Below are positions 1 through 64,000 of a stretch of DNA of 64,000 nucleotides, in pieces. A model generated the notes under the pieces. It searched no databases. It was not told the DNA's origin and saw only the letters and a program-made list of their open reading frames with translations. Positions within the stretch are counted from its first letter, which is position 1; each line of letters starts with the position of its first letter. Source of the stretch: an uncultured Gemmatimonadales bacterium. Its GTDB lineage: Bacteria; Gemmatimonadota; Gemmatimonadetes; Gemmatimonadales; GWC2-71-9. The DNA is taken from NCBI GenBank assembly GCA_963821525.1, contig CAWGED010000012.1, forward strand, positions 160,001 through 224,000, in the 5' to 3' direction. The position numbers and the translations under genes were made by a program.

Positions 1-2
1 CA

Positions 3-482
3 CCCGCCGGGCAACCGAGCGGGCCCGCCGGTTGGTTTCAGTCCATGAAGCCGTACTGCAATTCGGTCGAGGTAGAGACGATGATGCGACAGACGTCTCC
101 GCCCGCGGGGATGCAGGGCGCTGGCTACGGAGCAGCGTGCTATGCGCTCGCCGGTCACATCGACCAGGCCCGGTCACTAATCACCGCCCTTCCCGCTGGT
201 GAGCGAGGCCAGGCATCGGCGATCGTTTTCGACATCGGCCATCCAGTAGCCGACGCCGGCGACGACCGTTCCGCCGGGCCCATCATGGAGCTGGTACTCG
301 AGTTCTGGCCTGAGAACTACATGGCGCTCTACCACGCCGGCATGTCGGAGTACGTGCTCGGCCAACCCGATCTCGCCGCGACTCATCTCCGCCGTTTCCT
401 CGAGCTTTACACCAGCAATGATGGCTGGCGCTCGAATGCAATCGAAGTCCTGGGCCGCCTCGATAAGGCTCAGGGAAACTGA
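3..482 (+). CDS. TPR-containing hypothetical protein (5' truncated by window edge)
   Basis: Frame of ORF 45..482 is open back to the window start; C-terminal TPR-like helices (PENYMALYHAGMSEYVLGQPDLAATHLRRFL); stop 4 nt before the next ATG. Confidence 0.65.
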   Translation, partial: PAGQPSGPAGWFQSMKPYCNSVEVETMMRQTSPPAGMQGAGYGAACYALAGHIDQARSLITALPAGERGQASAIVFDIGHPVADAGDDRSAGPIMELVLEFWPENYMALYHAGMSEYVLGQPDLAATHLRRFLELYTSNDGWRSNAIEVLGRLDKAQGN

Positions 483-486
483 GCTC

Positions 487-2319
487 ATGAGCTATCTCCA
501 GTCCGGCAGTCTCCTGCTCGCGCGCTACGAGATCCTCGGAGAAATCGGGCGCGGCGGATACTCGGTCGTCTATCGCGCCCGAGACAATGAGCTTGGGGCC
601 GAGGTCGCCATCAAGCTGCTGGTGCCTCCTCCAGCGATGGCTCGATTAGCCCGGGAGCGCATGCGTCGAGAGGTGCTCGCCGCGCGACGGCTCTCCCACA
701 CCAACATCGTGGCGGTGCACGACTTCGCCGAAGAGGGCCAGTGGAGCTTCATGGTGATGGAGTACGTGGCGGGGCCGGATCTGGCGGTTCGGGTCAGAGA
801 GCGGGGACCGCTGCCGCCTGATGACGTGGCGCGCCTGGGCCAGGAGATGTCGTCGGCGTTGTCCGCGGGGCACCACCATGGCGTGCTGCACCGCGATGTG
901 AAGCCGCAGAACATCCTGCTCGATCCGGATGGTCGCGCCCGACTCACCGACTTCGGCTCGGCCCGGCTCGATGGACAGACCACAGTTACCGCCACGGGTG
1001 CCGCGGTCGGAACGCTCGACTACATGGCTCCCGAAGTCTTCAAGGGACAACGAGGCGATGCGCGTTCGGATCTCTACTCGCTGGGACTGACGCTGTATTT
1101 TGCCCTGACGGGACGGCTACCCCAGCGGGCATCTCCTCACCTCCCACCCTCCCCGGTGGCGGAAGGTTTCCGGCCGGGGCAAATTCGCCCCGAGGTTCCG
1201 GGTTGGCTGGACGCGACGGTGGCCCGGATGACCGCGGCGCGGCCGGCCGACCGGTTCCCTTCGTGTGATATCGCACTCCAGGCGCTGGCAGATCAAACGC
1301 CGGGGCCCAACTCACTGGCGATGCCGGACTGGGGCGAGGTGGACTTCTGCCTCATGTGCGGCGTGCGCGATCCGCTGGGACTCGGATTGTGTGCGGCATG
1401 TGCCTCCCTCGCGCCTGCCGGCGACGCGGTGCATGTGCTCCTCCACCCTCCTGTCTCGGAGACCGAGCGGGCGGACCGGCGCGAACGGATTCACCGGCTT
1501 CTTGGTCCCAAGGCGGGGCCTGAACTGGTGCAGGATGTAGTAGAAGGGCGGCGCGTATTGAGCCGAGTGCCGTGGAGCGGTTCGGACCGCGTGATCGAGC
1601 GGCTGGCGAGCCGAGGCATTCCCGCGCGAGTAGCGGGGCGGTGGGTGCCCCTTCCCGGCAGCCTCACGCTCGTGGCGGGTGGGATGGTGGCCTCGGGTTT
1701 CGCAGCCGGAGCGGCGGCGGCGGGCATCCTCATCTGGATGAGCCCCGTCTTGGCAGGCCTCCTCCTCCTGGACGCACAGCGCCGGATTCGCCGCCCTGCG
1801 CTGGTGCCGCCGGCCAATCGCTCGCCGCTCAGTCCCGAAGCGGGGAAGGTCCTGGGAGAGACGCTGGCACAGCTCCCCGAGGGGACGGCGCTCGAGCTGC
1901 TCGCGGAGATTGCGCGCAACGTACACGCGGTGAGAATTCGGCTGGCCGACGCCAACGTAGAGAGCGGCTTCGCCGAAGCGGAGGACCTGCTGTTGCACGC
2001 CTGTGCCGCGGCTCGTGACCTGGCCGATGTGGAGGCGCATCTTTCTGAACTGGAGAGCCGGCGGGAGCGGTTCAACGGGGGGCTCGAGCGTTGGGCCGAC
2101 AGCTTGAGTGACACCGAGCGGACCCGGGACAAGCTGGTCCAACGGATGCTCGACGCGCTTGCTCTGCTGGGACGGGTTCGAAGCCGCGCCCTCGAGGCCT
2201 CGGAATGGACCCATCAGGCCCTGGGTTCGACCGGGGCTGAACTCGACCTCGAGGTGAAGGCCTATGCCGAAGGTCTGCGGGAAGTCGCCGAATTGGTGAA
2301 GACAGACGACAGGCAGTGA
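487..2319 (+). CDS. Ser/Thr protein kinase (Hanks type) with CxxC..CxxC zinc ribbon, 2 predicted TM helices and C-terminal coiled coil
   Basis: GRGGYSVV, VAIK, HRDVKPQN, DFG, YMAPE motifs; CLMC..CAAC; hydrophobic LTLVAGGMVASGFAAGAAAAGILIW; ATG at 487 (MSYLQSG). Confidence 0.9.
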   Translation: MSYLQSGSLLLARYEILGEIGRGGYSVVYRARDNELGAEVAIKLLVPPPAMARLARERMRREVLAARRLSHTNIVAVHDFAEEGQWSFMVMEYVAGPDLAVRVRERGPLPPDDVARLGQEMSSALSAGHHHGVLHRDVKPQNILLDPDGRARLTDFGSARLDGQTTVTATGAAVGTLDYMAPEVFKGQRGDARSDLYSLGLTLYFALTGRLPQRASPHLPPSPVAEGFRPGQIRPEVPGWLDATVARMTAARPADRFPSCDIALQALADQTPGPNSLAMPDWGEVDFCLMCGVRDPLGLGLCAACASLAPAGDAVHVLLHPPVSETERADRRERIHRLLGPKAGPELVQDVVEGRRVLSRVPWSGSDRVIERLASRGIPARVAGRWVPLPGSLTLVAGGMVASGFAAGAAAAGILIWMSPVLAGLLLLDAQRRIRRPALVPPANRSPLSPEAGKVLGETLAQLPEGTALELLAEIARNVHAVRIRLADANVESGFAEAEDLLLHACAAARDLADVEAHLSELESRRERFNGGLERWADSLSDTERTRDKLVQRMLDALALLGRVRSRALEASEWTHQALGSTGAELDLEVKAYAEGLREVAELVKTDDRQ

Positions 2320-3493
2320 CTCAGCGCCTCTACTACACCGACAGTTATCTGACCGAATTCACCGCCACCGTCCTGGAGCGGGGGGATGAGGGTCGGCGGG
2401 TGTATCTCGATCGCACCGCGTTCTATCCGACCTCGGGCGGCCAGCCCAATGATCTGGGATCGCTGGCTGGCAAGCGGGTGCTCGATGTCATCGACGAAGG
2501 AGAACGCGTCGCCCACCTGGTTGATGGGCCAGTCGAGGCAGAGAAGGTTCAGGGATCGATAGACTGGGCGCGCCGCTTCGACAACATGCAGCAGCACACC
2601 GGGCAGCACCTCCTCTCCGCCGTTCTCGCCGACGCCTTCGGATATCAGACCGTCTCGGTTCATTTCGGGTCCGACACCTCGAGCCTCGACCTCGATGTGG
2701 GGACAATGAGCTCGGAGCAGGTCAGAGAGGCGGAAGTACGGGCCAACGCCGTGGTGTTTGAGAACCGGCCGGTCACCTTTGCCTTTGAGGAGGCCGGCGC
2801 CGCTTCAGGGTTGCGCAAAGCCTCTGATCGGTCGGGCACCCTTCGGGTGATCACCATCGCCGATCTCGACCGGAGCGCCTGCGGGGGGACCCACGTCCGG
2901 GCGACCGGCGAGATCGGGAGCATCCTTATTAGAGGAGTCGAGCGGGTAAAGAAACAGGTTCGGCTGGAATTCCTTTGCGGCGAGCGGGCGGTGCGCCGGG
3001 CTCGAACCGATTACGAGACCCTGTCCCGCATGGCGGAATCGGCTTCCGCCGGAATCGGAGACCTGCCCGAACTATTCGCGAAGCAGCGAGCGGACCTGAA
3101 GCTGCTGGACAATTCCAGACGCGGCGCTCGAGGAAGAGCTGAACCAGTACCTGGCGCGTGATCTCTATCACGCGACCCCCGCTGCGACGAGTGGCCGGAG
3201 GCTGATCGTGTACAAGCTCACTAACCAGCCGATTGAAAAGCTCAGGGGATTGGCCCAGGCTGTCATCGCCCAGCCGCAAGCGATCTTCGTAGGAACTCAT
3301 CGATTCTCCCCCGACACTTCTCCTTGCCAGCTCGGCCGACAGCGGGGTAGACGCCGGCTCCATTCTCAAGCCGGTGCTCGAAGCCCACGGCGGCCGCGGC
3401 GGTGGCTCACCCCGCATCGGACAAGGAACCGTAGCTGACGGCGACGCTTTGCATCGCGCGGTGCAAGCGCTGGTGAGCAGCCTCACTTCTTAG
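2316..3493 (+). CDS. alaX: Alanyl-tRNA editing protein (AlaX family) with C-terminal DHHA1 domain; ~2 apparent frameshifts (~3125, ~3300)
   Basis: LYYTDSY, YPTSGGQP, QQHTGQH, CGGTH motifs; C-terminal GGRGGGSPRIGQG in another frame ending TAG at 3491-3493; GTGA overlap with the kinase stop. Confidence 0.85.
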
Positions 3494-3746
3494 TCTTCAC
3501 CTCACCCCGCTGATAACGACTCGTCATCCATCCGGCGAGATCGGTGCAATGGGACGCTGCTATCGTAGCGTCGCCCCACACCGAATCGCTACCGGATGTT
3601 CTGCCATCCCTTTTCAACCGGCCCTCCGCTCGGAAACGAGCACGCGGCGCCGTTCCGGAACCACCCCGAGTGGTAACGGACCGACACCGGGAAGCGCCAA
3701 TCCACCTTTTCTCGGGAGTACAATCAGTAAGAAAGTGAGTACGACC

Positions 3747-4623
3747 ATGTGTGCGAAATACGGATCCGTGAGCCGGACGCTCCTCCTGGGTGCCGCCGTC
3801 ATGGGATTCGTCACGGCGTGCCAACGGCAGTCCGGGTTGGATCACAAGCTCCAGGAAATGGCGGTCATCGCCCAGCGCGACAGCCTGCTCGACGAAGTTA
3901 CGGCCAACGGCAAACTCCTCGGTGAAATCCAGGATGAGCTGGCCAAGGTTCAACCCAAGCCCGCCACAGGGACGCCGGAGTCTCCCGCCCTTGAGGTTAC
4001 TACCGATCAGCGGACCTTCGTGATGGAACGAGTGAGAGAAGTCACCAAGCGGGTGAAGGACCTGCAGACCCGGTTGGCCAACAGCGAGAAGCGGGCGGGG
4101 CGGCTCTCCCGCCAGGCGGATAGCCTGGGCGCCGAATTCAGCGCCGCCAAGGCCACGATTGACGATCTGAATGCCACGGTGGCCACCCAGCGGGAGAACC
4201 TGACTGCGCTCACCGGTCAGATCGAGCAGCTGACCGGGGAGAACGAGATCCTGGCCGACAGCGTGCTTCGCTTGACCGATGACCACAACACCGCGTTCTA
4301 CGTCATCGGTACCCGGGCCGAACTTCTGGCCAAGGGTGTGCTGGTGGAAGACGGCCACAAGGATGTGCCGCTGTTCGGCACCCGCGGTGTCGCGCCAGCG
4401 CGGGAGCTGCCGTTGCAGGAGTTCACGTCGATCGACCGGACCAGCACCCGGCAGATTCCTCTGCCCCGGCCCGACCGGAAGTACCGGATCGTGACTCGAC
4501 AGAACCTGGCCTACCTGAATCCGGGTAGTCCAAAGAAGGGACAGTTGAAAGGAGAGATCGCGATCGCAGCGCCCGACAAGTTCTGGGAGGCGAGTCAGGT
4601 ATCTGATCGTGGTGGAGCAGTAG
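3747..4623 (+). CDS. Coiled-coil lipoprotein resembling the Bacteroidota Cbp1-like family; apparent frameshift near the C-terminus
   Basis: Lipobox-like FVTAC after a hydrophobic signal; long heptad coiled coil; C-terminal NTAFYVIGT..L..KG...F..IDR....IP...D.FWEAS, then YLIVVEQ* in a shifted frame. Confidence 0.6.
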
Positions 4624-4624
4624 A

Positions 4625-4685
4625 GTTCGACGGTTCGACGGTTTGACGGTTCGTGGGCGAGCAATCCGCGAACCGTCGAACCGTC
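4625..4685. repeat. 8-mer tandem repeats forming an inverted-repeat hairpin (GACGGTTC x3 / GAACCGTC x2), possible terminator
   Basis: gttcgacggttcgacggtttgacggttcg ... cgaaccgtcgaaccgtc followed by tttctt, directly after a stop codon. Confidence 0.75.
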
Positions 4686-4796
4686 TTTCTTGCCTTCCAG
4701 CCCAAGCCCTCCCCGCCAGCCGCAACCTAGCCCCAAATCCGCAGCCTTCATATACTTAGTGGTTAGGTCCGGCTTCATTTCCCGCACTCACGCGCC

Positions 4797-7308
4797 GTGG
4801 ACGAAGCACTCCAGCAGCTACAAACTGCCCTTGCCGATCGTTATCGCGTCGACCGAGAACTCGGCCGAGGCGGGATGGCGACTGTCTATCTAGCCGAGGA
4901 TATCAAGCACGGGCGCCAGATCGCCATCAAGGTTCTGAATCCCGAACTGGCGGCCAATTTGGGGGCCGAACGGTTCGACCGGGAAATCCGGATGGCGGCC
5001 CAACTGCAGCATCCCCACATCGTCAGTCTGTATGACTCGGGCTCCACTAACGGCTTTCTCTATTACGTCATGCCGTTCGTGCCGGGGGAATCCCTGCGCG
5101 ATCGACTCAATCGGGACAACCAGCTCCCGATCGATGACGCGCTTCAGATCACCCTCGAGGTCTGCGACGCCCTTTCCTACGCCCACAGCATGGGCATCGT
5201 CCACCGGGACATCAAGCCAGAGAACATCATGCTCTCCGGCGGCCACGCCCTGGTGGCTGACTTCGGCATCGCCCGCGCCGTGGCGTCCGCGGAAACCACC
5301 AAGCTCACTCAGACCGGCACGGCGATTGGGACCCCGCTGTACATGAGTCCGGAACAGGCGGTGGGGGACAATGTCGGGCCCACCAGCGACCTGTACAGCC
5401 TTGGCTGCGTGTTGTACGAGATGCTGATCGGTCAGCCGCCGTTCACCGGCCCCAACGCCCGAGCCATCATGGCGCGCCACGCGATGGAGATGGTGCCGAG
5501 TCTCCAAGTTGTGCGCGACACGGTGCCGGACGAGGTGGAAGACGCGATCCTCGCCGCCGCTAGCCAAGACTCCGGCGGATCGGCCCCAAACCGCGACGCA
5601 ACTCGCCGAGATGCTGGGAGTCCCCCTGCACGTCACCGCGGCGCGGCGGACTACCCGGGCCACAGCGACACGGCGCGCCGCCACCCCGCGCTCCACGGCT
5701 GCTTTCGTTCAATCGAATGTGGTCCTGCGGCGGTGGATTATCGGAGGAACTTTTGCGGCCTTTGTGCTCCTGGTGGGCGGAGGCATCGCGGCGTGGCGGA
5801 TCTGGGCCAAGCCGGGGGGACGCGCACCGCGAGTGTCGGCGGGTTGGATGCCAAGCGGATCGCCGTCCTTTACTTCGACGATCTGAGCAACGATCACTCA
5901 CTCGGCTACCTGGCGGACGGTCTCACCGAGAACCTGATCAGCGAACTGGGGACGGTCCGCAGCCTGGACGTCATTTCCCGTAATGGTGTAGAGCCCTTCC
6001 GTGGCTCCCAGGTCGCGCGGGACAGCATCGGCAAGGCTCTGAACGCCGGCACTCTAGTGGATGGAGAAGTCGAATCTGCAGGTGATCAGATTCGAGTGAC
6101 TGTCCGCTTGATCGACGGCAACAGCGGGGCGGATTTCGAACGCCGTTCGTTCCAGAGGCCGGCGACCGACCTCCTTGCCCTGCGCGACTCCGTCGACTTG
6201 GAGGTGGCCGAACTCATACGGAAGCAACTGGGTGAAGAGATCCGGGTCCGGGAACAGCGGCAGAGCACGAGTAATACTCAGGCGTGGGCCCTGGAACAAA
6301 GAGCCGAGCGATCACTCAAGCAGGAGAACCTGGATCAGGCGGACACGCTCGCTGCCGCGGCTCGTGAGCTGGACCCCAAATGGATCGCACCGATTCTGAT
6401 GCGGACCACGGTAGCATATCGCCACTCCAGGCAGGCTTCGGATGATGCCGCCGCCGCCGGCAAGTGGATCGATCAGGGCCTGCATTACGCGGACAGCGCC
6501 GCGGCGATTAACCCGGAAGACCCCGACCTGCTCGAGGTCCGGGGTAACCTGCGCTACTGGCGCTGGCTTCTGGGATTGGAGACCGACGCAACCGCGGCTT
6601 CCCAGCTGCTGAAGCAGGCGCAAACCGATCTCGAGACGGCGGTCAAGCTGCAGCCGAGCCAGGCGGGCGCCTGGGCGACGCTATCACACCTCTACAACCA
6701 GACCGGTAGTGGGGTAGACGTGAACCTGGCGGCACGTCGCGCCCTGGAAGAGGATGCCTATCTCAGCAACGCAAACGTGATTCTCTCCCGGCTGTTCTTC
6801 TCATCGTACGACCTCGGCCAGTTCACCGACGCCGTGCACTGGTGCGAAGAGGGAGAGCGGAGATTCCCGGGCGACCCGAAGTTCGTGGAATGCCAGCTCT
6901 GGCTCATGACTACGAAGGCAAAGGATCCGGACGTCGGGCTGGCCTGGAAACTCGCCGATTCGGTGACAGCCCTGAGCCGCTCCGGAAGACACGGCGTTTC
7001 AGAGGCATAACACGAGGCTGGTCGTTGCGGCAGTGCTGGCCCGCGCCGGCGGCCAAGCTGATAGCGCGCGTCACCTGGTGAGCCGTTACAAGGGAGACGC
7101 GGCCCTCGATCCGACCCGAGACCTCGCCTTCATCAGCTCCTTTGTCTATATCCTCCTCGGCGACAAGAACGACGCGCTGCAGCAGCTGAAGATCTACCTC
7201 GCTGCCAGCCCGGGCCGGCGCGCCGCGTTCGCGGATGACCCCGGATGGTGGTTCCGGGACCTCCAGAGCGACCCGCGGTTCCAGCAGGCGGTCAACTCGA
7301 AACCCTGA
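4797..7308 (+). CDS. Ser/Thr protein kinase with TM helix, TolB-like N-terminal domain and TPR region; ~3 apparent frameshifts (~5560, ~5825, ~6995)
   Basis: ALADRYRVDRELGRGGMATV, HRDIKPEN, DFG, YMSPE; IAVLYFDDLS...LADGLTE (TolB-like); end WFRDLQSDPRFQQ in ORF 7033..7308. Confidence 0.85.
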
Positions 7309-7526
7309 TTGCAGGGCGCGCACAGCATATCTGCGTCAACCTCGCCACAATCCGGATCGATTGTCGCCTGGCTCCCTCCAGATCTGGTTCCTTCCGAAGC
7401 GTCCCTTCGACATCTTGTCCCCCATGTAAGGTGTAGTTCCCTCGGCTTGCTCCTTGCGGGCCCCGGTCCGAAATTGCAATATCTCGTTCCCCACAATGCT
7501 GTTCCGCTCCGCACCCTAGAGGACGC

Positions 7527-8792
7527 ATGCGCCGCCCGTTGGTGATCCCCGTATTGCTGGCCGCTGTCATCATGGCCGGCTGTTCCGAACGTGTAACCCA
7601 GCAGTCAACCATGAAGGTCGACGGTGGGACTATCGCCAGTGTCATAAGCGATGACAGCCTGCGGATCCTGATGGGCGTGTTGTTCTTCGAGGCCGACGCG
7701 CCCACGGCCCAGTTCGAGCAGATGGTAGGCATCATCCTTCGCACCCAGCCGCCGCCAAACGTTCAGGAAGCGCAGGCCCTCGCGGCGCAGATCGTGAACC
7801 TGACAATCTCCCTGTTCAAGTCCGGGGGTCTTAAGAACCCGACCGATCCGAATCTCCCGCAGAACGTGCTCACCTTCGGCAATGGGATCCTGGAATTCGT
7901 GGGTCTGCCCCCCGGCTTGACCTTGGCGGCACTAGATCCGGACGGCGCGGCGGCGGTTATTACCCCCGAGTCTCCCAATACGACCGTGCTCACCGAGACC
8001 AAGTTTGCGGGGGTTCAGGTCAATACCGGCCAGGTGCCGCAAACCACCCTGATCACCGTCACCCGGCTCCCGAACTCGCCGCCGCCGCTCCTGACGACGC
8101 TGGCCCAGTTCCCCTTCTTCTACGAGTACACATCGTCACCTGAAGTGACGTTCAATACGGATGTCGTGGTCGGCGTCTGTCAGCCCAACAACATCGTAAT
8201 TCCTAACCCGAGCCGGCTCAGGCTGGCGCACAACATCGCGCCGTTCACGCCGGGCAGCATCGAGATCCTGCCGCTGGTCAATGCGCCGTTCCTCGATTGC
8301 ACCCTAGCGCAGTTCTCGCGTGCGGGGTTCGCGGCGCCATTACTGAAGGATCTTGCGGCACTGGTCACGCCGACTCCTATGTACGCTATGGTGGCAACCG
8401 GTGGACTCGGCGGCAGTGCCAAGAAATTCAGCCCCTATGGCGCGGTGGATATTCAGGCGACCATGGACGACAAATCACCCCTGAGTCAGACCGGGGTTGC
8501 CGCTGGGAAGCCGGTGGCGGCGGCCAAACTGCCCAAGGTGCTGCTCCGGAATGCTCTGGGCGTGCCGATGTCCGGCGTCACCGTGGTGTTTAGTGTGACT
8601 CAGGGCGGCGGCAGCGTGACCGGCGGAACTCAGGTCACCAATGCCAGCGGTCTTGCCACAGTTGGTGGGTGGACGACAGGAGCCGTGGCGGGAGTCAACG
8701 CGCTCAGCGCCACGGCGGTCCTGCCGGCGGGGGCCATTGTGCTGAAGAGCCCAGTGGTCTTCAGGGTCACGACCACGGCCGGGACCAAGTAG
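7527..8792 (+). CDS. Lipoprotein with C-terminal bacterial Ig-like (Big_1-type) domain
   Basis: Signal ending IMAGC; GVTVVFSVTQGGGSVTGGTQVTNASGLATVGGW is typical of Big_1; AGGA RBS upstream. Confidence 0.7.
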   Translation: MRRPLVIPVLLAAVIMAGCSERVTQQSTMKVDGGTIASVISDDSLRILMGVLFFEADAPTAQFEQMVGIILRTQPPPNVQEAQALAAQIVNLTISLFKSGGLKNPTDPNLPQNVLTFGNGILEFVGLPPGLTLAALDPDGAAAVITPESPNTTVLTETKFAGVQVNTGQVPQTTLITVTRLPNSPPPLLTTLAQFPFFYEYTSSPEVTFNTDVVVGVCQPNNIVIPNPSRLRLAHNIAPFTPGSIEILPLVNAPFLDCTLAQFSRAGFAAPLLKDLAALVTPTPMYAMVATGGLGGSAKKFSPYGAVDIQATMDDKSPLSQTGVAAGKPVAAAKLPKVLLRNALGVPMSGVTVVFSVTQGGGSVTGGTQVTNASGLATVGGWTTGAVAGVNALSATAVLPAGAIVLKSPVVFRVTTTAGTK

Positions 8793-8795
8793 GGA

Positions 8796-9659
8796 TCAAG
8801 AGCGTTCGATGTGAACCCGCGCCGGCCGGCCCTCGGGGCCGTGCCAGTCCCATTCTCTGGCTTTCCGCTCCGGAACGGCCCAGCTCACGGTGATGCGCTT
8901 CTGCTTCCGCATCACTTCGAGCTTGGCCGTTTCGCCTGAATCGTAGGACCTCAGGATCCGTTCGGCCTGGGAGACGCTCTTGGGCTCCCGGCCGTCGATC
9001 TTGAGAATCACATCTCCCGCCTTCAACGGAATCGTCGAATCGCTCGACGCCTTCACGACCAGGACGCCGGTCTTGGATCCGAAGTACTCGCCCAGGTCCG
9101 GGTTGAGGTCTACCAGGTCCAGGTCAGAGAACCGGTCGTTGATGAAGACGCGGAAATCCCCATCGCCACCATCGAAGTCGGGCATCTTCATGCGGGGGAG
9201 GTCCTGCATGTGAGGCATCCACATCCGCATGCTCATCTTCACATCTTCTGCGATGATCCGTGCGGTGCGAGTCTCGGTGCCCCGGCGATACTGGACCGTC
9301 ACCGTATCCCCGACATCGAGCTTCTGCGCGAGGTCGATCAATTTCTGCCCGGGCCCTGATTCGTCTTCATCGTCGCTCTTGATCCCACCAAGCGCGGTGC
9401 CGTTGAAACTGGTGATGATGTCGCCGGCCTTGAGACCGGCCTTGTCCGCCGGCCCGGCCGGCGTCACTTCCTTGATGCGGGCTCCGATCTTGTCGCTATC
9501 GGCATCGGCCCGGGCGTCAATCATCACTCCGATCCGCGGACGTCCCCCCACGACGAACCGGTAGTCGTGGTCGTGGTCCTGGGCGAGCGCGTCGCTCACA
9601 GGCAGCGCGGTCAGAGCGGACAAGACGGTGAGCGCCGCGGCGCTCCACAAGCGCGGCAT
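8796..9659 (-). CDS. Exported protein with two PDZ domains
   Basis: Signal peptide; GARIKEVTPAGPADKAGLKAGDII and GVLVVK...LKAGDVILKIDG PDZ signatures; no protease domain seen. Confidence 0.85.
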   Translation of the reverse strand: MPRLWSAAALTVLSALTALPVSDALAQDHDHDYRFVVGGRPRIGVMIDARADADSDKIGARIKEVTPAGPADKAGLKAGDIITSFNGTALGGIKSDDEDESGPGQKLIDLAQKLDVGDTVTVQYRRGTETRTARIIAEDVKMSMRMWMPHMQDLPRMKMPDFDGGDGDFRVFINDRFSDLDLVDLNPDLGEYFGSKTGVLVVKASSDSTIPLKAGDVILKIDGREPKSVSQAERILRSYDSGETAKLEVMRKQKRITVSWAVPERKAREWDWHGPEGRPARVHIERS

Positions 9660-9756
9660 AAAGTCTCCCTCGGTTTATGGGTCTTCTGCGGTCGTGCTGC
9701 TGGGGGGAAGGATGCGGGAGGCGGGACGACGGTCGCAGCGGCTCACGAACTGGGCG

Positions 9757-11013
9757 CTAGCCGATCCTAGTCCGGGCCCAGAGCCAGTTGACCCCCCCCA
9801 ACAGCAGGGTCACGCCCAGAGCCGCCCCATCCCGCCAGCTCAGTCGGGTCACGATCGTCAGCGAGAAGAGAATTCCGGCAACGGCCACGATCGTTCCGGC
9901 CGGGAGAGTGAACACCGGTGCGGGAGCGAGCTCGCGCCGCCTCAGCTGGACCAGCGCGGCGCATATCATGGCGTAGATAACCAGACGGGAGATCACCGAC
10001 AATGTCAGGTTCTGCAGGAAGGTTCCGCTCGCAGCCAGCAGCCAGACCAGGGTGCCGTACCAGAACAGCGAGACGTACGGAGTACGAAACTTCGGGTGGA
10101 TCCGGCTGAAGGCAGCCGGCATATCACCCTGCTCGGCCATCGCGAAGGTGAGACGCGAAACATTCAAAGTGACCCCGGCCAGATAGCCGAAGATCGACAC
10201 GAGTGCCGCCGCCCCCATGATTTTGGCGCCCGCTGTCCCGGCGAACACTCCGGCCGCGGCCGAAAGCGGCCGCTCGCTGGCGGATGGATTGGGTAACACG
10301 TGGACGACGACGAATTGCGTCAGAGTGTAGATCAGGGTGACTACTCCCAGCGCCGTGAAGAGCGCGAACGGCGCGTCGCGCCGCGGCTCTTTCGCCTCGG
10401 CCAGCGGCAGAAGCGCACCCTCGAATCCACCGTAGGCGAAGACCAGCAGCAGGATCGCCTCCAGCCAGGTTGATGACGGAGCCGGAATCGGCTGCGGCGC
10501 TACCCCGTGGGAAGAGAACGCGAAAACCAGCCCGGCAATGATGAAAAGACTGAGCGGCACCAGCTTCGCGACGGCAAACAGGTTGCTCGCCGCCGCTCCA
10601 AACCAGACTCCTCGGAAGTTGAGCACCGCGAGTCCGCCGATAATCACCGCCAGGATCAGCCGGGAGGTAAGCGGTTCCGATGCGCCGGGCCAGAACTCCC
10701 TGAGGAGAATGATGAAGAGGTTCGCGTTAGTGGCTGCCGCGGTGACCCGAGCGAGGTAGAGGAGCCAACCGGACTCGATTCCTACCAGCCTCCCAAAGGC
10801 TACTCGCGCGTAGAGGTAGGGCCCGCCCGCCCCACCGAACCGGGAAGCCACTTCGGCCACGCATGCTACGATAAACCCCGTCCCGATGGCTGCGAGCACC
10901 CACGCCCAGGGACTGGATGAGCCGAGTTTTCCCGCCACGATCGAAGGAAGACCAAATACGCTGCTGCCGACGATCGAGTTGATCATCAGGGCGGTGAGGG
11001 ACCACCGCCCCAT
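9757..11013 (-). CDS. APC-family amino acid permease
   Basis: INSIVGSSVF, AEVASRF..AGGPYLY, FAYGGFE, FSRIHPKFRTP; ~12 TM segments. Confidence 0.9.
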   Translation of the reverse strand: MGRWSLTALMINSIVGSSVFGLPSIVAGKLGSSSPWAWVLAAIGTGFIVACVAEVASRFGGAGGPYLYARVAFGRLVGIESGWLLYLARVTAAATNANLFIILLREFWPGASEPLTSRLILAVIIGGLAVLNFRGVWFGAAASNLFAVAKLVPLSLFIIAGLVFAFSSHGVAPQPIPAPSSTWLEAILLLVFAYGGFEGALLPLAEAKEPRRDAPFALFTALGVVTLIYTLTQFVVVHVLPNPSASERPLSAAAGVFAGTAGAKIMGAAALVSIFGYLAGVTLNVSRLTFAMAEQGDMPAAFSRIHPKFRTPYVSLFWYGTLVWLLAASGTFLQNLTLSVISRLVIYAMICAALVQLRRRELAPAPVFTLPAGTIVAVAGILFSLTIVTRLSWRDGAALGVTLLLGGVNWLWARTRIG

Positions 11014-11044
11014 GGTGCGGACGAGCGTCGGGGGAGTGGTCAGT

Positions 11045-11081
11045 GGATGTGAGGATGTGAGGATGTAAGGATGTGAGGATG
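11045..11081. repeat. 8-mer tandem repeat (GGATGTGA) x4.5
   Basis: ggatgtga ggatgtga ggatgtaa ggatgtga ggatg between the RND permease stop and the permease start. Confidence 0.85.
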
Positions 11082-11089
11082 CGCCGGCA

Positions 11090-14000
11090 TCACGGAGCAG
11101 TTGAATGTGCCTCGACCGCCACGGCCCGTTTGCGTGTTCTCCACGCCTTGACCCTCGAAGCCAGGGTGTCGAAGTAGGTGTAGAAGACCGGCGTCACATA
11201 CAGCGTGATCAGCTGAGAAAAGGCGAGGCCGCCGACCACTGCGACACCCAGCGGGCGCCTGGACTCGGCACCGGCACCGGCGCCCAGCGCGATCGGCAGC
11301 GTCCCCATGAGGGCCGCCATCGTGGTCATCATGATGGGACGGAACCGGACGTGGCACGCCTCCAGAATAGCCTCGCGAGGAGACTTCTTGTCCCGCCGCT
11401 CTGCTTCGACAGCGAAGTCGATCATCATGATGGCGTTCTTCTTCACCAGGCCCACCAGCATGATGATTCCGACGAACGCGTAGATGCTGAGGTCCAGACG
11501 GGTAATCACCAGGATGAGCAGTGCCCCGAATCCCGCAAACGGCAACCCCGTGAGAATCGTGATCGGGTGCACGAAGCTTTCGTAGAGGATACCGAGCACG
11601 AGGTAGATCACGACGATGGCGAGAACCAGGAGGATGAGCAGTCCGCTCTGGGCTTCCTGGAACGCCTGGGCGGTACCGGAGAACGTCGTGCTGATCGAGG
11701 AGGGCAGCGTACGCCGCGCGAGATCCTGCACCCGGGTGACCGCATCGCCGAGGGAGACGCCGGGAGCGGTGTTGAAGGAGATGGTGACCGCGGGCAGCTG
11801 GCCCTGGTGATTGACGGTCAGCGGACCGACATCCGGGGCCACTTTGGCCAGAGTGGTGAGCGGAACCAGGTCTCCATTGGGTGAGCGGATGGAGAGCAGA
11901 TTCAGCGCGGCGAGATCCCGCTGGTACTCGGGCAACAGCTCCATCACGACCCAGTACTGGTCATCCTGGGTGAAGATGGTCGAGACCTGGCGCGCTCCGT
12001 ACGCGTTGTACAGCGCTTGCTGCACCGCTTCGGCGGAAATGCCCAGCTGCGCGGCGCGGTCCCGGTCGATGGTCACGTTCACCTGCGGGTTCTTGATCTG
12101 CAGATCGCTGTTGACGTCGGTGATTCCCGGCAGTTTGCGGGCGGCAGCCTCAAACTCGCTCGCCTTCTGGAACAACTCGTCGATGTTGGTGCCCTGCAGG
12201 GTGAACTGGTAGAGACTGCGGCTCCGCCGTCCACCGATGTTGATGACCGGAGGATTGGTCAGGTACACCTGCACACCGGGGACCACCGAGGTCTTCTCGG
12301 TGAGCTCGCGGGCCACGGCGTCGGCGTCGAGCTTGCGCTTACTTCGGTCCTTGAGCTGGAGGAAGAGGAATCCCTCGTTGATACTGGACGAACGGCCGAC
12401 CGAAGACATGAAGGTCTCGACGTTGGAATCGGCCTGGACAATCCGCGCCACCTCCTGCTGGTGCCGCACCATGGCGTCAAACGAAGTGCCCTCCCGGGTC
12501 AGCACGTTGCCGAAGAGCATCCCCTGGTCCTCGCTGGGGATAAAGCCCTTCTCCACGACCTGACCCAGGAGCACCGTTCCGATCAGGATGGCCGCCGAGA
12601 AAACCAGAGCGGCCCGGCTGTGGTCCATCACCCAGGTCAAGGACCGGTCGTAGGCCCCAAGCAGCCGGAGCCAGAGCCGCTCGGTCGTCTCGTAAAATCG
12701 ACCGTGCTGGGCCGTGTGCCCGGGCTTCAAGAACCGGGCGCAAAGCATCGGGGTAAGCGTGAGCGACACGAATCCCGATACCAGAATCGCGACCGCAATG
12801 GTGACGGCGAACTCACGGAACAGCCGCCCGATGAGGCCCTGGAGCAGCAACACGGGGATGAAGACGGCCACGAGGGACAGCGTCATCGAGACGATCGTGA
12901 AACCGATCTCCCTCGCCCCCTTCAGCGCCGCCTCGAACGGTTCCTCCCCCATCTCGGTGTGCCGGACGATGTTTTCCAGCACCACGATGGCGTCGTCCAC
13001 GACGAAGCCCACCGCAAGCGTCAGCGCCATCAACGACAGGTTGTCGAGACTGAAGCCGAGCAGGTACATCACCGCGAAGGTGCCGATGAGGGACATCGGC
13101 AGCGCCATGCTCGGAATGATCGTGGCCGGGATGTTCCTGAGGAACAGGAAGATCACCAGGATCACGAGGAAGATGGTCAGGAGCAGGGTGAACCGGACGT
13201 CGGAGACCGACTGCTGAATTCCCTCCGAGCGGTCGAACATCTTGGTGACTTTCACTGCCGCGGGGAGCTGCCGCTCCAGCTGGGCCATGATCGCGTTTAC
13301 CCGGCCGGCGACCGCGACGGTATTGGTCCCCGGCTGGCGCTGCACCGCGAGCACGATGGCCCGGGTGCCGCTGAACCAGCTCGCGACTTTGTCGCTCTGC
13401 ACCCCGTCGCTGACCTGACCGACATCCTGCAGCCGAACCGGCGCCCCATTGCGGTAAGTGATCACGAGCGGCCGGAACGCCGCAGCGCTCTCCAGCTGCC
13501 CGTTGGACTGCACCGTATAGGCCTGGTCAGTGCCCCAGAGAATGCCGGTCGGGAGGTTGACGTTCCCCGTGTTGATGGCATCGACGACCTCGTCGATACC
13601 GATCTTCCAGGCCTGCAGCTTCTGAGGATCCAGCTGAATTCGTACCGCGTACTTCTGCGATCCGTATACCTGCACCTGGGCGACGCCGTCCACCGTCGAA
13701 AGCCGCTGGCCGATGAAGGTCTGCCCGTAGTGGTCGAGCGCCGACAACGGCATCGTAGCCGACGTGAGCGCGTAGTACACGATCGGGAGAGGACGAGGGA
13801 TCGACCTTGCGATACGAAGGCGGCAACATGCCCTGCGGCAGCTGACGCAGGGTCTGGGAGATGGCGGCCTGCACGTCCGCCGCGGCCGCGTCGATGTTCC
13901 GGTTGAGCGTGAACTGGAGGGTGATCGAGGTACTGCCCAGGCCGCTCGATGAGGTCATCACATCGAGGCCCGGAATGGTGGAGAACTGTTTTTCCAGCGG

Positions 14001-14195
14001 GGTAGCAACCGCCGACGCCATCGTCTCCGGACTCGCTCCGGGCAACGAGGCACTGACGCTTACGGTGGGGTAGTCCACGGTGGGCAGGTCGCTCACCGGC
14101 AACAGCCGGTACGCGATGGTCCCGAAAATCAGGACGCCGGCTGAAACCAGCGTCGTCATGACGGGGCGCCGGATAAATGGTTCGGCGATGTTCAC
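11090..14195 (-). CDS. RND efflux permease (AcrB/MdtB-like); apparent frameshift ~13785
   Basis: FIRRPVMTTL...LPVSDLPTVDYPT N-terminus in ORF 13527..14195; GFVVDDAIVVLENI, KKNAIMMIDFA, RFRPIMMTT in ORF 11090..13780. Confidence 0.93.
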
Positions 14196-15310
14196 GACGC
14201 TTCCTCCGGACCGCGCACCGGCTGAGTCTTGATCTCGACATGGGCACCGGGCACCAGGCGGAGCTGCCCATCGGTGACGACCCGTTCTCCGGCCTGAAGA
14301 CCGCTTTCGATCACCGCGATATCTCCGGCCGTACGAGCCACCTTGACCGTACGGGGTGCCACGGTCTGGGCCGAATCAACCACGAAGACGGATGTGCCCT
14401 GCTGGCCGGTCAGGACCGCCACGGCCGGGATCGCGAGAGCGTCCTTTTGTACGTAGAGCTGCACGCTCACACTCACGAACTGGCCGGGCCAGAGGGTACC
14501 GTCAGCGTTGTCGAAACTGCCCTTGAGCAAGATGGTACCGGTGCTGCTATCCACTGCATTGTCCATGAAAACCAGCCGGCCTTTGACGGGTACACCGGTA
14601 CCGGCAGGCTGTGCCACGACTTCGACGTCCTTCATCGGACGCCCGCGGATCTCTCCCAGTTGTTGAGCCGGGAGCGGGAACCGGACCAGGATGGGCCGGA
14701 TCTGATTGATGGTAACGAGTGTGGTGCCCGGGCCGCGCACCAGATTCCCTTCCCGGATCTGCAGGCTGCCGGCGAGGCCGCCGATCGGGGCCCGGATCGT
14801 GGCATACTGGAGGTTGAGGCGGGCCGTTTCCATCGCGGCGCTGTCTGCCTTGACGGTCGCTTCCATGGCGGCAGCCGAGGCCCTCATCGCGTCGTACTGC
14901 TGGCTGGTGACGTATTCCTGCTTGACCAGTGCCCCATAACGTTCGACGTCACGCTGGGCGTTCTGGGCCTGAATCACGTCTCGCGCGACCATCGCCTCCG
15001 CCGCGTCGAGTGCGGCCCTGTATGGCCGGGAATCGATCTCGAACAGCACCTGGCCCTTGGTGACCTGGTCTCCCTCCTGGAAGCCGATGCGCAGGAGTTG
15101 CCCGGAGATCTGCGCTTCCACATTCACCCGCTGCAGGGGCTCGACGGTTCCGGCGGCAGCGAGCTCGAACGGCACCGGACGGCGTTCGACCGTCGCAACC
15201 GTGACCGGCACCGCGGACGGAGTCCCAGGATCCTTCTCCTTGCAACCCGCTGCGGCGATGCAGGAGAGCGCGAGGATTGCGGCGCGGGATCGGCAGTCGA
15301 ATGCAATCAT
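14192..15310 (-). CDS. RND efflux periplasmic adaptor (membrane fusion protein)
   Basis: Lipobox AAGC; lipoyl/hairpin motifs (GDQVTKGQVLFEID, YATIRAPIGG, DNAVDSSTGTI, GLQAGERVVTDG); 4-nt overlaps with both neighbours. Confidence 0.92.
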   Translation of the reverse strand: MIAFDCRSRAAILALSCIAAAGCKEKDPGTPSAVPVTVATVERRPVPFELAAAGTVEPLQRVNVEAQISGQLLRIGFQEGDQVTKGQVLFEIDSRPYRAALDAAEAMVARDVIQAQNAQRDVERYGALVKQEYVTSQQYDAMRASAAAMEATVKADSAAMETARLNLQYATIRAPIGGLAGSLQIREGNLVRGPGTTLVTINQIRPILVRFPLPAQQLGEIRGRPMKDVEVVAQPAGTGVPVKGRLVFMDNAVDSSTGTILLKGSFDNADGTLWPGQFVSVSVQLYVQKDALAIPAVAVLTGQQGTSVFVVDSAQTVAPRTVKVARTAGDIAVIESGLQAGERVVTDGQLRLVPGAHVEIKTQPVRGPEEAS

Positions 15311-16803
15311 CGTATGGGTTCTACCCCGGTTGAATCGGTTCCCAGCCGGAGGCTCGAACCTCCCCGCTCGTCGAGCTGCCCCGTGTCACGCGCCAATTGC
15401 GCAAGCGCCGTCTGCCAGATCCAGCGTGCCTGGACCTGTTGAGCTCTGGCATCGGCCAGTGCGGCCTCGGCCGTCAGCAGGTCAATCACGCTTCCCACTC
15501 CTTCTCGATAGCGCCCCAGCGCCACCTCCGCAGACCGCTCGGCGCTCTCCAACAGATCATCGGTGGTCTCCACCCTCCGGGTCGCCGTGCGCAGCACGTA
15601 GTATGAGCTAAATACCTCGGCGATCACCTGCTGCCGGAGGGTCTGCGCCCCGGCCCTGGTCGCCTCCGCCTGACTCTCGGCGGCACGCTGGGCGTATTCC
15701 CGGGCAAATCCGTTAAACAGCGGAATTTGCAAGCCTACTGTCACTGCATAGCTGTTTTTCAGCGCCGTAGTGCCGCCAACGCCGGTGTACCCGTTCGACC
15801 CAGTCACGACTATGGACGGAAGTCGGGCGCCATGGGCTTCAGTGATGCGCGCCTCCGACTGGCGAACCTCGGCCTGGATCGCAGCCAGGTCGGGCCGGTC
15901 CCGCACCGCCTGCTCGATGAGCGCATCCACGCTGTCGGCCAGGGGCGCGACGGGTTGGAGCCCGGCAAGCGAATCCACCTCATAGGGCAGGTTGGCCGGC
16001 AGTCCCATGGAGACTGCGAGCGCACCCCGCACCGTGGCGAGGGTGCCTTCGGTGGTGAGGACTGCCAGCTGGGCCTGAGAGAGAGCGGTCTTTGCCTGCA
16101 GAACGTCGGCGATGGTTGCCAGACCCACCTTGTTACGCTCTTCTGCGGCGTCGAGGTTGGCCTGAGCCTCCTTGAGGCTCACCTGCTGCGCCGCGAGGAG
16201 CGCCCGGGTGCCCTGATACTGGAAGAAGGCAGACTGCGCGGTGAGGACGACGTTTTGAATCGTGGCGTTGTGGGTCCAATCCGCGGCGATCAGCGCTTCC
16301 CGGGCCTGACCGGTAGCGCCGGAGCGACCACCAAAGTCGAGCAGAAGCCATGAGACGTTGAGTACCGGCCCGTACACCGTCTGCTGCTGCGCGTTGCGGC
16401 CCTGAGTCGCCGTGGTCTTGAGCCGGGTTGCGGTGACTTGCCCGTCAATCACCGGGTAATACGGTCCGCGGGAGGCACCATAGAGATCTGCCGCGGCTCG
16501 GGCGCTTGCCCAACTTTGCCGAGTGGCGGGGTTGTTCCGAAGGGCCAGATCAACGACGTCGCCGAGGCCCAGCGACTGGAGACGAGGGAGAAGGTCTTCC
16601 GGCAGAGCATGCACCGAGTCTCCGGCGGGCGGAGTTTCGGCCAGCTCGGGATGATCGTCCGGCGGGACCCAGGAGTTGTTGGGGGCTGGTGCGGTGGCGG
16701 GCCCGCCGCCGAGGCCGGGGGCGGAGGGGGTGCAGCCGAACAGGATGAGTGTGGCGGCAAGCCAGGAGGAAACAGCCGGGCAACCCGCGCGAAACACAAT
16801 CAT
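15307..16803 (-). CDS. TolC-family outer membrane efflux protein
   Basis: Lipoprotein signal (LFGC); two OEP repeats (ALRNNP..., RYREGVGSVIDLLTAE); first gene of the efflux operon. Confidence 0.9.
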   Translation of the reverse strand: MIVFRAGCPAVSSWLAATLILFGCTPSAPGLGGGPATAPAPNNSWVPPDDHPELAETPPAGDSVHALPEDLLPRLQSLGLGDVVDLALRNNPATRQSWASARAAADLYGASRGPYYPVIDGQVTATRLKTTATQGRNAQQQTVYGPVLNVSWLLLDFGGRSGATGQAREALIAADWTHNATIQNVVLTAQSAFFQYQGTRALLAAQQVSLKEAQANLDAAEERNKVGLATIADVLQAKTALSQAQLAVLTTEGTLATVRGALAVSMGLPANLPYEVDSLAGLQPVAPLADSVDALIEQAVRDRPDLAAIQAEVRQSEARITEAHGARLPSIVVTGSNGYTGVGGTTALKNSYAVTVGLQIPLFNGFAREYAQRAAESQAEATRAGAQTLRQQVIAEVFSSYYVLRTATRRVETTDDLLESAERSAEVALGRYREGVGSVIDLLTAEAALADARAQQVQARWIWQTALAQLARDTGQLDERGGSSLRLGTDSTGVEPIR

Positions 16804-16869
16804 TCGAAGACCTCAGGGCACGCGACTCGAGCGTCGGTGCCGCTTATATGCACCAAACCGCATGAGATT

Positions 16870-16910
16870 CAGTCTTGCTTAAACATACAAAACGTAGTTA
16901 GACTGGCAAG
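16870..16910 (+). promoter_or_regulatory. Putative divergent promoter/operator region (TTGCTT-N18-TAGACT; CAGTCT...AGACTG inverted repeat)
   Basis: AT-rich island between the divergent tolC-like gene and the regulator; sigma70-like hexamers and a short inverted repeat seen by eye. Confidence 0.35.
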
Positions 16911-16932
16911 CACCTTGATTCGCAGGATCCTC

Positions 16933-17376
16933 ATGCGCGGCCAGCGAGCGCAGCAGTTCGTAGAACGAAGCGGCATCTTCTTTCAGTCCGAAGGACTGCC
17001 TCGCATCGGCGGGCGGATCTTCGGCCTTCTGCTGCTCGCGGACCAGGCCGTCTCCATCGACTCCATCGCCCAGGAGCTCAAGGTCAGCAAGCCCAGCGTG
17101 AGCACCAACACCAGGGTGCTGGAACGCTGGGGGTTTCTCGAGCGGGTCGGAAGACCGGGGGATCGCCGCAGCTACTACCGCCTGGCGCCCGATCTGGTGC
17201 ACCGCACCTTGCTCCAACGGGTCGAACGAATGCGACGTTTCCGGTCCCTGATGGAAGACGCCAAGGAGCAGGCCCCCGGAGGTCGCGGCCCGCTGCGCCA
17301 GCGGCTGAGCAAGCTGGTCTCGGCTTACGACCAGTCGGTGGAGGCCATGGAGCGAGTGGTCGCGGAATGGCGGTGA
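16933..17376 (+). CDS. GbsR/MarR-family transcriptional regulator
   Basis: GLPRIGGRIFGLLLL..., IAQELKVSKPSVSTNTRVL, GDRRSYY wHTH; ATG at 16933; divergent from the efflux operon. Confidence 0.88.
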   Translation: MRGQRAQQFVERSGIFFQSEGLPRIGGRIFGLLLLADQAVSIDSIAQELKVSKPSVSTNTRVLERWGFLERVGRPGDRRSYYRLAPDLVHRTLLQRVERMRRFRSLMEDAKEQAPGGRGPLRQRLSKLVSAYDQSVEAMERVVAEWR

Positions 17377-17395
17377 GGGGAAGCACGAGGACGGC

Positions 17396-18882
17396 TTACT
17401 TCCCCGGAATCGGCCGGTCGCGGTAGGGATACCAGAAGTCCTTCCGCTCCATCACGTAGTCGAGATGTACATGCTTGGGTTCCCGGAAGGCGTCGAGGCC
17501 TTCCTCACCCAGCTCCCGCCCCAACCCGCTCAACCGCATGCCGCCGAAGGGACCCGCGTTGTTGTCGGTGAGCGGGTCGTTGATCCAGAAGGTTCCCGCC
17601 TTGATGAACTCCATCGCCTTCATCGCGGTTTCGAGACTCGCGGTGTAGATGCACGCGCCAAGCCCGTACTGTGAATCGTTGGCCATCTCGATGGCATGAT
17701 CGGAGTCGCGGGCGACCGTGATCGAAATGACGGGTCCGAAGATTTCCTCCCGCGTAGGCAGCGTCCCGTGTTCCACTCCGGTCAAAATCGTGGGCTCATA
17801 GAAATGGCCCTTGAGGCCATTGTGCTTCCGCCGCCGGCCTCCTAACAGCACCCGAGCGCCCTGCTGGACCGACACCGCAACCTGTTGCTCCACCATCGCG
17901 AGTGCCTCGTCCGAGATCAGCGGCCCGATATCGGTCTCAGGGTTCATCGGATCTCCCACGCACCAGCGATTTCACGTATTGCTCCATCCGCCGGGTAAAC
18001 TCATCCGCGATCGACTGCACGACATAGATCCGCTTGGATGAAGTGCAGACCTGTCCGGCGTTGAGCAGCCGAGCCCAGGCGACTCCGGGGACCGCGACAT
18101 CGAGATCCGCATCCTCACAGACGATGAAGGGGTCGACGCTTCCCAGCTCCAGGTTCAGCTTCTTGAGCTGCTCCGCCGCCATGCCCGCGACCCGGCGCCC
18201 CGCAGCGACGGAGCCGGTAAAGGCGATCAGGTCCACCTTGGGGTGGCGCACCAGCTCCTCGCCGGTCGGCGCGGCACCAGTCACCACATTCACCACTCCC
18301 GGGGGCAACACGTCGTAACACGTCGCCATCAACAGGTTGGAGAGCGGGTTCTGGTGGGGAGGCTTGCATACCACCGTGTTCCCGGCCGCGAGCGCCGGGG
18401 CCACCTTCCACGCGGTGAGGAGCAGCGGGAAGTTGAAGGGAACGATGACCGCGACGACTCCGAACGGCTCCTTGATCGTGAAGTTGATCTGGTGTGCCGC
18501 ACCCGGCGGGATGGAGTTCCCGTAGCTGCGTCTCCCTACCTCGGCGTAGTACTCGAAGCAGATCGCTACCCAGTCGATGCAATCCACCGCCTCGATCAGC
18601 GGCTTCCCCGTCTCCCGCGCAAGCAACGGCGCCAGCTCGGGTCCTTTTTCCCGGATCCGCGCGCCACTTCCCGCAGCAACCTCGCCTTCTCGACACCGGG
18701 AACCTTCCACCAGGCGCGTTGGGCATTCAGCGCCGCCATCACCGCGTGATCCACGTCGTGGAGATCACAGTCGGCGACGGTTCCCAGCGTATCGAGGGTC
18801 GAGGGTTGGTAATGGTTCGCGCCTTGGTCGAGTGAGGGGCGACCCACTGGCCGTTGACGAGAATCGGATGGAGCTGGGCCAT
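17396..18882 (-). CDS. Aldehyde dehydrogenase; ~3 apparent frameshifts
   Basis: PFNFP, FTGS, LELG, AGQVC, EEIFGP, PFGG motifs across ORFs 17396..17959, 17937..18710 and 18596..18847; start MAQLHPILVNGQW at 18882. Confidence 0.88.
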
Positions 18883-18944
18883 GCCAAGACAGCCTTCGGG
18901 GAGGGAGACGGAATTTGGAAGGCGGGAGGGAGATGGGGAAGGGT

Positions 18945-19058
18945 CGATGGTCCGATGGTCAATAGTCGAAGTCTTGAGTCAGGAGTAGTGAGTCGTGAGT
19001 CTCGATCACGGACTCATGACCCACGACTCGAGACCCACGACGCACGACTACTTACGAC
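18945..19058. repeat. Degenerate heptamer tandem repeats in inverted arms (GAGTCGT-like / ACGACTC-like)
   Basis: gagtcaggagtagtgagtcgtgagtc ... gactcatgacccacgactcgagacccacgacgcacgactacttacgac. Confidence 0.75.
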
Positions 19059-19063
19059 GAGCT

Positions 19064-20129
19064 TCAGCTGCCGGTGGTCGTACCGCTCCCGGAAAGCCCC
19101 GCCAGTATTCCCTGGATCCTGGGCTTCTGCGCCCTCGGGGCACATGCTCAGAGCCTTCTTGTAGTTGGTGCTTGCCTTGGCCTTGTCGCCCTTCGTGGCA
19201 TAGGCCTCGCCCAGGCTGTCGTAGACATTCCACGATTCGGGGTGGGCCTTCACGTTCTTCTGGAACATCGTGATCGCTTCGTCCACCTTCTTCTGATTCA
19301 GCAGGTTGTAGCCCATCAGGTTCACGTCGTTCTCGTTGGCCACCAGCATCGCCTGTTTCCGGACCGAGTCGGCCGCGGTCTTGTTGCCCCTCTTATCGAG
19401 GATGGCGGCCTTGAGCTGCAGGGTCTGGAAGGTCGGGAGCGGGAACTTGAGCGCGCTGTCGGCCCACGCCTCGGCGTGATCGAGGTCCTTCGTATTGGTG
19501 AGCGCCCAGCGCGACGCCTGGCCCCAGCCATCCTGGAAGAATCGGGGAAGCCCTCGTAGCTGCTGGGCCAGGCTGTCGATGACCACCTTCTCCAGGTTCA
19601 CCTGGATCGGGATCGGGACCGCCAGCTTTTCCCAGTGCATGTAGATCGTCGTCGAGTTCGGCGTCACATCATCGAAGGTGTACTGCAGCCGATCGAGGAA
19701 CGGCGCCTCCTTGGGCTGCACGATGATCCGCAACTCGTCTTCCTTGGGGTCGTAGCTGAAGGCGCCCCAGGCATCCGCCTGCTTGGAGAAGATCACCATC
19801 CACTTGTTGGTCGTCGGGACCATGTGAACCCCATACCGCCCCGCCGCGACTTCCGCGTCGCCGATGGTGACCGGCGTGTTGAAGGACAGCACGGTGTTCT
19901 CATTGGCTCCAGCCCGCCAGACCGTGTCGTAGGGCACCAGGCCACCCCAGATCTTCCGGTCGTTTACCGCGGGACGGTCGTAGGTCACGTTGATCTCGGT
20001 GAGCCCGATGGTCTGGCTGACCGAGGCGCGTGGACTCGCCTTGGGAGTATCGAGACGGAAGTTCTGCGCGGAGGCGGCTCCGGCCACGAGCGTCAGCGCG
20101 ACGCCCAGCGCAACGGGGCGAAATGACAT
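19064..20129 (-). CDS. DUF2911-domain exported protein with C-terminal TPR; apparent frameshift near the C-terminus
   Basis: SPRASVSQTIGLTEINVTYDRP...IWGGLVPYDTVWRAGANENT (DUF2911); HPESWNVYDSLGEAY TPR. Confidence 0.85.
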
Positions 20130-20417
20130 GACTCGGCTCCTGTATCTGCGAGGCTGATGGGAGTGGGAACAGGCGGACTACGGCTAGCGGCTGCCCGAGG
20201 TGTCAAGCGGCGTGTCGGACCGGAACGTCAGGGAACCTCTATGGTCCAGCAGGTTAGGCCCGCGAGTTGCAGCTCCATGTCGTGGGATTCGCCGCTCCAT
20301 GTCGAAGTTTCGCCACGACAGTTGCGGGTGATAGCTGTCACCGACGGTGAAAGGGAGTCCGGCCAATCCTGAGCCCTCGACGCAAGCGTAGGAAACTCTT
20401 GCGGAGGTCAATTGGAC

Positions 20418-21332
20418 ATGCGGAGAATCATTCGACTCGCCGGCGTGGCGTCCGGTCTCTTGGCCCTGGCCTTGGCGGCGTGCAGCGATGATGGCATGAG
20501 TTCGGGCACCGGCCAGCTGTCGGTTGTCCTCAAGGACGCACCGGGTGACATCAAGGCCGCAGTGGTCACCATTTCGGAAATCAATCTGCAGGGCTCGGGC
20601 GGGAAGCTTGTTCTCAGCAGCAATGAGGTCACTACCGACCTCCTGACCCTTTCGACCGATGTCGCGACCCTCGTGCAGGACGCCACGGTGCCGGCCGGCA
20701 CCTACACGGAGCTGCGATTCGTGATCACGGGCGCCTACATCGAGGTGGACAACGGCAACGGCACGAGCAGCATCTACGCCTCGGATCCGAACTACGCAGG
20801 CCTGCCCCCCGGCTCCACGGTGGCTGGTAATCTTCAAATGCCCAGCTTCAGCCAGAGCGGGTTGAAAGTCACTCTACCGGGCGACCAGCTCACGATATCG
20901 AGCGGAGACCAGAAGCTTCTCGTGGTGGATTTCGACGTGTCCCAGAGTTTTGGCCAGCTTGCCGGAGGCTCGGGGCAGTGGGTCATGCATCCTGTGATCA
21001 AGGCGGACGACGTCAGTGCCACCGGTGGCGCCCGGGTTGCCGTGACCTTGGATGCCGGCGTGACCCTGCCGGGAACGGCCGTGCTGAGTGAGTTTTCCGT
21101 CACGCTCACCGGGTCCGATGGCATTCCGCGAACGGTGGCCTTGGATGACTCTGACGGTGATGGAACGTTCGAGGCCGTCTACGCTTTCCTCGCACCGGGC
21201 GACTACAACGTCACCATACAGGCACCTGCGGGCGTGACTGCGTTCACCACGGCGCCGGCACTACCCATCACCCTGACAGTTCAGAGCGGGCAGACGGCCA
21301 CCGCAAGCTTCACGATAACCTCCGCCACCTGA
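20418..21332 (+). CDS. DUF4382-domain lipoprotein
   Basis: LAACSDD lipobox; LSVVLKDAP, DLLTL, PAGTYTELRFVI, VVDFDVSQSF, MHPVI; GGAGG RBS. Confidence 0.85.
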   Translation: MRRIIRLAGVASGLLALALAACSDDGMSSGTGQLSVVLKDAPGDIKAAVVTISEINLQGSGGKLVLSSNEVTTDLLTLSTDVATLVQDATVPAGTYTELRFVITGAYIEVDNGNGTSSIYASDPNYAGLPPGSTVAGNLQMPSFSQSGLKVTLPGDQLTISSGDQKLLVVDFDVSQSFGQLAGGSGQWVMHPVIKADDVSATGGARVAVTLDAGVTLPGTAVLSEFSVTLTGSDGIPRTVALDDSDGDGTFEAVYAFLAPGDYNVTIQAPAGVTAFTTAPALPITLTVQSGQTATASFTITSAT

Positions 21333-21359
21333 ACCCACGCACTTCGGTCTCTGCAGTAA

Positions 21360-21394
21360 AGTCGGCCCCGTCTTCGGCGGGGCCGACTCATTCT
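21360..21394 (+). terminator. Rho-independent terminator-like hairpin
   Basis: agtcggccccg-tcttcgg-cggggccgact stem with a TTCG loop, then cattct, ~30 nt after the stop. Confidence 0.7.
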
Positions 21395-21422
21395 GTCTCC
21401 CGCACCCCTCGCGCGGCTCGTC

Positions 21423-22733
21423 ATGCAATGGTTTCTTTCCTTCATGGCGACCCTGGCACGCCCCCGCACAGCCGAGCTGATCAGCCCGCCGCGGAAGGAC
21501 GAGGCGACTCGACGAGCCGAGCTTCGCGTGATGAGACGCATGGCGACGGGTCTTCTTGGTGTCGCCCTCGTGATCTTCATCGTCGCACTCCTGCTCGAAC
21601 CGCGGTATCCGTGGCTCGGCTTCGTCCGGGCGACGGCGGAGGCATCGCTGGTCGGGGGGTTGGCAGACTGGTTCGCGGTCACGGCGCTCTTCCGCAAGCC
21701 GATGGGCCTGCCGATTCCTCACACGGCCATCATCCCGACTCAGAAGGACCGGATCGGCCGGATCCTCGGCGGCTTCCTCCAGAATCACTTCCTCTCGCGG
21801 GACGTGCTGGTAGCCCGGCTGGGTTCGCTGCATCTCGCGACCCGATCGGCCCGGTGGGTCAGCGATCCCGCAAACAGCGAACGGTTGGCCCGGCATGTAG
21901 CCGCGGGTCTGGCGAAGGCGGTCCAGACGCTGCCCGAAGCCGAGGCCAGCGAGTTCATCCGGCAGAGTGCCGTGGCCCGGCTCCAGTCGGTGCAACTGGC
22001 GCCGTTCATGGGGAACCTGTTGTCGGTAGTTGCCGCGGACGATCGGCACCAGCCGCTGTTCGATGAGGCTCTGCGACTAGTGCATGAGGCGCTGGAGCGA
22101 AACCGGGAGGAGCTCCGCCGCAAGATCAAGGAGGAGAGTCCGTGGTGGGTTCCCGGTGTCGTGGACGATGCGTTTCACAAGCGGCTGGTGCACGCGACGG
22201 AACGGCTGGTTGACGAGATTCGGGCCACCCCTCGCCACCCACTGCGGCTCAAGTTCGACACCGCGTTCCGCAACTTCGTCGAGAAGCTCAAGCATTCCCC
22301 GGACATCGCATCTCGCACTGAGGCCTGGAAGCAAGACCTGCTCGCGCATCCGGCGGTGGAGGAGTTCGCGGCTTCACTCTGGGAGCGAGCCCGGAAGGCG
22401 GCGGCCCGCTTCAGCGCGGAGTCGGATGGCGCTGCGCTGCAGCCTTTGGCGAGGGGTCTCGCCGCCGCGGGGGAATCGCTCCTCGCCGACGACAACCGGC
22501 TCACCGAGTTGGACCTGACGATCACCGAATTCCTCGCCAGCCAGCTCGAAGAGCATCGTCACGAAGTGTCGGACCTCGTGGCGGAGACGGTCCGCCAGTG
22601 GGATCCGGAGGTGGCGGCAGAGCGCATCGAGCTAGCGGTGGGGCGGGACCTGCAATTCATCCGGCTGAACGGCACCCTGGTAGGCGGGTTGGCCGGACTG
22701 ATCATCTACACAGTCATATACCTGACTCGCTAG
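21423..22733 (+). CDS. DUF445-family membrane protein (start may be 21444)
   Basis: EASLVGGLADWFAVTALFRKPMGLPIPHTAIIP and GRDLQFIRLNGTLVGGLAG signatures. Confidence 0.92.
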   Translation: MQWFLSFMATLARPRTAELISPPRKDEATRRAELRVMRRMATGLLGVALVIFIVALLLEPRYPWLGFVRATAEASLVGGLADWFAVTALFRKPMGLPIPHTAIIPTQKDRIGRILGGFLQNHFLSRDVLVARLGSLHLATRSARWVSDPANSERLARHVAAGLAKAVQTLPEAEASEFIRQSAVARLQSVQLAPFMGNLLSVVAADDRHQPLFDEALRLVHEALERNREELRRKIKEESPWWVPGVVDDAFHKRLVHATERLVDEIRATPRHPLRLKFDTAFRNFVEKLKHSPDIASRTEAWKQDLLAHPAVEEFAASLWERARKAAARFSAESDGAALQPLARGLAAAGESLLADDNRLTELDLTITEFLASQLEEHRHEVSDLVAETVRQWDPEVAAERIELAVGRDLQFIRLNGTLVGGLAGLIIYTVIYLTR

Positions 22734-22816
22734 CCCAGCGCTGAGCGCTTCGGTTCCACGACGACGTTCCAGCGCCGACCCTCTGGCGCGACTAGGTTTC
22801 CCCTTCCATCTGTGAA

Positions 22817-23743
22817 TTGAATGCGATGCTTGGAGCTACACTCGCGCTTCTGATTGCACTCGATACCACTGTGGTCCGGGATGTCACGGTGGCCCCAGGA
22901 GAGACCCTCCGCACAACATCCATCGGCTCCGGACAGCCCGTGGTGTTTGTTACGGGCATCTTCGGCGGAGCATTCGGTTTCCGCAAGGTCATCGAACCCC
23001 TCACTGAGCGTGGATACCGCTGCATCGTAATCGAGCCACTCGGTTACGGATGGTCTTCTCATCCCTCGAAGGCTGACTACTCCTATGCCGCCCAGGCTGA
23101 CCGGATCGGTGGCGTCATGGATTCGCTGGGTGTGGGAAGCGCGCTCGTTGTCGCCCAGTCCAGCGGCGCAGCGATGGCGTACCGCCTCACCTACCGGCGG
23201 CCCGACCTGGTGAAGGGGCTGGTATCGATCGACGGAGGCCCCGCGGAATCGGCCGGGACGCCTGGTCTCCGTCATGCCCTTCGCTTCGGCGGCTTCTTGA
23301 CCAAGCTCTTTGTCGGGGCGGGGACCTTGCGGAGCAAGGTACGGCATGACCTGATCGAGAACTCAGGCGACACGTCCTGGGTCACCGATTCGGTGGTTCG
23401 CGAGTACACGGCGGGTCAGGCGGCGGACGTTCACGGGGCGATCGACGGGCTGCGAAAGATCAGCAAGTCGCACGAACCGGAATCGCTGCGCGCCAGGCTG
23501 CATGAATCCTTGGTGCCGGTCCGCCTGCTGTTCGGCACCGCGCCCCATCCGAGCAGGATCAAGCCTGAGGAGATTGAACTCCTGAGGTCGGAGCTGCCCG
23601 ACTTCGCGATTGACAGCGTCCAAGGCGCGGGCCAGTACGTCCATGAGGAGCAGCCGGAGGCGGTGATCGCCGCGGTGGAACGAATGTCAGCGCCGCCGCC
23701 GTTTGTGCTCGAGCCACCTTTTAACGCGGTGGTGCCTCCTTGA
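22817..23743 (+). CDS. Alpha/beta fold hydrolase, probably exported
   Basis: GYGWS, nucleophile-elbow variant [18 protein letters not shown]-terminal motif (Gln where the catalytic His usually lies). Confidence 0.8.
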
Positions 23744-24176
23744 AAAGCGCCAGGTATTGGCCGTAGCCTTCCGCCTCCAGCCGGTCCACCGGGATGAACC
23801 TGAGAGAGGCTGAATTCATGCAGAATCGCTGCCCGGTCGGAGCCGGGCCGTCGTCAAAGAGATGCCCAAGATGCGAGTCCGCATGCGCGGACCGGACCTC
23901 GGTCCGTGCGATGAAAAGATGCCGGTCGGTCTTGGTTTGAATGTTCTCCGGCTCCAGCGGCTTGGTGAAGCTGGGCCAGCCGGTGCCCGAGTCGTACTTG
24001 TCGAGTGAGCTGAAGAGCGGCTCTCCCGAGACCGCGTCGACGTAGATTCCCGCCGCGTGATTGTCCCAGTACTCGTTCTGAAAGGGCCGCTCGGTGGCTT
24101 CCTTCTGGGTCACCTGGTACTGCATGGGAGTGAGCCGCTGCCGCAGCTCCGCATCTGAAGGCTTCTTGTAGTCCAT
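23721..24176 (-). CDS. msrB: Peptide-methionine (R)-S-oxide reductase
   Basis: [42 protein letters not shown]. Confidence 0.96.
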
Positions 24177-24178
24177 GG

Positions 24179-25482
24179 CTAGGCTTCTCTGAGGTATCCC
24201 CAGGTGTGCAGTTTGTCGTGGTCTTCGAACCAGCGATCCCCGATGTCAGTGCGATAGTACATGTCGGGGATGAGAATGTTCTTGATCCGGTTGTAGGCAT
24301 GGGACTGGGCCTGCCGCATGGTCGGGCCCAGCCCGACTACCACCAGTACAACGCCCGATGTTCCCGTCACCACCCATTGCTCGTTCACCTGGCGGACGTC
24401 CTCGATATGGACCTCCTCGGTGGCGGGCTTCTTGAACAGGATCACGGCGTCTTGGATACCGACTCGAATGTGGCGTCGTCATCGAACGGGAAGGGCGAGA
24501 CCACGATCCGTACCCCGATCTGGAAGCCGCTCTTCACCCGGAGTTTCGGCGTCTCGCCCCGGGCGAGGTCGTACAGAAATTCCCCGATCGGCGTCAGCAT
24601 CGCCTCCTGCTGGATCATGATCGTCGGATAGCCGAACCGGGAAGTGAATTCCAGCGGGTAAATCCCGTTCCCGTTCACGATGCAGTTGAGGTCGATATAT
24701 CCGACGTATCCCTCCTCGGCCAGCCGGCTTTCCATCTTGGCAAGCGTGCTGTTGAAGATCTTGTTGGGGCCACTCCAGAACATGGCCGTCCCCATCTCGC
24801 CGGTTGAAGGGCCGATGTTCCCGGGGAAGAGCTTCTTATGCTCGAAGTTGACGTTGATCGGGTAGACGAACTGCTGGCCATTGAAGAAAGCACCAACGGC
24901 GACTTCCACACCGGTCACCCGGCGCTGGAGCTGGAAGACCTTGATCTCGTCGGCGAAAGACCTCTTGTAGGCCTCGAGCACCCGCATCACGTCTTCCCCA
25001 TCGTCGTCCTCACCCACGAAGAGCCGCCGTTTCACGTTCTGTGCTTCGCCGCTGGGCTTGATGACATAGCGGTCCGGATTGGCCCGCACGAACTCGATCG
25101 CCTCGGTGAAGTCGTCGAACTCCTTGTAGGGGAGGATTCCGACTCCTGCCTCCCGCAGCTGCTCCTGGCCGAAGGAGCGGTCGTCTTCCAGCCGGTCGGT
25201 GTACGGTGAGCCGCCGACGACGAGCTTCCCCTTTTCGCGCAGGGCCTGGGCCTTGGCTCCCTGCCCCAGCGTGTCGTCGAAGACAACCACATCGGCCCAG
25301 GGCAGATCCGCCTCCCAGTTGGTGGACTTGGGAACGAACCCGTCGGCGATGTCCCGCTCCCGCTCGGCTTCGATGAAATAGCGCACCCCGTGGCCCTCCT
25401 TCAGCACCTGCCACGCGATGTCGCCGATCAAGCCGGACAGCGAGACGAAGAGGAAGTTCTTCCGGTCGGTGGAGTCGCCCAT
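24179..25482 (-). CDS. PurD-like (phosphoribosylamine-glycine ligase-like) ATP-grasp protein of a divergent type; apparent frameshift ~24445
   Basis: [48 protein letters not shown]; lacks the canonical bacterial PurD N-terminal GSGGREHA. Confidence 0.75.
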
Positions 25483-25484
25483 GG

Positions 25485-26024
25485 TCAGTTGGCCAATCCC
25501 AACTGTTTCAGGAAGCCGTAGGCGTCGTAGTAGTCACCCTGGTAGGCGATGTGATCTCCCCGCAACCGGATCAGGGTAGCGCCCTTGAAGGAGAACTTCT
25601 TACCGGTGGGCTTGGTCCCGTCTGCGAAGGGCCCGGTGTGGGTCCCGGTGAAGGTCCACTGGAAGGCGATACCGTCGGGCCCCACGATCGGAGGCGTCGA
25701 GTCCCGCACCCAATTGCAGTCGGGGGCCGCGGTCAGGAAGGCCTGGATCACATTCTTCCGGGCGGAATCGCGGCTCACTTGTGGAACACCAACGGTGGCG
25801 TCGTAGTAGACCACATCATCCGTCATGTAGCTGGCGGCTTTGCCGGCATCGTGTGCGTTCCAGGCGGCCATGTACTGGTCCACGACCTGAACCGGGTTGA
25901 TCGCCGCAGATCCCGAGTCGGAAGCAGGTTTGGCGGCAGGGGCCCGACACGAACCAAGGGTCGCGAGCAGGATGGCTGGGAGGACGATTCGGCTGGTCAC
26001 AGACTTCCGGAGCGTTCCGGTCAT
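25485..26024 (-). CDS. SnoaL/NTF2-like (ester cyclase family) lipoprotein
   Basis: LGSC lipobox; YMAAWNAHD, QWTFTGTHTGPF..PTGKKFSFKG, GDYYD. Confidence 0.8.
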   Translation of the reverse strand: MTGTLRKSVTSRIVLPAILLATLGSCRAPAAKPASDSGSAAINPVQVVDQYMAAWNAHDAGKAASYMTDDVVYYDATVGVPQVSRDSARKNVIQAFLTAAPDCNWVRDSTPPIVGPDGIAFQWTFTGTHTGPFADGTKPTGKKFSFKGATLIRLRGDHIAYQGDYYDAYGFLKQLGLAN

Positions 26025-26088
26025 GGGTTCCCCCCGCGACGCGCTGCGCCGCGGGGCCTCGTCATGAGGTGGTGTGGTTCGCGCGGAC

Positions 26089-27015
26089 TCACTTGCCCTG
26101 CAGATTGGCGAGCACCTGCTGCAGGTTGAGACTGCGGGCTTGGGACTGGACCTGATCCCGCACCTTGGGGAACAACGCCTTGGCCTCCTCCTGGAACCGG
26201 GCGAAGAGCCTTCGCAGGTCTTCCCCACTGAGTCTCCGCCCCTGGGCATAGTACTGCTTGGCGACATGGCCCAGCGCATAGGTCGAGCTGAATGACACCG
26301 CCGCCCCTGCCGCGAGTCCGGTAACGCCGCCGACCAAGCCTCCCAGGATGCCACCGGCGATCCCGCCGAGCACTTTGCGAACCACACTCTCCATCACCTG
26401 GGCGGCGGCTCCGAGGCCCAGCGTTCCGGCGAGATCCTTGACCTGATTGGCATCGAGCTTCTGCCCGAAATGCTGCCCGATCATGTAGACCAGGCGGAGC
26501 TGAAGCGGCAGGATGGCGACGTTGGCCAGGCGGTCGGGGAGGATTTCCAGGGCGCCGGTCAGCATCGCCTGCTTCAGGATCAGATCGTCGAGCACCGCAT
26601 CGGAAGGCGGATTGCCGGTATTGACTTGAACGTCGGGAAGGTTGGTCCCCGCCCCTGCCAGGGCGGTGGCCTGCTGATCGGATTCACGCACCGAGGACAG
26701 GCTGAGCCCGAGGACTCCTCTCAGCTGGTTGATGAAATCCATTTCCGGGGGGTTGGCCGCACCGTCGGAATGGACGACCGCGAGAGCCGTGTCATAGGCC
26801 ATCTTCCGGGCGTCCTCCCCGGAAAGACGTCCCGCGAGCTCCTGCAGATCAATCTTCCCGGTGCTCGCCCGTCGGGCTTCTTCGTCGAGCTGGGTCATTC
26901 CGAGCCGCTTGAACACCTCGGCAAGCTGAGCGCCCTCTTCCGGGGTCTGCGTTCCGTCCGCCAGGGCGGCGAGCAGGGCGATAGTGGCTATGGTTTCCTG
27001 ATCGGTCTGATTCAT
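26089..27015 (-). CDS. TerB-like (DUF533-like) domain fused to a DUF697/YcjF-like domain
   Basis: ALLAALADG...EE, AVVHSDGAANPPE (TerB-like); ILPLQLRLVYMIG..., glycine-rich helices, STYALGHVAKQYY (DUF697-like). Confidence 0.7.
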   Translation of the reverse strand: MNQTDQETIATIALLAALADGTQTPEEGAQLAEVFKRLGMTQLDEEARRASTGKIDLQELAGRLSGEDARKMAYDTALAVVHSDGAANPPEMDFINQLRGVLGLSLSSVRESDQQATALAGAGTNLPDVQVNTGNPPSDAVLDDLILKQAMLTGALEILPDRLANVAILPLQLRLVYMIGQHFGQKLDANQVKDLAGTLGLGAAAQVMESVVRKVLGGIAGGILGGLVGGVTGLAAGAAVSFSSTYALGHVAKQYYAQGRRLSGEDLRRLFARFQEEAKALFPKVRDQVQSQARSLNLQQVLANLQGK

Positions 27016-27135
27016 GGTTTAGCTCCGCGCGTGCTTCTGGGACATCTGCCAGCACACCATTCTATACGTGAATGGCTTCCCGCAGTAAGATAGGACGGGG
27101 GCTGGTGCAGCCCTGTTACCTCCAAGCGTGACCCC

Positions 27136-28528
27136 ATGGAACCCACCTACCAATTCGACCTCGTGTGCATCGGCAGCGGGCCGGCCGGCCAGCGGGCCGC
27201 CGTTCAGGCCGCCAAGCTGGGCAGCCGAGTCGCGATCGTCGAGAAATGCCGCTCGGTAGGCGGAGTTTGTCTCGATACCGGCACGATCCCCAGCAAGACG
27301 ATCCGCGAGGCGGTCCTATCCTTCTCGGGCAATGGTGCTGTGCTGGGCCGCCGAGGGATTCAAACGCCGCCCGACGCCGATCATCTGCTGGAACGGGTGG
27401 CGCACGTCGTGAGCCAGGAGGCGGCGGTGATCGAACACCAGCTCCGCCGCAACGGGGTGGAAGTCATCGTAGGCCACGCCTCTTTCCTGGACCCTCACAC
27501 GCTTGTGGTGCGCGCGGGAGACAGCTGGAGGGAGATAACGGCGAAGAACATTCTCATCGCCGTGGGGACCGTTCCGGCTCCCTCCCTCGGAATGGCAGCC
27601 GACGGGGTATCGATCGTCACCAGCGACGACATCGTCCGGCTGCCCCGCATCCCCAAGACCCTCACTGTGGTGGGCGCCGGAGTCATCGGCACCGAATACG
27701 CCTCGATCTTCGCGGCGCTCGGCGTGGGGGTGACGCTGGTCGACAAGCGCCGTCGTCCGCTGGAATTTCTGGATGAGGAGATCGTGGACGAGTTGCTGCA
27801 TCAGCTCCGGCGGCGCAACCTCATCTTTCGCCCTGGGGAAACGGTGGACCGGCTGGATATCTCCGAGGACGAACCGAAGCGAGTGGTGCATCCACCTGGA
27901 ATCGGGGAAGCGCATCGTTTCCGACATGGCGCTGTTCTCGGTCGGACGGATGGGTGCCACCGCTCAGCTCGACCTGAATTTGGCCGGCCTCAAAGCGGAT
28001 GAACGAGGGCGGCTGCAGGTGGACGACCAGTTCCGCACCGTGGTCCCGCACATCTACGCCGCAGGCGACGTGATCGGCCACCCGAGCCTCGCCGCGACGT
28101 CGAGCGAGCAGGGCCGGCTCGCCGCCTGCTACGCGCTGGGCAACCCGGTCTCAAAGATGCGGCAGCACTTCCCGATCGGGATCTACTCCATTCCGGAAAT
28201 CTCGATGGTGGGTGAAGCGGAACACGAGTTGACCAGCCAGAAGATTCCCTACGAGGTTGGGATCGCCCGGTACCGGGAGATCGCGAGAGGGCAGATCCTG
28301 GGAGACGACAGCGGCTTCTTCAAGATGCTGTTCCACCGGGAAGACCGCCGTCTCCTCGGCGTGCACATCATCGGAACCGGGGCAACGGAACTCCTGCACA
28401 TCGGCCAGACCGTGCTCGCCCTGGGAGCCGGGCTCGACTACTTCATGGAAACGGTGTTCAACTACCCCACGCTCGCCGAGTGTTACAAGGTGGCGGCGCT
28501 GAATGCGGCGAATAAGTTGGCGGTGTGA
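27136..28528 (+). CDS. sthA: Soluble (Si-specific) pyridine nucleotide transhydrogenase; apparent frameshift ~27885
   Basis: IGSGPAG, GGVCLDTGTIPSKT (CxxxxT, no redox disulfide), GAGVIG, GIYSIPEIS, VFNYPTLAECYKVAALN. Confidence 0.9.
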
Positions 28529-28529
28529 G

Positions 28530-28612
28530 GGGGCGGTAGGGCGGTAAGGCGGACCGGGCGGACCGGCGGACAGGCAAACCGACGAACCGACGAACCGACG
28601 AACCAACGACGC
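28530..28612. repeat. 8-mer tandem repeats (GGCGGTAG/GGCGGACC-like, then AACCGACG x4) between convergent genes
   Basis: ggcggtagggcggtaaggcggaccgggcggaccggcggac ... aaccgacgaaccgacgaaccgacgaaccaacg. Confidence 0.8.
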
Positions 28613-28616
28613 TCAC

Positions 28617-31198
28617 TCACGACTGCCCCGACAACTTCTCCAACGCCTCCCCCAGATCCGGAACTTCCGTCAGCACCGGCGCCACCGGGTCGTGACCCAG
28701 CTTCTGCATCCGCTCGATGGCCGTCCGGATAGTGAACTTCGTGGGATCGAGCTTGTTGTTGACCTCCTTCCACTCCAGCGGCATGGAGACCGTCGCCCCC
28801 GGCAAGGGCCGAACCGCGTAGGGCGCCACGATCAGCTGCCCGTGACGGTTCTGCATGTAGTCGAGATAGACCTTGGTCCCTCGGCTCCGGATGTGCCGGA
28901 TGATGGTGGTGATGTCTCCCAGCTCACGCATCACGACTCGCGCGAGCAATTCCCCGAGCCCTCGAGACATCTCCCAGGTGAGCTGCTTACCCAGGGGCAC
29001 CATCACGTGCAGGCCGGTCTTTCCGGTCGTCTTCACGTAGTTGGGCAAGCCCGCCGCTTCACACCGCTCATGTAAGAGCCGAGCGACCTTGATCACATCG
29101 CTGAAGGGGGCCTCCTTGGGGTCGAGATCCATGACACACCAGTCAGGACGCTCCAGCGAGCCCGCGCTGCTGAGCCAGAGATGCAGCGGGATCGCCCCCA
29201 TGTTCGCGATATAGAGCAGAGAATCGAGATCATCGCACACGAAATACTTGATGTCCCGCCCGGTATCTTCGCTCCAGATCGGAACCGTCCGAATCCAATC
29301 CGGTATGAAGTCTGGCGCATCCTTCTGATAGAACGACTTTCCCTCGATCCCGTCTGGAAAGCGGGTGAGCACGACCGGCCTGTCGCGCAGATAAGGGAGC
29401 AGCCAGGGCGAGACTCCGCGGTAGTACTCGATTAGATCGCCCTTGGTGTAACCCTCGGCCGGCCAGAAGACTTTCTTCAGGTTGGTGAGTTGCAGGGGGA
29501 CAGAGCGGCGGCTCGGCGGCTCGGCGGCACGGCTCGGCGGCTCGGCGGCAGCGCGGCTCGGCGGCTCGGCTTTGGCCTTCCGACCTTTCTTCGGTTCGTC
29601 ATTCGATAATTCCGCCATTCCGCCATTCCGCCATTTGGCGAGTTCCGATGCACTCCTCGGGTTTCTTATCGTCGCGCCAGCGGAGGAACACCGGGTGACG
29701 CAGCAGGCCTTCATCGGTCCACTCGGTGAAGCGCACCTCACAGACCAATTCCGGTTCAACCCAGGTTGAGTCCTTCTTCGCCTCCGTGGGCACCTTCTCG
29801 CAGGGCGGCGTCTTTCGCTTCTTCTGCTCCAGGTGCTCCCGAATTCCGGTGAGATCCTTGTCGGTGAGCCCGCTGCCCGCGCGACCGGAATAGGTCAGCG
29901 CTCCGTCCACATACTGCGCGAGATGGAGCGCCCCCAGCCCCGCGCGCGATCCCTTGGGAGCGGTGAAGCCGACCACGACGAAATCGTCGCTCTTGGCCGC
30001 ACGAAGCTTGAGCCAGTTTCCCGAGCGGCCACCTTTGTAGGGGGCATCGGCCTTCTTTGCGACAAGACCCTCCAGCCCCATGCGTTCGGCCTCGGCGAAA
30101 GCCCGCTCCCCTTCCCGCTCGACGTGGTCGACGTAGCGGATGGCGCCGACCTCGGGGACGACCTGTTTCAGGATTTCCTTTCTTGCCTCCAGCGGCAGCG
30201 GGCGCAGGTCGTAGGGACCAAAGGCGAGAAGATCGAAGACGAAGTAGACCACCGGTTGCTCGATCGCCGCGCGCTGCACCTCGAGCGGGCGCCGGAGCCT
30301 GCCCCGTTGCTGCAATCCCTGAAAACTCGGCCGTCCGGTCGGATCCAGCGCCACCACCTCGCCGTCAAAGATCAGCGAATCGAACGGCATCGCCGCTACA
30401 GACTTCGCGATCTCGGGAAAGGTGACGGTAGCGTCGTTGTGATTGCGGGTGAGGAGAACAACCTGCCCCTTCCGCCGTTCGGCAAGGAGCCGGTATCCGT
30501 CGAGCTTAAGCTCGAACAGCCAGCCGTCGCGGGTGAACGGCTTCTCGGCAACTTCCGCCAGCATCAAGTCAACTTTGTCCGCCGTGATCTCCCGCTTGAG
30601 CGCCTTCACCCGCTCGAGAGCCTTCAGCACGGGCGCCGCCAGATCCGTCCTTGCCTTCATGTCTTCGACGGTGACGCCGGAAAGCACGGAGCCCTCGGGC
30701 ACTTCGCGCGCCACCGGGAGTTACGTACGCATCCCGTTCCTTGATCAGCAACCATTCCTTTTCGCCCTTCTTCAGCTTCACGAGAGTCCACATTCCGTGC
30801 AGCTTGTGGCCATCGAGGCGGAACAGGAGCTTCCCCTTCGCCAGGCCCTCGTTGGGGTCACCGACGGGAGTCCAGCTACCCCGGTCCCACACGATCACCG
30901 CTCCAGCGCCGTAGTTGCCCTCGGGAATCATCCCTTCGAAGTCCCCGTACTCCACCGGGTGATCCTCGACGTGCACCGCCAGGCGCTTGTCGTTCGGATC
31001 GTAGGACGGACCCTTGGGCACGGCCCAGGAGCGGAGGACCCCATCCATTTCGAGCCGAAGATCGAAGTGAAGCCGACGGGCGGCGTGTTTGTGCACGACG
31101 AACAGGTGCCCGCCACCCGGGGCAACGGATCCGCCCGGCTCCGGGGTGGCCTCGAGACGTCGCTTGGCCCGATAGGATGAGAGCGGATGCTCAGGCAT
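28617..31198 (-). CDS. ligD: NHEJ DNA ligase D (phosphoesterase-ligase-polymerase); apparent frameshifts ~30720 and ~29620
   Basis: PE: HKHAARRLHFDLRLE, SWAVPKG, VEDHP; LIG: ELKLDGYR, EGLVAK, WLK, LRHPVF; POL: TKGDLIEYY, RFPDG, DLDP, KTTGKTGLH, YLDY..N. Confidence 0.93.
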
Positions 31199-31328
31199 GG
31201 TCGGAAAAAGACAGGTAATCGGGGGAAAGGTAAAGAGGGCGGGAAGGCTCACGTCTCACGTCACCTCCGACTTGCAGTCTTACAAGTTCCAATCCTATTG
31301 TAAACTTTCCTCCGTCCGTCTGGGAAAT

Positions 31329-32204
31329 ATGGCTGCACGTACCATGGGTTCCGCGACAATCTCCTTCGGGCTCGTTTCCGTGCCCGTCGTCATGTACTCC
31401 TCGAGCGAGTCCGCGGCGAGCGTCTCGTTCAACATGCTGCACAAGAGCTGCGGGACCCGGCTCAAGCAGCAGTATATCTGCCCCAAGGACAACGTGGTGG
31501 TCGAGAAGGACGAGGTCGCCAAGGGGTACGAGTTCTCCAAGGGTCAGTACGTCTTGTTCTCCCCCGAAGAACTGAAGGCCCTCGACGAGAAGGCCACCAA
31601 CACCATCGACATTTCGGAGTTCGTGCCACTGGCGAAGGTGGACCGGATCTACCTCGAGAAGGCCTACTACCTGGGGCCCGACAAGGGTGGTGAACGCGCC
31701 TACCGGCTGTTGCTCGAGGCCCTGAGGGTGAGCGGCCGGGCGGCAGTGGGGCAGTATTCCGCCCGCGGGAAGCAGAACCTGATCCTGGTGCGTCCCCTGG
31801 AGGGAGCGCTGGTTCTGGAACAGCTGCACTATGCCGATGAGCTGCGCCCGGTGAGCGAGGTGCCGATCCCCGACACCCAGGTGAAGGACGCGGAGTTGCA
31901 GCTGGCCAAGCAATTGATCGACCAGTCCGCCACCGACGAGTTCAAGCCGGCCCAGTATCACGACACGGTGAAAGACCGGGTCCTGGAGGCGATTCAAGCC
32001 AAGGTGGATGGCCAGGAGATCGTGGCCGACGAGCCGCAGGCCCAGGAGACCAAGATCATCGACCTGATGGAAGCGCTGAAGGCGAGCCTCTCCAAGTCGG
32101 GCAAGGCCCCCGCCGGGAAGGCGCCGGCGATGAAGGTCGTCAAGGGCGGCAAGGCCGCGAAGTCGGGAGGGGAGAAGAGGGTGAAGAAGGCCGCGAGGGG
32201 ATAG
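31329..32204 (+). CDS. ku: NHEJ DNA end-binding protein Ku
   Basis: TISFGLVSVPV, KGYE, IDISEFV, YYLGPD, AYRLL..AL, IDLMEALKASL, Lys/Ala-rich basic tail; divergent from ligD. Confidence 0.96.
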   Translation: MAARTMGSATISFGLVSVPVVMYSSSESAASVSFNMLHKSCGTRLKQQYICPKDNVVVEKDEVAKGYEFSKGQYVLFSPEELKALDEKATNTIDISEFVPLAKVDRIYLEKAYYLGPDKGGERAYRLLLEALRVSGRAAVGQYSARGKQNLILVRPLEGALVLEQLHYADELRPVSEVPIPDTQVKDAELQLAKQLIDQSATDEFKPAQYHDTVKDRVLEAIQAKVDGQEIVADEPQAQETKIIDLMEALKASLSKSGKAPAGKAPAMKVVKGGKAAKSGGEKRVKKAARG

Positions 32205-32209
32205 GTTCA

Positions 32210-32275
32210 AGGGTCGTCGGTCGGGAGTCATGAGTCTTGAGTCAACGGACTCACGACCCAAGACCCCCGACCTGA
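32210..32275. repeat. Degenerate heptamer repeats in inverted arms
   Basis: ggtcgtcggtcgggagtcatgagtcttgagtc ... gactcacgacccaagacccccgacc. Confidence 0.65.
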
Positions 32276-32293
32276 GGCCATCGCTCCCAGGCC

Positions 32294-33121
32294 ATGAAAT
32301 CCTACAGCACAGCCGACGTTGCCCGCCTGATCGCACTCACGCCCCCGCAGGTTCGGGCGTACGCTCGGGCGGGCTTTCTGCGTCCGGCCCGGGGTCCGCG
32401 TAACACCTACCGGTTCTCCTTCCAGGATCTCGTGCTGCTCCGTGCCGCCAAGGCGCTACGCGATGGACACGTCCCGGGCCGCCGCATTCGTCGGGCGCTC
32501 CGTGGGCTGGCCCAGACCCTCCCGGCCGGTCGAGCGCTGAGCGAGATGCGGATCACTGCCGATGGGAACCGCGTGGTGGTGCGGGACAACGGCTGGATCT
32601 GGCAGCCGGATTCCGGCCAGATGCTGTTCGACCTCAGGGTCGGCAACCTGGCCCGGAAGGCTGCTCCGATCGCGCGGCGCCATGCGCGTCATGCGCGAGC
32701 TCGGGAGGAGACGCTCTCGGCGGACGACTGGTTCGGTCTCGGTGAGGAACTCGAGGCGGTCGAGCCCAGCGATGCGGAGGATGCGTATCGCCGTGCGCTG
32801 GCGCTCGACCCGCGGAACGCCGACGCGCACGTCAACCTCGGCCGGCTGCTCCAGGAGCGAGGGCGGGTGGAAGAAGCCGTTCTCCAGTATGAGGAAGCGC
32901 TTCGGCTCTCCCCCAAGCACGCACCCGCCGCCTTTAACCTCGGCACCGCCCTCGAAGATCTGAAGCGCACCAATGCCGCGATCGCAGCCTACCGCCGGGC
33001 AGTCGCACTGGACGAACAGCTCGCGGACGCCCACTACAACTTGTCGCGGCTCTACGAGAAAATAGGACAGCGTCAGGCAGCACTGCGGCATCTGAGCGCG
33101 TACCGGGACCTGGTTCGCTGA
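32294..33121 (+). CDS. MerR-like HTH + TPR protein
   Basis: YSTADVARLI...VRAYARAGFL..YRFSFQDL (MerR-like wHTH); 3-4 TPRs (ADAHVNLGRLL, APAAFNLG, ADAHYNL). Confidence 0.85.
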   Translation: MKSYSTADVARLIALTPPQVRAYARAGFLRPARGPRNTYRFSFQDLVLLRAAKALRDGHVPGRRIRRALRGLAQTLPAGRALSEMRITADGNRVVVRDNGWIWQPDSGQMLFDLRVGNLARKAAPIARRHARHARAREETLSADDWFGLGEELEAVEPSDAEDAYRRALALDPRNADAHVNLGRLLQERGRVEEAVLQYEEALRLSPKHAPAAFNLGTALEDLKRTNAAIAAYRRAVALDEQLADAHYNLSRLYEKIGQRQAALRHLSAYRDLVR

Positions 33122-33133
33122 CTGGAGGGGACG

Positions 33134-33835
33134 GTGCGGATTCTGTCGGGGACCAGCGGATGGTCGTTCAAGGAATGGAAGGGCAGCTTCTATCCGGCCG
33201 ACCTGCCGGCGGACCGCTACCTCGCCTATTACGCCGAGCGTTTCGGCACCGTCGAGGTGAACAACACGTTCTATCGGATGCCCAAGGAGAGCGTCCTGCT
33301 CGAGTGGGCCGCTCAGGTGCCGCCGCAATTTCGATTCGCCGTCAAGGCATCCCAGCGCATCACCCACTATTCCCGCCTCAAGGACGTGGCGGACAACCTC
33401 GCCTACTTCCTCCGCATCACGAACTCGCTGGGCGAGGCGCGGGGGCCGTCTCTCTTCCAGCTGCCTCCCAACCTGAAGAAAGATCTCCCGCTTCTGGTGG
33501 ACTTCCTCGCCCAGCTGCCGCCGCGCTGGCGCTCGACTGTCGAGTTCCGGCATCCGACCTGGCTCGCGGACGATGTGTACGATGCTTTACGAGAAAAGGA
33601 TGTTGCGCTCTGTGTGGCGGACCAGGATGATTTCTCGGTGCCGCCCATTGCGACGGCTTCGTGGGGTTATCTCAGGCTGCACCGGCTGACCTATGATGAG
33701 GCGGCTTTGGCGCGGTGGGCGGAGACGGTGCAGAAACAGCCGTGGGAGGAGTGCTACGTCTACTTCAAGCACGACGAGACCGAGGGCAGCGGCCCCGAGG
33801 CGGCGACCGCGTTTACCCGGTTAGTTCAGACCTAG
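33134..33835 (+). CDS. DUF72 (YecE-like) family protein
   Basis: GTSGW, FYP, VEVNNTFYRMP, KASQRITH, LFQLPP, EFRH, YLRLH; GGAGG RBS. Confidence 0.92.
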   Translation: MRILSGTSGWSFKEWKGSFYPADLPADRYLAYYAERFGTVEVNNTFYRMPKESVLLEWAAQVPPQFRFAVKASQRITHYSRLKDVADNLAYFLRITNSLGEARGPSLFQLPPNLKKDLPLLVDFLAQLPPRWRSTVEFRHPTWLADDVYDALREKDVALCVADQDDFSVPPIATASWGYLRLHRLTYDEAALARWAETVQKQPWEECYVYFKHDETEGSGPEAATAFTRLVQT

Positions 33836-33896
33836 GATACTGGTCTCGCGCCAGCCTCACCCCCTGTCCCGCCTCTCCCACCTTACGTCTCACGTC

Positions 33897-36831
33897 TTAC
33901 GTCCCACCCCTGACCCCACACTCCTCAGCCACCAGGTCCATCTCCTCCAGGAAGCGCATCCCCCCGGTGGGATTCTGATCCCGGCGATCGACCCTCGTGA
34001 GCACCAGCCGGTCCATGGCGCGGGTCATTCCCACGTAGAGCAGGCGTCTCGCTTCCTCTACTTCGCTGGGCTTCGTTTCACCGTTTCCAGTCTTGATCCC
34101 GGGCAGCTCTGAATCCTCGGCCCCGACGACATAGACCCGGGGGAATTCGAGGCCCTTGGTGGAATGCAGGGTGAGCAGGCTCACTCGGCCCCGATCCAGC
34201 TCCGGACCTCCGCGGGTGTTGGAGAGTGCGACCCTATCCAGAAAATCGGAGAGTTGCTCCATAAGGGGTGTTGTCTCAGGAACGCTGTCGAGCAGGCGAC
34301 GGAGCCGGGCCATGGCAGCCGGATAGCGCTCGTCCGCGGTCCGCTCCTTCCGCAGTCTCTCCATGAGGATTCTGCCGCCTAACCGTTCGATCAGCTCCTC
34401 GCGCGCTGGCGCGTTCTCCCCGCCTGGGCGAGCCCGCTCCGCCTCATATGATTCGAGCGCCTTGGAGTAGCGGCCCAGGGCGAAGAGCTTGCCCAGATCG
34501 AAAAAGAGCCTTGCCTCGCTCTTCTCTCCGGGATTGCTGAGCGCCAGTGCGACGGCGAGGTGATCGATCGCGGAGACGAGGCTCGTCTTTCTGGCCCGAG
34601 CGAGCTTCTGGGTTTCGAGCTTGAGGAAGACCCCGGCCAGGGTGCGGGCGTCATCGAGCGCATGATGCTCCCGTCCCGGTCTCGATCCCGAAGCTGTGGG
34701 CCAGATTCGCCAGTGCCCGGCTGCCCGGGTGAAGCATCCGTGCGAGAGGCAGAGTGTCGAGCGCGAGGAAGTCATTCCCTGCAGGATGGTCCTTCGCCAG
34801 CCGGCGCAGTACGGGGAAGTCGAACCCGTGTCCGTTGTGAGCGACCAGCAGATCGTCTGCGGCAAAGGCACGGAACTCGGTCCATACCGATGCAAAGTCC
34901 GGAGCGCCTGCGAGGGCCTCATCGGTGTAGCCGTGAATCGCGACGGAACGGGGGCTCACCGGCTGGGTTGGCTTGACCAACCGCTGGAAATCCTCGACGA
35001 CCACCCCGTCCCGTACCCGGACCGCTCCCAACTCCACCACGTCACAGCCATCCGCGTCGTTGTCCGTGGTCTCGACGTCCACCGAGACGAAATCGCGGAA
35101 CGCGTCTCCCCCCGACTCGGCCGCGACCACCTGCAGGGCCTTGAAGAGCTCCAGGCAACGAGTCGCCGGATCTCCCCCGGATTCGAGCACCACGTCTTCC
35201 GGCCGCGGTTTCGCCTCCGGCCCCTGATACTCCACCATGGTCACCCCGGCTTCCCGAAGAAGGCCGGCCAGCCCCAGCTCGGCGCCGCCCATCCGAGGGA
35301 GCCAGGCAGTCCCACGGCCATAGCGGATCCGAGCGAGGCGCTGTGCCAATTCGGTCGCCGCCGGGTGGCCGGCGGGATCGGTGATCTCCTCCGCGTGCTC
35401 TTCGAGAATGGTCCGGTACTCACCGACCCGTTGGGAGAGCAGCTCTCCGATCAGGCCGGCGAGATCGTCATGTCGCTCGGCGAAGACCGGGAGGTTGCCG
35501 AGGACGTAAAGGCAGCGCCGTATCTTGCGCCCGTCCTCGTCCTTGTGGGGTAACTGCCGGCCAAGCTGCCGAAGCCACTCCACGAACTCGGTGCGCTTCT
35601 GCTCCGCGTCGGCTCTGAGCGTGTCATACAGGGCCTGGGGCAACACGACTTTAATGAACTGTTCTTCCAGAATCGGATCGCCGGGGCGTTCGATGACCCG
35701 CAACGCCGCGATCAGATACTTGACCACCTTCACGTCCGCCAAGGCCCTTCCCTCGGCGAGCTGGCAGGGTATTCCCGCTTCGACCAGGCGCGCCTCCAGC
35801 GCTTCGCCGATCGAGTGCTTGCGGTAGAGCAGCGCGAAATCACCCCATGCCAGCGTGTTCTCGTCCCGATCCTGCACCAGATCGGCGACCAGCCAGTCGG
35901 CTTCCGCTTTCTCATCGGGGAAATGGCGGACCAGTACCGGCCAGCGCGACTCGCGAGTCGCGCTCAGTTCCTTCTCATGCAGCCTGGGATTATGAGCGAC
36001 GAGCCGCCGTGCCGTAGTGAAGATTTCCCGCGTACAACGCCGGTTCTCATTCAGAACGATGGGGTCTGCTGTGATCTTGTAGTCGTTCAGAAAGCGACGT
36101 AGAACTCTGGGATCGGCTCCGGTCCAGGAGAAGATTGACTGCTCGTCGTCTCCCACCATGAAAATGTTGCGGTGATCCCGAGCCAGTCGATTGAGAATCG
36201 CGTACTGGAACGGGTTCAGATCCTGGGCTTCGTCGACCAGGACATAGGACCACCGCGCCGCGATTTCAGCCGCGACGTCCGCCCGGGTGCGGATCAGCTG
36301 CTCGGCTCGGACCACCAGATCATCGAAGTCCAACAGCCCTCGCGCCTCGAGAATCTCCTGATACCGCTGGAAGAGTTTCGCGGTGTAGTCACCGAGGGGC
36401 TCGCCGAGGATTTTGTGCTGACTGAAGTACTTGAGGGGCCAGGAGGCTGGGTAGCGGTGACCGGCGCGGCGCAGCACCTGAGCCTGATACTCCTCGTCGG
36501 CAATTCCAAAACCCTGGGTCAGCCCGATCGCGGAGCCGTACTGCCTGAGCAGCTGCACGCACAGAGCGTGAATCGTCGAGCGGGTGACCTGATCCGCCGC
36601 GAGTCCCAGTGAGCCGCGCAACCGGTGGGCGATCTCTCCCGCGGCCTTATTGGTGAAGGTGACCGCGACGATTCGTTCCGGAGCGACTTCCAGCCGCCCG
36701 ATCAGGTAGCGAATCCGCTCGATCAGGCAGAAGGTCTTCCCTGCCCCCGGTCCGGCCAGAACCAGCAGCGGGCCGAGCGGGGCCTCGATGGCCTGGCGCT
36801 GACGAGCGGTTGGAACGGGAGGAGAGATCAT
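33897..36831 (-). CDS. UvrD/Rep SF1A helicase with an inserted DEDDh 3'-5' exonuclease domain; apparent frameshift ~34665
   Basis: GPGAGKT, TFTNKAA, DEAQD, VGDDEQSIF, TLHSTKGLEF, RRLLYVGMTRA; exonuclease DVETT, HNGHGFD, HHALDDA. Confidence 0.9.
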
Positions 36832-37521
36832 TCGTCCGCGCCGCGAGGACCCAGGTCGGCCCAGGCAGCAATGGTTGCCGCCATGTCCTCCTGAACCTCG
36901 ACCTTGGTGCGGCCGCTGCCCTTTTTCACGCCGAAGGAGTGATCGGCTCCATCAAAGAGCTCCAGCCTCGCGTGGGGACCCAGCCCGGCACAGACCTCGG
37001 TGATGAGGTCGAGCCGCGCGAAATCGTCGCGAGTGCCCTGCAGGAACAGCATGGGAATCCGGACCGAAGCCAGGTGTACGGCTCGTTCGAGGCCTGGCTT
37101 CCCGGGCGCATGCAGCGGGAATCCAAGGAAGACCAGCCCGCACACCTCGTCCAACGGAGACTCCGCGTGCGCTCCCGAGGTCATCCGTCCGCCGAACGAC
37201 TTGCCACCGGCAAGCAGCGGGATTCCGGGCAACAGTTCGGCTGCCTTCGCCACCGCGGCTCGAACTGTCGTGTGCGCGACCGGCGGGGGAATCGGTTCGG
37301 CTCTTCTTCGCCTCCATGTAGGGAAACTGGTAGCGAAGGGTGGCAATGCCGGAGGCCGCGAGTAGTCGCGCCATCGAATCGAGAAAAGGGTGCCGCATAC
37401 CGGCGCCAGCTCCATGTGCCACGACGTAGAGATGGGTCACGTCGTCAGCAATCTGCAACAGCCCACTGACACTGCTGTCATTGAGCTTGATGGAGACCGA
37501 TTCAGGCGCGGGCAAGGTCAT
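36828..37521 (-). CDS. Small alpha/beta hydrolase (KANL3/Tex30-like); apparent frameshift ~37290
   Basis: [37 protein letters not shown]; 4-nt overlap with the helicase start. Confidence 0.85.
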
Positions 37522-37679
37522 TCTAGTGGCTGGGAAGTTGGTACAAAGATACCTACCCCACAACGACTTAGCTCATCGCGTGGCGATCGTCACAGAGTGC
37601 CAACCGGGGGCCGGGCCAAGTTGCAGGTACGTGGCGGAGGCCGATTTTGCCACACTGAATTCTTCATGAGGAGGATGCA

Positions 37680-38333
37680 ATGGAAAATCCATCCACCAGT
37701 TCAGCCGCGTGGTCCGGCGGGAGCAAGATTCTGGTTGGAATCTTGAGTCTCGCTGTGGCTGGAGTCGTCGCGGCCGCGGTCGTCACTAAGGGCGGTCGCA
37801 CGGTGGAAGCTACCATACCAGCCGGTACTTCGGTGGTCGGCGCGCTCGAGCACACGATTTCGACCGAGAATAGCGACGCAGGTGAAGCGGTAGCGCTCAC
37901 GACTACCGAGCCGATGCAGCTGTCGGGTGGTACGCTTCCGGCCGGCGCCGTTCTGCATGGCGAAGTGACCCACGTGAAGGGCGGAGGCCGCATTGCCGGA
38001 GCACCCGAACTCACCCTGCGGTTCACCCGGCTGGAAGTCGATGGCAATGACTATCCCATTGCGGCCGATCCCTGGCGGGTAAAGGGCAAGGATGACCTCG
38101 GCGAGAGTGTGGCCGAGATCGGCGGTGGTGCGGTGGTGGGCGGCGTGGTGGGCGGAATCGCGGGCCACGGGTCAACCAAGGGCATCGTCACCGGTGCGGC
38201 GGTGGGTGCGGTACTCGGAACCGGCGTCGCCGTCGCTACCAAAGGAGGCCAGATCGTATTGCCCGCCGGCCAGCGGCTGAAGGTGAGGCTGGCGGAGGGC
38301 GTGAAGGTGAAGTACGAGCCGGAGAAGACGTAG
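37680..38333 (+). CDS. Membrane-anchored hypothetical protein (TrbI/VirB10-like beta domain + glycine zipper)
   Basis: N-terminal TM; TIPAGT..., LPAGAVLHGEV, LTLRF; GGGAVVGGVVGG..GAAVGAVLG; GAGGAGG RBS. Confidence 0.7.
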   Translation: MENPSTSSAAWSGGSKILVGILSLAVAGVVAAAVVTKGGRTVEATIPAGTSVVGALEHTISTENSDAGEAVALTTTEPMQLSGGTLPAGAVLHGEVTHVKGGGRIAGAPELTLRFTRLEVDGNDYPIAADPWRVKGKDDLGESVAEIGGGAVVGGVVGGIAGHGSTKGIVTGAAVGAVLGTGVAVATKGGQIVLPAGQRLKVRLAEGVKVKYEPEKT

Positions 38334-38334
38334 T

Positions 38335-38450
38335 AGGCGGGAAGGCGGGTGAGGGCGGTAGGGCGGTAGGTAGGAAAAGGCGGGAGGTTTGGAGGAAACT
38401 CCGGACCTTCCGCCTTTTCTTACCGTCTGACCGCCTTCCCGTCCGCGGCA
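38335..38450. repeat. Degenerate 8-mer repeats with purine-rich and pyrimidine-rich inverted arms
   Basis: aggcgggaaggcgggtgagggcggtagggcggtagg ... ccttccgccttttcttaccgtctgaccgccttcccgtcc. Confidence 0.6.
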
Positions 38451-38481
38451 AAGGCCGAGTCAATTCGTCTTGAGCCGAGCA

Positions 38482-38683
38482 GTCGCTGAAGCGACACAAT
38501 AGCCGAGTGGCGGCTTCAGCCGCCGAATCGGGCTTGATCCGTCACAAGTCCGCGGGTAAGGCCGGCTCAAGTCGACGGCTAAAGCCGGCTCAAGTCGACG
38601 GCTAAAGCCGGCTCAGGTCGGCGGCGAATCCGGCGCAATTCGGCGGCTAAAGCCCGCCACTCGGCGCCTGTCGCTGAAGCGAC
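38482..38683. repeat. Nested-palindrome REP/REPIN-like element with internal 23-bp tandem units
   Basis: GTCGCTGAAGCGAC at 38482-38495 and 38670-38683; 27-bp inverted repeats 38502-38528 / 38638-38665; GCCGGCTCAAGTCGACGGCTAAA x2 perfect plus 2 degenerate units (38538-38629). Confidence 0.8.
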
Positions 38684-38771
38684 GTGAAAACCGGGGGGGG
38701 GGCGCGTGCCATCTCGCGGTCGACGGCACCGTCCGTCCAGTCCGCCCCGTCCGTCTTATCTTCCCTCCACC

Positions 38772-40531
38772 ATGCGGTCCCTTCCGCTCTCACTGTACCT
38801 CACAGCTCTCTGCCTCTGCCCGGCGCGAATCGCGTCGCCTCAGGCAACACCCACCGTCGACAGCGCGGTCTCCATCACGATGCGCGACGGGGTGGTGCTC
38901 CGGGCTGACGTCCTGCGGCCGAGTGGGCCCGGAAGGTTTCCGGTCCTGGTGTACCGAACACCGTATGATCGGGCGGATGCGGCTGATGCCACCGGGCTGG
39001 CGAAGAAGGCGGTCCAGCGCGGCTACGCGGTCGTAGTTCAGGATGTGCGGGGCCGCTATGGCTCCGATGGGACCTTCACCGCCTACAGCCAGGAAGGCAA
39101 AGACGGATACGATACGATCGAGTGGGCAGCGCAACAGCCGTGGTCGAACGGCGCCGTCGGCAGCTTCGGGCTTTCCTATCCGGGAGCGGTCCAATGGCTC
39201 GCCGCGGTGGAGCGCCCGCCGTCGCTCAAGGCGATGGTGCCGGCGATGACCTACGCTACACCCGAGACCTTCTGGTACTCGGGCGGCGTGTGGGATGGGT
39301 CGTGGCTCGACTGGACCTGGTTCAACATCGCGCCGGACCTGCGACGTCGCCTCGGCGTTCCTGGAGCACAGACCTCAGAGCAGGCCGCGACTCAATGGGA
39401 GACCGACCGCGACCGGCTCCGCAACTACCGGCCACTGTCCACTCTGCCAGACTTCGAAGGTGTTGCCCCGTGGTACTACGAATGGATGCGCCATCCGCCG
39501 CGCGACTCGTGGTGGAAGTGGGCAACCCTCGAAGGCAAGTACTCCGCCGTCAGCGCCGCAGTGCTCAACATCTCCGGGTGGTTCGATGAACCGTATGGGC
39601 CCTTCGGGGCGGTGACCAACTATCAAGGATTGGTGACTTCGCGAGATGCCAGTGATCCGCGTACCAAACTCATTCTTGGAGCCTGGACCCACGGCGTCGC
39701 CGCGGTCCAGCGAGAGAAGGCGGGAGACCGGCTGTTCGGCTCGGATGCGGCGATCGACTACGATGAGACCGTCCTTCGGTGGATGGATCGCTACCTGAAG
39801 AACGCGGAGAATGGCCTCGACAGCGATCCTTCTGTTAGAGTGTTCGTGATGGGTAGCGAACACCTGGCGGACCAGTCAGGTCTGGCCCTTCGAAGGAACC
39901 AGGACCGACACGCTGTTCCTCGCCGGGAGCGTGGATTCCAAATCGAATGGCCGCCTCGAGCATGGCGAGTCACGGTCGTCCGGAAGCAGTACCGTCCGGT
40001 CCGATCCTGCCAACCCCCTGGCCGATCCCTACGAGGGACGGGCCGGCGTGCACGACTACGCTGCCCTGACGGGTCGCCCCGACATCGCCGTCTTCGAGAC
40101 GACGCCTTTCAAGTCTGCGGTCGACGTGATCGGGCCCGTGGTTGCGGAGCTATCGGTCGGGAGCAAACTGCCGGACTTCGATGTCTGGGTCCAAGTGTAT
40201 GATGTCGCCCCAGAGGGGCAGAGCCTGGAACCTGACCACGGCCGGGAGCGGGCTCCAACGAGCCAGCTATCGCGACGGGGGACCGGACCGTAAGCCGTTG
40301 CAGCCGGGGCAGATCGTGAGTCTCAGGCTGGATCGCCTTTTTACTGCGAATCGGTTTCTCCCCGGCCACCGCCTTCGCATCGTAGTCTCCACCGCATTCA
40401 CTCCATGGTTCTCGGTGAATCCGCAAACTGGAGAGCTCGAGCTCTTCTCCAGCGGCGCGCGCGCGGGAGACGTAGTGATTCATCACTCGAAAGAGCACCC
40501 ATCCCGCCTGCTACTTCCCGTAGTGCCCTGA
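38772..40531 (+). CDS. CocE/NonD family hydrolase (peptidase S15-like), exported; apparent frameshifts ~39860 and ~40220
   Basis: MRDGVVLRAD, RTPY, QDVRGRYGSDG, DGYDTIEW, GLSYPG nucleophile, GWFD, GAWTH; C-terminal GHRLRI...HPSRLLLPV. Confidence 0.9.
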
Positions 40532-40580
40532 TCAGGTTCTCTTTCAGCCGTCAAGCTGAGTACGTGCATACAGGTGCCCG

Positions 40581-43500
40581 ATGTCCCTCTCTGCCTTTCA
40601 TCCCGCCGTTGCCCGCTGGTTCCAGGAACGCCTCGGTGAGCCAACTCCTGTCCAAACAAAAGGATGGGAGGCCATTCGCCGGGGAGAGGACACTCTCATC
40701 ACGGCCCCGACGGGGTCAGGCAAGACGCTCGCCGCCTTTCTGATAGAGCTGGACGAGCTGCTGCGAGAATCGCTGAGCGGTGCCCTGCCGGACGAGACCC
40801 GGGTGGTCTACGTCTCTCCTTTGAAGGCGCTCTCCGCCGACATCCACAAGAACCTCGCCGAGCCTCGGCGCGAGATCCGCCGATTGGCGGAGGAGATGGG
40901 ACACGGCGAGGTCAGGATCACCGCCGCGGTTCGCAGCGGCGACACTCCTGCCTCGGAGCGGGCCTCGATGCTCCGGACCCCGCCCCACATTCTCGTAACC
41001 ACACCAGAGTCGCTCTACCTGCTTCTCACGGCGGAACGAAGCCGCAAGATGCTGAGCACGGTGCGGACGGTGATCGTTGACGAAATCCACGCCGTGGTCG
41101 ACTCGAGGAGAGGTGCCCATCTCGCGCTGAGCCTGGAGCGCCTGGAGCACGTCGCGGGGCGTAAGCTGCAACGGATCGGCCTGTCAGCCACGGTAAACCC
41201 CGTGGAGCTGGTAGCCGACTGGCTGGTCGGCTCGAATCGCCGAGCGACGATCATAAACGAGGGCCACCGCCGAGCCTTGGACCTCGCGCTCGAGCTGCCG
41301 GGTTCTCCCCTCGAAGCCGTCATGGCTGGGGAGGTATGGCTCGAGATCTACAACCGGCTCACCGACCTCATCAACCAGCATCAGACAACCATCGTCTTCG
41401 TCAACACACGAAAGCAGGCGGAGCGGGTAGCTCGCCACCTGGCCGAGCGGGTAGGAGAAGAGCTGGTGACTGCGCATCACGGCAGTCTGTCGAAGGAAAT
41501 CCGGCTCGCCGCGGAAGAGAAGCTCAAGACCGGTAAGCTCAAGGCACTGGTCGCCACTGCCTCATTGGAGCTGGGAATCGACATCGGGCACGTGGATCTG
41601 GTGTGCCAATTCGGCTCGCCGCATCGGATTGCTGCCTTCCTGCAGCGGGTCGGTAGGAGCGGACATACGGTGGCCGGCACGCCTAAGGGACGGCTTTTCC
41701 CACTGAGTCGCGACGATCTGGTTGAGTGTGCCGCCCTCCTGCGCTGGGCCCGCGCGGGAGTCCTGGATCGGCTCTGGGTCGTCGAGCACCCCGCGGATGT
41801 TCTCGCCCAACAGATCGTGGCGGAATCTGCGGCGGAAGACTGGGCCACCGATGATCTCTTCGACTTGGTGCGTCGAGCCTATCCCTACCGTGAGCTCAGT
41901 CGCCAGCAGTTCGACCAGATCGTCCAGATGGTCGCTCAGGGATTCACCACCCGGCGCGGTCGTCGCGGAGCGCTGGTTCACCATGACGGAGTGAATCAGA
42001 GACTTCGCGGCCGGCGCGGTGCCCGGATGCTGGCCCTGACTTCCGGCGGTGCCATTCCGGAAACGGCGGACTATCGGGTCTTGCTGGAGCCCGAGGGAAC
42101 CTTCATCGGCACCGTGAACGAGGACTTCGCCGTCGAGAGCATGGCGGGAGACGTCTTCCAGCTCGGGAATGCCTCGTGGCGCATGCTCCGAATCCAGGCT
42201 GGGACAGTTCGAGTGGAGGACGCACATGGCGAACCGCCCGGAATTCCCTTCTGGCTTGGTGAAGCACCGGCGAGGAGCGATGAGCTCTCTGTTGCGGTTG
42301 CCGAGTTGCGGCGCGAAGTCGGAGAAGCGCTTGGGAGATCGGGACGCTGCCGAGAAGTGGTTGGTGCAGGAGCTGTCGAGCAGGACGGACAAGTCGAGCG
42401 GGACGGACGGAGCACTGGAAACGCCGACTGGTCCGACCCGACCGCCTCTGTCCGACCCGACAACCTCCGCCGCATTCCAAATCATCCACTATCTCGCCGA
42501 CGCCCATCGGATCCTCGGCGTCCTGCCAACTCAGGATACCGTGATCGCCGAGCGGTTCTTCGACCAGGCCGGTGGAATGCAGCTCGTGATCCATGCGCCA
42601 TTCGGCAGCCGGATCAACAAAGCGTGGGGTCTGTCACTTCGCAAGCGATTCTGCCGCAGCTTCAATTTTGAGTTGCAGGCCGCTGCCACCGAGGACGGCA
42701 TCGTGCTCTCGCTGGGGCCGCAGCATTCATTCCCGCTCGAGAACGTCTTCGATTTCCTCCACCCGTCGTCGGTGCGCGAAGTGCTGGTCCAGGCCCTGCT
42801 GGATGCGCCTCTATTCGGCACGCGGTGGCGCTGGAATGGCAACATCTCCCTGGCGATCCCGCGCTATCGCGGCGGGAAGAAGGTTCCGCCCCAAATCCAG
42901 CGCATGGAGGCGGATGACCTGCTCGCCGCGGTGTTCCCCGACGCGGCGGCCTGCCTCGAGAATATCGCCGGCGATCGGGAAGTCCCCGATCACCCCCTCG
43001 CCTCACAGACCATCACCGATTGCCTTACTGAGGCGATGGATCTCGATGGTCTGATCAAGGTTCTCGAACGCCTTCGTGCCGGCGAGATCAACTGCGTTGC
43101 CCGAGACCTGCCGGAGCCTTCGCCTCTCAGCGCCGAGATCCTGAACGCTCGACCGTACGCCTTCCTCGACGATGCCCCGCTGGAAGAGAGGAGAACCCAG
43201 GCGGTCTATACCCGTCGCGCCTTCGAGCCGTCCTCGGCAGACGATCTCGGTGCTCTCGATCCTCAGGCGATCGAGAGAGTCCGGGAACAGGCATGGCCCG
43301 AGGCGGAGAACGCCGATGAGTTGCATGACGGGTTGCTCACTTCGGGGTTCATTCTGGAAAAAGAGGCGACGGACAGGGCGGGCGAGACGGACAGGGCGGA
43401 CGCGGCGGAGGAGCGAGCCCCTGACTGGAACGAGCTGTTCGATGAACTGGTCCGCGCGGGCCGGGCACAGCGAATCAGTATCGACTCCGCGCCTTCGGCG

Positions 43501-45034
43501 CTCTGGGTCGCAACCGAACGTCTAGCGCGAGATTCTAGGCCATCCACCCGTCGTCTCCGTCCCGTCCGCCCCGTCCGACCTGACCGTCCCGACCCGCGAA
43601 GAAGCCGATTCGCGAACTACTCCGCGGCCGCCTGGAGATCGTCGGACCCACCACCGCAGCCGAGCTGGCGAGCACGCTCGGTGTGGGCGAAGGAGATGCG
43701 GACCTCGCACTCGCCGCGCTGGAACGAGAGGGAGTCGTACTCCGCGGGCGGTTCACTCCGGGAGCCACGACTCTCGAGTGGTGCGACCGACGGCTGCTTG
43801 CGCGGATTCACCGCTATACCCTGGATCGCCTCCGGGCCGAGATCGAACCGGTCAGCGCCGCCGATTTTATGCGCTTCCTGTTCCGGTGGCAGCGGATAGA
43901 TCCGGAATATCGAGTCTCAGGCCTCGAGGGCCTGGCGAGCGTCCTGGAGCAGCTCGACGGCTTCGAGGTTCCGGCGAAGGCCTGGGAGCCCGACGTTCTG
44001 GCGGCGCGCATGCACACGAATACGATCCTGCGTTGCTCGACATGCTTTGCCTCACCGGCCGTATCGCCTGGGCTCGGCTTTCGGCTGGAGGCAATCCTGC
44101 GGCACGTCCTGCGAGCCGTCCCATTCGGTCAACGCCGGTGGCGACTCCCGCTTCGTCAGCACCTAGGCTCCTGGCTGGCGATCGCGCCAACGGCCGAAGC
44201 GCCGGCGCTTTCGTCCTACGCTCAGGATGTGCTCGCAGTGCTGAGTCGCCGCGGGGCATCGTTCTTCACCGACCTGACTGCGGGCTCCGGCCTTCTCGCC
44301 ACCCAGGTCGAACAGGCTTTGGCCGAGCTGGCCGCAGCAGGACTGGTCACCTCTGACAGCTTCACGGGACTTCGTGCCCTGCTTACTCCATCCGACCGTC
44401 GCAAGCCGCTGGTGACCCGTGCCGCCTCGACCGACGTGCGACGCCATAGAACGGTCAACTTCGGGATCGAGGGAGCAGGCCGCTGGAGCCTCCTTCACCC
44501 TGAATCCACCGGCCGAGCCGCCGAGCCGAGCCGCGCGAGCCGCCGAGATTGAGCTCCTCGCCCTCACCCTCCTCGCTCGCTACGGCGTGGTCTTCCGGAG
44601 ACTCCTCGCCCGGGAAAGCCTCACCGTGCCGTGGCGCGTGTTGCTTCAGGTCTATCGCAGGCTCGAGGCGCGGGGGGAAATTCGCGGGGGGCCGGTTCGT
44701 GGCCGGCATGCAGGGAGAGCAATTCGCGAGGCCGGAGGCGGTGACCCAGCTACGCGCGGTCCGCCGGGCCACAAAGGACGTTGAGCTGGTCGTGCTGTCG
44801 GCAGCGGACCCGCTGAATCTCACCGGCCTCGTCACACCCGGTGAACGGATCTCCGCGCTGGCGAGCAACCGTATCGCCTGGCGGAACGGAGTTCCGGTCG
44901 CGGCCCTCGAAGGCAACGAGGTTCGCTGGCTGCGCGACGACGTAAACCCGGAGGACCGGCTCGAGATCGAGCGAGCCCTGGCCCGCAAGCGGATCAGCCC
45001 CGCGTTAAGGGGCTATCTCGGCATGACAGGGTGA
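40581..45034 (+). CDS. lhr: Full-length Lhr ATP-dependent SF2 helicase with C-terminal domain; at least 5 apparent frameshifts
   Basis: [53 protein letters not shown]-terminal [33 protein letters not shown]. Confidence 0.9.
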
Positions 45035-45042
45035 ATCGTTTC

Positions 45043-47470
45043 CTACTCGTAGCGCAGGGCAACCATCGGGTCCACCCGCATCGCCCGTCGCGCCGGAATG
45101 AGCGTCGCGAGCAGGCTGGTCAGTGCCAGCGCCACCGTCACACCGACATACATCACCGGGTTCTTGGTGTTCACCTGGAACATCACCAGAACCAGTCCTT
45201 TGGCGAGGAAGAACGCCAGCACCAGGCCGCAGGTCAGTCCGATCAGGATCTGCAGTCCCCCCTGACGAAGGAACATCCGCAGCACGTCGCGCGCGCTGGC
45301 GCCGAGCGCCATGCGAACTCCGATCTCCCTGGTGCGCCGGGATACCGAGAAACTGACAACACCGTACACCCCGACGGTCGCCAGCAACAGCGCGGCACCG
45401 CCGAACACCATGAAGAGCGTACCGAAGACCCCGTAGAACCACCCGTTCTCCCGGATGGCTTCCTGGAGCGTGCGGACGAAATAGATCGGCTGGTCGGGAT
45501 CGATGCTGCTCACCACTCCCTGCACCGGATTCGCGAGGCTGGCTCGGATCTCCCGGCGCGACGACGGCGAGGCTGACGAAGCGGTAGTCGCTTTGGCCGA
45601 GCGGGGTGAAGACCACGGCGCCAAGCTGGTGATCGTCGTCGGTGCCGTCATACCAGACATCGGGGACCACGCCGACGATGGTGAGCCAGGGCTCCTTCGA
45701 GTCTGCCTGACCGATCCGGATCCGGCGCCCGAGAGCAGACTCGTCTCCCAGGTGTTTGTGCACGAATCCCCGGGAGACCACGGCAACCGGCAGGGTGCCA
45801 CCGATATCGCCCGGGGTGAGCAGGCGCCCTTCGATCGGCTTCACCTTGAAGGTCTCGAACCATCCCGGCGTGACCGCGACCTTCCGCGTGCTCGGATAGT
45901 CACGCTCGCTGGCGTAGGTCTTCCCTTCCAGCGCGAAGTTCTCGTTCCATCCCTCGAGTCCCGGCAACACGGTCATCAGCGCGACACCTCGCTGACCTGG
46001 AATCCCCTGGAGCTTTTCCTCGAGAGTGGTCCAGAATCGAGCCCGGCTCGCCGAGTCGGGGTAGGTGGCGTCGAAGAGCCCGACCCTGGCCGTAAAGACA
46101 TTGCTGGTCGGGACTCCGTATTCGAACGTGGCCAGCTGCACCACGCTCTGAATCATGAATCCGGCGCCTACGAGCAATCCGCCGGAGAGCGCCAGCTCGG
46201 CAATGACCAGACCGCGGCTGAACTTACCGATCCGAAGCGAGGAAGATCCTCGGCTCTCATCCTTGAGCACCTCGTTGAGGTTGGTGCGAGTCGCCTGCAA
46301 TGCCGGGATGACTCCGCTCACCAGAGCCGCGATCAGGGTGACACCGGCGGTAAAGGCAAACACGACGCCGTCCAGCTTGATGTCTACCCAGAAGGGCGCC
46401 CCGCTCCCCTGCATCGAATCCACGAACCATCGTACGCCGAATGCAGCGATCACAATGCCAAGCAGCGAACCGATCGTCGCGAGCAGGAGGGATTCGGTGA
46501 GCAGCTGGGCCACGATCCGGCGCCGGCTCGCGCCGAGAGCGGTGCGGACGGCGATCTCCTTGGTCCGCGTTGCGGCGCGCGCCAGCAGGAGGTTGGCCAC
46601 GTTGGAACAGGCGATCAGCAGCACCCCGAAGACCGCCGCCATCATGGTCCAGAGCATGATGATCGGCTCTTCGCCGATGTACTCCTCGGTGAAGGGCTTG
46701 ACGATCGGCGTGACTCCTTCGTTTTCCTTGGGATGATCCTGGGCGATGCGGGCGCAGATGGTCTCGAACTCGCGCTTCGCCTGAGCCATCGTCACTCCGG
46801 GCTTGAGCCGGCCCATGACCTCGAGCTCATCGCCCTCGCCCCAGGGAAGCGCCGTAGGATCCATGGTCCTCGGCAGCCACAATTGCGACAGTGTGGGGAA
46901 GAGGAACTTGCGAGGCATGACACCCACGACTTCGTGGACCAGGCCGTTGGCCCGAATCGTCTTGCCGATGATGGCGGTGTCGCCACCGAAGCGGTTCTGC
47001 CAGATGTCCCAACCGATGATGGCGACCGGTGGAGCCCCTGGCCGGTTGTCGTCTTCGGTAAACAGCCGTCCCCGAAGTGGCTGAACCCGGAGCAACTTGA
47101 AAGCGGACGCCGTAATGAACCCGCCCTGGAAACGCTCCGGTCCCCCTTGCAGCCCGCTTACGTTGATCGTTCCCTCGGTCCAGGCGGCGAGGTCCTCGAA
47201 GCTCTTCTGCTGCTCCCGCCAGGCAGTGAAATCGCTGACCGGAACGCCGTAGCTGTCGACGCCGCGACTCGGGCGCGCTCGCTCGAGATGAAGGATCTGG
47301 CTGGCATGCTCGAAGGGCAGCCCCCGGAGGATGCCGCCCCACATGATGCTCCACATCGTGGTAGTGAAGCCCAGGCCCATGGCGAGAGCGAGGATCGAGA
47401 TGATGGCGAGGCCGGGATGCTTGGTCAGCATCCGGAAGCCATGCTTCAGGTCGGAGAAGAAGGAGCCCAT
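45043..47470 (-). CDS. Duplicated MacB-type ABC permease (ADOP family); apparent frameshift ~45545
   Basis: DLKHGFRML, LLIACSNVANLLLAR...EIAVRTALGA, RTREIGVRMALGA, PARRAMRVDPMVALRYE. Confidence 0.92.
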
Positions 47471-47550
47471 CTTGTCACTCCGGAGCTTTTCGGGGATCAG
47501 ACCCGGCCTACGGCGCCTCCGGGGACAAGGTTTCAGACTAGGAACCACTG

Positions 47551-48166
47551 ATGGATTCGACCCCGTTTCGCTTGTTCCTCTTGTCCCCCGCCCACTGCGG
47601 CGGGAAGCGCGCCCAGCTGCTGGTCAATGGCAGAGGGCGCTTTCCCGTTGGCGGCCCGTCTGCGGGCCGGTGAATCAGTCACCCTTGGTGAGACGTTCGC
47701 CTTCCTGAGCGGCCTCTACTTCAGAGGCAAGCTGACCTACGCTCGGCACTTCGGCCGGGCACCGTCGGGACACGCCGCCGTCCTGGTCATCACCGCCAAC
47801 AACGGGCTGGTGCCCGCAGAATCGAGCGTCACCATTCGCCAGCTCAAGGGATTCGGAACCGTGGACATCGATTCAGACAACCCACACTACCGAGAGCCGC
47901 TGCAGCGCGACATTGCCAGGCTGCGCGAACTGGACGGAGTGGAGATCGTCCTGCTCGGCAGCATCGCGACCGGCAAGTACGTGGACGTGCTGCTGGAGTC
48001 GTTGGGCGACCGGCTGTTATTCCCCGGGGATTTCGTGGGACGGGGGGACATGAGCCGCGGGGCCTTGCTCCTTCAGGCGGCCAGGAAGGGCACCGAGCTC
48101 AAGTATGAACCGGTACTCGGCGCAATTCGGACTGGCAGACGGGCACCGCGCATCGCATCAGGATGA
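47551..48166 (+). CDS. Hypothetical protein (possible YaaA/DUF6884-like fold); apparent frameshift ~47635
   Basis: MDSTPFRLFLLSPAHCGGKRAQLL from ATG 47551 continues, shifted by +1, into ORF 47627..48166 (FLSGLYFRGKL, VITANNGL, LLGSIATGKY, GRGDMSRG). Confidence 0.7.
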
Positions 48167-48313
48167 GCCCCGTGGCTGCCACACGAGTCGGGAAGATTCC
48201 GGCTCGAGCGGCTCAAATGAGCTGCCGCAATTCGACCTGCAATTGGTTGGTAGCAGAACGCCGGCCCAGGTCTGGTTGACCGAGCCGGCGTTCGTCTTGC
48301 GGTAAAGCCGATC

Positions 48314-48595
48314 CTAGGTCAAGGCGCGGCGCAGCAGCCGGCCGCGACGCTTCCCCTCCCGCACCACGATGTTCTTGGTGGCAATCAGTTTCTTCGTGGT
48401 CATGATTGCCCTTTCCACCCGGCGCGAGTGCGCCACCGCATCCCGCAACCGCCGTAAGTCCTTCTCCAGCCTGTAGCGTTTGATCTGTCTCGCGATGTCC
48501 TTCTTATCCCTCTCGAAGTCTTTGAGCTGCGCCTTGGCCAATTTGGTAATTCGGGCCCAGCGCGTCTCGAATGACTTGATGCTGCGCAGTTGCAT
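48314..48595 (-). CDS. Small, highly basic helical hypothetical protein (93 aa)
   Basis: AGGAGAGGG RBS upstream of the ATG; Lys/Arg-rich, helical pattern. Confidence 0.55.
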   Translation of the reverse strand: MQLRSIKSFETRWARITKLAKAQLKDFERDKKDIARQIKRYRLEKDLRRLRDAVAHSRRVERAIMTTKKLIATKNIVVREGKRRGRLLRRALT

Positions 48596-48718
48596 GACAG
48601 TACCCTCTCCTGAGAAAGATTCCGAGTCCAGAGACTCTGCCAGCGCCTACCAGCCCGGTGAGACCACCATCTCTCTCCGGGGTTCTCGAAATGTAGCCCG
48701 CTTGAATCTGGACGTGGG

Positions 48719-49714
48719 TTAAAGCGCTAACGGCTTCGGAGTGCGGGCGAGTGAGCGTTCGCCGGATACGAGGGCGCGGAAGCGTCTCAGGAATGAGGAA
48801 GCGCGGGAGCCGCCGGGAATCAAGTTGGATCTGCAGCGGACCATCGCCGAATAGAGGGCATCGGCGCTCTTCCACCGGCCCTTCGGGTCACGGACCAGGC
48901 AACGGTCAACGATCGAAGCGAGATCCGCGGGAACATCGGGAGCCAGTTCGCGGAGTGGAGCGGCGTTGCGAGCAGTCCGTTGAGCCGCGAGCGAGATCGC
49001 CGACTGACCGGTGAAAGGCAGCCGGCCGGCCAGCATGCGATAGGCAACGAGCCCCAGGGAGTAGATATCGGTTCGGAAGTCTGCTTCCCAGGATCCCAGC
49101 GCCTGTTCCGGAGACATGAAGGCCGGGGTGCCGAACCCCTTCCCTACTTCGGACCGGGAGTGGTCCGAGGTCCGCAGCGTCGCGATACCGAAATCGGTAA
49201 GGAAGGGCCAATCGTCCTCGTCCTGCATCAGGATGTTGTCGGGCTTCACGTCCCGATGGACCACGCCATGACGGTGAGCATGGGCCAACGCATCGGCAAC
49301 CGGAATAAGAATTGAAAGCGTCCGGGTCGGGCTCAGCCGGCCGTCATCGCCCAGCCGATCGGCCAGGGAGCGGCCGGGGATGTAGCGCATGATTGCGAGC
49401 GCGAGCCGGTTGTGATGAACGAACTGGTAGCAGGGAACGATGTGGGGATGCTCGAGCTCGGCGGAGATCAACGCCTCTCGCCGAAAGCGCTCGCGATTCT
49501 CTACTGAAGCGCCCTGAGCCGGATCCAGCAGTTTGAGGGCGACCCGGCGGCCTTCCTGCCGGTCCAGGCCGAGGAGGACAACGCTCATGCCACCGCGGCC
49601 CAGGGGACGGATGACATCGTACCGATCGCCGGTAAGGAGGGAAACGCCCCGACGACAGGCTTCGAGCTCCAGGGGCTCCATCCCCAGATTGAGTACGGGT
49701 GCGGCGACTTCCAT
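48719..49714 (-). CDS. Stand-alone Ser/Thr protein kinase (catalytic domain only)
   Basis: GRGGMSVV, VALK, HRDVKPDN, DFG, FMSPE, DIYSLG. Confidence 0.9.
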   Translation of the reverse strand: MEVAAPVLNLGMEPLELEACRRGVSLLTGDRYDVIRPLGRGGMSVVLLGLDRQEGRRVALKLLDPAQGASVENRERFRREALISAELEHPHIVPCYQFVHHNRLALAIMRYIPGRSLADRLGDDGRLSPTRTLSILIPVADALAHAHRHGVVHRDVKPDNILMQDEDDWPFLTDFGIATLRTSDHSRSEVGKGFGTPAFMSPEQALGSWEADFRTDIYSLGLVAYRMLAGRLPFTGQSAISLAAQRTARNAAPLRELAPDVPADLASIVDRCLVRDPKGRWKSADALYSAMVRCRSNLIPGGSRASSFLRRFRALVSGERSLARTPKPLAL

Positions 49715-49877
49715 TGAACGGTCCAGATGGGGTGACCGTTCGGGGAATGGCAGGGAGTGTGCCGCACGTTTGCTGTGGATTCCGCCGAGGCAGCAACGAC
49801 TTAGCCGAGGACCACGAGAACAGCTTGACCGGTTCCGGGAAAGCGGAATCCCAGAACCGGACGGCGTGACCGCGATG

Positions 49878-50667
49878 TTACTTGGGGGATCCCTCCGGAG
49901 TCACGTAAGCCGCTGTAATCCCACCGTCCACCCGGAAATCGGCTCCCGTCACGAACGAGGACTCATCCGAGGCGAGGAAGACCGCGGCCTGGGCGATCTC
50001 CCGGGCCTCTCCGAACCTTCCCATGGGGATGTGGACCAGCCGCCGCTGACGTTTCTCTTCGGTCGAGAGGAACTTCTCGAGCAGTGCGGTGCGCACCGGA
50101 CCGGGAGAGAGCGCGTTGGCCCGGATTCCCTCCCGGGCGTGGATGATCGCGATTTCCCGGGTCATGGAGAGGACCGCGCCCTTGGACGCGGTGTAGGCAA
50201 TCTGCGGAGTAGCGGCGCCGAGGGTCGCAACGAAGCTGGCCACATTGATGATGGATCCCCCGCCGGCCTCCCGCAGGTACGGAATGCCCGCCCGGCAACA
50301 ACGCGCCACGCCTTTGACGTTGATGTCCAGGACCAGATCCCAGATTTCGTCCGGGGTGTTCACGACGCCGTCGTCGTCACCCGGAGAGACGCCGGCGTTG
50401 TTGTAGAGAACATTGATCTTGCCGAACGCCTTCTTGGCGCCGGCGTAGAGAGCTTCTACCTGCGAGGTAGAACGCACGTCTCCCGGGAATGAACACGGCC
50501 TTGCCGCCGGCCTTCTGGATTTCACCCACGACCTGCTGGCCGGCGTCCTCGTTCACGTCGTTCACCACCACCGCGCAGCCTTCCTGTGCAAAGAGCTTCG
50601 CAGCCTCTGCGCCGAGGCCGGCACCGGAGCCGGTGATGACTGCGACTTTGGTTTCGAGTCGGCGCAT
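49878..50667 (-). CDS. Short-chain dehydrogenase/reductase; apparent frameshift ~50485
   Basis: VITGSGAGLG, NNAG, YTASK, NALSPG, VDGG. Confidence 0.92.
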
Positions 50668-50777
50668 GTTAGGTGTCAGGGATCAGGTGTCAGGTGTTAG
50701 GGCTACTGATTCCTTCTTACTTCTCACTTCTCACCTCTCACGTCTCACGTCTTACGTCTCACGTCTCACGTCTTACG
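50668..50777. repeat. Heptamer tandem repeats (CAGGTGT-like arm, then CTCACGT/CTTACGT arm)
   Basis: ttaggtgtcagggatcaggtgtcaggtgttagg ... cttacttctcacttctcacctctcacgtctcacgtcttacgtctcacgtctcacgtcttacg. Confidence 0.85.
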
Positions 50778-52136
50778 CCCTTTCAAAATTCCGCTGTAGA
50801 TCCAGGTCCGTCACCCGCTTGTCGTAGACCGCCTGCTCCTGGAGTGCCGTGTTCACGTAATGGTCCACCACGGTGTCTCCGAACGCGGCGCGAGCGGCCT
50901 TGGACCGGTCCAGCAGTCCGATGGCCTCGTACAGGGTCTTGGGAACCTCGGGCACCGTGGGATCGGCATAGGCGTTGCCGGTGTAGAGGTCTTCCATCTC
51001 CAGCTTGTTTTCCAGGCCGTACAGTCCCGCCGCAATTGTTGCCGCGAAAGCGAGATACGGATTGGCGTCTGCACCGGGGCAGCGGTTCTCGACCCGGATG
51101 CCGTTCGCCGAATGTCCCAGGATCCGCATCCCGCAGGTGCGATTGTCTACTCCGGCCACCAGCCGAGTCGGCGCGAAGGACCCGGCCTGGTAGCGGCGGT
51201 AGCTGTTGACGTAAGGCGCATAGAAGACACTCAGCTCGCGGCCCAGTGCCAGCTGCCCCGCGACCCACTGGCGGAGACGGGTGGACATGTGGGCTGGTCC
51301 CTTCGGATCCCAGCCCAGTGGTTTACCGGTCTTCCGGTCCCAGAGCGAGCTGTGCAGGTGGAATGAATTGCCGGCATTGTTGGTGTGCCACTTGGCCATG
51401 AAAGTCACGGAGATGCCCTGCAGTGCGGCGAATTCCTTCACTCCGTGCTTGAAGATGCAGTGCCGGTCCGCCATCTCGACCGGCTCCTGGTGCGCGAGAT
51501 TGAGCTCCTCCTGCCCGGGGCCCCATTCTCCCTTCGAGTTCTCCACCTCGAAGCCCAGGTCGTCGAAATAGCGGCGAAGCGGCTGCAGCAGTTTCTCTTC
51601 CTTGGTCGTCTGGAGGATGTGGTAGTCCTGGATGTACTTCCCGATCGTGTCCAGGTCGTGATAGCGCTTGGCGCCCGCCTGCTCGTAGCTGTCGTTGAAC
51701 ACATAGAACTCGAGCTCGGACGCGACTCGCAGCGTGAGCCCCATCGCGTCGGCCCGCGCGACCTGGGCCTGGAGGATTTGTCGCGGCGCCACGGCCAGAG
51801 GTTCGTGGTCGCGGCCTTCGATGTCTCCCAGTACCAGCGCCGTGCGCTCCAGCCACGGCACCAGCACCAGGTCTTGGGGTCGGGCCGGACCATGAAGTCG
51901 CCATACCCCAGCTCCCAGGAGAACGAGTCGTACCCCGAGAACGGCTCATTCTCCAGATCACACCCCAGCAGATAGTCGCAGCCTTCCCATCCGTGGCGAG
52001 CCTGGTCCAGGAAGGTCCGCGCGGTGTAGCGCTTCCCGGCCAGTCTTCCTTGCTGGTCGGGAAATGCGGTGAGCACGGTGTCCACCGTTCCGGCCTTGGC
52101 CATCTGCTCGAGTTTTTGGATGGAGATGGTCTTCAC
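50773..52136 (-). CDS. Glutamine synthetase-family protein (probable gamma-glutamyl-amine synthetase); apparent frameshift ~51870
   Basis: DQQGRLAGKR, ASELEFY, KGEWGPGQEE, TFMAK, GNSFHLHSSL, SFAPT, DNRT, ENRCPGADANPY. Confidence 0.9.
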
Positions 52137-52238
52137 GTTGGGTTCCTGGAGTTCAATCGAGATGTCGAGTGAACTCGGAGTTCGACGAGTGAGCCATGGT
52201 TACTGAGTCTCAGTCCTGACCTCAGACTCGGCACTAGC

Positions 52239-53660
52239 TCAGCTGGTCTCGAAATAGATGTTCTTCAGCTCGGTATAATGCTCCAGCGCGTGCATCCCCA
52301 ATTCCCGGCCCAGGCCCGACTGCTTGAAGCCGCCGAAGGGGGCCTGCAGGTGCACGCTGGAGGAGGAATTCACCGAGATGACGCCGGTCTGAACCGCCTT
52401 TGCCACCCGTAACCCACGCTTCAGGTCGTTGGTCCACAGCGAGCCGGAGAGCCCGTAGATCGTGTCGTTGGCGATGGCGATCGCCTCGGCCTCGGTCTCG
52501 AACGGGATGACCACGACCATCGGCCCGAAAATCTCTTCGTCAACGATTCGCATCCCGGGCTTGGCATCGGCAAAAATCGCAGGGCGGAGGAAGAACCCGT
52601 CGCCTGCTGGGCGCTCGCCACCACAGACATAGCGGGCTCCTTCCTGACGGCCCAACGCCACGTAGCTCTCGGTCCGCTCCCGCTGGCTCGCGGAGACGAG
52701 CGGTCCCATCTCGGTCTGCTCGTCCAGCGGATCGCCGACCCGCATCGCCTTTGCGATCGACGCCATCGCTTCGACCAGGGCGGGATATGCCTTCTTCTCG
52801 ACGATCACCCTGGCCCGGGCGCAGCAGTCCTGCCCGGCATTGGCGAACACCGAGGAGCAGGCGTGCTTCGCCGCCGTTTCCAGGTCCACATCCGCGAAGA
52901 TGATGTTGGGTGACTTGCCGCCCAGCTCCAATGAGACTCGCTTGATGGTCTCGGCAGCAGTGGCCATGATGCGCCGGCCGGTCTCGGTTTCCCCGGTAAA
53001 TGCGATCTTGGCGATGTCAGGATGACCGGCCATCTGCTGGCCGATCCGGGCGCCGGGTCCCGGAACGACGTTGAGCACTCCAGGCGGGAGGCCGGCTTCG
53101 AGTCCCAGTTCTCCGAGACGGATGGCGCTGAGCGGAGTGAGACTCGCGGGCTTGAGGACGACCGTATTTCCGCTGGCGAGCGCGGGCCCGATCTTCCAGG
53201 TGGCGATCACCATCGGGAAGTTCCACGGAACGATCAGCCCGACCACGCCGAGTGGCTGGCGCAGCGTGAGATCCAGTCCGGTCTTGGCAACCTGGATCGT
53301 TTCGCCGAAGAACTTGTCTGCCGCACCGGCGTAGTACCGCAAGGTGTCGGCGACATGGTTCGCCTCCCACCGCGCGTCGCCAATCGGCTTCCCCACATTG
53401 CGGGCCTCAAGCACCGCCAATTCCTCGGCGTGAGTCCGCACCAGATCTGAAAAACGGAAGAGCACGTCGGCCCGGCTGACCGCGGTCCGGCCCGACCATT
53501 CGGGAAAGGCCTTCTTCGCCGAGGCTACCGCCTGGTCCAGCTCATCGGGGCCGGCCGATGCCACTTCGGCCATCGGCTTGCCCTTGGCGGGCTCGAGCAC
53601 GGTGATGGTACCGGCGCCTTTGGGGCGCCGGTCGCCAATCACCAGAGGTAGAGCCGTCAC
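52239..53660 (-). CDS. Aldehyde dehydrogenase
   Basis: PWNFP, FTGET, LELGGKSP, AGQDCC, EEIFGP, APFGGFKQSG; GTG start at 53660 directly after the permease stop. Confidence 0.92.
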   Translation of the reverse strand: MTALPLVIGDRRPKGAGTITVLEPAKGKPMAEVASAGPDELDQAVASAKKAFPEWSGRTAVSRADVLFRFSDLVRTHAEELAVLEARNVGKPIGDARWEANHVADTLRYYAGAADKFFGETIQVAKTGLDLTLRQPLGVVGLIVPWNFPMVIATWKIGPALASGNTVVLKPASLTPLSAIRLGELGLEAGLPPGVLNVVPGPGARIGQQMAGHPDIAKIAFTGETETGRRIMATAAETIKRVSLELGGKSPNIIFADVDLETAAKHACSSVFANAGQDCCARARVIVEKKAYPALVEAMASIAKAMRVGDPLDEQTEMGPLVSASQRERTESYVALGRQEGARYVCGGERPAGDGFFLRPAIFADAKPGMRIVDEEIFGPMVVVIPFETEAEAIAIANDTIYGLSGSLWTNDLKRGLRVAKAVQTGVISVNSSSSVHLQAPFGGFKQSGLGRELGMHALEHYTELKNIYFETS

Positions 53661-53662
53661 AG

Positions 53663-55329
53663 CTATTGGGCCGGGACCAGTGCGGCTTCGATCCGGCGCA
53701 GCGCATCTTCGTCGGCCTTGCTCGGCCCGAGCGAACCGCTTCTTGGCCGACAGCTGCCAATACAGCCCGAGAACGACGCACAGCCCCAGCATGGTCCACA
53801 GCACCAACTCGTTGGGCGGGAGGCTGAAAATCACGGTAATGATCAAAACCCAGACGATTGCGATGAGGTTGAGCACCGGCCCCCATTTGCCCAGGTACCA
53901 CGGGGCCGTCTCGGCTGTGGCGAACTCTCCCTGGCCCCGCCGCTTATTACGCCAGTTGAGGTAGATGGGGAACATGTACGCCAGGTAGAGCGTGATGGTG
54001 CTGATCGAGGTCACCACGTAGAAGGCCGCGGCGTAGACGCAGATCAGGACAGCGAGCAGACTCGTGATCACGATAGACCAGACCGGGGTCCGATATTTCG
54101 GGCTCACCCGCTTGATGTGACCCGATCCCGGCATGCCATCGTCCCGAGCAAAGGCGTACCACATCCGGCCCATGGACGTGATTGAGGCCAGCCCGCACAG
54201 CCACATCGCGACGCCGATGATGACGGCGACGACGTTCGCAAAGAACGTCGAAAGGTTGTTGTAGACGATGTAAAGCACCGGGTAGGCATCGGCTGCCGTC
54301 TCGGCCACCTTCCCTTCCGGAATCGACCAAGTGAGCACCAGCAGCATGATGTATCCGACCACCGCGGAAACCGCGACCGAGAGGAACACGCCCCAGGCCG
54401 AGTTGAGCCGTGCCATGACCGTCTCTTCCGCCACGTGGGCTGACGCGTCGTAACCGGTGTAGGTCCACTGGGCCTGCAGAGTGGCCAGAAGGAAGCACAG
54501 CACGAATGGGGCGGCCTTGTAGAGATCGGCGAGACCCGGTATCAGCCCGAAGAGCAGCGAAGGATATTTGAAGTTGCCAAACACCAACGCGGGCACCGGA
54601 GTGCCGCTCCCCAAGTCGGCCGACGAAGCATCCAAGCGGGTTGACCGAGGTGGAAGTCGAGAACATGAACTCGAGACTGTTGTGATGCTGTCCCAAGAAC
54701 ACCAGCAGGACGAAGATCACCGCGACGCCGATGATGTGCCACCACACGCTGAAATCGTTGAGCTTCGCGGTGAGCCGGATCCCGAGGACGTTGATGAGCA
54801 CCTGGGGAATCATGATCAACACCATCACAAACAGCTGGAAATACCAACTGGTTGGAGAACCGAAGACCGGGATTGCGGCATCGGCTGGGACGTTAAAGAT
54901 CCGAGTGAAGGCGCCGATGATGTAGATCGACGCGGCCACGTTGATGCCCGCGGTAATCGTGATCTGTCCGATCATGTTGAGCCAGGCGGTAATCCACGCC
55001 CAGCCCCTGCCGCCCAGCCGGTAGGCCCAGAAGTAGAGTCCGCCCGCCGTAGGATACGCCGAGGCCAGCTCCGCCATTGATGCGGCGACGCAGAGCGTGA
55101 AGAGGCTCACCACCGGCCAGCCGATCGTATTGATGATGGGACCCGCGAACTTGAGGCCGTAGCCAAAGAGCAGAATGGCTCCGGTCAGAATCGAAATGAT
55201 GGAGAACGAGATCGCGAAGTTGGAGAATCCTCCCATTTCCCGGAACAGTTGCTGGGCATAGCCGAGCCTGTGGAGGTCGCGGACATCCTGCCGGATCTGC
55301 TCCTCCCGGTCCATCGGTTGCTGGGCCAT
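53663..55329 (-). CDS. APC-family amino acid/polyamine permease; apparent frameshifts ~54633 and ~53730
   Basis: FSNFAISFSIIS, AELASAYPTAGGLY, WTYTGYDASAHVAEE, AFARDDGMP. Confidence 0.9.
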
Positions 55330-55525
55330 CGCGCACCTCGGGTAAAGGTCGGCCTAAGGAAGGACTGGGAACGAGCGTCGCCACCCTCGGGCCGATACGG
55401 AAGTGGGAATAGCTGGGGCGGGGAGAATATCCCGCGCGATTTGGGGGAGGGCAAGAGCGGGAGAGGGCGACAGCGACGGGAGACGGGATACGCGGCGAAC
55501 GGGAACTCGCAATCGAACCTGAGGA

Positions 55526-56477
55526 CTAGGACGTCGGCACCGTAATCGGTGGGAGTCGTGATTCGATCGCCGAGCGATTGGGTTCTTCCCAAGGGGGAAG
55601 CTTGAGATCCTGTCCCAGGGCGGGAAGCTCTTCGTCTATAGTGAAGCCGGGTTTCACGGTCGCGACTTCGAACAGGACTCCGCCCGGCTCTCGGAAATAG
55701 ATCGATGTGAAGTAGCACCGGTCGCGTACCTCGGTTACCTGCAAGCCTCGTCGAATGATTTCTTCGCGCAGCTGGAGCTGCTGGTCCGGATCCGCAATCG
55801 CGAGTGCGACGTGATGGACGGTGCCGAGGCCATTCGCGGCTGCGGGAGCATCGGGAGCGGCGACGATATCAATTGACCTGCCGGCTCCCGCCCCGTTTAT
55901 CCCCATCCGAATACGTCCCGCATCCTCGTTCACCTGCTCGAAGCCCAGCAGGTCGGTCATCAATTCGACGGTTTTCGCGGGATTGCGAATCAGACAGCGT
56001 CACGCTGTGGAGGCCGCGAATGGCCCGGTCGGGCTCGATCCCACCTTGAGTCCAGGGTGTCCGTTCATCCCGATCGGCGGTGATCAGCTCGATCTTGAGG
56101 CCTGAAGGATCGCGAAAGACGAGGATCTCCTCGTCGAAACGAGATCCTGCATCTTCCTGAACAATGCCCTGATCTCGCAGGCGCGCCTCCCAGAAGGCGA
56201 GCGCATCGCGCGGCACCGAGAACGAGGTGGCGACGATCTGCCCCGCACCGTGCACTCCAACCGGCACTCCCCATCCTTTGTAAGGGAAGGTGGTCCAAAG
56301 GGTACTGGGGCGGCCGGTCTCGTCTCCGTAGTAGAAGTGGTAGACGTTGTGGTTGTCGAAGTTGACCGTGCGCTTGACCAGTCTCAGACCCAGGGCACCG
56401 CTCGCGAAGTCGACATCCGCCTGCGCTTCGGCGACGGTGGCGGTGACGTGGTGGAGGCCGAGGATCGGTGGACGCAT
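55526..56477 (-). CDS. Ring-cleaving dioxygenase (VOC/glyoxalase family, MhqO-like); apparent frameshift ~55990
   Basis: GLHHVTA, LVKRTVNFD, HFYYGD, GTVHHVA, DRCYFTSIYFREPGGVLFEVAT, LKLPPW. Confidence 0.9.
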
Positions 56478-56514
56478 GCTGGTAGTGTAGGTTCGGGCCG
56501 GAGTGAAGGGAAGG

Positions 56515-56640
56515 AAGGTGTCAGGTTTCAGGTGTCAGGTGTCTGGGATTGGTACCATGCCATCGGTCTGACTTCTGCGTCTGACTCCTTGCTCCTTACT
56601 CCTCAGTACTCAGTCCTTTTCCCTCGCCACCTCTTTCTCT
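56515..56640. repeat. Heptamer tandem repeats in inverted arms
   Basis: ggtgtcaggtttcaggtgtcaggtgtctgg ... tctgacttctgcgtctgactccttgctccttactcctcagtactcagtcc. Confidence 0.7.
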
Positions 56641-56700
56641 ATCCTTCCTCCTCCCCTACTAAGAAGCCCAACGCTGAGCCCTACTCGTCTGCAGTCGGCA

Positions 56701-59060
56701 TTGGCGGACCGCTACCGGATCGAGCGGGAGCTTGGTCGTGGCGGAATGGCCACCGTCTTTTACGCCTGGGACCTGAAACACGACAGGCCGGTTGCGCTCA
56801 AGCTGTTGCACTCTGACTTGGCCCACCTTCTCGGTCCCGAGCGTTTTCTCCGCGAGATCCGGGTCTCGGCGCGCCTGCAGCACCCTCACATCCTCTCGGT
56901 GCTCGATTCGGGCGACGTGGGTGGGACCGGAGATCAGGGCGGAGCACTCCTCTGGTACACCATGCCCTTCGTCGAGGGCGAGACCCTTCGCGACCGCCTA
57001 CGGCGAGAAGGGCAACTCCCGCTCGATGAGGCTCTCCGGATTACAAGCCAGGCGGCGGATGCCCTGCACTACGCTCACCAGCACGGAGTGATCCACCGCG
57101 ATATCAAGCCTGAGAACATCCTGCTCAGCGGGAATCACGCGCAGGTGGCTGACTTCGGCGTGGCGGCCGCTATCCCCGACGGAACCGCGGAGCCAGCTAA
57201 TCGGTTGACCGAGACCGGGCTCGCCGTAGGAACGCCGCAGTACATGAGTCCGGAGCAGAGCGCCGGCGAACGGACTCTCGATGCGCGCAGCGACATCTAT
57301 GCCCTGGGCACCGTCCTCTATGAGATGCTAGCTGGCGAGCCACCCTATACCGGTCCCACGCCGCAGGCGATTCTGGCCAAACGATTGACCGAGCCCTTAC
57401 CTCACATTCGCACGGTACGAGACGTACCTCCGTGGGTGGAGGACGCGGTGACCCGAGCCCTGGCTCGCGCGCCGGCCGACAGGTTTGCGACGGCGGCGGA
57501 ATTCGCGGCGGCGTTGGAAAGACGGGCAGATGGCAGGCGGACCAAAAAATTGACGGCGCTGCGCCTCGTCGCCACCCACTTCAAGGTCCGCTCGCCTTGA
57601 CCGCCCTGATCGCCCTGACCGTCCTGTCCGCCGTCGCAATTTACCTGAGCCGCCGCAGTACCAACCCGTCATCAGCGACATCTGCCTCCGCCGCCGTCCT
57701 TCCATTCACCGACCTGAGCCAGGAGAAGGATCAGGAGTACTTCAGCGACGGACTGACCGACGAATTGATTACCGCGCTGAGCCGGATTGAAGGCCTCAAG
57801 GTGGCCGCACGGACTTCGTCCTTTCAATTCAAGGATACCAAAGCTGATGTGCGGGAAGTGGGCCGCAAGCTGGGAGTCGCAACTGTGATCGAGGGCAGCG
57901 TCCGGAAGAGCGGGAACCGGCTCCGGGTCAACGCACAGTTGGTGAGTGCGGGTGACGGGTACGAGCTCTGGTCGGATAGTTACGACCGGGAGCTGGCCGA
58001 TGTCTTCGCGGTCCAGGAGGAGATCGCCCGGTCCATCGCGGCGGCACTTCGGCTCCGACTGGGGCATCAAACCGACTCGGCCCTCGGCGAACGACCCACT
58101 GGGGACCTCGATGCGTATGACCTCTATCTCAAGGGGCGATTCGCCTGGAATCAGCGAACGGGCGGATCGTTGCTCCTTGCCGCGCAGTATTTCAAACAGG
58201 CGGTAGAGCGCGATCCCGGCTTCGCCCGAGCCTACGCTGGGTTGGCCGACGCAAGCATCCTTCTGCCTCAATACTCAGGCGTGTTACCCAGAGTGGCATG
58301 GCCCGAGGCCAAGTCCGCGGCCGTAAAGGCGCTCGCGCTGGACAGCACTCTCGCGGAGGCTCATACGTCACTGGCCTATGGGACCATGCTGTACGAATGG
58401 GATTGGGCCGCGGCCGAGGCAGGGTTCAAACGGGCGATCGCGGCGGACCCGAACTATCCCACCGCCCGTCAGTGGTACGGCGACTACCTGGCTGGACGGG
58501 GCCGCTTGGAGGAGAGCCTCAAGGAGATGCGGCGAGGCGTCGAGCTGGATCCCCTCTCCCGCATCATCGGCGGCGAGCTAGCCTGGACCTACTACGTGAT
58601 GCACCGAAACGATGAGGCTCTGGCCCAGATCGACACGATGCTACGCCTTGATCCCAACTATAGCCACACCTATTTCGTTCAGTCGTTGATCTTTCTGCAA
58701 CAACGGGATTATGAGAAAGCCCTCACCGCCATCCAACGTGACTCGGAGCTAGGCGGATCCTACGCTCAGCCCGAAAGTCGCAGAGTCTGGGTCCATGCCG
58801 GGCAGGGAGACACCGCCGCGGCCAAACGGGTTCTCGCCGGGCTCGAGGAACGTTCGAAGCGGGAATACGTCCCACCGTGGGCCTTTGCCGTCGCTTATAC
58901 CGGCCTCGGGGACAGGACCCGCGCCATCGGGTGGCTCAACAGGGGCATCGACGAGCGAGACATGATAATGGCGGAGAATCTCTTCGATCCCATCCTCGAC
59001 CCACTGCGAGGCGATCCCAGATTTGCAGAGGTGGAAAGGCGGATGGGACTCAAGCCCTAG
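56701..59060 (+). CDS. Ser/Thr protein kinase with TM helix, TolB-like domain and TPRs; apparent frameshift ~57520; start uncertain
   Basis: ADRYRIERELGRGGMATV, HRDIKPEN, DFG, YMSPE; AVLPFTDLS..QEYFSDGLTDELI, AYDLYLKGR, DPLRGDPRF. Confidence 0.88.
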
Positions 59061-59083
59061 CTCCGCCCTTCCAACTGAATCCG

Positions 59084-60086
59084 TCACGGAGCAATCCGCA
59101 GGTCGAATGCACCGTTGGTGATTACCATCGGACCGGAAGCACTGCCGCCTACCGCAGGAAGATTGGCCGAGAAGGTGCCAGCCACCCTGGTCGCGGTGAG
59201 GGAAGTGATCGTCACCGAGCTCGTCGCTCCCGCGCCACCCCAACAGCAGTTATTCGCCTGACCGTCGAAGTGAAGCACCACCCCGGTCTGATCATAGGTA
59301 TTCCCCGCACTCACCGGCGTCGAGGTAACCAGATTGACCGAAAGCGTGGAGTTGGCGACCGTATTGTCGGTGGTGCTTCCACCCAGCGAGAAGGAACCAG
59401 TCGAGAGGTCACCCACCCCAACAACGGTAGCCCCGGTCCAGGCCGCGCCGTTCAGCGTGGCGGTGAAGGTATTGCCCGTATTGTCGCCGGTCGGGAGCGT
59501 GAAGGCGGCCGGCAGCGCCACGTCGAAGGTGCCGTTGGTCACCGTCTTGATCCCCGGTGCCCCCGAACCGAGTGATGGAGGAGCCACGAACGTGAACGTG
59601 CCCGGCGATTCGGGTCGAGGTCAGGGTCGTGACGTTCACGCTCCCGCGATCTCCGGTGAAATCAATGGCATAGATATTCAGGGTCGCGCCGTTCTTGATG
59701 AGCACCGATCCTCCTCCGCCCGGAGTGGTTCCCTGATTCACCCCCAGAGGATAGGTGCCGGTCCCACTGATGAATCCCAGATAGAGCGAAACCGCGATGT
59801 AGTCTTGTCCGGTGATCTGGGTACCGGTGATCGTAAGGAACCCTGGGTTTTGCTGGGAGCTGGTGACCAGGACGCCATTCTGGGATGCCGCCCAGGCCTG
59901 TCCGTCGATCGAGGCGCTCATCGGACCACTGCCTCCGCCCCCACCGCCCCCTCCTCCACCCCCATTAGGCCCGGTGCCACTGCTGCCACAGGCGGCGAGG
60001 AGGACAAGTAGACCAACCAAACTGCTCTTGAGGTAAAGCGAACAAGCGGCCAAGCTTGCGGGACGACGGGACGTAGACTGACGCAT
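59084..60086 (-). CDS. Gly/Thr-rich lipoprotein with an internally repeated beta domain; apparent frameshift ~59605
   Basis: LAACG lipobox, poly-Gly linker, repeats MSASIDGQAWAA / FTATLNGAAWTG and VTNGTFDV / ITNGAFDL. Confidence 0.7.
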
Positions 60087-60205
60087 GGGGGCCCTCCGAC
60101 GGGGAACGGTTTCTCCCCATTGCGTGGAAGTCCCGGAAAAACCGTCATCCTCACCGTTTGGTGGCCCGGCAGCGGGCCGCCCGGCGCCCGATATATTTGA
60201 CCCGA

Positions 60206-61813
60206 GTGAGCTCCGACACCCCACACGACCTCGAAGCCGCGCTGGCCGAGCGGTACACCCTGCGCCACATGTTGGGCCGGGGCGGTATGGCCACGGTGTA
60301 CCTGGCCGACGACCGCAAGCACCAGCGCGAAGTGGCGGTGAAGGTGCTCCGGCGCGACCTGGCAGCCACCCTCGGCGCCGAGCGGTTCCTCAAGGAAATT
60401 CAGATCGTCGCGCGGCTGACCCATCCCCACATTCTGGCTCTTCATGACAGCGGAGAGGCGGCAGGCTTCCTCTATTACGTCATGCCGTACATCGATGGCG
60501 GATCGCTGCGTCGCCAGCTCGAAGAGCGCCGGTGTCTCCCCCGCGGGGAAGCATTGGAAATCGCCTTACCGGTGGCCGATGCGCTTTCGTACGCTCACCG
60601 CAAGGGGATTTTTCACCGCGATATCAAGCCGGAAAACATCCTCTTTTCTCAGGGCCACCCAATCGTCGCGGACTTCGGCATTGCCAAGGCTCTCTCCACG
60701 GCCGGCGCCGCCAATCTCACGCGCACCGGATTCCCGCTCGGCACGCCCGGCTACATGAGCCCGGAGCAGGCGGCGGGAATGACTGACCTGGATGAACGGA
60801 GCGACGTCTACAGCCTGGCGGTCGTGATCTACGAAATGCTGACCGGCGAGATCCCGGGCCGGTGGCCGACCGAAGACGCGGTGCGGGCCGGCCGTTTCCT
60901 CGAGGCGCCTCTGCCCCATCGAACACGACTCGACCAGGCTGGTGTTGCCACCGAGGCGGCGCTGGTGAGAGGCTTGGCGATTCGCCATGACCAGCGGACT
61001 CCGACGCCGGCCGAGCTCATGGCCGAGTTGCAAGGAGGGCAGCAGGCGGTGCGGAGGAAGTATCGCGAGGATGAGGTGAAGGAGATCGTAAGGCGCGCGT
61101 CGGAGCTCGAGGCCTCAAGCCCGACTCAGTCCGGGGCGATGACCATCGGTGGAATTGAGTCCTTGGGGCGGGAGGTCGGGATCGAGCCGGCCGTGGTGCG
61201 CTCGGCGGCCAAGTCGCTGGAGAGACGCTCTACCCCGACACCCACTACGCCAGCCCTGGTGAGGGGACTGATCGGCGCGCCGGCGAGCCTCATGGTCGAG
61301 CGCATTGTCGAAGGAGAGCTGCCTCCCGATGAATTCCCGACCCTGGTCGAGGAGATTCGCCGGGAACTGCAGCATGTGGGACAGGTGAGTCAGCTGGGCT
61401 GGTCCTTCTCCTGGACCATGACCAGGAGCGGAAACATTCGGCGCGATGTAGAGGTGGCCGTCACGGTGCGGGGGGGACAGACCCGGATCATTGTTCGGGA
61501 GAATCTGGGCCCGCTCATCGGTATGGTCTTTGGCGGGATCTGCGGGGGAGTTGGAGGGGGCGGCATGGGTCCCATCCTCAGTATCGGCTTCGGGGCGTTT
61601 CACCTTCCGGGCGCGGCAGTCTTAGCGATAATCCCAGCCTGGATTGCCACCGCATATGGGATTGCCCGCAGGGTTTATCGAAGCTCGTTCACCAAGCGAG
61701 AGCAATTGTTCAATGGACTGGCCGACCGTCTTGCCGAGATGACCGAGCAATTGATTCCCCACCGGCCCCAGTTGTGGAATCCGAGGAGAGGGGTGGAGGG
61801 ATTGAGGGATTGA
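60206..61813 (+). CDS. Ser/Thr protein kinase with C-terminal helical + 2-TM domain
   Basis: ALAERY..GRGGMATV, HRDIKPEN, DFG, YMSPE; C-terminal YREDEVKEIVRRASELE...EVGIEPAVVRSAA, then two hydrophobic helices. Confidence 0.9.
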   Translation: MSSDTPHDLEAALAERYTLRHMLGRGGMATVYLADDRKHQREVAVKVLRRDLAATLGAERFLKEIQIVARLTHPHILALHDSGEAAGFLYYVMPYIDGGSLRRQLEERRCLPRGEALEIALPVADALSYAHRKGIFHRDIKPENILFSQGHPIVADFGIAKALSTAGAANLTRTGFPLGTPGYMSPEQAAGMTDLDERSDVYSLAVVIYEMLTGEIPGRWPTEDAVRAGRFLEAPLPHRTRLDQAGVATEAALVRGLAIRHDQRTPTPAELMAELQGGQQAVRRKYREDEVKEIVRRASELEASSPTQSGAMTIGGIESLGREVGIEPAVVRSAAKSLERRSTPTPTTPALVRGLIGAPASLMVERIVEGELPPDEFPTLVEEIRRELQHVGQVSQLGWSFSWTMTRSGNIRRDVEVAVTVRGGQTRIIVRENLGPLIGMVFGGICGGVGGGGMGPILSIGFGAFHLPGAAVLAIIPAWIATAYGIARRVYRSSFTKREQLFNGLADRLAEMTEQLIPHRPQLWNPRRGVEGLRD

Positions 61814-61925
61814 GGGATTGAGGGATTTAAGATTGAAGATTGCAGATTGAAGATTGCAGATTGGTAATTGAGAATTGGTAATTGAGAATTGGTAATTGAA
61901 AATTGAAAATTTTGAAATGGAAGTG
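61796..61925. repeat. AT-rich tract of progressively changing 8-mer/7-mer tandem repeats
   Basis: GAGGGATT x4, then AAGATTG/CAGATTG, GTAATTG/AGAATTG, AAAATTG units. Confidence 0.9.
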
Positions 61926-61930
61926 AGTTG

Positions 61931-63685
61931 ATGAGGAAATACCTCCTCGTTGTATCGCTGCTTCTGGCTTCGGTCGCGAGCGTGTGGGGGCAGGATACGA
62001 CGGCCACGCATGCGGACACTATCCGCGGCTCTATCACCCCGGAGCGAGCGTGGTGGGACGTCGCGTATTACGACCTGCGGGTACGGGTCAACCCGGCCGA
62101 CAGCACCATTCGCGGCGTGAATCACATCACCTATCGGATTCTCCAGTCCGATAGCGTGATTCAGATCGACCTCCAGGTCCCGCTTCAGATCGACAGCTTC
62201 GTCCAGCAGGGACAGCGCCTGCAATACCGCCGGGACGGCAATGCGTTCTTCGTCTATCTCGTGGCGGGACAAGAGAAGGGCGCACAGCAAACCATCAGCG
62301 CGTTCTACTCGGGCCACCCGCATCCGGCCAAGCACGCGCCCTGGGACGGCGGCTTCGTCTGGGCGTCGGACAGCGTGGGACACACCTGGATCGCGACCGC
62401 CTGCCAAGGCGCCGGCGCCAGCATCTGGTGGCCCACCAAAGACACCCAGGCCGACGAGCCGGACAGCCAGCGGGTCGTCATCACCGTACCCGACTCTCTG
62501 AAGGATGTCTCCAACGGACGCCTGCGGGCGGTCACTTCAAACGGGGACGGCACGACCACCTACGACTGGTTCGTCTCTCAGCCGATCAACAATTACGACA
62601 TCACGGTGAACGCGGGAGACTACGCCCATATCAAGGACGCCTATTACGGCGAGGGGGGGCGGCTCGATCTCAACTACTGGCCCCTCAGCTACCACTATTG
62701 GACCGCCCAGCGACAGTTCGCCCAGGTGAAGCCGATGCTGCGCTGCTTCGAGGGTTGGTTCGGGCCCTACCCGTGGTACGAAGACGGCTATCAGCTGGTC
62801 GAGACCCCGCATCTGGGAATGGAGCACCAGAGTGCCGTCGCCTACGGCAATCACTACATGAACGGCTACCTCGGCAGGGACCTCTCGGGCACCGGCCAGG
62901 GAGACGACTGGGATTTCATCATCGTCCACGAGAGCGCCCACGAGTGGTGGGGCAACAGCCTCACCACCGCCGACCTGGCGGACATGTGGGTTCACGAAGG
63001 CTTCGCCAACTACGCCGAGGGATTGTACGTGGAGTGCCTGCGTGGAAAGGCAGCTGGAGCGGAGTACAACATCGGCAACCGGAAAGGGATCAGGAACGAC
63101 CGCCCGATCACTCCGGCCTATGGGCTCAACCGCGAAGGCTCGGGTGACATGTACCCCAAGGGAGGGAACATGCTTCACACGATCCGCCAGGTCATCAACG
63201 ATGACGCCAAGTGGCGGGAGATCCTCCGCGGCCTCGCTCAGAACTTCCGCCACCAGATCGTGACCGCGAGACAGGTTGAGGACTACATCAACCAGAAATC
63301 GGGGATCAACTTCGACAAGGTGTTCCAGGAGTACCTGGCCACCACGATGGTTCCCACGCTCGAATACAAAATCGAGGGTGCCACGCTCTCCTATCACTGG
63401 GTAAATGTGGTGCCGGGGTTCGATATGCCGGTGAGGGTGAAAACCGGCGCGCCGGCAGTAGCGGCAAAAACGGGAACGGGGAACAGGGAAAAGGGAACGG
63501 GGAAGAAGGGAGAAGGCGGCAAGGAGAAGGAACAGGCAAATCCAGTGATGGATCCCGATTGGTCAGTTATCACACCAACCGAGGATTGGAAGACGGTCAC
63601 ATTGTCGCTTCAGAATCCTGCCGAATTCAAGGTTGATCCGAATTTCTATGTCGAGGTGAGTCAGGTCGGAGTGGGGGCGCAGTAG
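61931..63685 (+). CDS. M1-family zinc metallopeptidase (aminopeptidase N-like), exported
   Basis: Signal peptide; LGMEHQ, HESAHEWWGN...WVHEGFANY (HExxH-18-E), YPKG. Confidence 0.92.
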   Translation: MRKYLLVVSLLLASVASVWGQDTTATHADTIRGSITPERAWWDVAYYDLRVRVNPADSTIRGVNHITYRILQSDSVIQIDLQVPLQIDSFVQQGQRLQYRRDGNAFFVYLVAGQEKGAQQTISAFYSGHPHPAKHAPWDGGFVWASDSVGHTWIATACQGAGASIWWPTKDTQADEPDSQRVVITVPDSLKDVSNGRLRAVTSNGDGTTTYDWFVSQPINNYDITVNAGDYAHIKDAYYGEGGRLDLNYWPLSYHYWTAQRQFAQVKPMLRCFEGWFGPYPWYEDGYQLVETPHLGMEHQSAVAYGNHYMNGYLGRDLSGTGQGDDWDFIIVHESAHEWWGNSLTTADLADMWVHEGFANYAEGLYVECLRGKAAGAEYNIGNRKGIRNDRPITPAYGLNREGSGDMYPKGGNMLHTIRQVINDDAKWREILRGLAQNFRHQIVTARQVEDYINQKSGINFDKVFQEYLATTMVPTLEYKIEGATLSYHWVNVVPGFDMPVRVKTGAPAVAAKTGTGNREKGTGKKGEGGKEKEQANPVMDPDWSVITPTEDWKTVTLSLQNPAEFKVDPNFYVEVSQVGVGAQ

Positions 63686-63735
63686 ACGCTGGGCGGTCTA
63701 GTGGTGAGCATTGATGAGAAGGAAGAAGGGAGAAC

Positions 63736-64000
63736 GTGACGGAGAGCGACCTGGAACAACTATTTCGCCGCGCGCAGGAAGCGGACCCTGACGCCGCGGA
63801 ACAGTTGTTTGCTCTTCTCTATGACGAGCTGCACCGTCTCGCCGAACATCACCTCCACCGGGGGAACTCGGCGCTGACAATCGGGACCACCACTCTGGTT
63901 CACGAGGCCTATCTGAACATGATAGGCCGGACCGACGTGTCCTTTCCGGACCGGCAGCGGTTCTTCGCCTACGCGTCGCGGGCGATGCGCGGTCTGGTTA
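63736..64000 (+). CDS. ECF RNA polymerase sigma factor, TIGR02999-like (3' truncated by window edge)
   Basis: Not in the ORF track; manual translation MTESDLEQLFRRAQ...LYDELHRLA...TTTLVHEAYL...DRQRFFAYASRAMR; GGAGA RBS. Confidence 0.88.
   Translation, partial: MTESDLEQLFRRAQEADPDAAEQLFALLYDELHRLAEHHLHRGNSALTIGTTTLVHEAYLNMIGRTDVSFPDRQRFFAYASRAMRGLV

Follow-up and report, generated by a model that had tools for sequence, protein, structure and literature searches.

A recurrent ku–ligD module in Gemmatimonadota includes a candidate winged-HTH/TPR adaptor gene of bacterial end joining

Results

The locus occupies about 20 kb of the window, a stretch of 64,000 nucleotides from an uncultured Gemmatimonadales bacterium. 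A Pfam search of the window identified LigD (PE-LIG-POL), Ku, a protein with MerR_1 and TPR matches (hereafter the HTH/TPR protein), DUF72, a UvrD helicase with an RNase_T exonuclease, Abhydrolase_11 and Lhr, matching the gene order and identities given by a sequence-only reading of this DNA; Pfam and ORF coordinates also confirmed that ligD and ku are divergent and that the HTH/TPR and DUF72 genes follow on the ku strand. The genes are present, but the long ones are not intact as that reading had it: most long genes of the 20-kb unit are broken into several ORFs in this assembly, with frameshifts in ligD (three ORFs), the helicase gene (two), the hydrolase gene (two), lhr (four) and the last gene, which belongs to an unnamed 204-aa family. 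Intact versions are found in G001, a genome of the same genus (LigD ORF, 887 aa; Lhr, 1454 aa; helicase, 973 aa; hydrolase, 230 aa), and compared with it ligD has single-base insertions near 29640 and 30709. Because genes of unrelated role such as sthA are likewise split in the Pfam and ORF view of the window, assembly error (indels) is the likely cause. Between the core of the locus and the last two genes lie a Gly-zipper-like gene, a CocE/NonD hydrolase gene and an ADOP permease gene, which had not been listed before.

By domain content, Ku and LigD of this locus are the standard bacterial NHEJ pair. Ku (31329..32204, plus strand; 291 aa) has a full core with a basic C-terminal tail and passes the curated cut-off of TIGR02772 (285 bits versus 150), while ligD (28617..31198, minus strand) combines phosphoesterase, ligase and polymerase domains (LigD_N, DNA_ligase_A_M/C and LigD_Prim-Pol) in one gene near ku, a single ORF in G001.

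Behind ku lies the HTH/TPR gene (32294..33121, plus strand), whose 275-aa product is assigned, from Pfam, a structure model and synteny, a MerR-type winged HTH, a small beta domain and about four TPR repeats. The winged HTH is matched by MerR_1 (E 3e-10) and is also seen in the structure model, and the C-terminal half is TPR. Among proteins of solved structure, the N-terminus comes closest to CarH-like regulators and GlnR (E 4e-4 to 0.03), and basic residues of the HTH (R21, R25, R33, R40 and R50) are conserved in the alignment. All of this fits a CarH/GlnR-like repressor of the end-joining genes, whose TPR half would sense a partner or damage and for which the neighbouring enzymes would be co-regulated repair genes; the divergent ligD and ku, with overlapping promoters in a short common region, would also suit a single regulator. 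The promoter region itself argues against this reading. We predict a sigma-70-type ku promoter (TTGCAG ... TATTGT; 31272..31301, plus strand) from its conservation in relatives, in which the sequence upstream of ku follows TTGC-N2-N17-TANNNT. The spacer is 18 bp here and 17 bp in three genomes of the same genus. Of 41 called promoters, 31 have the 17-bp length, and the presence of the HTH/TPR gene makes no difference (25/32 with it, 6/9 without). Across 35 regions, apart from the ligD start codon, there is neither a conserved base nor a dyad in the spacer or in the 12 nt that precede the -35 box, and the best arm in a dyad scan scored 3.9 against 3.8 for shuffled sequence; no motif common to the regions upstream of the DUF72, hydrolase and helicase genes was found. 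Classic MerR/CueR target promoters have a long spacer of 19–20 bp that holds a dyad operator. The predicted ku promoter is not of the MerR type, and the role of a classic MerR activator is disfavoured because the spacer is a normal 17 bp with or without the gene and contains no dyad; this comparison covered the ku promoter, and the protein may have another target. Also against a regulator, the alignment has no conserved cysteines (29 of 71 rows are Cys-free and no column exceeds 13/71), and by alignment and domain content the protein has neither the conserved metal-binding cysteines nor the ligand-binding effector domain of classic MerR proteins. Altogether, we regard the repressor reading as fairly unlikely.

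The position of the HTH/TPR gene is strongly conserved. The gene directly upstream is ku in 31/32 further Gemmatimonadota genomes, in 53 of 62 evaluable metagenome loci and in all 16 Burkholderiales plasmid loci viewed (of 29 found), four of which show a 4-nt overlap of the two genes. The nine other metagenome loci, eight of them from one low-GC group, and the genome G195 have the HTH/TPR gene without a nearby ku. Genome-wide among 60 relatives, all 20 genomes with the gene carry main-type Ku, and it is found in none of the seven genomes with another Ku type and none of the 19 without Ku; because 14 of 34 main-type Ku genomes lack it, the gene is dispensable. In a quick Ku tree, with an outgroup of eight rows only, all 58 HTH/TPR-linked rows fall inside one 73-row clade (SH-aLRT 99), which includes the Ku described here, and the eight rows outside it, among them the second Ku of a Variovorax plasmid, all lack the gene. 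By this phylogeny, the HTH/TPR gene marks one Ku clade, and it is a neighbour of ku across two phyla that likely encodes an optional adaptor of the Ku pathway.

For 30 relatives that lie outside the genus, we counted genes within about 10 kb of main-type ku; the genomes are kin to one another, so that the counts overstate independent events. The ligD phosphoesterase was found in 29/30, the HTH/TPR gene in 14/30, DUF72 in 20/30, the hydrolase in 17/30 and the UvrD-DEDDh helicase in 6/30, whereas the flanking control genes were found in 0/30 each (sthA, the terB-like gene, the ATP-grasp gene, orf217 and CocE) or 1/30 (msrB). The linkage holds across genera and families and is not the slow decay of one block, because the order and strand of the module genes vary between relatives. 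Judged by this evidence, which is genomic throughout, ligD and ku with the MerR-HTH/TPR, DUF72, alpha/beta hydrolase and UvrD-DEDDh genes are a real module, and the HTH/TPR gene and three enzyme genes are likely helpers of break repair because they recur beside ku, the former in two phyla and the latter within the phylum.

A different explanation for this linkage is that genes with similar stationary-phase or stress expression were inherited or transferred together, the extra proteins acting outside end joining. As such hitchhiking would allow, the evidence is drawn for the most part from a single Ku clade and from related genomes, any one of the extra genes is frequently absent or located elsewhere, and a ku-less group retains the HTH/TPR gene. 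Hitchhiking does not readily account for a ku–HTH/TPR junction that two phyla share although protein identity has fallen to about 40%, in many cases with the 4-nt overlap and also on plasmids that lack an adjacent ligD, nor for the loss of the flanking control genes within the family. We find hitchhiking distinctly unlikely for the module as a whole, and more plausible for the hydrolase and the helicase than for the HTH/TPR gene.

The three enzymes differ in how closely they follow ku. DUF72 (33134..33835, plus strand; 233 aa) is a TIM-barrel protein whose profile matches 1vpq at E 3e-34, and we consider it a candidate nuclease-like end-processing enzyme. All 61 genomes contain DUF72, with several paralogues each, one of which elsewhere adjoins an ImuB/DnaE2-like cassette. 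The UvrD/PcrA-like helicase (33897..36831, minus strand) with its inserted DEDDh exonuclease does not reach the equivalog cut-off of PcrA, of Rep or of UvrD; the motifs GPGAGKT and DExQD and the exonuclease residues D585/E587/D671/H722/D727 are invariant in 12/12 rows. It is present in 24 of 34 main-type Ku genomes, and no module gene was nearby in 8/8 off-locus copies checked; it is a looser, lineage-level member of the module. In line with the proposed coupling of helicase and hydrolase, the stop of the Abhydrolase_11 serine hydrolase gene (36828..37521, minus strand) overlaps the helicase start by 4 nt (36828–36831). The hydrolase triad S108/D165/H194, with roles assigned by position and the motif GGKS108, is invariant in 25 rows, and the gene occurs in 29/34 main-type Ku genomes, 0/7 with another Ku type and 1/19 without Ku. 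Its relatives elsewhere sit in metabolic contexts, a further point for hitchhiking, and within 7 kb of those on 6/6 proteobacterial plasmids (55–59% identical) there is neither ku nor ligD.

Lhr (40581..45034, plus strand) lies outside the conserved module. It is full-length as described before (1454 aa in G001; Lhr with WH, DEAD_assoc, WH3 and WH4 domains in Pfam), but its membership did not hold up: Lhr was within 10 kb of ku in 0/30 main-type loci outside the genus and in 0/32 further loci, and it often adjoins an ImuB/DnaE2-like cassette instead. By synteny, it is a genus-local neighbour of ku. For the 204-aa gene (47551..48166, plus strand; frameshift near its start), the label YaaA/DUF6884-like found no backing from Pfam (no hit of any kind up to E 5, so neither YaaA/DUF328 nor DUF6884) or NCBIfam, and there was no relevant match among PDB sequences. 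Foldseek found nothing at E <= 0.001. Among the matches listed, E. coli YaaA (5caj) was a weak one at rank 17 (E 0.24), though none of the others had a higher probability (0.35) or TM-score (0.40). Its assignment to the ku system fared no better: ku is nearby in 0/25 loci outside the genus, while 11/20 loci pair the gene with Prim-Pol/LigC or a lone LigD phosphoesterase, and in 8/20 it directly precedes a stand-alone Prim-Pol and a small ATP-dependent ligase. Such a pair lies on contig C6 in this genome, apart from the 204-aa gene, which likely belongs to a separate repair module of the Prim-PolC/LigC type.

A single dedicated break-processing system that spans the whole 20 kb, Lhr and the 204-aa gene included, would agree with a block kept in four genomes of the same genus as far as their contigs reach, and with Lhr lying 12–15 kb from ku in G016 and G045. 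The counts for Lhr and the 204-aa gene and the unrelated genes in between make this very improbable, and synteny largely refutes it; as its gene associations suggest, the unit is made up of three parts, the ku/ligD module, the genus-local Lhr and the separately associated 204-aa gene. The expanded end-joining system of the sequence-only reading is therein reduced to the four genes adjoining ku/ligD, which recur near ku, the helicase at few loci.

Discussion

In our model, a standard ku–ligD locus is joined by an optional HTH/TPR adaptor of the Ku pathway and three lineage-specific end-preparation enzymes. Gene content, repeated co-location, the Ku clade and intact catalytic motifs are observed, and on this basis we hold the model to be about evenly balanced between right and wrong. 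Ku would load on the break. The HTH/TPR protein, whose gene would be transcribed or translated together with ku, would hold on to DNA close to the break through its winged HTH, and its TPR groove would bind a peptide belonging to Ku, to LigD or to one of the processing enzymes. DUF72 may be the enzyme that incises or cleans damaged ends, and the UvrD-DEDDh fusion the one that unwinds and trims 3' tails. The weakest step is that of the serine hydrolase, which might take off an ester-linked blocking group; LigD would fill and seal last. Lhr and the 204-aa gene stand outside this mechanism. More tentatively, and with somewhat less than even confidence, we propose a widespread Ku subfamily with a dedicated winged-HTH/TPR adaptor. 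It would bind Ku in complex with the DNA end and bring in LigD or the end-cleaning enzymes particular to a lineage, here the DUF72 nuclease, the serine hydrolase and the helicase-exonuclease.

The usual account of bacterial end joining has two proteins, a Ku homodimer and LigD. This locus resembles it in its Ku core with basic tail, its three-domain LigD and their adjacency, and differs in that the genes are divergent, share a short promoter region and are accompanied by as many as four others, none of them part of the described minimal system. To our knowledge, extra end-joining partners in bacteria are known only in mycobacteria, and they are few. Sir2 (PMC3102665) and UvrD1 (Sinha 2007, cited in PMC4889933) are described there as extra Ku partners. 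Here, too, extra proteins accompany Ku and a UvrD-family helicase is among them, but unlike UvrD1 this helicase has an inserted DEDDh exonuclease; a separate PcrA/UvrD-like gene (36% identity to the locus helicase) lies on contig C5, and no Sir2 match was seen at the locus with Pfam. The HTH/TPR protein resembles the MerR family (CarH, GlnR; MerR/CueR) in its N-terminal winged HTH and differs in its lack of conserved cysteines, in having TPR in place of the effector domain and in the 17-bp ku spacer. The 204-aa gene recalls the mycobacterial LigC/Prim-PolC excision-repair complex (PMC5663958) in its place before Prim-Pol and ligase genes, although the accessible part of that paper does not mention the family.

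For DUF72, we know of solved structures and of no assigned function. The family is described as a TIM barrel close to UV-damage endonuclease and enriched near polB2 (PMC11791011). The locus protein resembles the DUF72 proteins TM1631 and EF0366, with its strong profile match to 1vpq, and differs in that this paralogue is tied to ku/ligD. Our literature search found no paper treating DUF72 together with NHEJ, and none on the proposed Ku adaptor and extra end-processing genes.

The locus offers a testable context for DUF72, and it sets apart from the ku module another unnamed family, one linked to Prim-Pol/LigC repair. The HTH/TPR gene behind ku in Gemmatimonadota and Burkholderiales is a candidate for a general third component of NHEJ, and culturable, non-pathogenic strains carry the ku–HTH/TPR pair, which is present, for instance, in Cupriavidus and Paraburkholderia. 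If our proposal is true, bacterial end joining would resemble that of eukaryotes, a modular pathway in which several proteins work with a scaffold.

Results

The six genes from ligD to the hydrolase form a real, ku-centred module, with one member found across phyla (the HTH/TPR gene) and three lineage-level members; the larger stretch around it is not one unit. Of the single repair unit of ~20 kb proposed in the sequence-only reading, the recurrent six-gene module stands, while Lhr, absent from 30 main-type ku loci outside the genus, and the last gene, without ku in 20 fetched loci, fall outside it.

The genome (4.3 Mb, 19 contigs, 81% complete; the window is contig C12:160001-224000) has closest relatives titled Gemmatimonadales. 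Pfam searches on 30 ORFs give the order ligD (-), ku, a MerR_1 plus TPR gene (HTH/TPR gene; 32294..33121, +), DUF72, then a UvrD helicase fused to an RNase_T-family exonuclease (33897..36831, -) and an Abhydrolase_11 hydrolase (36828..37521, -), in agreement with the order and identities first read from the sequence; the stop of the hydrolase gene overlaps the start of the helicase gene. Beyond the hydrolase lie a 217-aa gene (orf217) with weak Gly-zipper/TraM matches only, a CocE/NonD hydrolase, Lhr, an ADOP permease and the last gene (47551..48166, +). GC is flat at 0.62-0.66 over the whole finding, and the locus therefore lacks the look of a recently acquired island. Most of its long genes are fragmented, which we read as probable assembly error because the same genes are whole in same-genus genome G001, ligD differs from the G001 gene by single-base insertions, and neighbouring sthA is likewise split.

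Across the window, frameshifts are frequent in ordinary genes, and there are many Ser/Thr kinase-like ORFs (e.g. 418-2319, 4797-7010, 48719-49714, 56701-57600 and 60158-61813). Imperfect short repeats, with units including gacgaacc x4 and cggcggct x5, occur in intergenic stretches and within the LigD linker (28570-28612, 29500-29570, 32205-32290 and 38335-38440), and comparable runs vary among same-genus genomes. A basic 93-aa ORF (48314-48595) is kept in four same-genus genomes; a family search gave no match for it.

Ku was detected in 41 of 61 genomes, this one counted (one further genome, G060, has its ku broken across contig ends). About 10 kb on each side of ku, less at contig ends, was compared in all 40 relatives: three same-genus loci, seven with a distant Ku type and 30 with main-type Ku, the clade that carries the HTH/TPR gene. 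At these 30 loci outside the genus, and at identity thresholds of 30-40%, ligD PE lies near ku in 29, DUF72 in 20, the hydrolase in 17, the HTH/TPR gene in 14, the helicase-exonuclease in six and msrB in one, counts that are lower bounds (short contigs) and non-independent (kinship); Lhr, orf217, CocE, sthA, a terB-like gene and an ATP-grasp gene were each found at none. The suggested co-occurrence with ku/ligD was thus recovered for all four extras (HTH/TPR, DUF72, hydrolase, helicase-exonuclease). The distant Ku type (31-39% identity) has ligD in tandem or absent, and none of the extras at its seven loci. Placement varies: the hydrolase is mostly right behind ligD; DUF72 can follow ku, on either strand, or lie past ligD; the helicase-exonuclease can occupy either side.

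Genome-wide, the 60 relatives comprise 34 with main-type Ku, seven with other Ku and 19 with no Ku found. The HTH/TPR gene is present in 20, 0 and 0 of these, respectively, and therefore needs main-type Ku; it is missing in 14/34 main-type genomes. Corresponding counts are 29, 0 and 1 for the hydrolase (including G018, added from a partial match), 24, 1 and 2 for the helicase-exonuclease, 16, 5 and 3 for Lhr, and 4, 3 and 2 for the last gene; DUF72 is in 61/61 genomes as several paralogues. Because neither ku nor ligD lies within 7 kb of the hydrolase relatives on six plasmids (55-59% identity), the link of the hydrolase to ku is lineage-level. That of the helicase-exonuclease is looser, since none of eight copies away from the locus has a module gene close by; in G010 and G043 an off-locus copy is still beside a hydrolase.

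Catalytic motifs are kept in DUF72, the hydrolase and the helicase-exonuclease. The DUF72 protein matches solved TM1631, and one published account places this family close to UV-damage endonuclease and reports its enrichment near polB2 (PMC11791011). A second DUF72 paralogue occurs with ImuB-like and DnaE2-like genes, often plus Lhr, at loci L098-L102 and on contig C8:158000-168000 of the own genome; some DUF72 paralogues thus seem to go with a mutagenesis cassette and others with the NHEJ locus.

The HTH/TPR gene reaches beyond the bacterial family; its own protein family is large, with 769 representatives at E <= 1e-10. It is present in 39 of 201 Gemmatimonadota genomes sampled; in the 32 not seen earlier, ku is directly upstream on the same strand in 31, DUF72 is near in 20, the hydrolase in 19, the helicase-exonuclease in five and Lhr in none. 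Most ku-to-HTH/TPR gaps in the phylum are <55 bases. Among the best 80 of 589 confirmed metagenome matches, 62 had >=700 bases upstream, and ku is upstream in 53 of these; the other nine are L213 and eight low-GC loci (L231, L235, L241, L249, L254, L255, L268 and L269). In those low-GC loci whose genes were listed, with neighbours named by reading sequences, the gene faces an acyl-CoA dehydrogenase-like gene, and a uvrY-udg-uvrC-pgsA-like run is near (response regulator-, uracil-DNA glycosylase-, uvrC- and pgsA-like). On plasmids, the N-terminal part of the protein matches 29 records, all Burkholderiales, and ku is directly upstream in 16/16 loci opened, with a 4-nt overlap in four. Near plasmid ku-TPR pairs (L283, L284, L289 and L119), SRAP genes are seen in three and a NucS-domain gene with imuA/imuB in one. 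Literature searches found no paper on the HTH/TPR gene beside ku.

A rapidly built tree with 81 Ku proteins omits pieces <250 aa and four plasmid Ku, has a thin outgroup and drew a long-branch warning from the tool. In it, all 58 HTH/TPR-linked Ku, from both phyla, fall within one 73-row clade (SH-aLRT 99). None of the other eight rows, one of which is the additional Ku carried by a Variovorax plasmid, has the HTH/TPR gene. Ku proteins have a zinc-ribbon bridge; in the bridge region here (31440-31490), an HxxC...CxxD motif, a possible zinc site, is kept, and it is variably lost in relatives.

Lhr had been counted with the ku genes, yet it accompanies ku in this genus only, except at 12-15 kb in G016 and G045, and neither the 30 main-type loci outside the genus nor the 32 further loci place it in the module. 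Twenty Lhr regions were fetched and genes listed for five; four of these (G030, G013, G035 and G023; names by reading) have an ImuB/DnaE2-like cassette or a second DUF72 nearby.

The last gene belongs to a family of 204-aa proteins that comprises at least 7999 clusters and occurs in 40/201 phylum genomes. The family has no Pfam entry and its model (pLDDT 88.2) no significant fold match; for the YaaA/DUF6884-like identity first read from the sequence, YaaA is a weak fold lead. Among 20 loci fetched, none has ku near; a stand-alone Prim-Pol with a small LigC-type ligase is adjacent in eight, a lone LigD phosphoesterase in three (one genus), DUF72 in one, a ligase fragment in one and nothing in seven. 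Prim-Pol is also beside the gene in 4/9 earlier relatives; the own genome has a Prim-Pol/ligase pair on contig C6:47955-50891, where the last gene is absent. This context resembles the LigC/Prim-PolC excision-repair pair (PMC5663958). A repair role remains plausible, for another pathway than that of ku, and we regard the gene as a candidate component of a second module for repair.

Discussion

Is the HTH/TPR protein a regulator of ku or an adaptor? In its model (pLDDT 92.9, pTM 0.61), a winged HTH (~1-57) and a helix are followed by a three-stranded sheet (86-103), a helix acting as linker, and TPR repeats made up of eight helices; a BRCT domain is absent. Foldseek returned TPR proteins only, and the N-terminal part is nearest by sequence to CarH-like and GlnR regulators. 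The top-conserved residues (D45, L55, Q109, F43, R21 and R50) are all in the N-terminal half, no cysteine is conserved among the aligned rows, and no catalytic role is evident.

Upstream of main-type ku, a TTGC-N2-spacer-TANNNT motif was called in 41/63 regions, against 15/1400 shuffles and 0/7 other-type ku regions; its spacer is 17 bp in 31/41, similarly whether or not the HTH/TPR gene is present. The ligD-ku divergent region is very short (31196-31331). In many relatives the -10 box precedes the ku ATG by 6-10 bases and the spacer contains the start codon of ligD, an arrangement that suggests a leaderless ku mRNA and overlapping ligD/ku promoters. Activation by a classic MerR protein requires a long, dyad-containing spacer. 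With no such spacer, and no dyad excess in the upstream regions tested, activation of this kind is unlikely at ku; the protein could instead be a repressor, or act at a target other than ku. We infer that the protein may be an adaptor made alongside Ku, which the position tight behind ku, the DNA-binding fold and the peptide-binding repeat would all fit.

Follow-up and report, generated by a model that had tools for sequence, protein, structure and literature searches.

A winged-helix TPR protein encoded behind ku as a proposed Ku-tail-binding accessory factor of bacterial NHEJ

In bacteria, NHEJ is usually described as a system of two components, a Ku homodimer and LigD, as in B. subtilis, M. 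tuberculosis and S. meliloti, and the extended tail of Ku is usually regarded as a variable basic arm that binds DNA. The accessible portions of the published descriptions present this tail as variable and as binding either DNA or LigD, and in those portions no partner of the kind considered here is described (PMC4889933, PMC9638933, PMC6379672, PMC1920237). As far as these partial texts go, the extended tail binds DNA, limits threading and promotes bridging (PMC4889933, PMC9638933), the PAKKA-type repeats of M. smegmatis Ku are a DNA-binding feature (PMC3553676), and Sir2 is a participant in mycobacterial NHEJ (PMC3102665). The locus described here resembles these two-component systems in encoding both Ku (TIGR02772) and a PE-LIG-POL LigD, and its Ku likewise has a minimal C-terminal helix and a basic extended tail. 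It differs from them in that a conserved third gene follows ku, and in that a defined motif within the extended tail tracks this gene. A search of the literature found no description of the gene family, although neighbourhood tables in supplements could still mention the gene.

The window, by which we mean the whole 64,000-nucleotide stretch of DNA that was analysed, is from an uncultured Gemmatimonadales bacterium and contains the following features:

28617..31198, minus strand: ligD (PE-LIG-POL), divergent from ku, in three open reading frames in the window
31272..31301, plus strand: likely ku promoter, sigma70-type, TTGCAG-N18-TATTGT, recognized by eye and from TTGCG-N17-TATAGT-like elements in relatives
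31329..32204, plus strand: ku, 291 aa, matching TIGR02772 at 284.9 bits (cut-off 150), directly upstream of the wHTH-beta-TPR gene on the same strand
32115..32141, plus strand: segment GKAPAMKVV of the Ku extended tail, the predicted TPR ligand, from alignment columns, motif co-occurrence and the complex model of a relative
32294..33121, plus strand: gene for the wHTH-beta-TPR protein, 275 aa, from the ORF call; proposed Ku-tail-binding NHEJ accessory factor
32303..32518, plus strand: MerR/GlnR-type winged HTH, residues 4-75, from Pfam MerR_1, fold matches and column counts
32546..32641, plus strand: small beta-domain, residues 85-116, from models and hhalign to Rv2018/VapB45-type antitoxins
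32618..32635, plus strand: clamp-like hexamer QMLFDL, its first half being the return strand of a W-x-P-x-S-G-Q hairpin
32720..33115, plus strand: TPR domain, residues 143-274, pLDDT about 98, from the interface of a relative's complex model and conservation
33134..33835, plus strand: DUF72 gene, 12 bp downstream of the wHTH-beta-TPR gene, from Pfam
33897..36831, minus strand: UvrD helicase with an inserted RNase_T/DEDD exonuclease domain, from Pfam

A first-pass annotation had described the open reading frame at 32294-33121 as encoding a MerR-type wHTH followed by TPRs and had placed it downstream of ku; the ORF call and Pfam agree with it on the former, and the gene does start 89 bp past the ku stop codon. 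The corresponding gaps in relatives are mostly between -4 and about 60 nt, and ku and the wHTH-beta-TPR gene likely form one operon. The closest records to the gene are Gemmatimonadales MAGs. In five of the six relatives checked, ligD is one open frame of 877-1039 residues, and the three-ORF split in the window is therefore probably due to assembly frameshifts. Similar splits are seen in an oxidoreductase gene (27136-28528), in the UvrD-exonuclease gene (33897-36831) and in Lhr (40581-44552). The DUF72 gene, present in 49 of the best 80 related loci, is a frequent but not an obligatory member of the cluster, and in L203, L207, L210, L215 and L275, where the TPR gene is absent, DUF72 comes directly after ku. 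The UvrD-exonuclease gene adjoins the ku cluster in 20 of the same 80 loci, and its product is a possible end-processing partner.

The linkage to ku extends well beyond this genome. When the best 80 of 308 GTDB stretches encoding relatives were fetched (some of them from the same genome), ku was found in 76, in 75 of them immediately ahead of the gene and in the same orientation; among the four loci that lack ku, two had less than 210 bp of upstream sequence and two came from one Acidobacteriota genome. The ku-linked GTDB loci span Gemmatimonadota, Acidobacteriota, Myxococcota, Planctomycetota and Gammaproteobacteria. Matches were also found in 41 plasmid records, all of them from Burkholderiales, and among 15 Burkholderiales loci inspected the gene was present in 14, each time with ku just before it. 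A phage collection searched for the gene family gave no match. In a sample of 201 Gemmatimonadota genomes, the gene was present in 39, Ku in 142 and both in 38, a tally that includes the unpublished genome G155 and from which two marginal hits were set aside. Most Ku-positive genomes of this phylum (all except 38 of the 142) do without the gene, which is therefore dispensable: it accompanies one Ku clade faithfully but optionally.

Pfam assigns residues 4-71 of the protein to MerR_1 (E 2.9e-10) and residues 164-258 to TPR families, with no DUF433, and an AlphaFold2 model from a 105-sequence alignment (mean pLDDT 87.7) consists of a wHTH domain (residues 1-75), a small beta-domain with strands at 85-90, 93-98, 101-104 and 109-111, a long helix (116-136) and a TPR domain whose helices cover residues 143-274. 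In the N-terminal model, strands 101-104 and 109-111 form a hairpin. The wHTH domain is of the MerR type by Pfam and by its fold matches, which are RacA, TnrA and GlnR (Z 9.0-9.6, rmsd 1.6-2.2 Å over 67-78 residues); the wing is conserved at R33, G34, R36 and R40, the recognition helix being variable. The segment after it had been annotated as a short beta-rich linker. It is indeed beta-rich, but rather than a free linker it is the beta-domain of an Rv2018-type wHTH-beta module, as hhalign matched residues 1-125 to 26 Rv2018/VapB45-type antitoxins over 123 columns (Prob 98.2, E 6e-14) with SGQ in register. Judged by this alignment, the beta-domain is homologous to the middle domain of those antitoxins, although by itself it aligns weakly (Prob 5.5), and it is likely to be a dimerisation module.

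The tandem TPRs present a conserved concave groove, as in peptide-binding TPR adaptors, which is lined with acidic residues and Asn (E154, N181, E188, N215, E221, D245 and N249); its Asn positions resemble the general TPR consensus, and the protein may resemble McdR/Rv1830. Many of the 5607 matches from a homologue search were generic TPRs, a cluster-representative search with the full-length protein gave mostly generic TPR proteins, and a first fold search returned generic TPRs only. The ESM Atlas contributed MerR-like clusters of 95-155 aa with scores of 0.89-0.92, to be taken as leads only, and a search for shorter forms mostly returned fragments.

Ku tails encoded beside the gene carry the motif E-[RK]-K-P-A-[KR]-R-A, with the consensus ERKPAKRA. 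From the phylum sample, 147 Ku loci were considered (11 further listed matches and G155 were left out), and setting aside 15 Ku without an anchor match and 18 with less than 47% identity left 38 linked and 76 unlinked Ku of the same clade. Three motif patterns, all picked after the tails had been seen, matched 26 of 38 linked against 3 of 76 unlinked, 30 of 38 against 4 of 76, and 30 of 38 against 3 of 76 tails, respectively. Shuffled tails gave, on average, 0.1-0.3 matches with the first and third patterns (for the third, 0.26 linked and 0.17 unlinked) and about 2 with the second. Linkage switches 18 times on a FastTree built from Ku cores without the tails; on it, ten independent pairs gave 5.1, 6.8 and 7.1 concordant pairs for the three patterns against 0-0.2 discordant (0.0 where concordance was 7.1), with median p values of 0.0625 for the strict pattern and 0.0156 for each of the other two. 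Tail length also co-varies with linkage, with a median of 35 in linked and 22 in unlinked Ku (p 0.0625 alone). The gene and the tail motif are thus retained together and lost together, and this co-evolution with Ku, along with the genetic linkage, is what would be expected of an NHEJ component.

The correspondence has exceptions in both directions. L203, L266 and L372 keep the motif although the gene was undetected, which counts against the rule, as does a subclade (L048, L051, L073, L077 and L019) in which the TPR gene is kept and the Ku motif is lost. In that subclade, which represents a single event, the TPR protein has E221D in all four members checked, and the residues after it are altered. 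A further case is L134 (G167:C50), where the last repeats of the TPR gene survive as a remnant between ku and DUF72 and the Ku protein keeps EKKPAKRA, which points to recent loss of the gene. The Ku of the window itself is degenerate, as its segment GKAPAMKVV fails the motif patterns.

For Acidobacteriota the pattern was fixed beforehand and applied to the 30 best loci minus the unpublished G427 and four loci without an anchor: the motif was found in 13 of 15 linked and in 2 of 10 unlinked Ku, only 3 of these 10 being of the same clade. One of the unlinked matches is from G507, in which ku and the gene are on different contigs. When linked tails of Myxococcota and Acidobacteriota were taken together, this same loose pattern matched 20 of 39 (shuffle mean 1.3) and a tighter one 6 of 39. 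For Burkholderiales, a still looser pattern chosen post hoc was matched by 7 of 14 tails (shuffle mean 0.28), one of the seven being from a plasmid from which the gene is absent. Outside Gemmatimonadota, then, the motif drifts. Six Acidobacteriota Ku of another clade (L359, L368, L369, L374, L382 and L384) have tails with K-[RK]-P-x-x-[RT], and several of the genomes with such tails hold distant wHTH-beta paralogs elsewhere; it may be that these constitute a second partner pair.

The first-pass annotation had also suggested complex modelling, which, for the pair from a relative, lends support to binding of the Ku tail but does not establish it. The TPR protein of L035, which is 62% identical to that of the window, was modelled with residues 252-286 of the L035 Ku from user alignments, and the pair scored 0.79 in all three runs, the best of three controls reaching 0.16; of 157 solved pairs 116 reach this mark, and of 215 mismatched pairs 2 do, a calibration that is only roughly valid for user alignments. 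The runs share at least 67% of contacts, the partner having a pLDDT of 50-55, and the confident interface comprises Ku residues 262 and 264-273, which correspond to the motif, and TPR residues 151-252. The motif was thus modelled as lying in the groove of this pair without its location having been supplied, with K265 on D245 and N249, A267 in a pocket formed by residues 184-219, and R269 on N181. The TPR groove is therefore predicted, on the model, to bind the basic motif in the Ku C-terminal tail. Of the nine polar TPR residues with at least 90% conservation, six fall in the modelled interface, and the window protein keeps them. Among 39 Ku-adjacent proteins, 33 have E188 and 34 have E221; in 24 distant paralogs, among the residues listed, E188 does not occur, position 188 being mostly R (18), and E221 occurs in 7, so that by residue counts these two glutamates are family-specific marks of Ku-adjacent proteins. 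It should be noted that the L035 pair may score well through likeness, because TPR-peptide complexes are common among solved structures, and that the window Ku has Ala at the best-resolved model contact (K265-D245), which counts against the Ku-tail reading.

Since the gene lies behind ku in several phyla, and its product has a predicted grip on a motif that is kept and lost with it, NHEJ likely has a third partner in these bacteria. The linkage and operon position, the way in which gene and motif are kept or lost together, and an acidic groove that is conserved carry the explanation that we favour and regard as moderately probable: the protein would be a Ku-tail-binding NHEJ accessory factor whose TPR groove takes the tail motif and whose winged helix likely holds duplex DNA, tethering Ku near a break. 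In this mechanism the groove would capture the middle of the Ku tail at the basic motif E-R-K-P-A-K-R-A, the winged helix would hold duplex DNA through its wing, independently of sequence, and the protein would dimerise via the beta-domain, so that one dimer could hold two Ku tails. The outcome would be that Ku is anchored near the break with its sliding limited, or that two ends are bridged before LigD acts. It is tempting to go further, although only tentatively, as a possibility that we rate below an even chance, and to propose that, in at least five phyla, bacteria have a third factor dedicated to NHEJ, in which a DNA-binding module of the antitoxin type is fused to TPRs and which reads a Ku-tail motif; that its dimer clamps two tails onto DNA and so bridges the ends; and that its QxxLDF segment may also dock on the sliding clamp. 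As part of the same joint reading, and with the same tentativeness, the dimer could be a bacterial counterpart of the eukaryotic synapsis factors recruited by Ku tails.

All of the evidence for Ku binding would fit equally well if the protein bound the Ku tail for another purpose, as a transcription regulator controlled by Ku or as a holder of Ku, which we consider unlikely. In the first case Ku binding would act as a switch on operator binding, much as TnrA and GlnR are switched by their partner proteins; in the second the protein, like its antitoxin relatives, would mask the basic Ku tail until breaks appear. GlnR, TnrA and RacA are the closest folds, the N-terminal module is common to type II antitoxins, and R21 is present in 34 of 39 Ku-adjacent proteins from Myxococcota and Acidobacteriota, all of which favours such a role. 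Several observations stand against it. Classical MerR-family activators act on target promoters with a spacer of 19-20 bp, but of 39 scorable promoters, all on the ku side, 31 have a 17-bp spacer and only two have one of 19-20 bp. No palindromic operator was found to be conserved upstream of ku, as the best dyad occurred in 6 of 56 dereplicated regions (of 76) and the shuffle maximum was also 6. Among 105 homologues, Q19, R21 and Y23 of the recognition helix are found in only 52, 57 and 20, in contrast to R33 of the wing in 104. The inverted repeat TTACAA-N12-TTGTAA, at 31280-31303 in the window, overlaps the ku promoter and was considered as a ku operator; it was rejected, being absent in the close relatives L032-L034. 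The earlier proposal of a damage-responsive regulator of ku/ligD thus finds no support, and the 17-bp spacer, the lack of a dyad above shuffles, the variable recognition helix and the conserved wing arginines together favour DNA binding that would be independent of sequence.

The element TTGCAG-N18-TATTGT, which a consensus promoter scan did not call, is from its sequence likely to be the ku promoter of the window. In the upstream regions of L032-L115, 25 of the 39 scorable promoters have only 6-14 nt between the end of the -10 element and the ku start codon, and this short distance suggests leaderless transcripts.

Relatives of the protein are also encoded away from ku. A second wHTH-beta-TPR subfamily (L291-L305, L344-L349 and L352-L355) lacks a ku within 1.5 kb; its recognition helix has a conserved R-x-R-Y-W and its groove is different, with R188, and from these residues it looks like a true transcription regulator. 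In Myxococcota there are TPR-less paralogs of 138-167 aa (L336-L343 and L354) that consist of the wHTH and beta-domain and contain SGQEW[IV]FEV; the two checked are both just upstream of a ParA/Soj-type ATPase. An HMM match beside ku in G197 turned out to be a VapB45-type antitoxin and was moved to the negatives. There, a VapB45/VapC45-like toxin-antitoxin pair directly follows ku on the opposite strand (L183:1173-2266, minus strand).

It was the hexamer QMLFDL, which does lie at 32618-32635, that had drawn attention to this protein as a DNA-binding TPR adaptor that might link NHEJ to the sliding clamp, DnaN (found at G000:C4; L001:1492-2607). The adaptor half of that proposal gains from the ku synteny, the co-evolution with the tail motif and the complex model, and the clamp half is weakened. 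A match to Q..[LF].[LF] alone is weak, as it arises by chance in about 14% of 275-aa stretches from this genome's likely genes, but an alignment of the homologues, as the first-pass annotation advised, showed conservation far beyond chance, with Q109 in 105 of 105, D113 in 101 of 105 and F or L at position 114 in 105 of 105. According to the accessible part of a recent preprint, the revised clamp consensus is Q-phi-x-[LM]-[FL] or Q-phi-x-[LM]-x-[FL], and a RecB motif that is buried still binds the clamp, with a KD of 2 uM as a peptide (bioRxiv 10.1101/2025.08.20.671105). The revised hexamer is matched by 75 of 105 homologues, its [LM]-x-[FL] ending is nearly absent from the antitoxin relatives (1 of 26), and residues 111-120 are poorly ordered in monomer models (pLDDT 49-53); these observations would suit a true beta-clamp motif through which the protein, holding Ku by its TPRs, bridges Ku to DnaN, so that NHEJ is coupled to collapsed forks or to DNA on which the clamp is loaded, a scheme that is compatible with Ku-tail binding and that we nevertheless judge improbable. 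The window's own QMLFDL misses the consensus twice, with M at phi (position 2) and F at position 4, and among 40 Ku-adjacent proteins from Myxococcota and Acidobacteriota only 10 fit it. The looser hexamer pattern, Q-x-x-[LMFIV]-x-[FL], matches all 105 homologues and is also present in 29 of 29 TPR paralogs that lack a ku within 1.5 kb; the genes identified next to these paralogs are metabolic. The SGQ is in register with the Rv2018-type antitoxins (Rv2018 itself, 5af3, reads SGQYVF), residues 109-111 form a hairpin strand, and the hydrophobic alternation at positions 4, 6 and 8 runs past the hexamer to V116 (in 90 of 105 homologues), as expected of a structural strand. We therefore read the QxxLDF segment, from its conservation and its relatives, as probably a structural strand inherited from an antitoxin-type fold; clamp binding by the protein is doubtful, and it is likelier to bind Ku than the sliding clamp.

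That an unrelated regulator travels with ku through shared operon history, the Ku motif being a generic basic DNA-binding repeat, is very improbable: paralogs of the same architecture do occur away from ku, Ku tails are of low complexity and rich in K, A, P and R, and the gene is dispensable, but the motif is repeatedly lost with the gene, is present in only 2 of 15 unlinked tails of at least 28 residues, is kept in G507 with the two genes on different contigs, and was put into the groove unprompted by the complex model.

If a Ku-tail-binding accessory factor is indeed what the gene encodes, the Ku tail would gain a specific protein-recruiting role and NHEJ a third core factor. The model makes predictions at the level of residues, setting K265, A267 and R269 of Ku against D245, N215/E221 and N181 of the TPR domain, and these can be addressed both with peptides and in soil Burkholderiales that can be cultured, Cupriavidus, Variovorax and Paraburkholderia among them; in such hosts they would also bear on genome editing with Ku-LigD.

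Among described proteins, the Rv2018/VapB45-type antitoxin (PDB 5af3; HTH_66 and DUF433) shares the wHTH followed by a beta-domain ending in SGQ, with a profile alignment over residues 1-125 (Prob 98.2) and a middling fold match over residues 1-116 (Z 6.3, rmsd 3.4 Å over 96 residues); it differs in that TPRs here replace DUF433, the flanking genes are ku and DUF72 with no adjacent PIN toxin, and the beta-domain alone aligns weakly (Prob 5.5). GlnR, TnrA and RacA (4r4e, 4r22 and 5i41) have the same wHTH fold (Z 9.0-9.6), whereas here a beta-domain and TPRs follow it, the recognition helix lacks conservation and the ku upstream regions yielded no operator. Proteins with beta-clamp motifs, such as Hda, Pol III alpha and RecB, are approached by the family consensus QLL[LM]DF, which fits the hexamer in 75 of 105 homologues, but here the motif is in an inherited hairpin, is common to paralogs away from ku and is off consensus in the window copy. 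The peptide-binding TPR grooves of O-GlcNAc transferase and of consensus TPRs, seen among the fold hits, are similar in being lined with Asn, and the groove here is likewise predicted to take an extended peptide. In eukaryotes, the tail of Ku80 recruits DNA-PKcs, which offers a parallel to recruitment via the Ku tail, although the protein showed no homology to eukaryotic NHEJ factors and we claim none. The accessible part of one paper states that no prokaryotic DNA-PKcs homologue has been identified (PMC4889933). Against the known background of two-component NHEJ by Ku and LigD, what is new here is a predicted interface on the Ku tail that is specific and testable.
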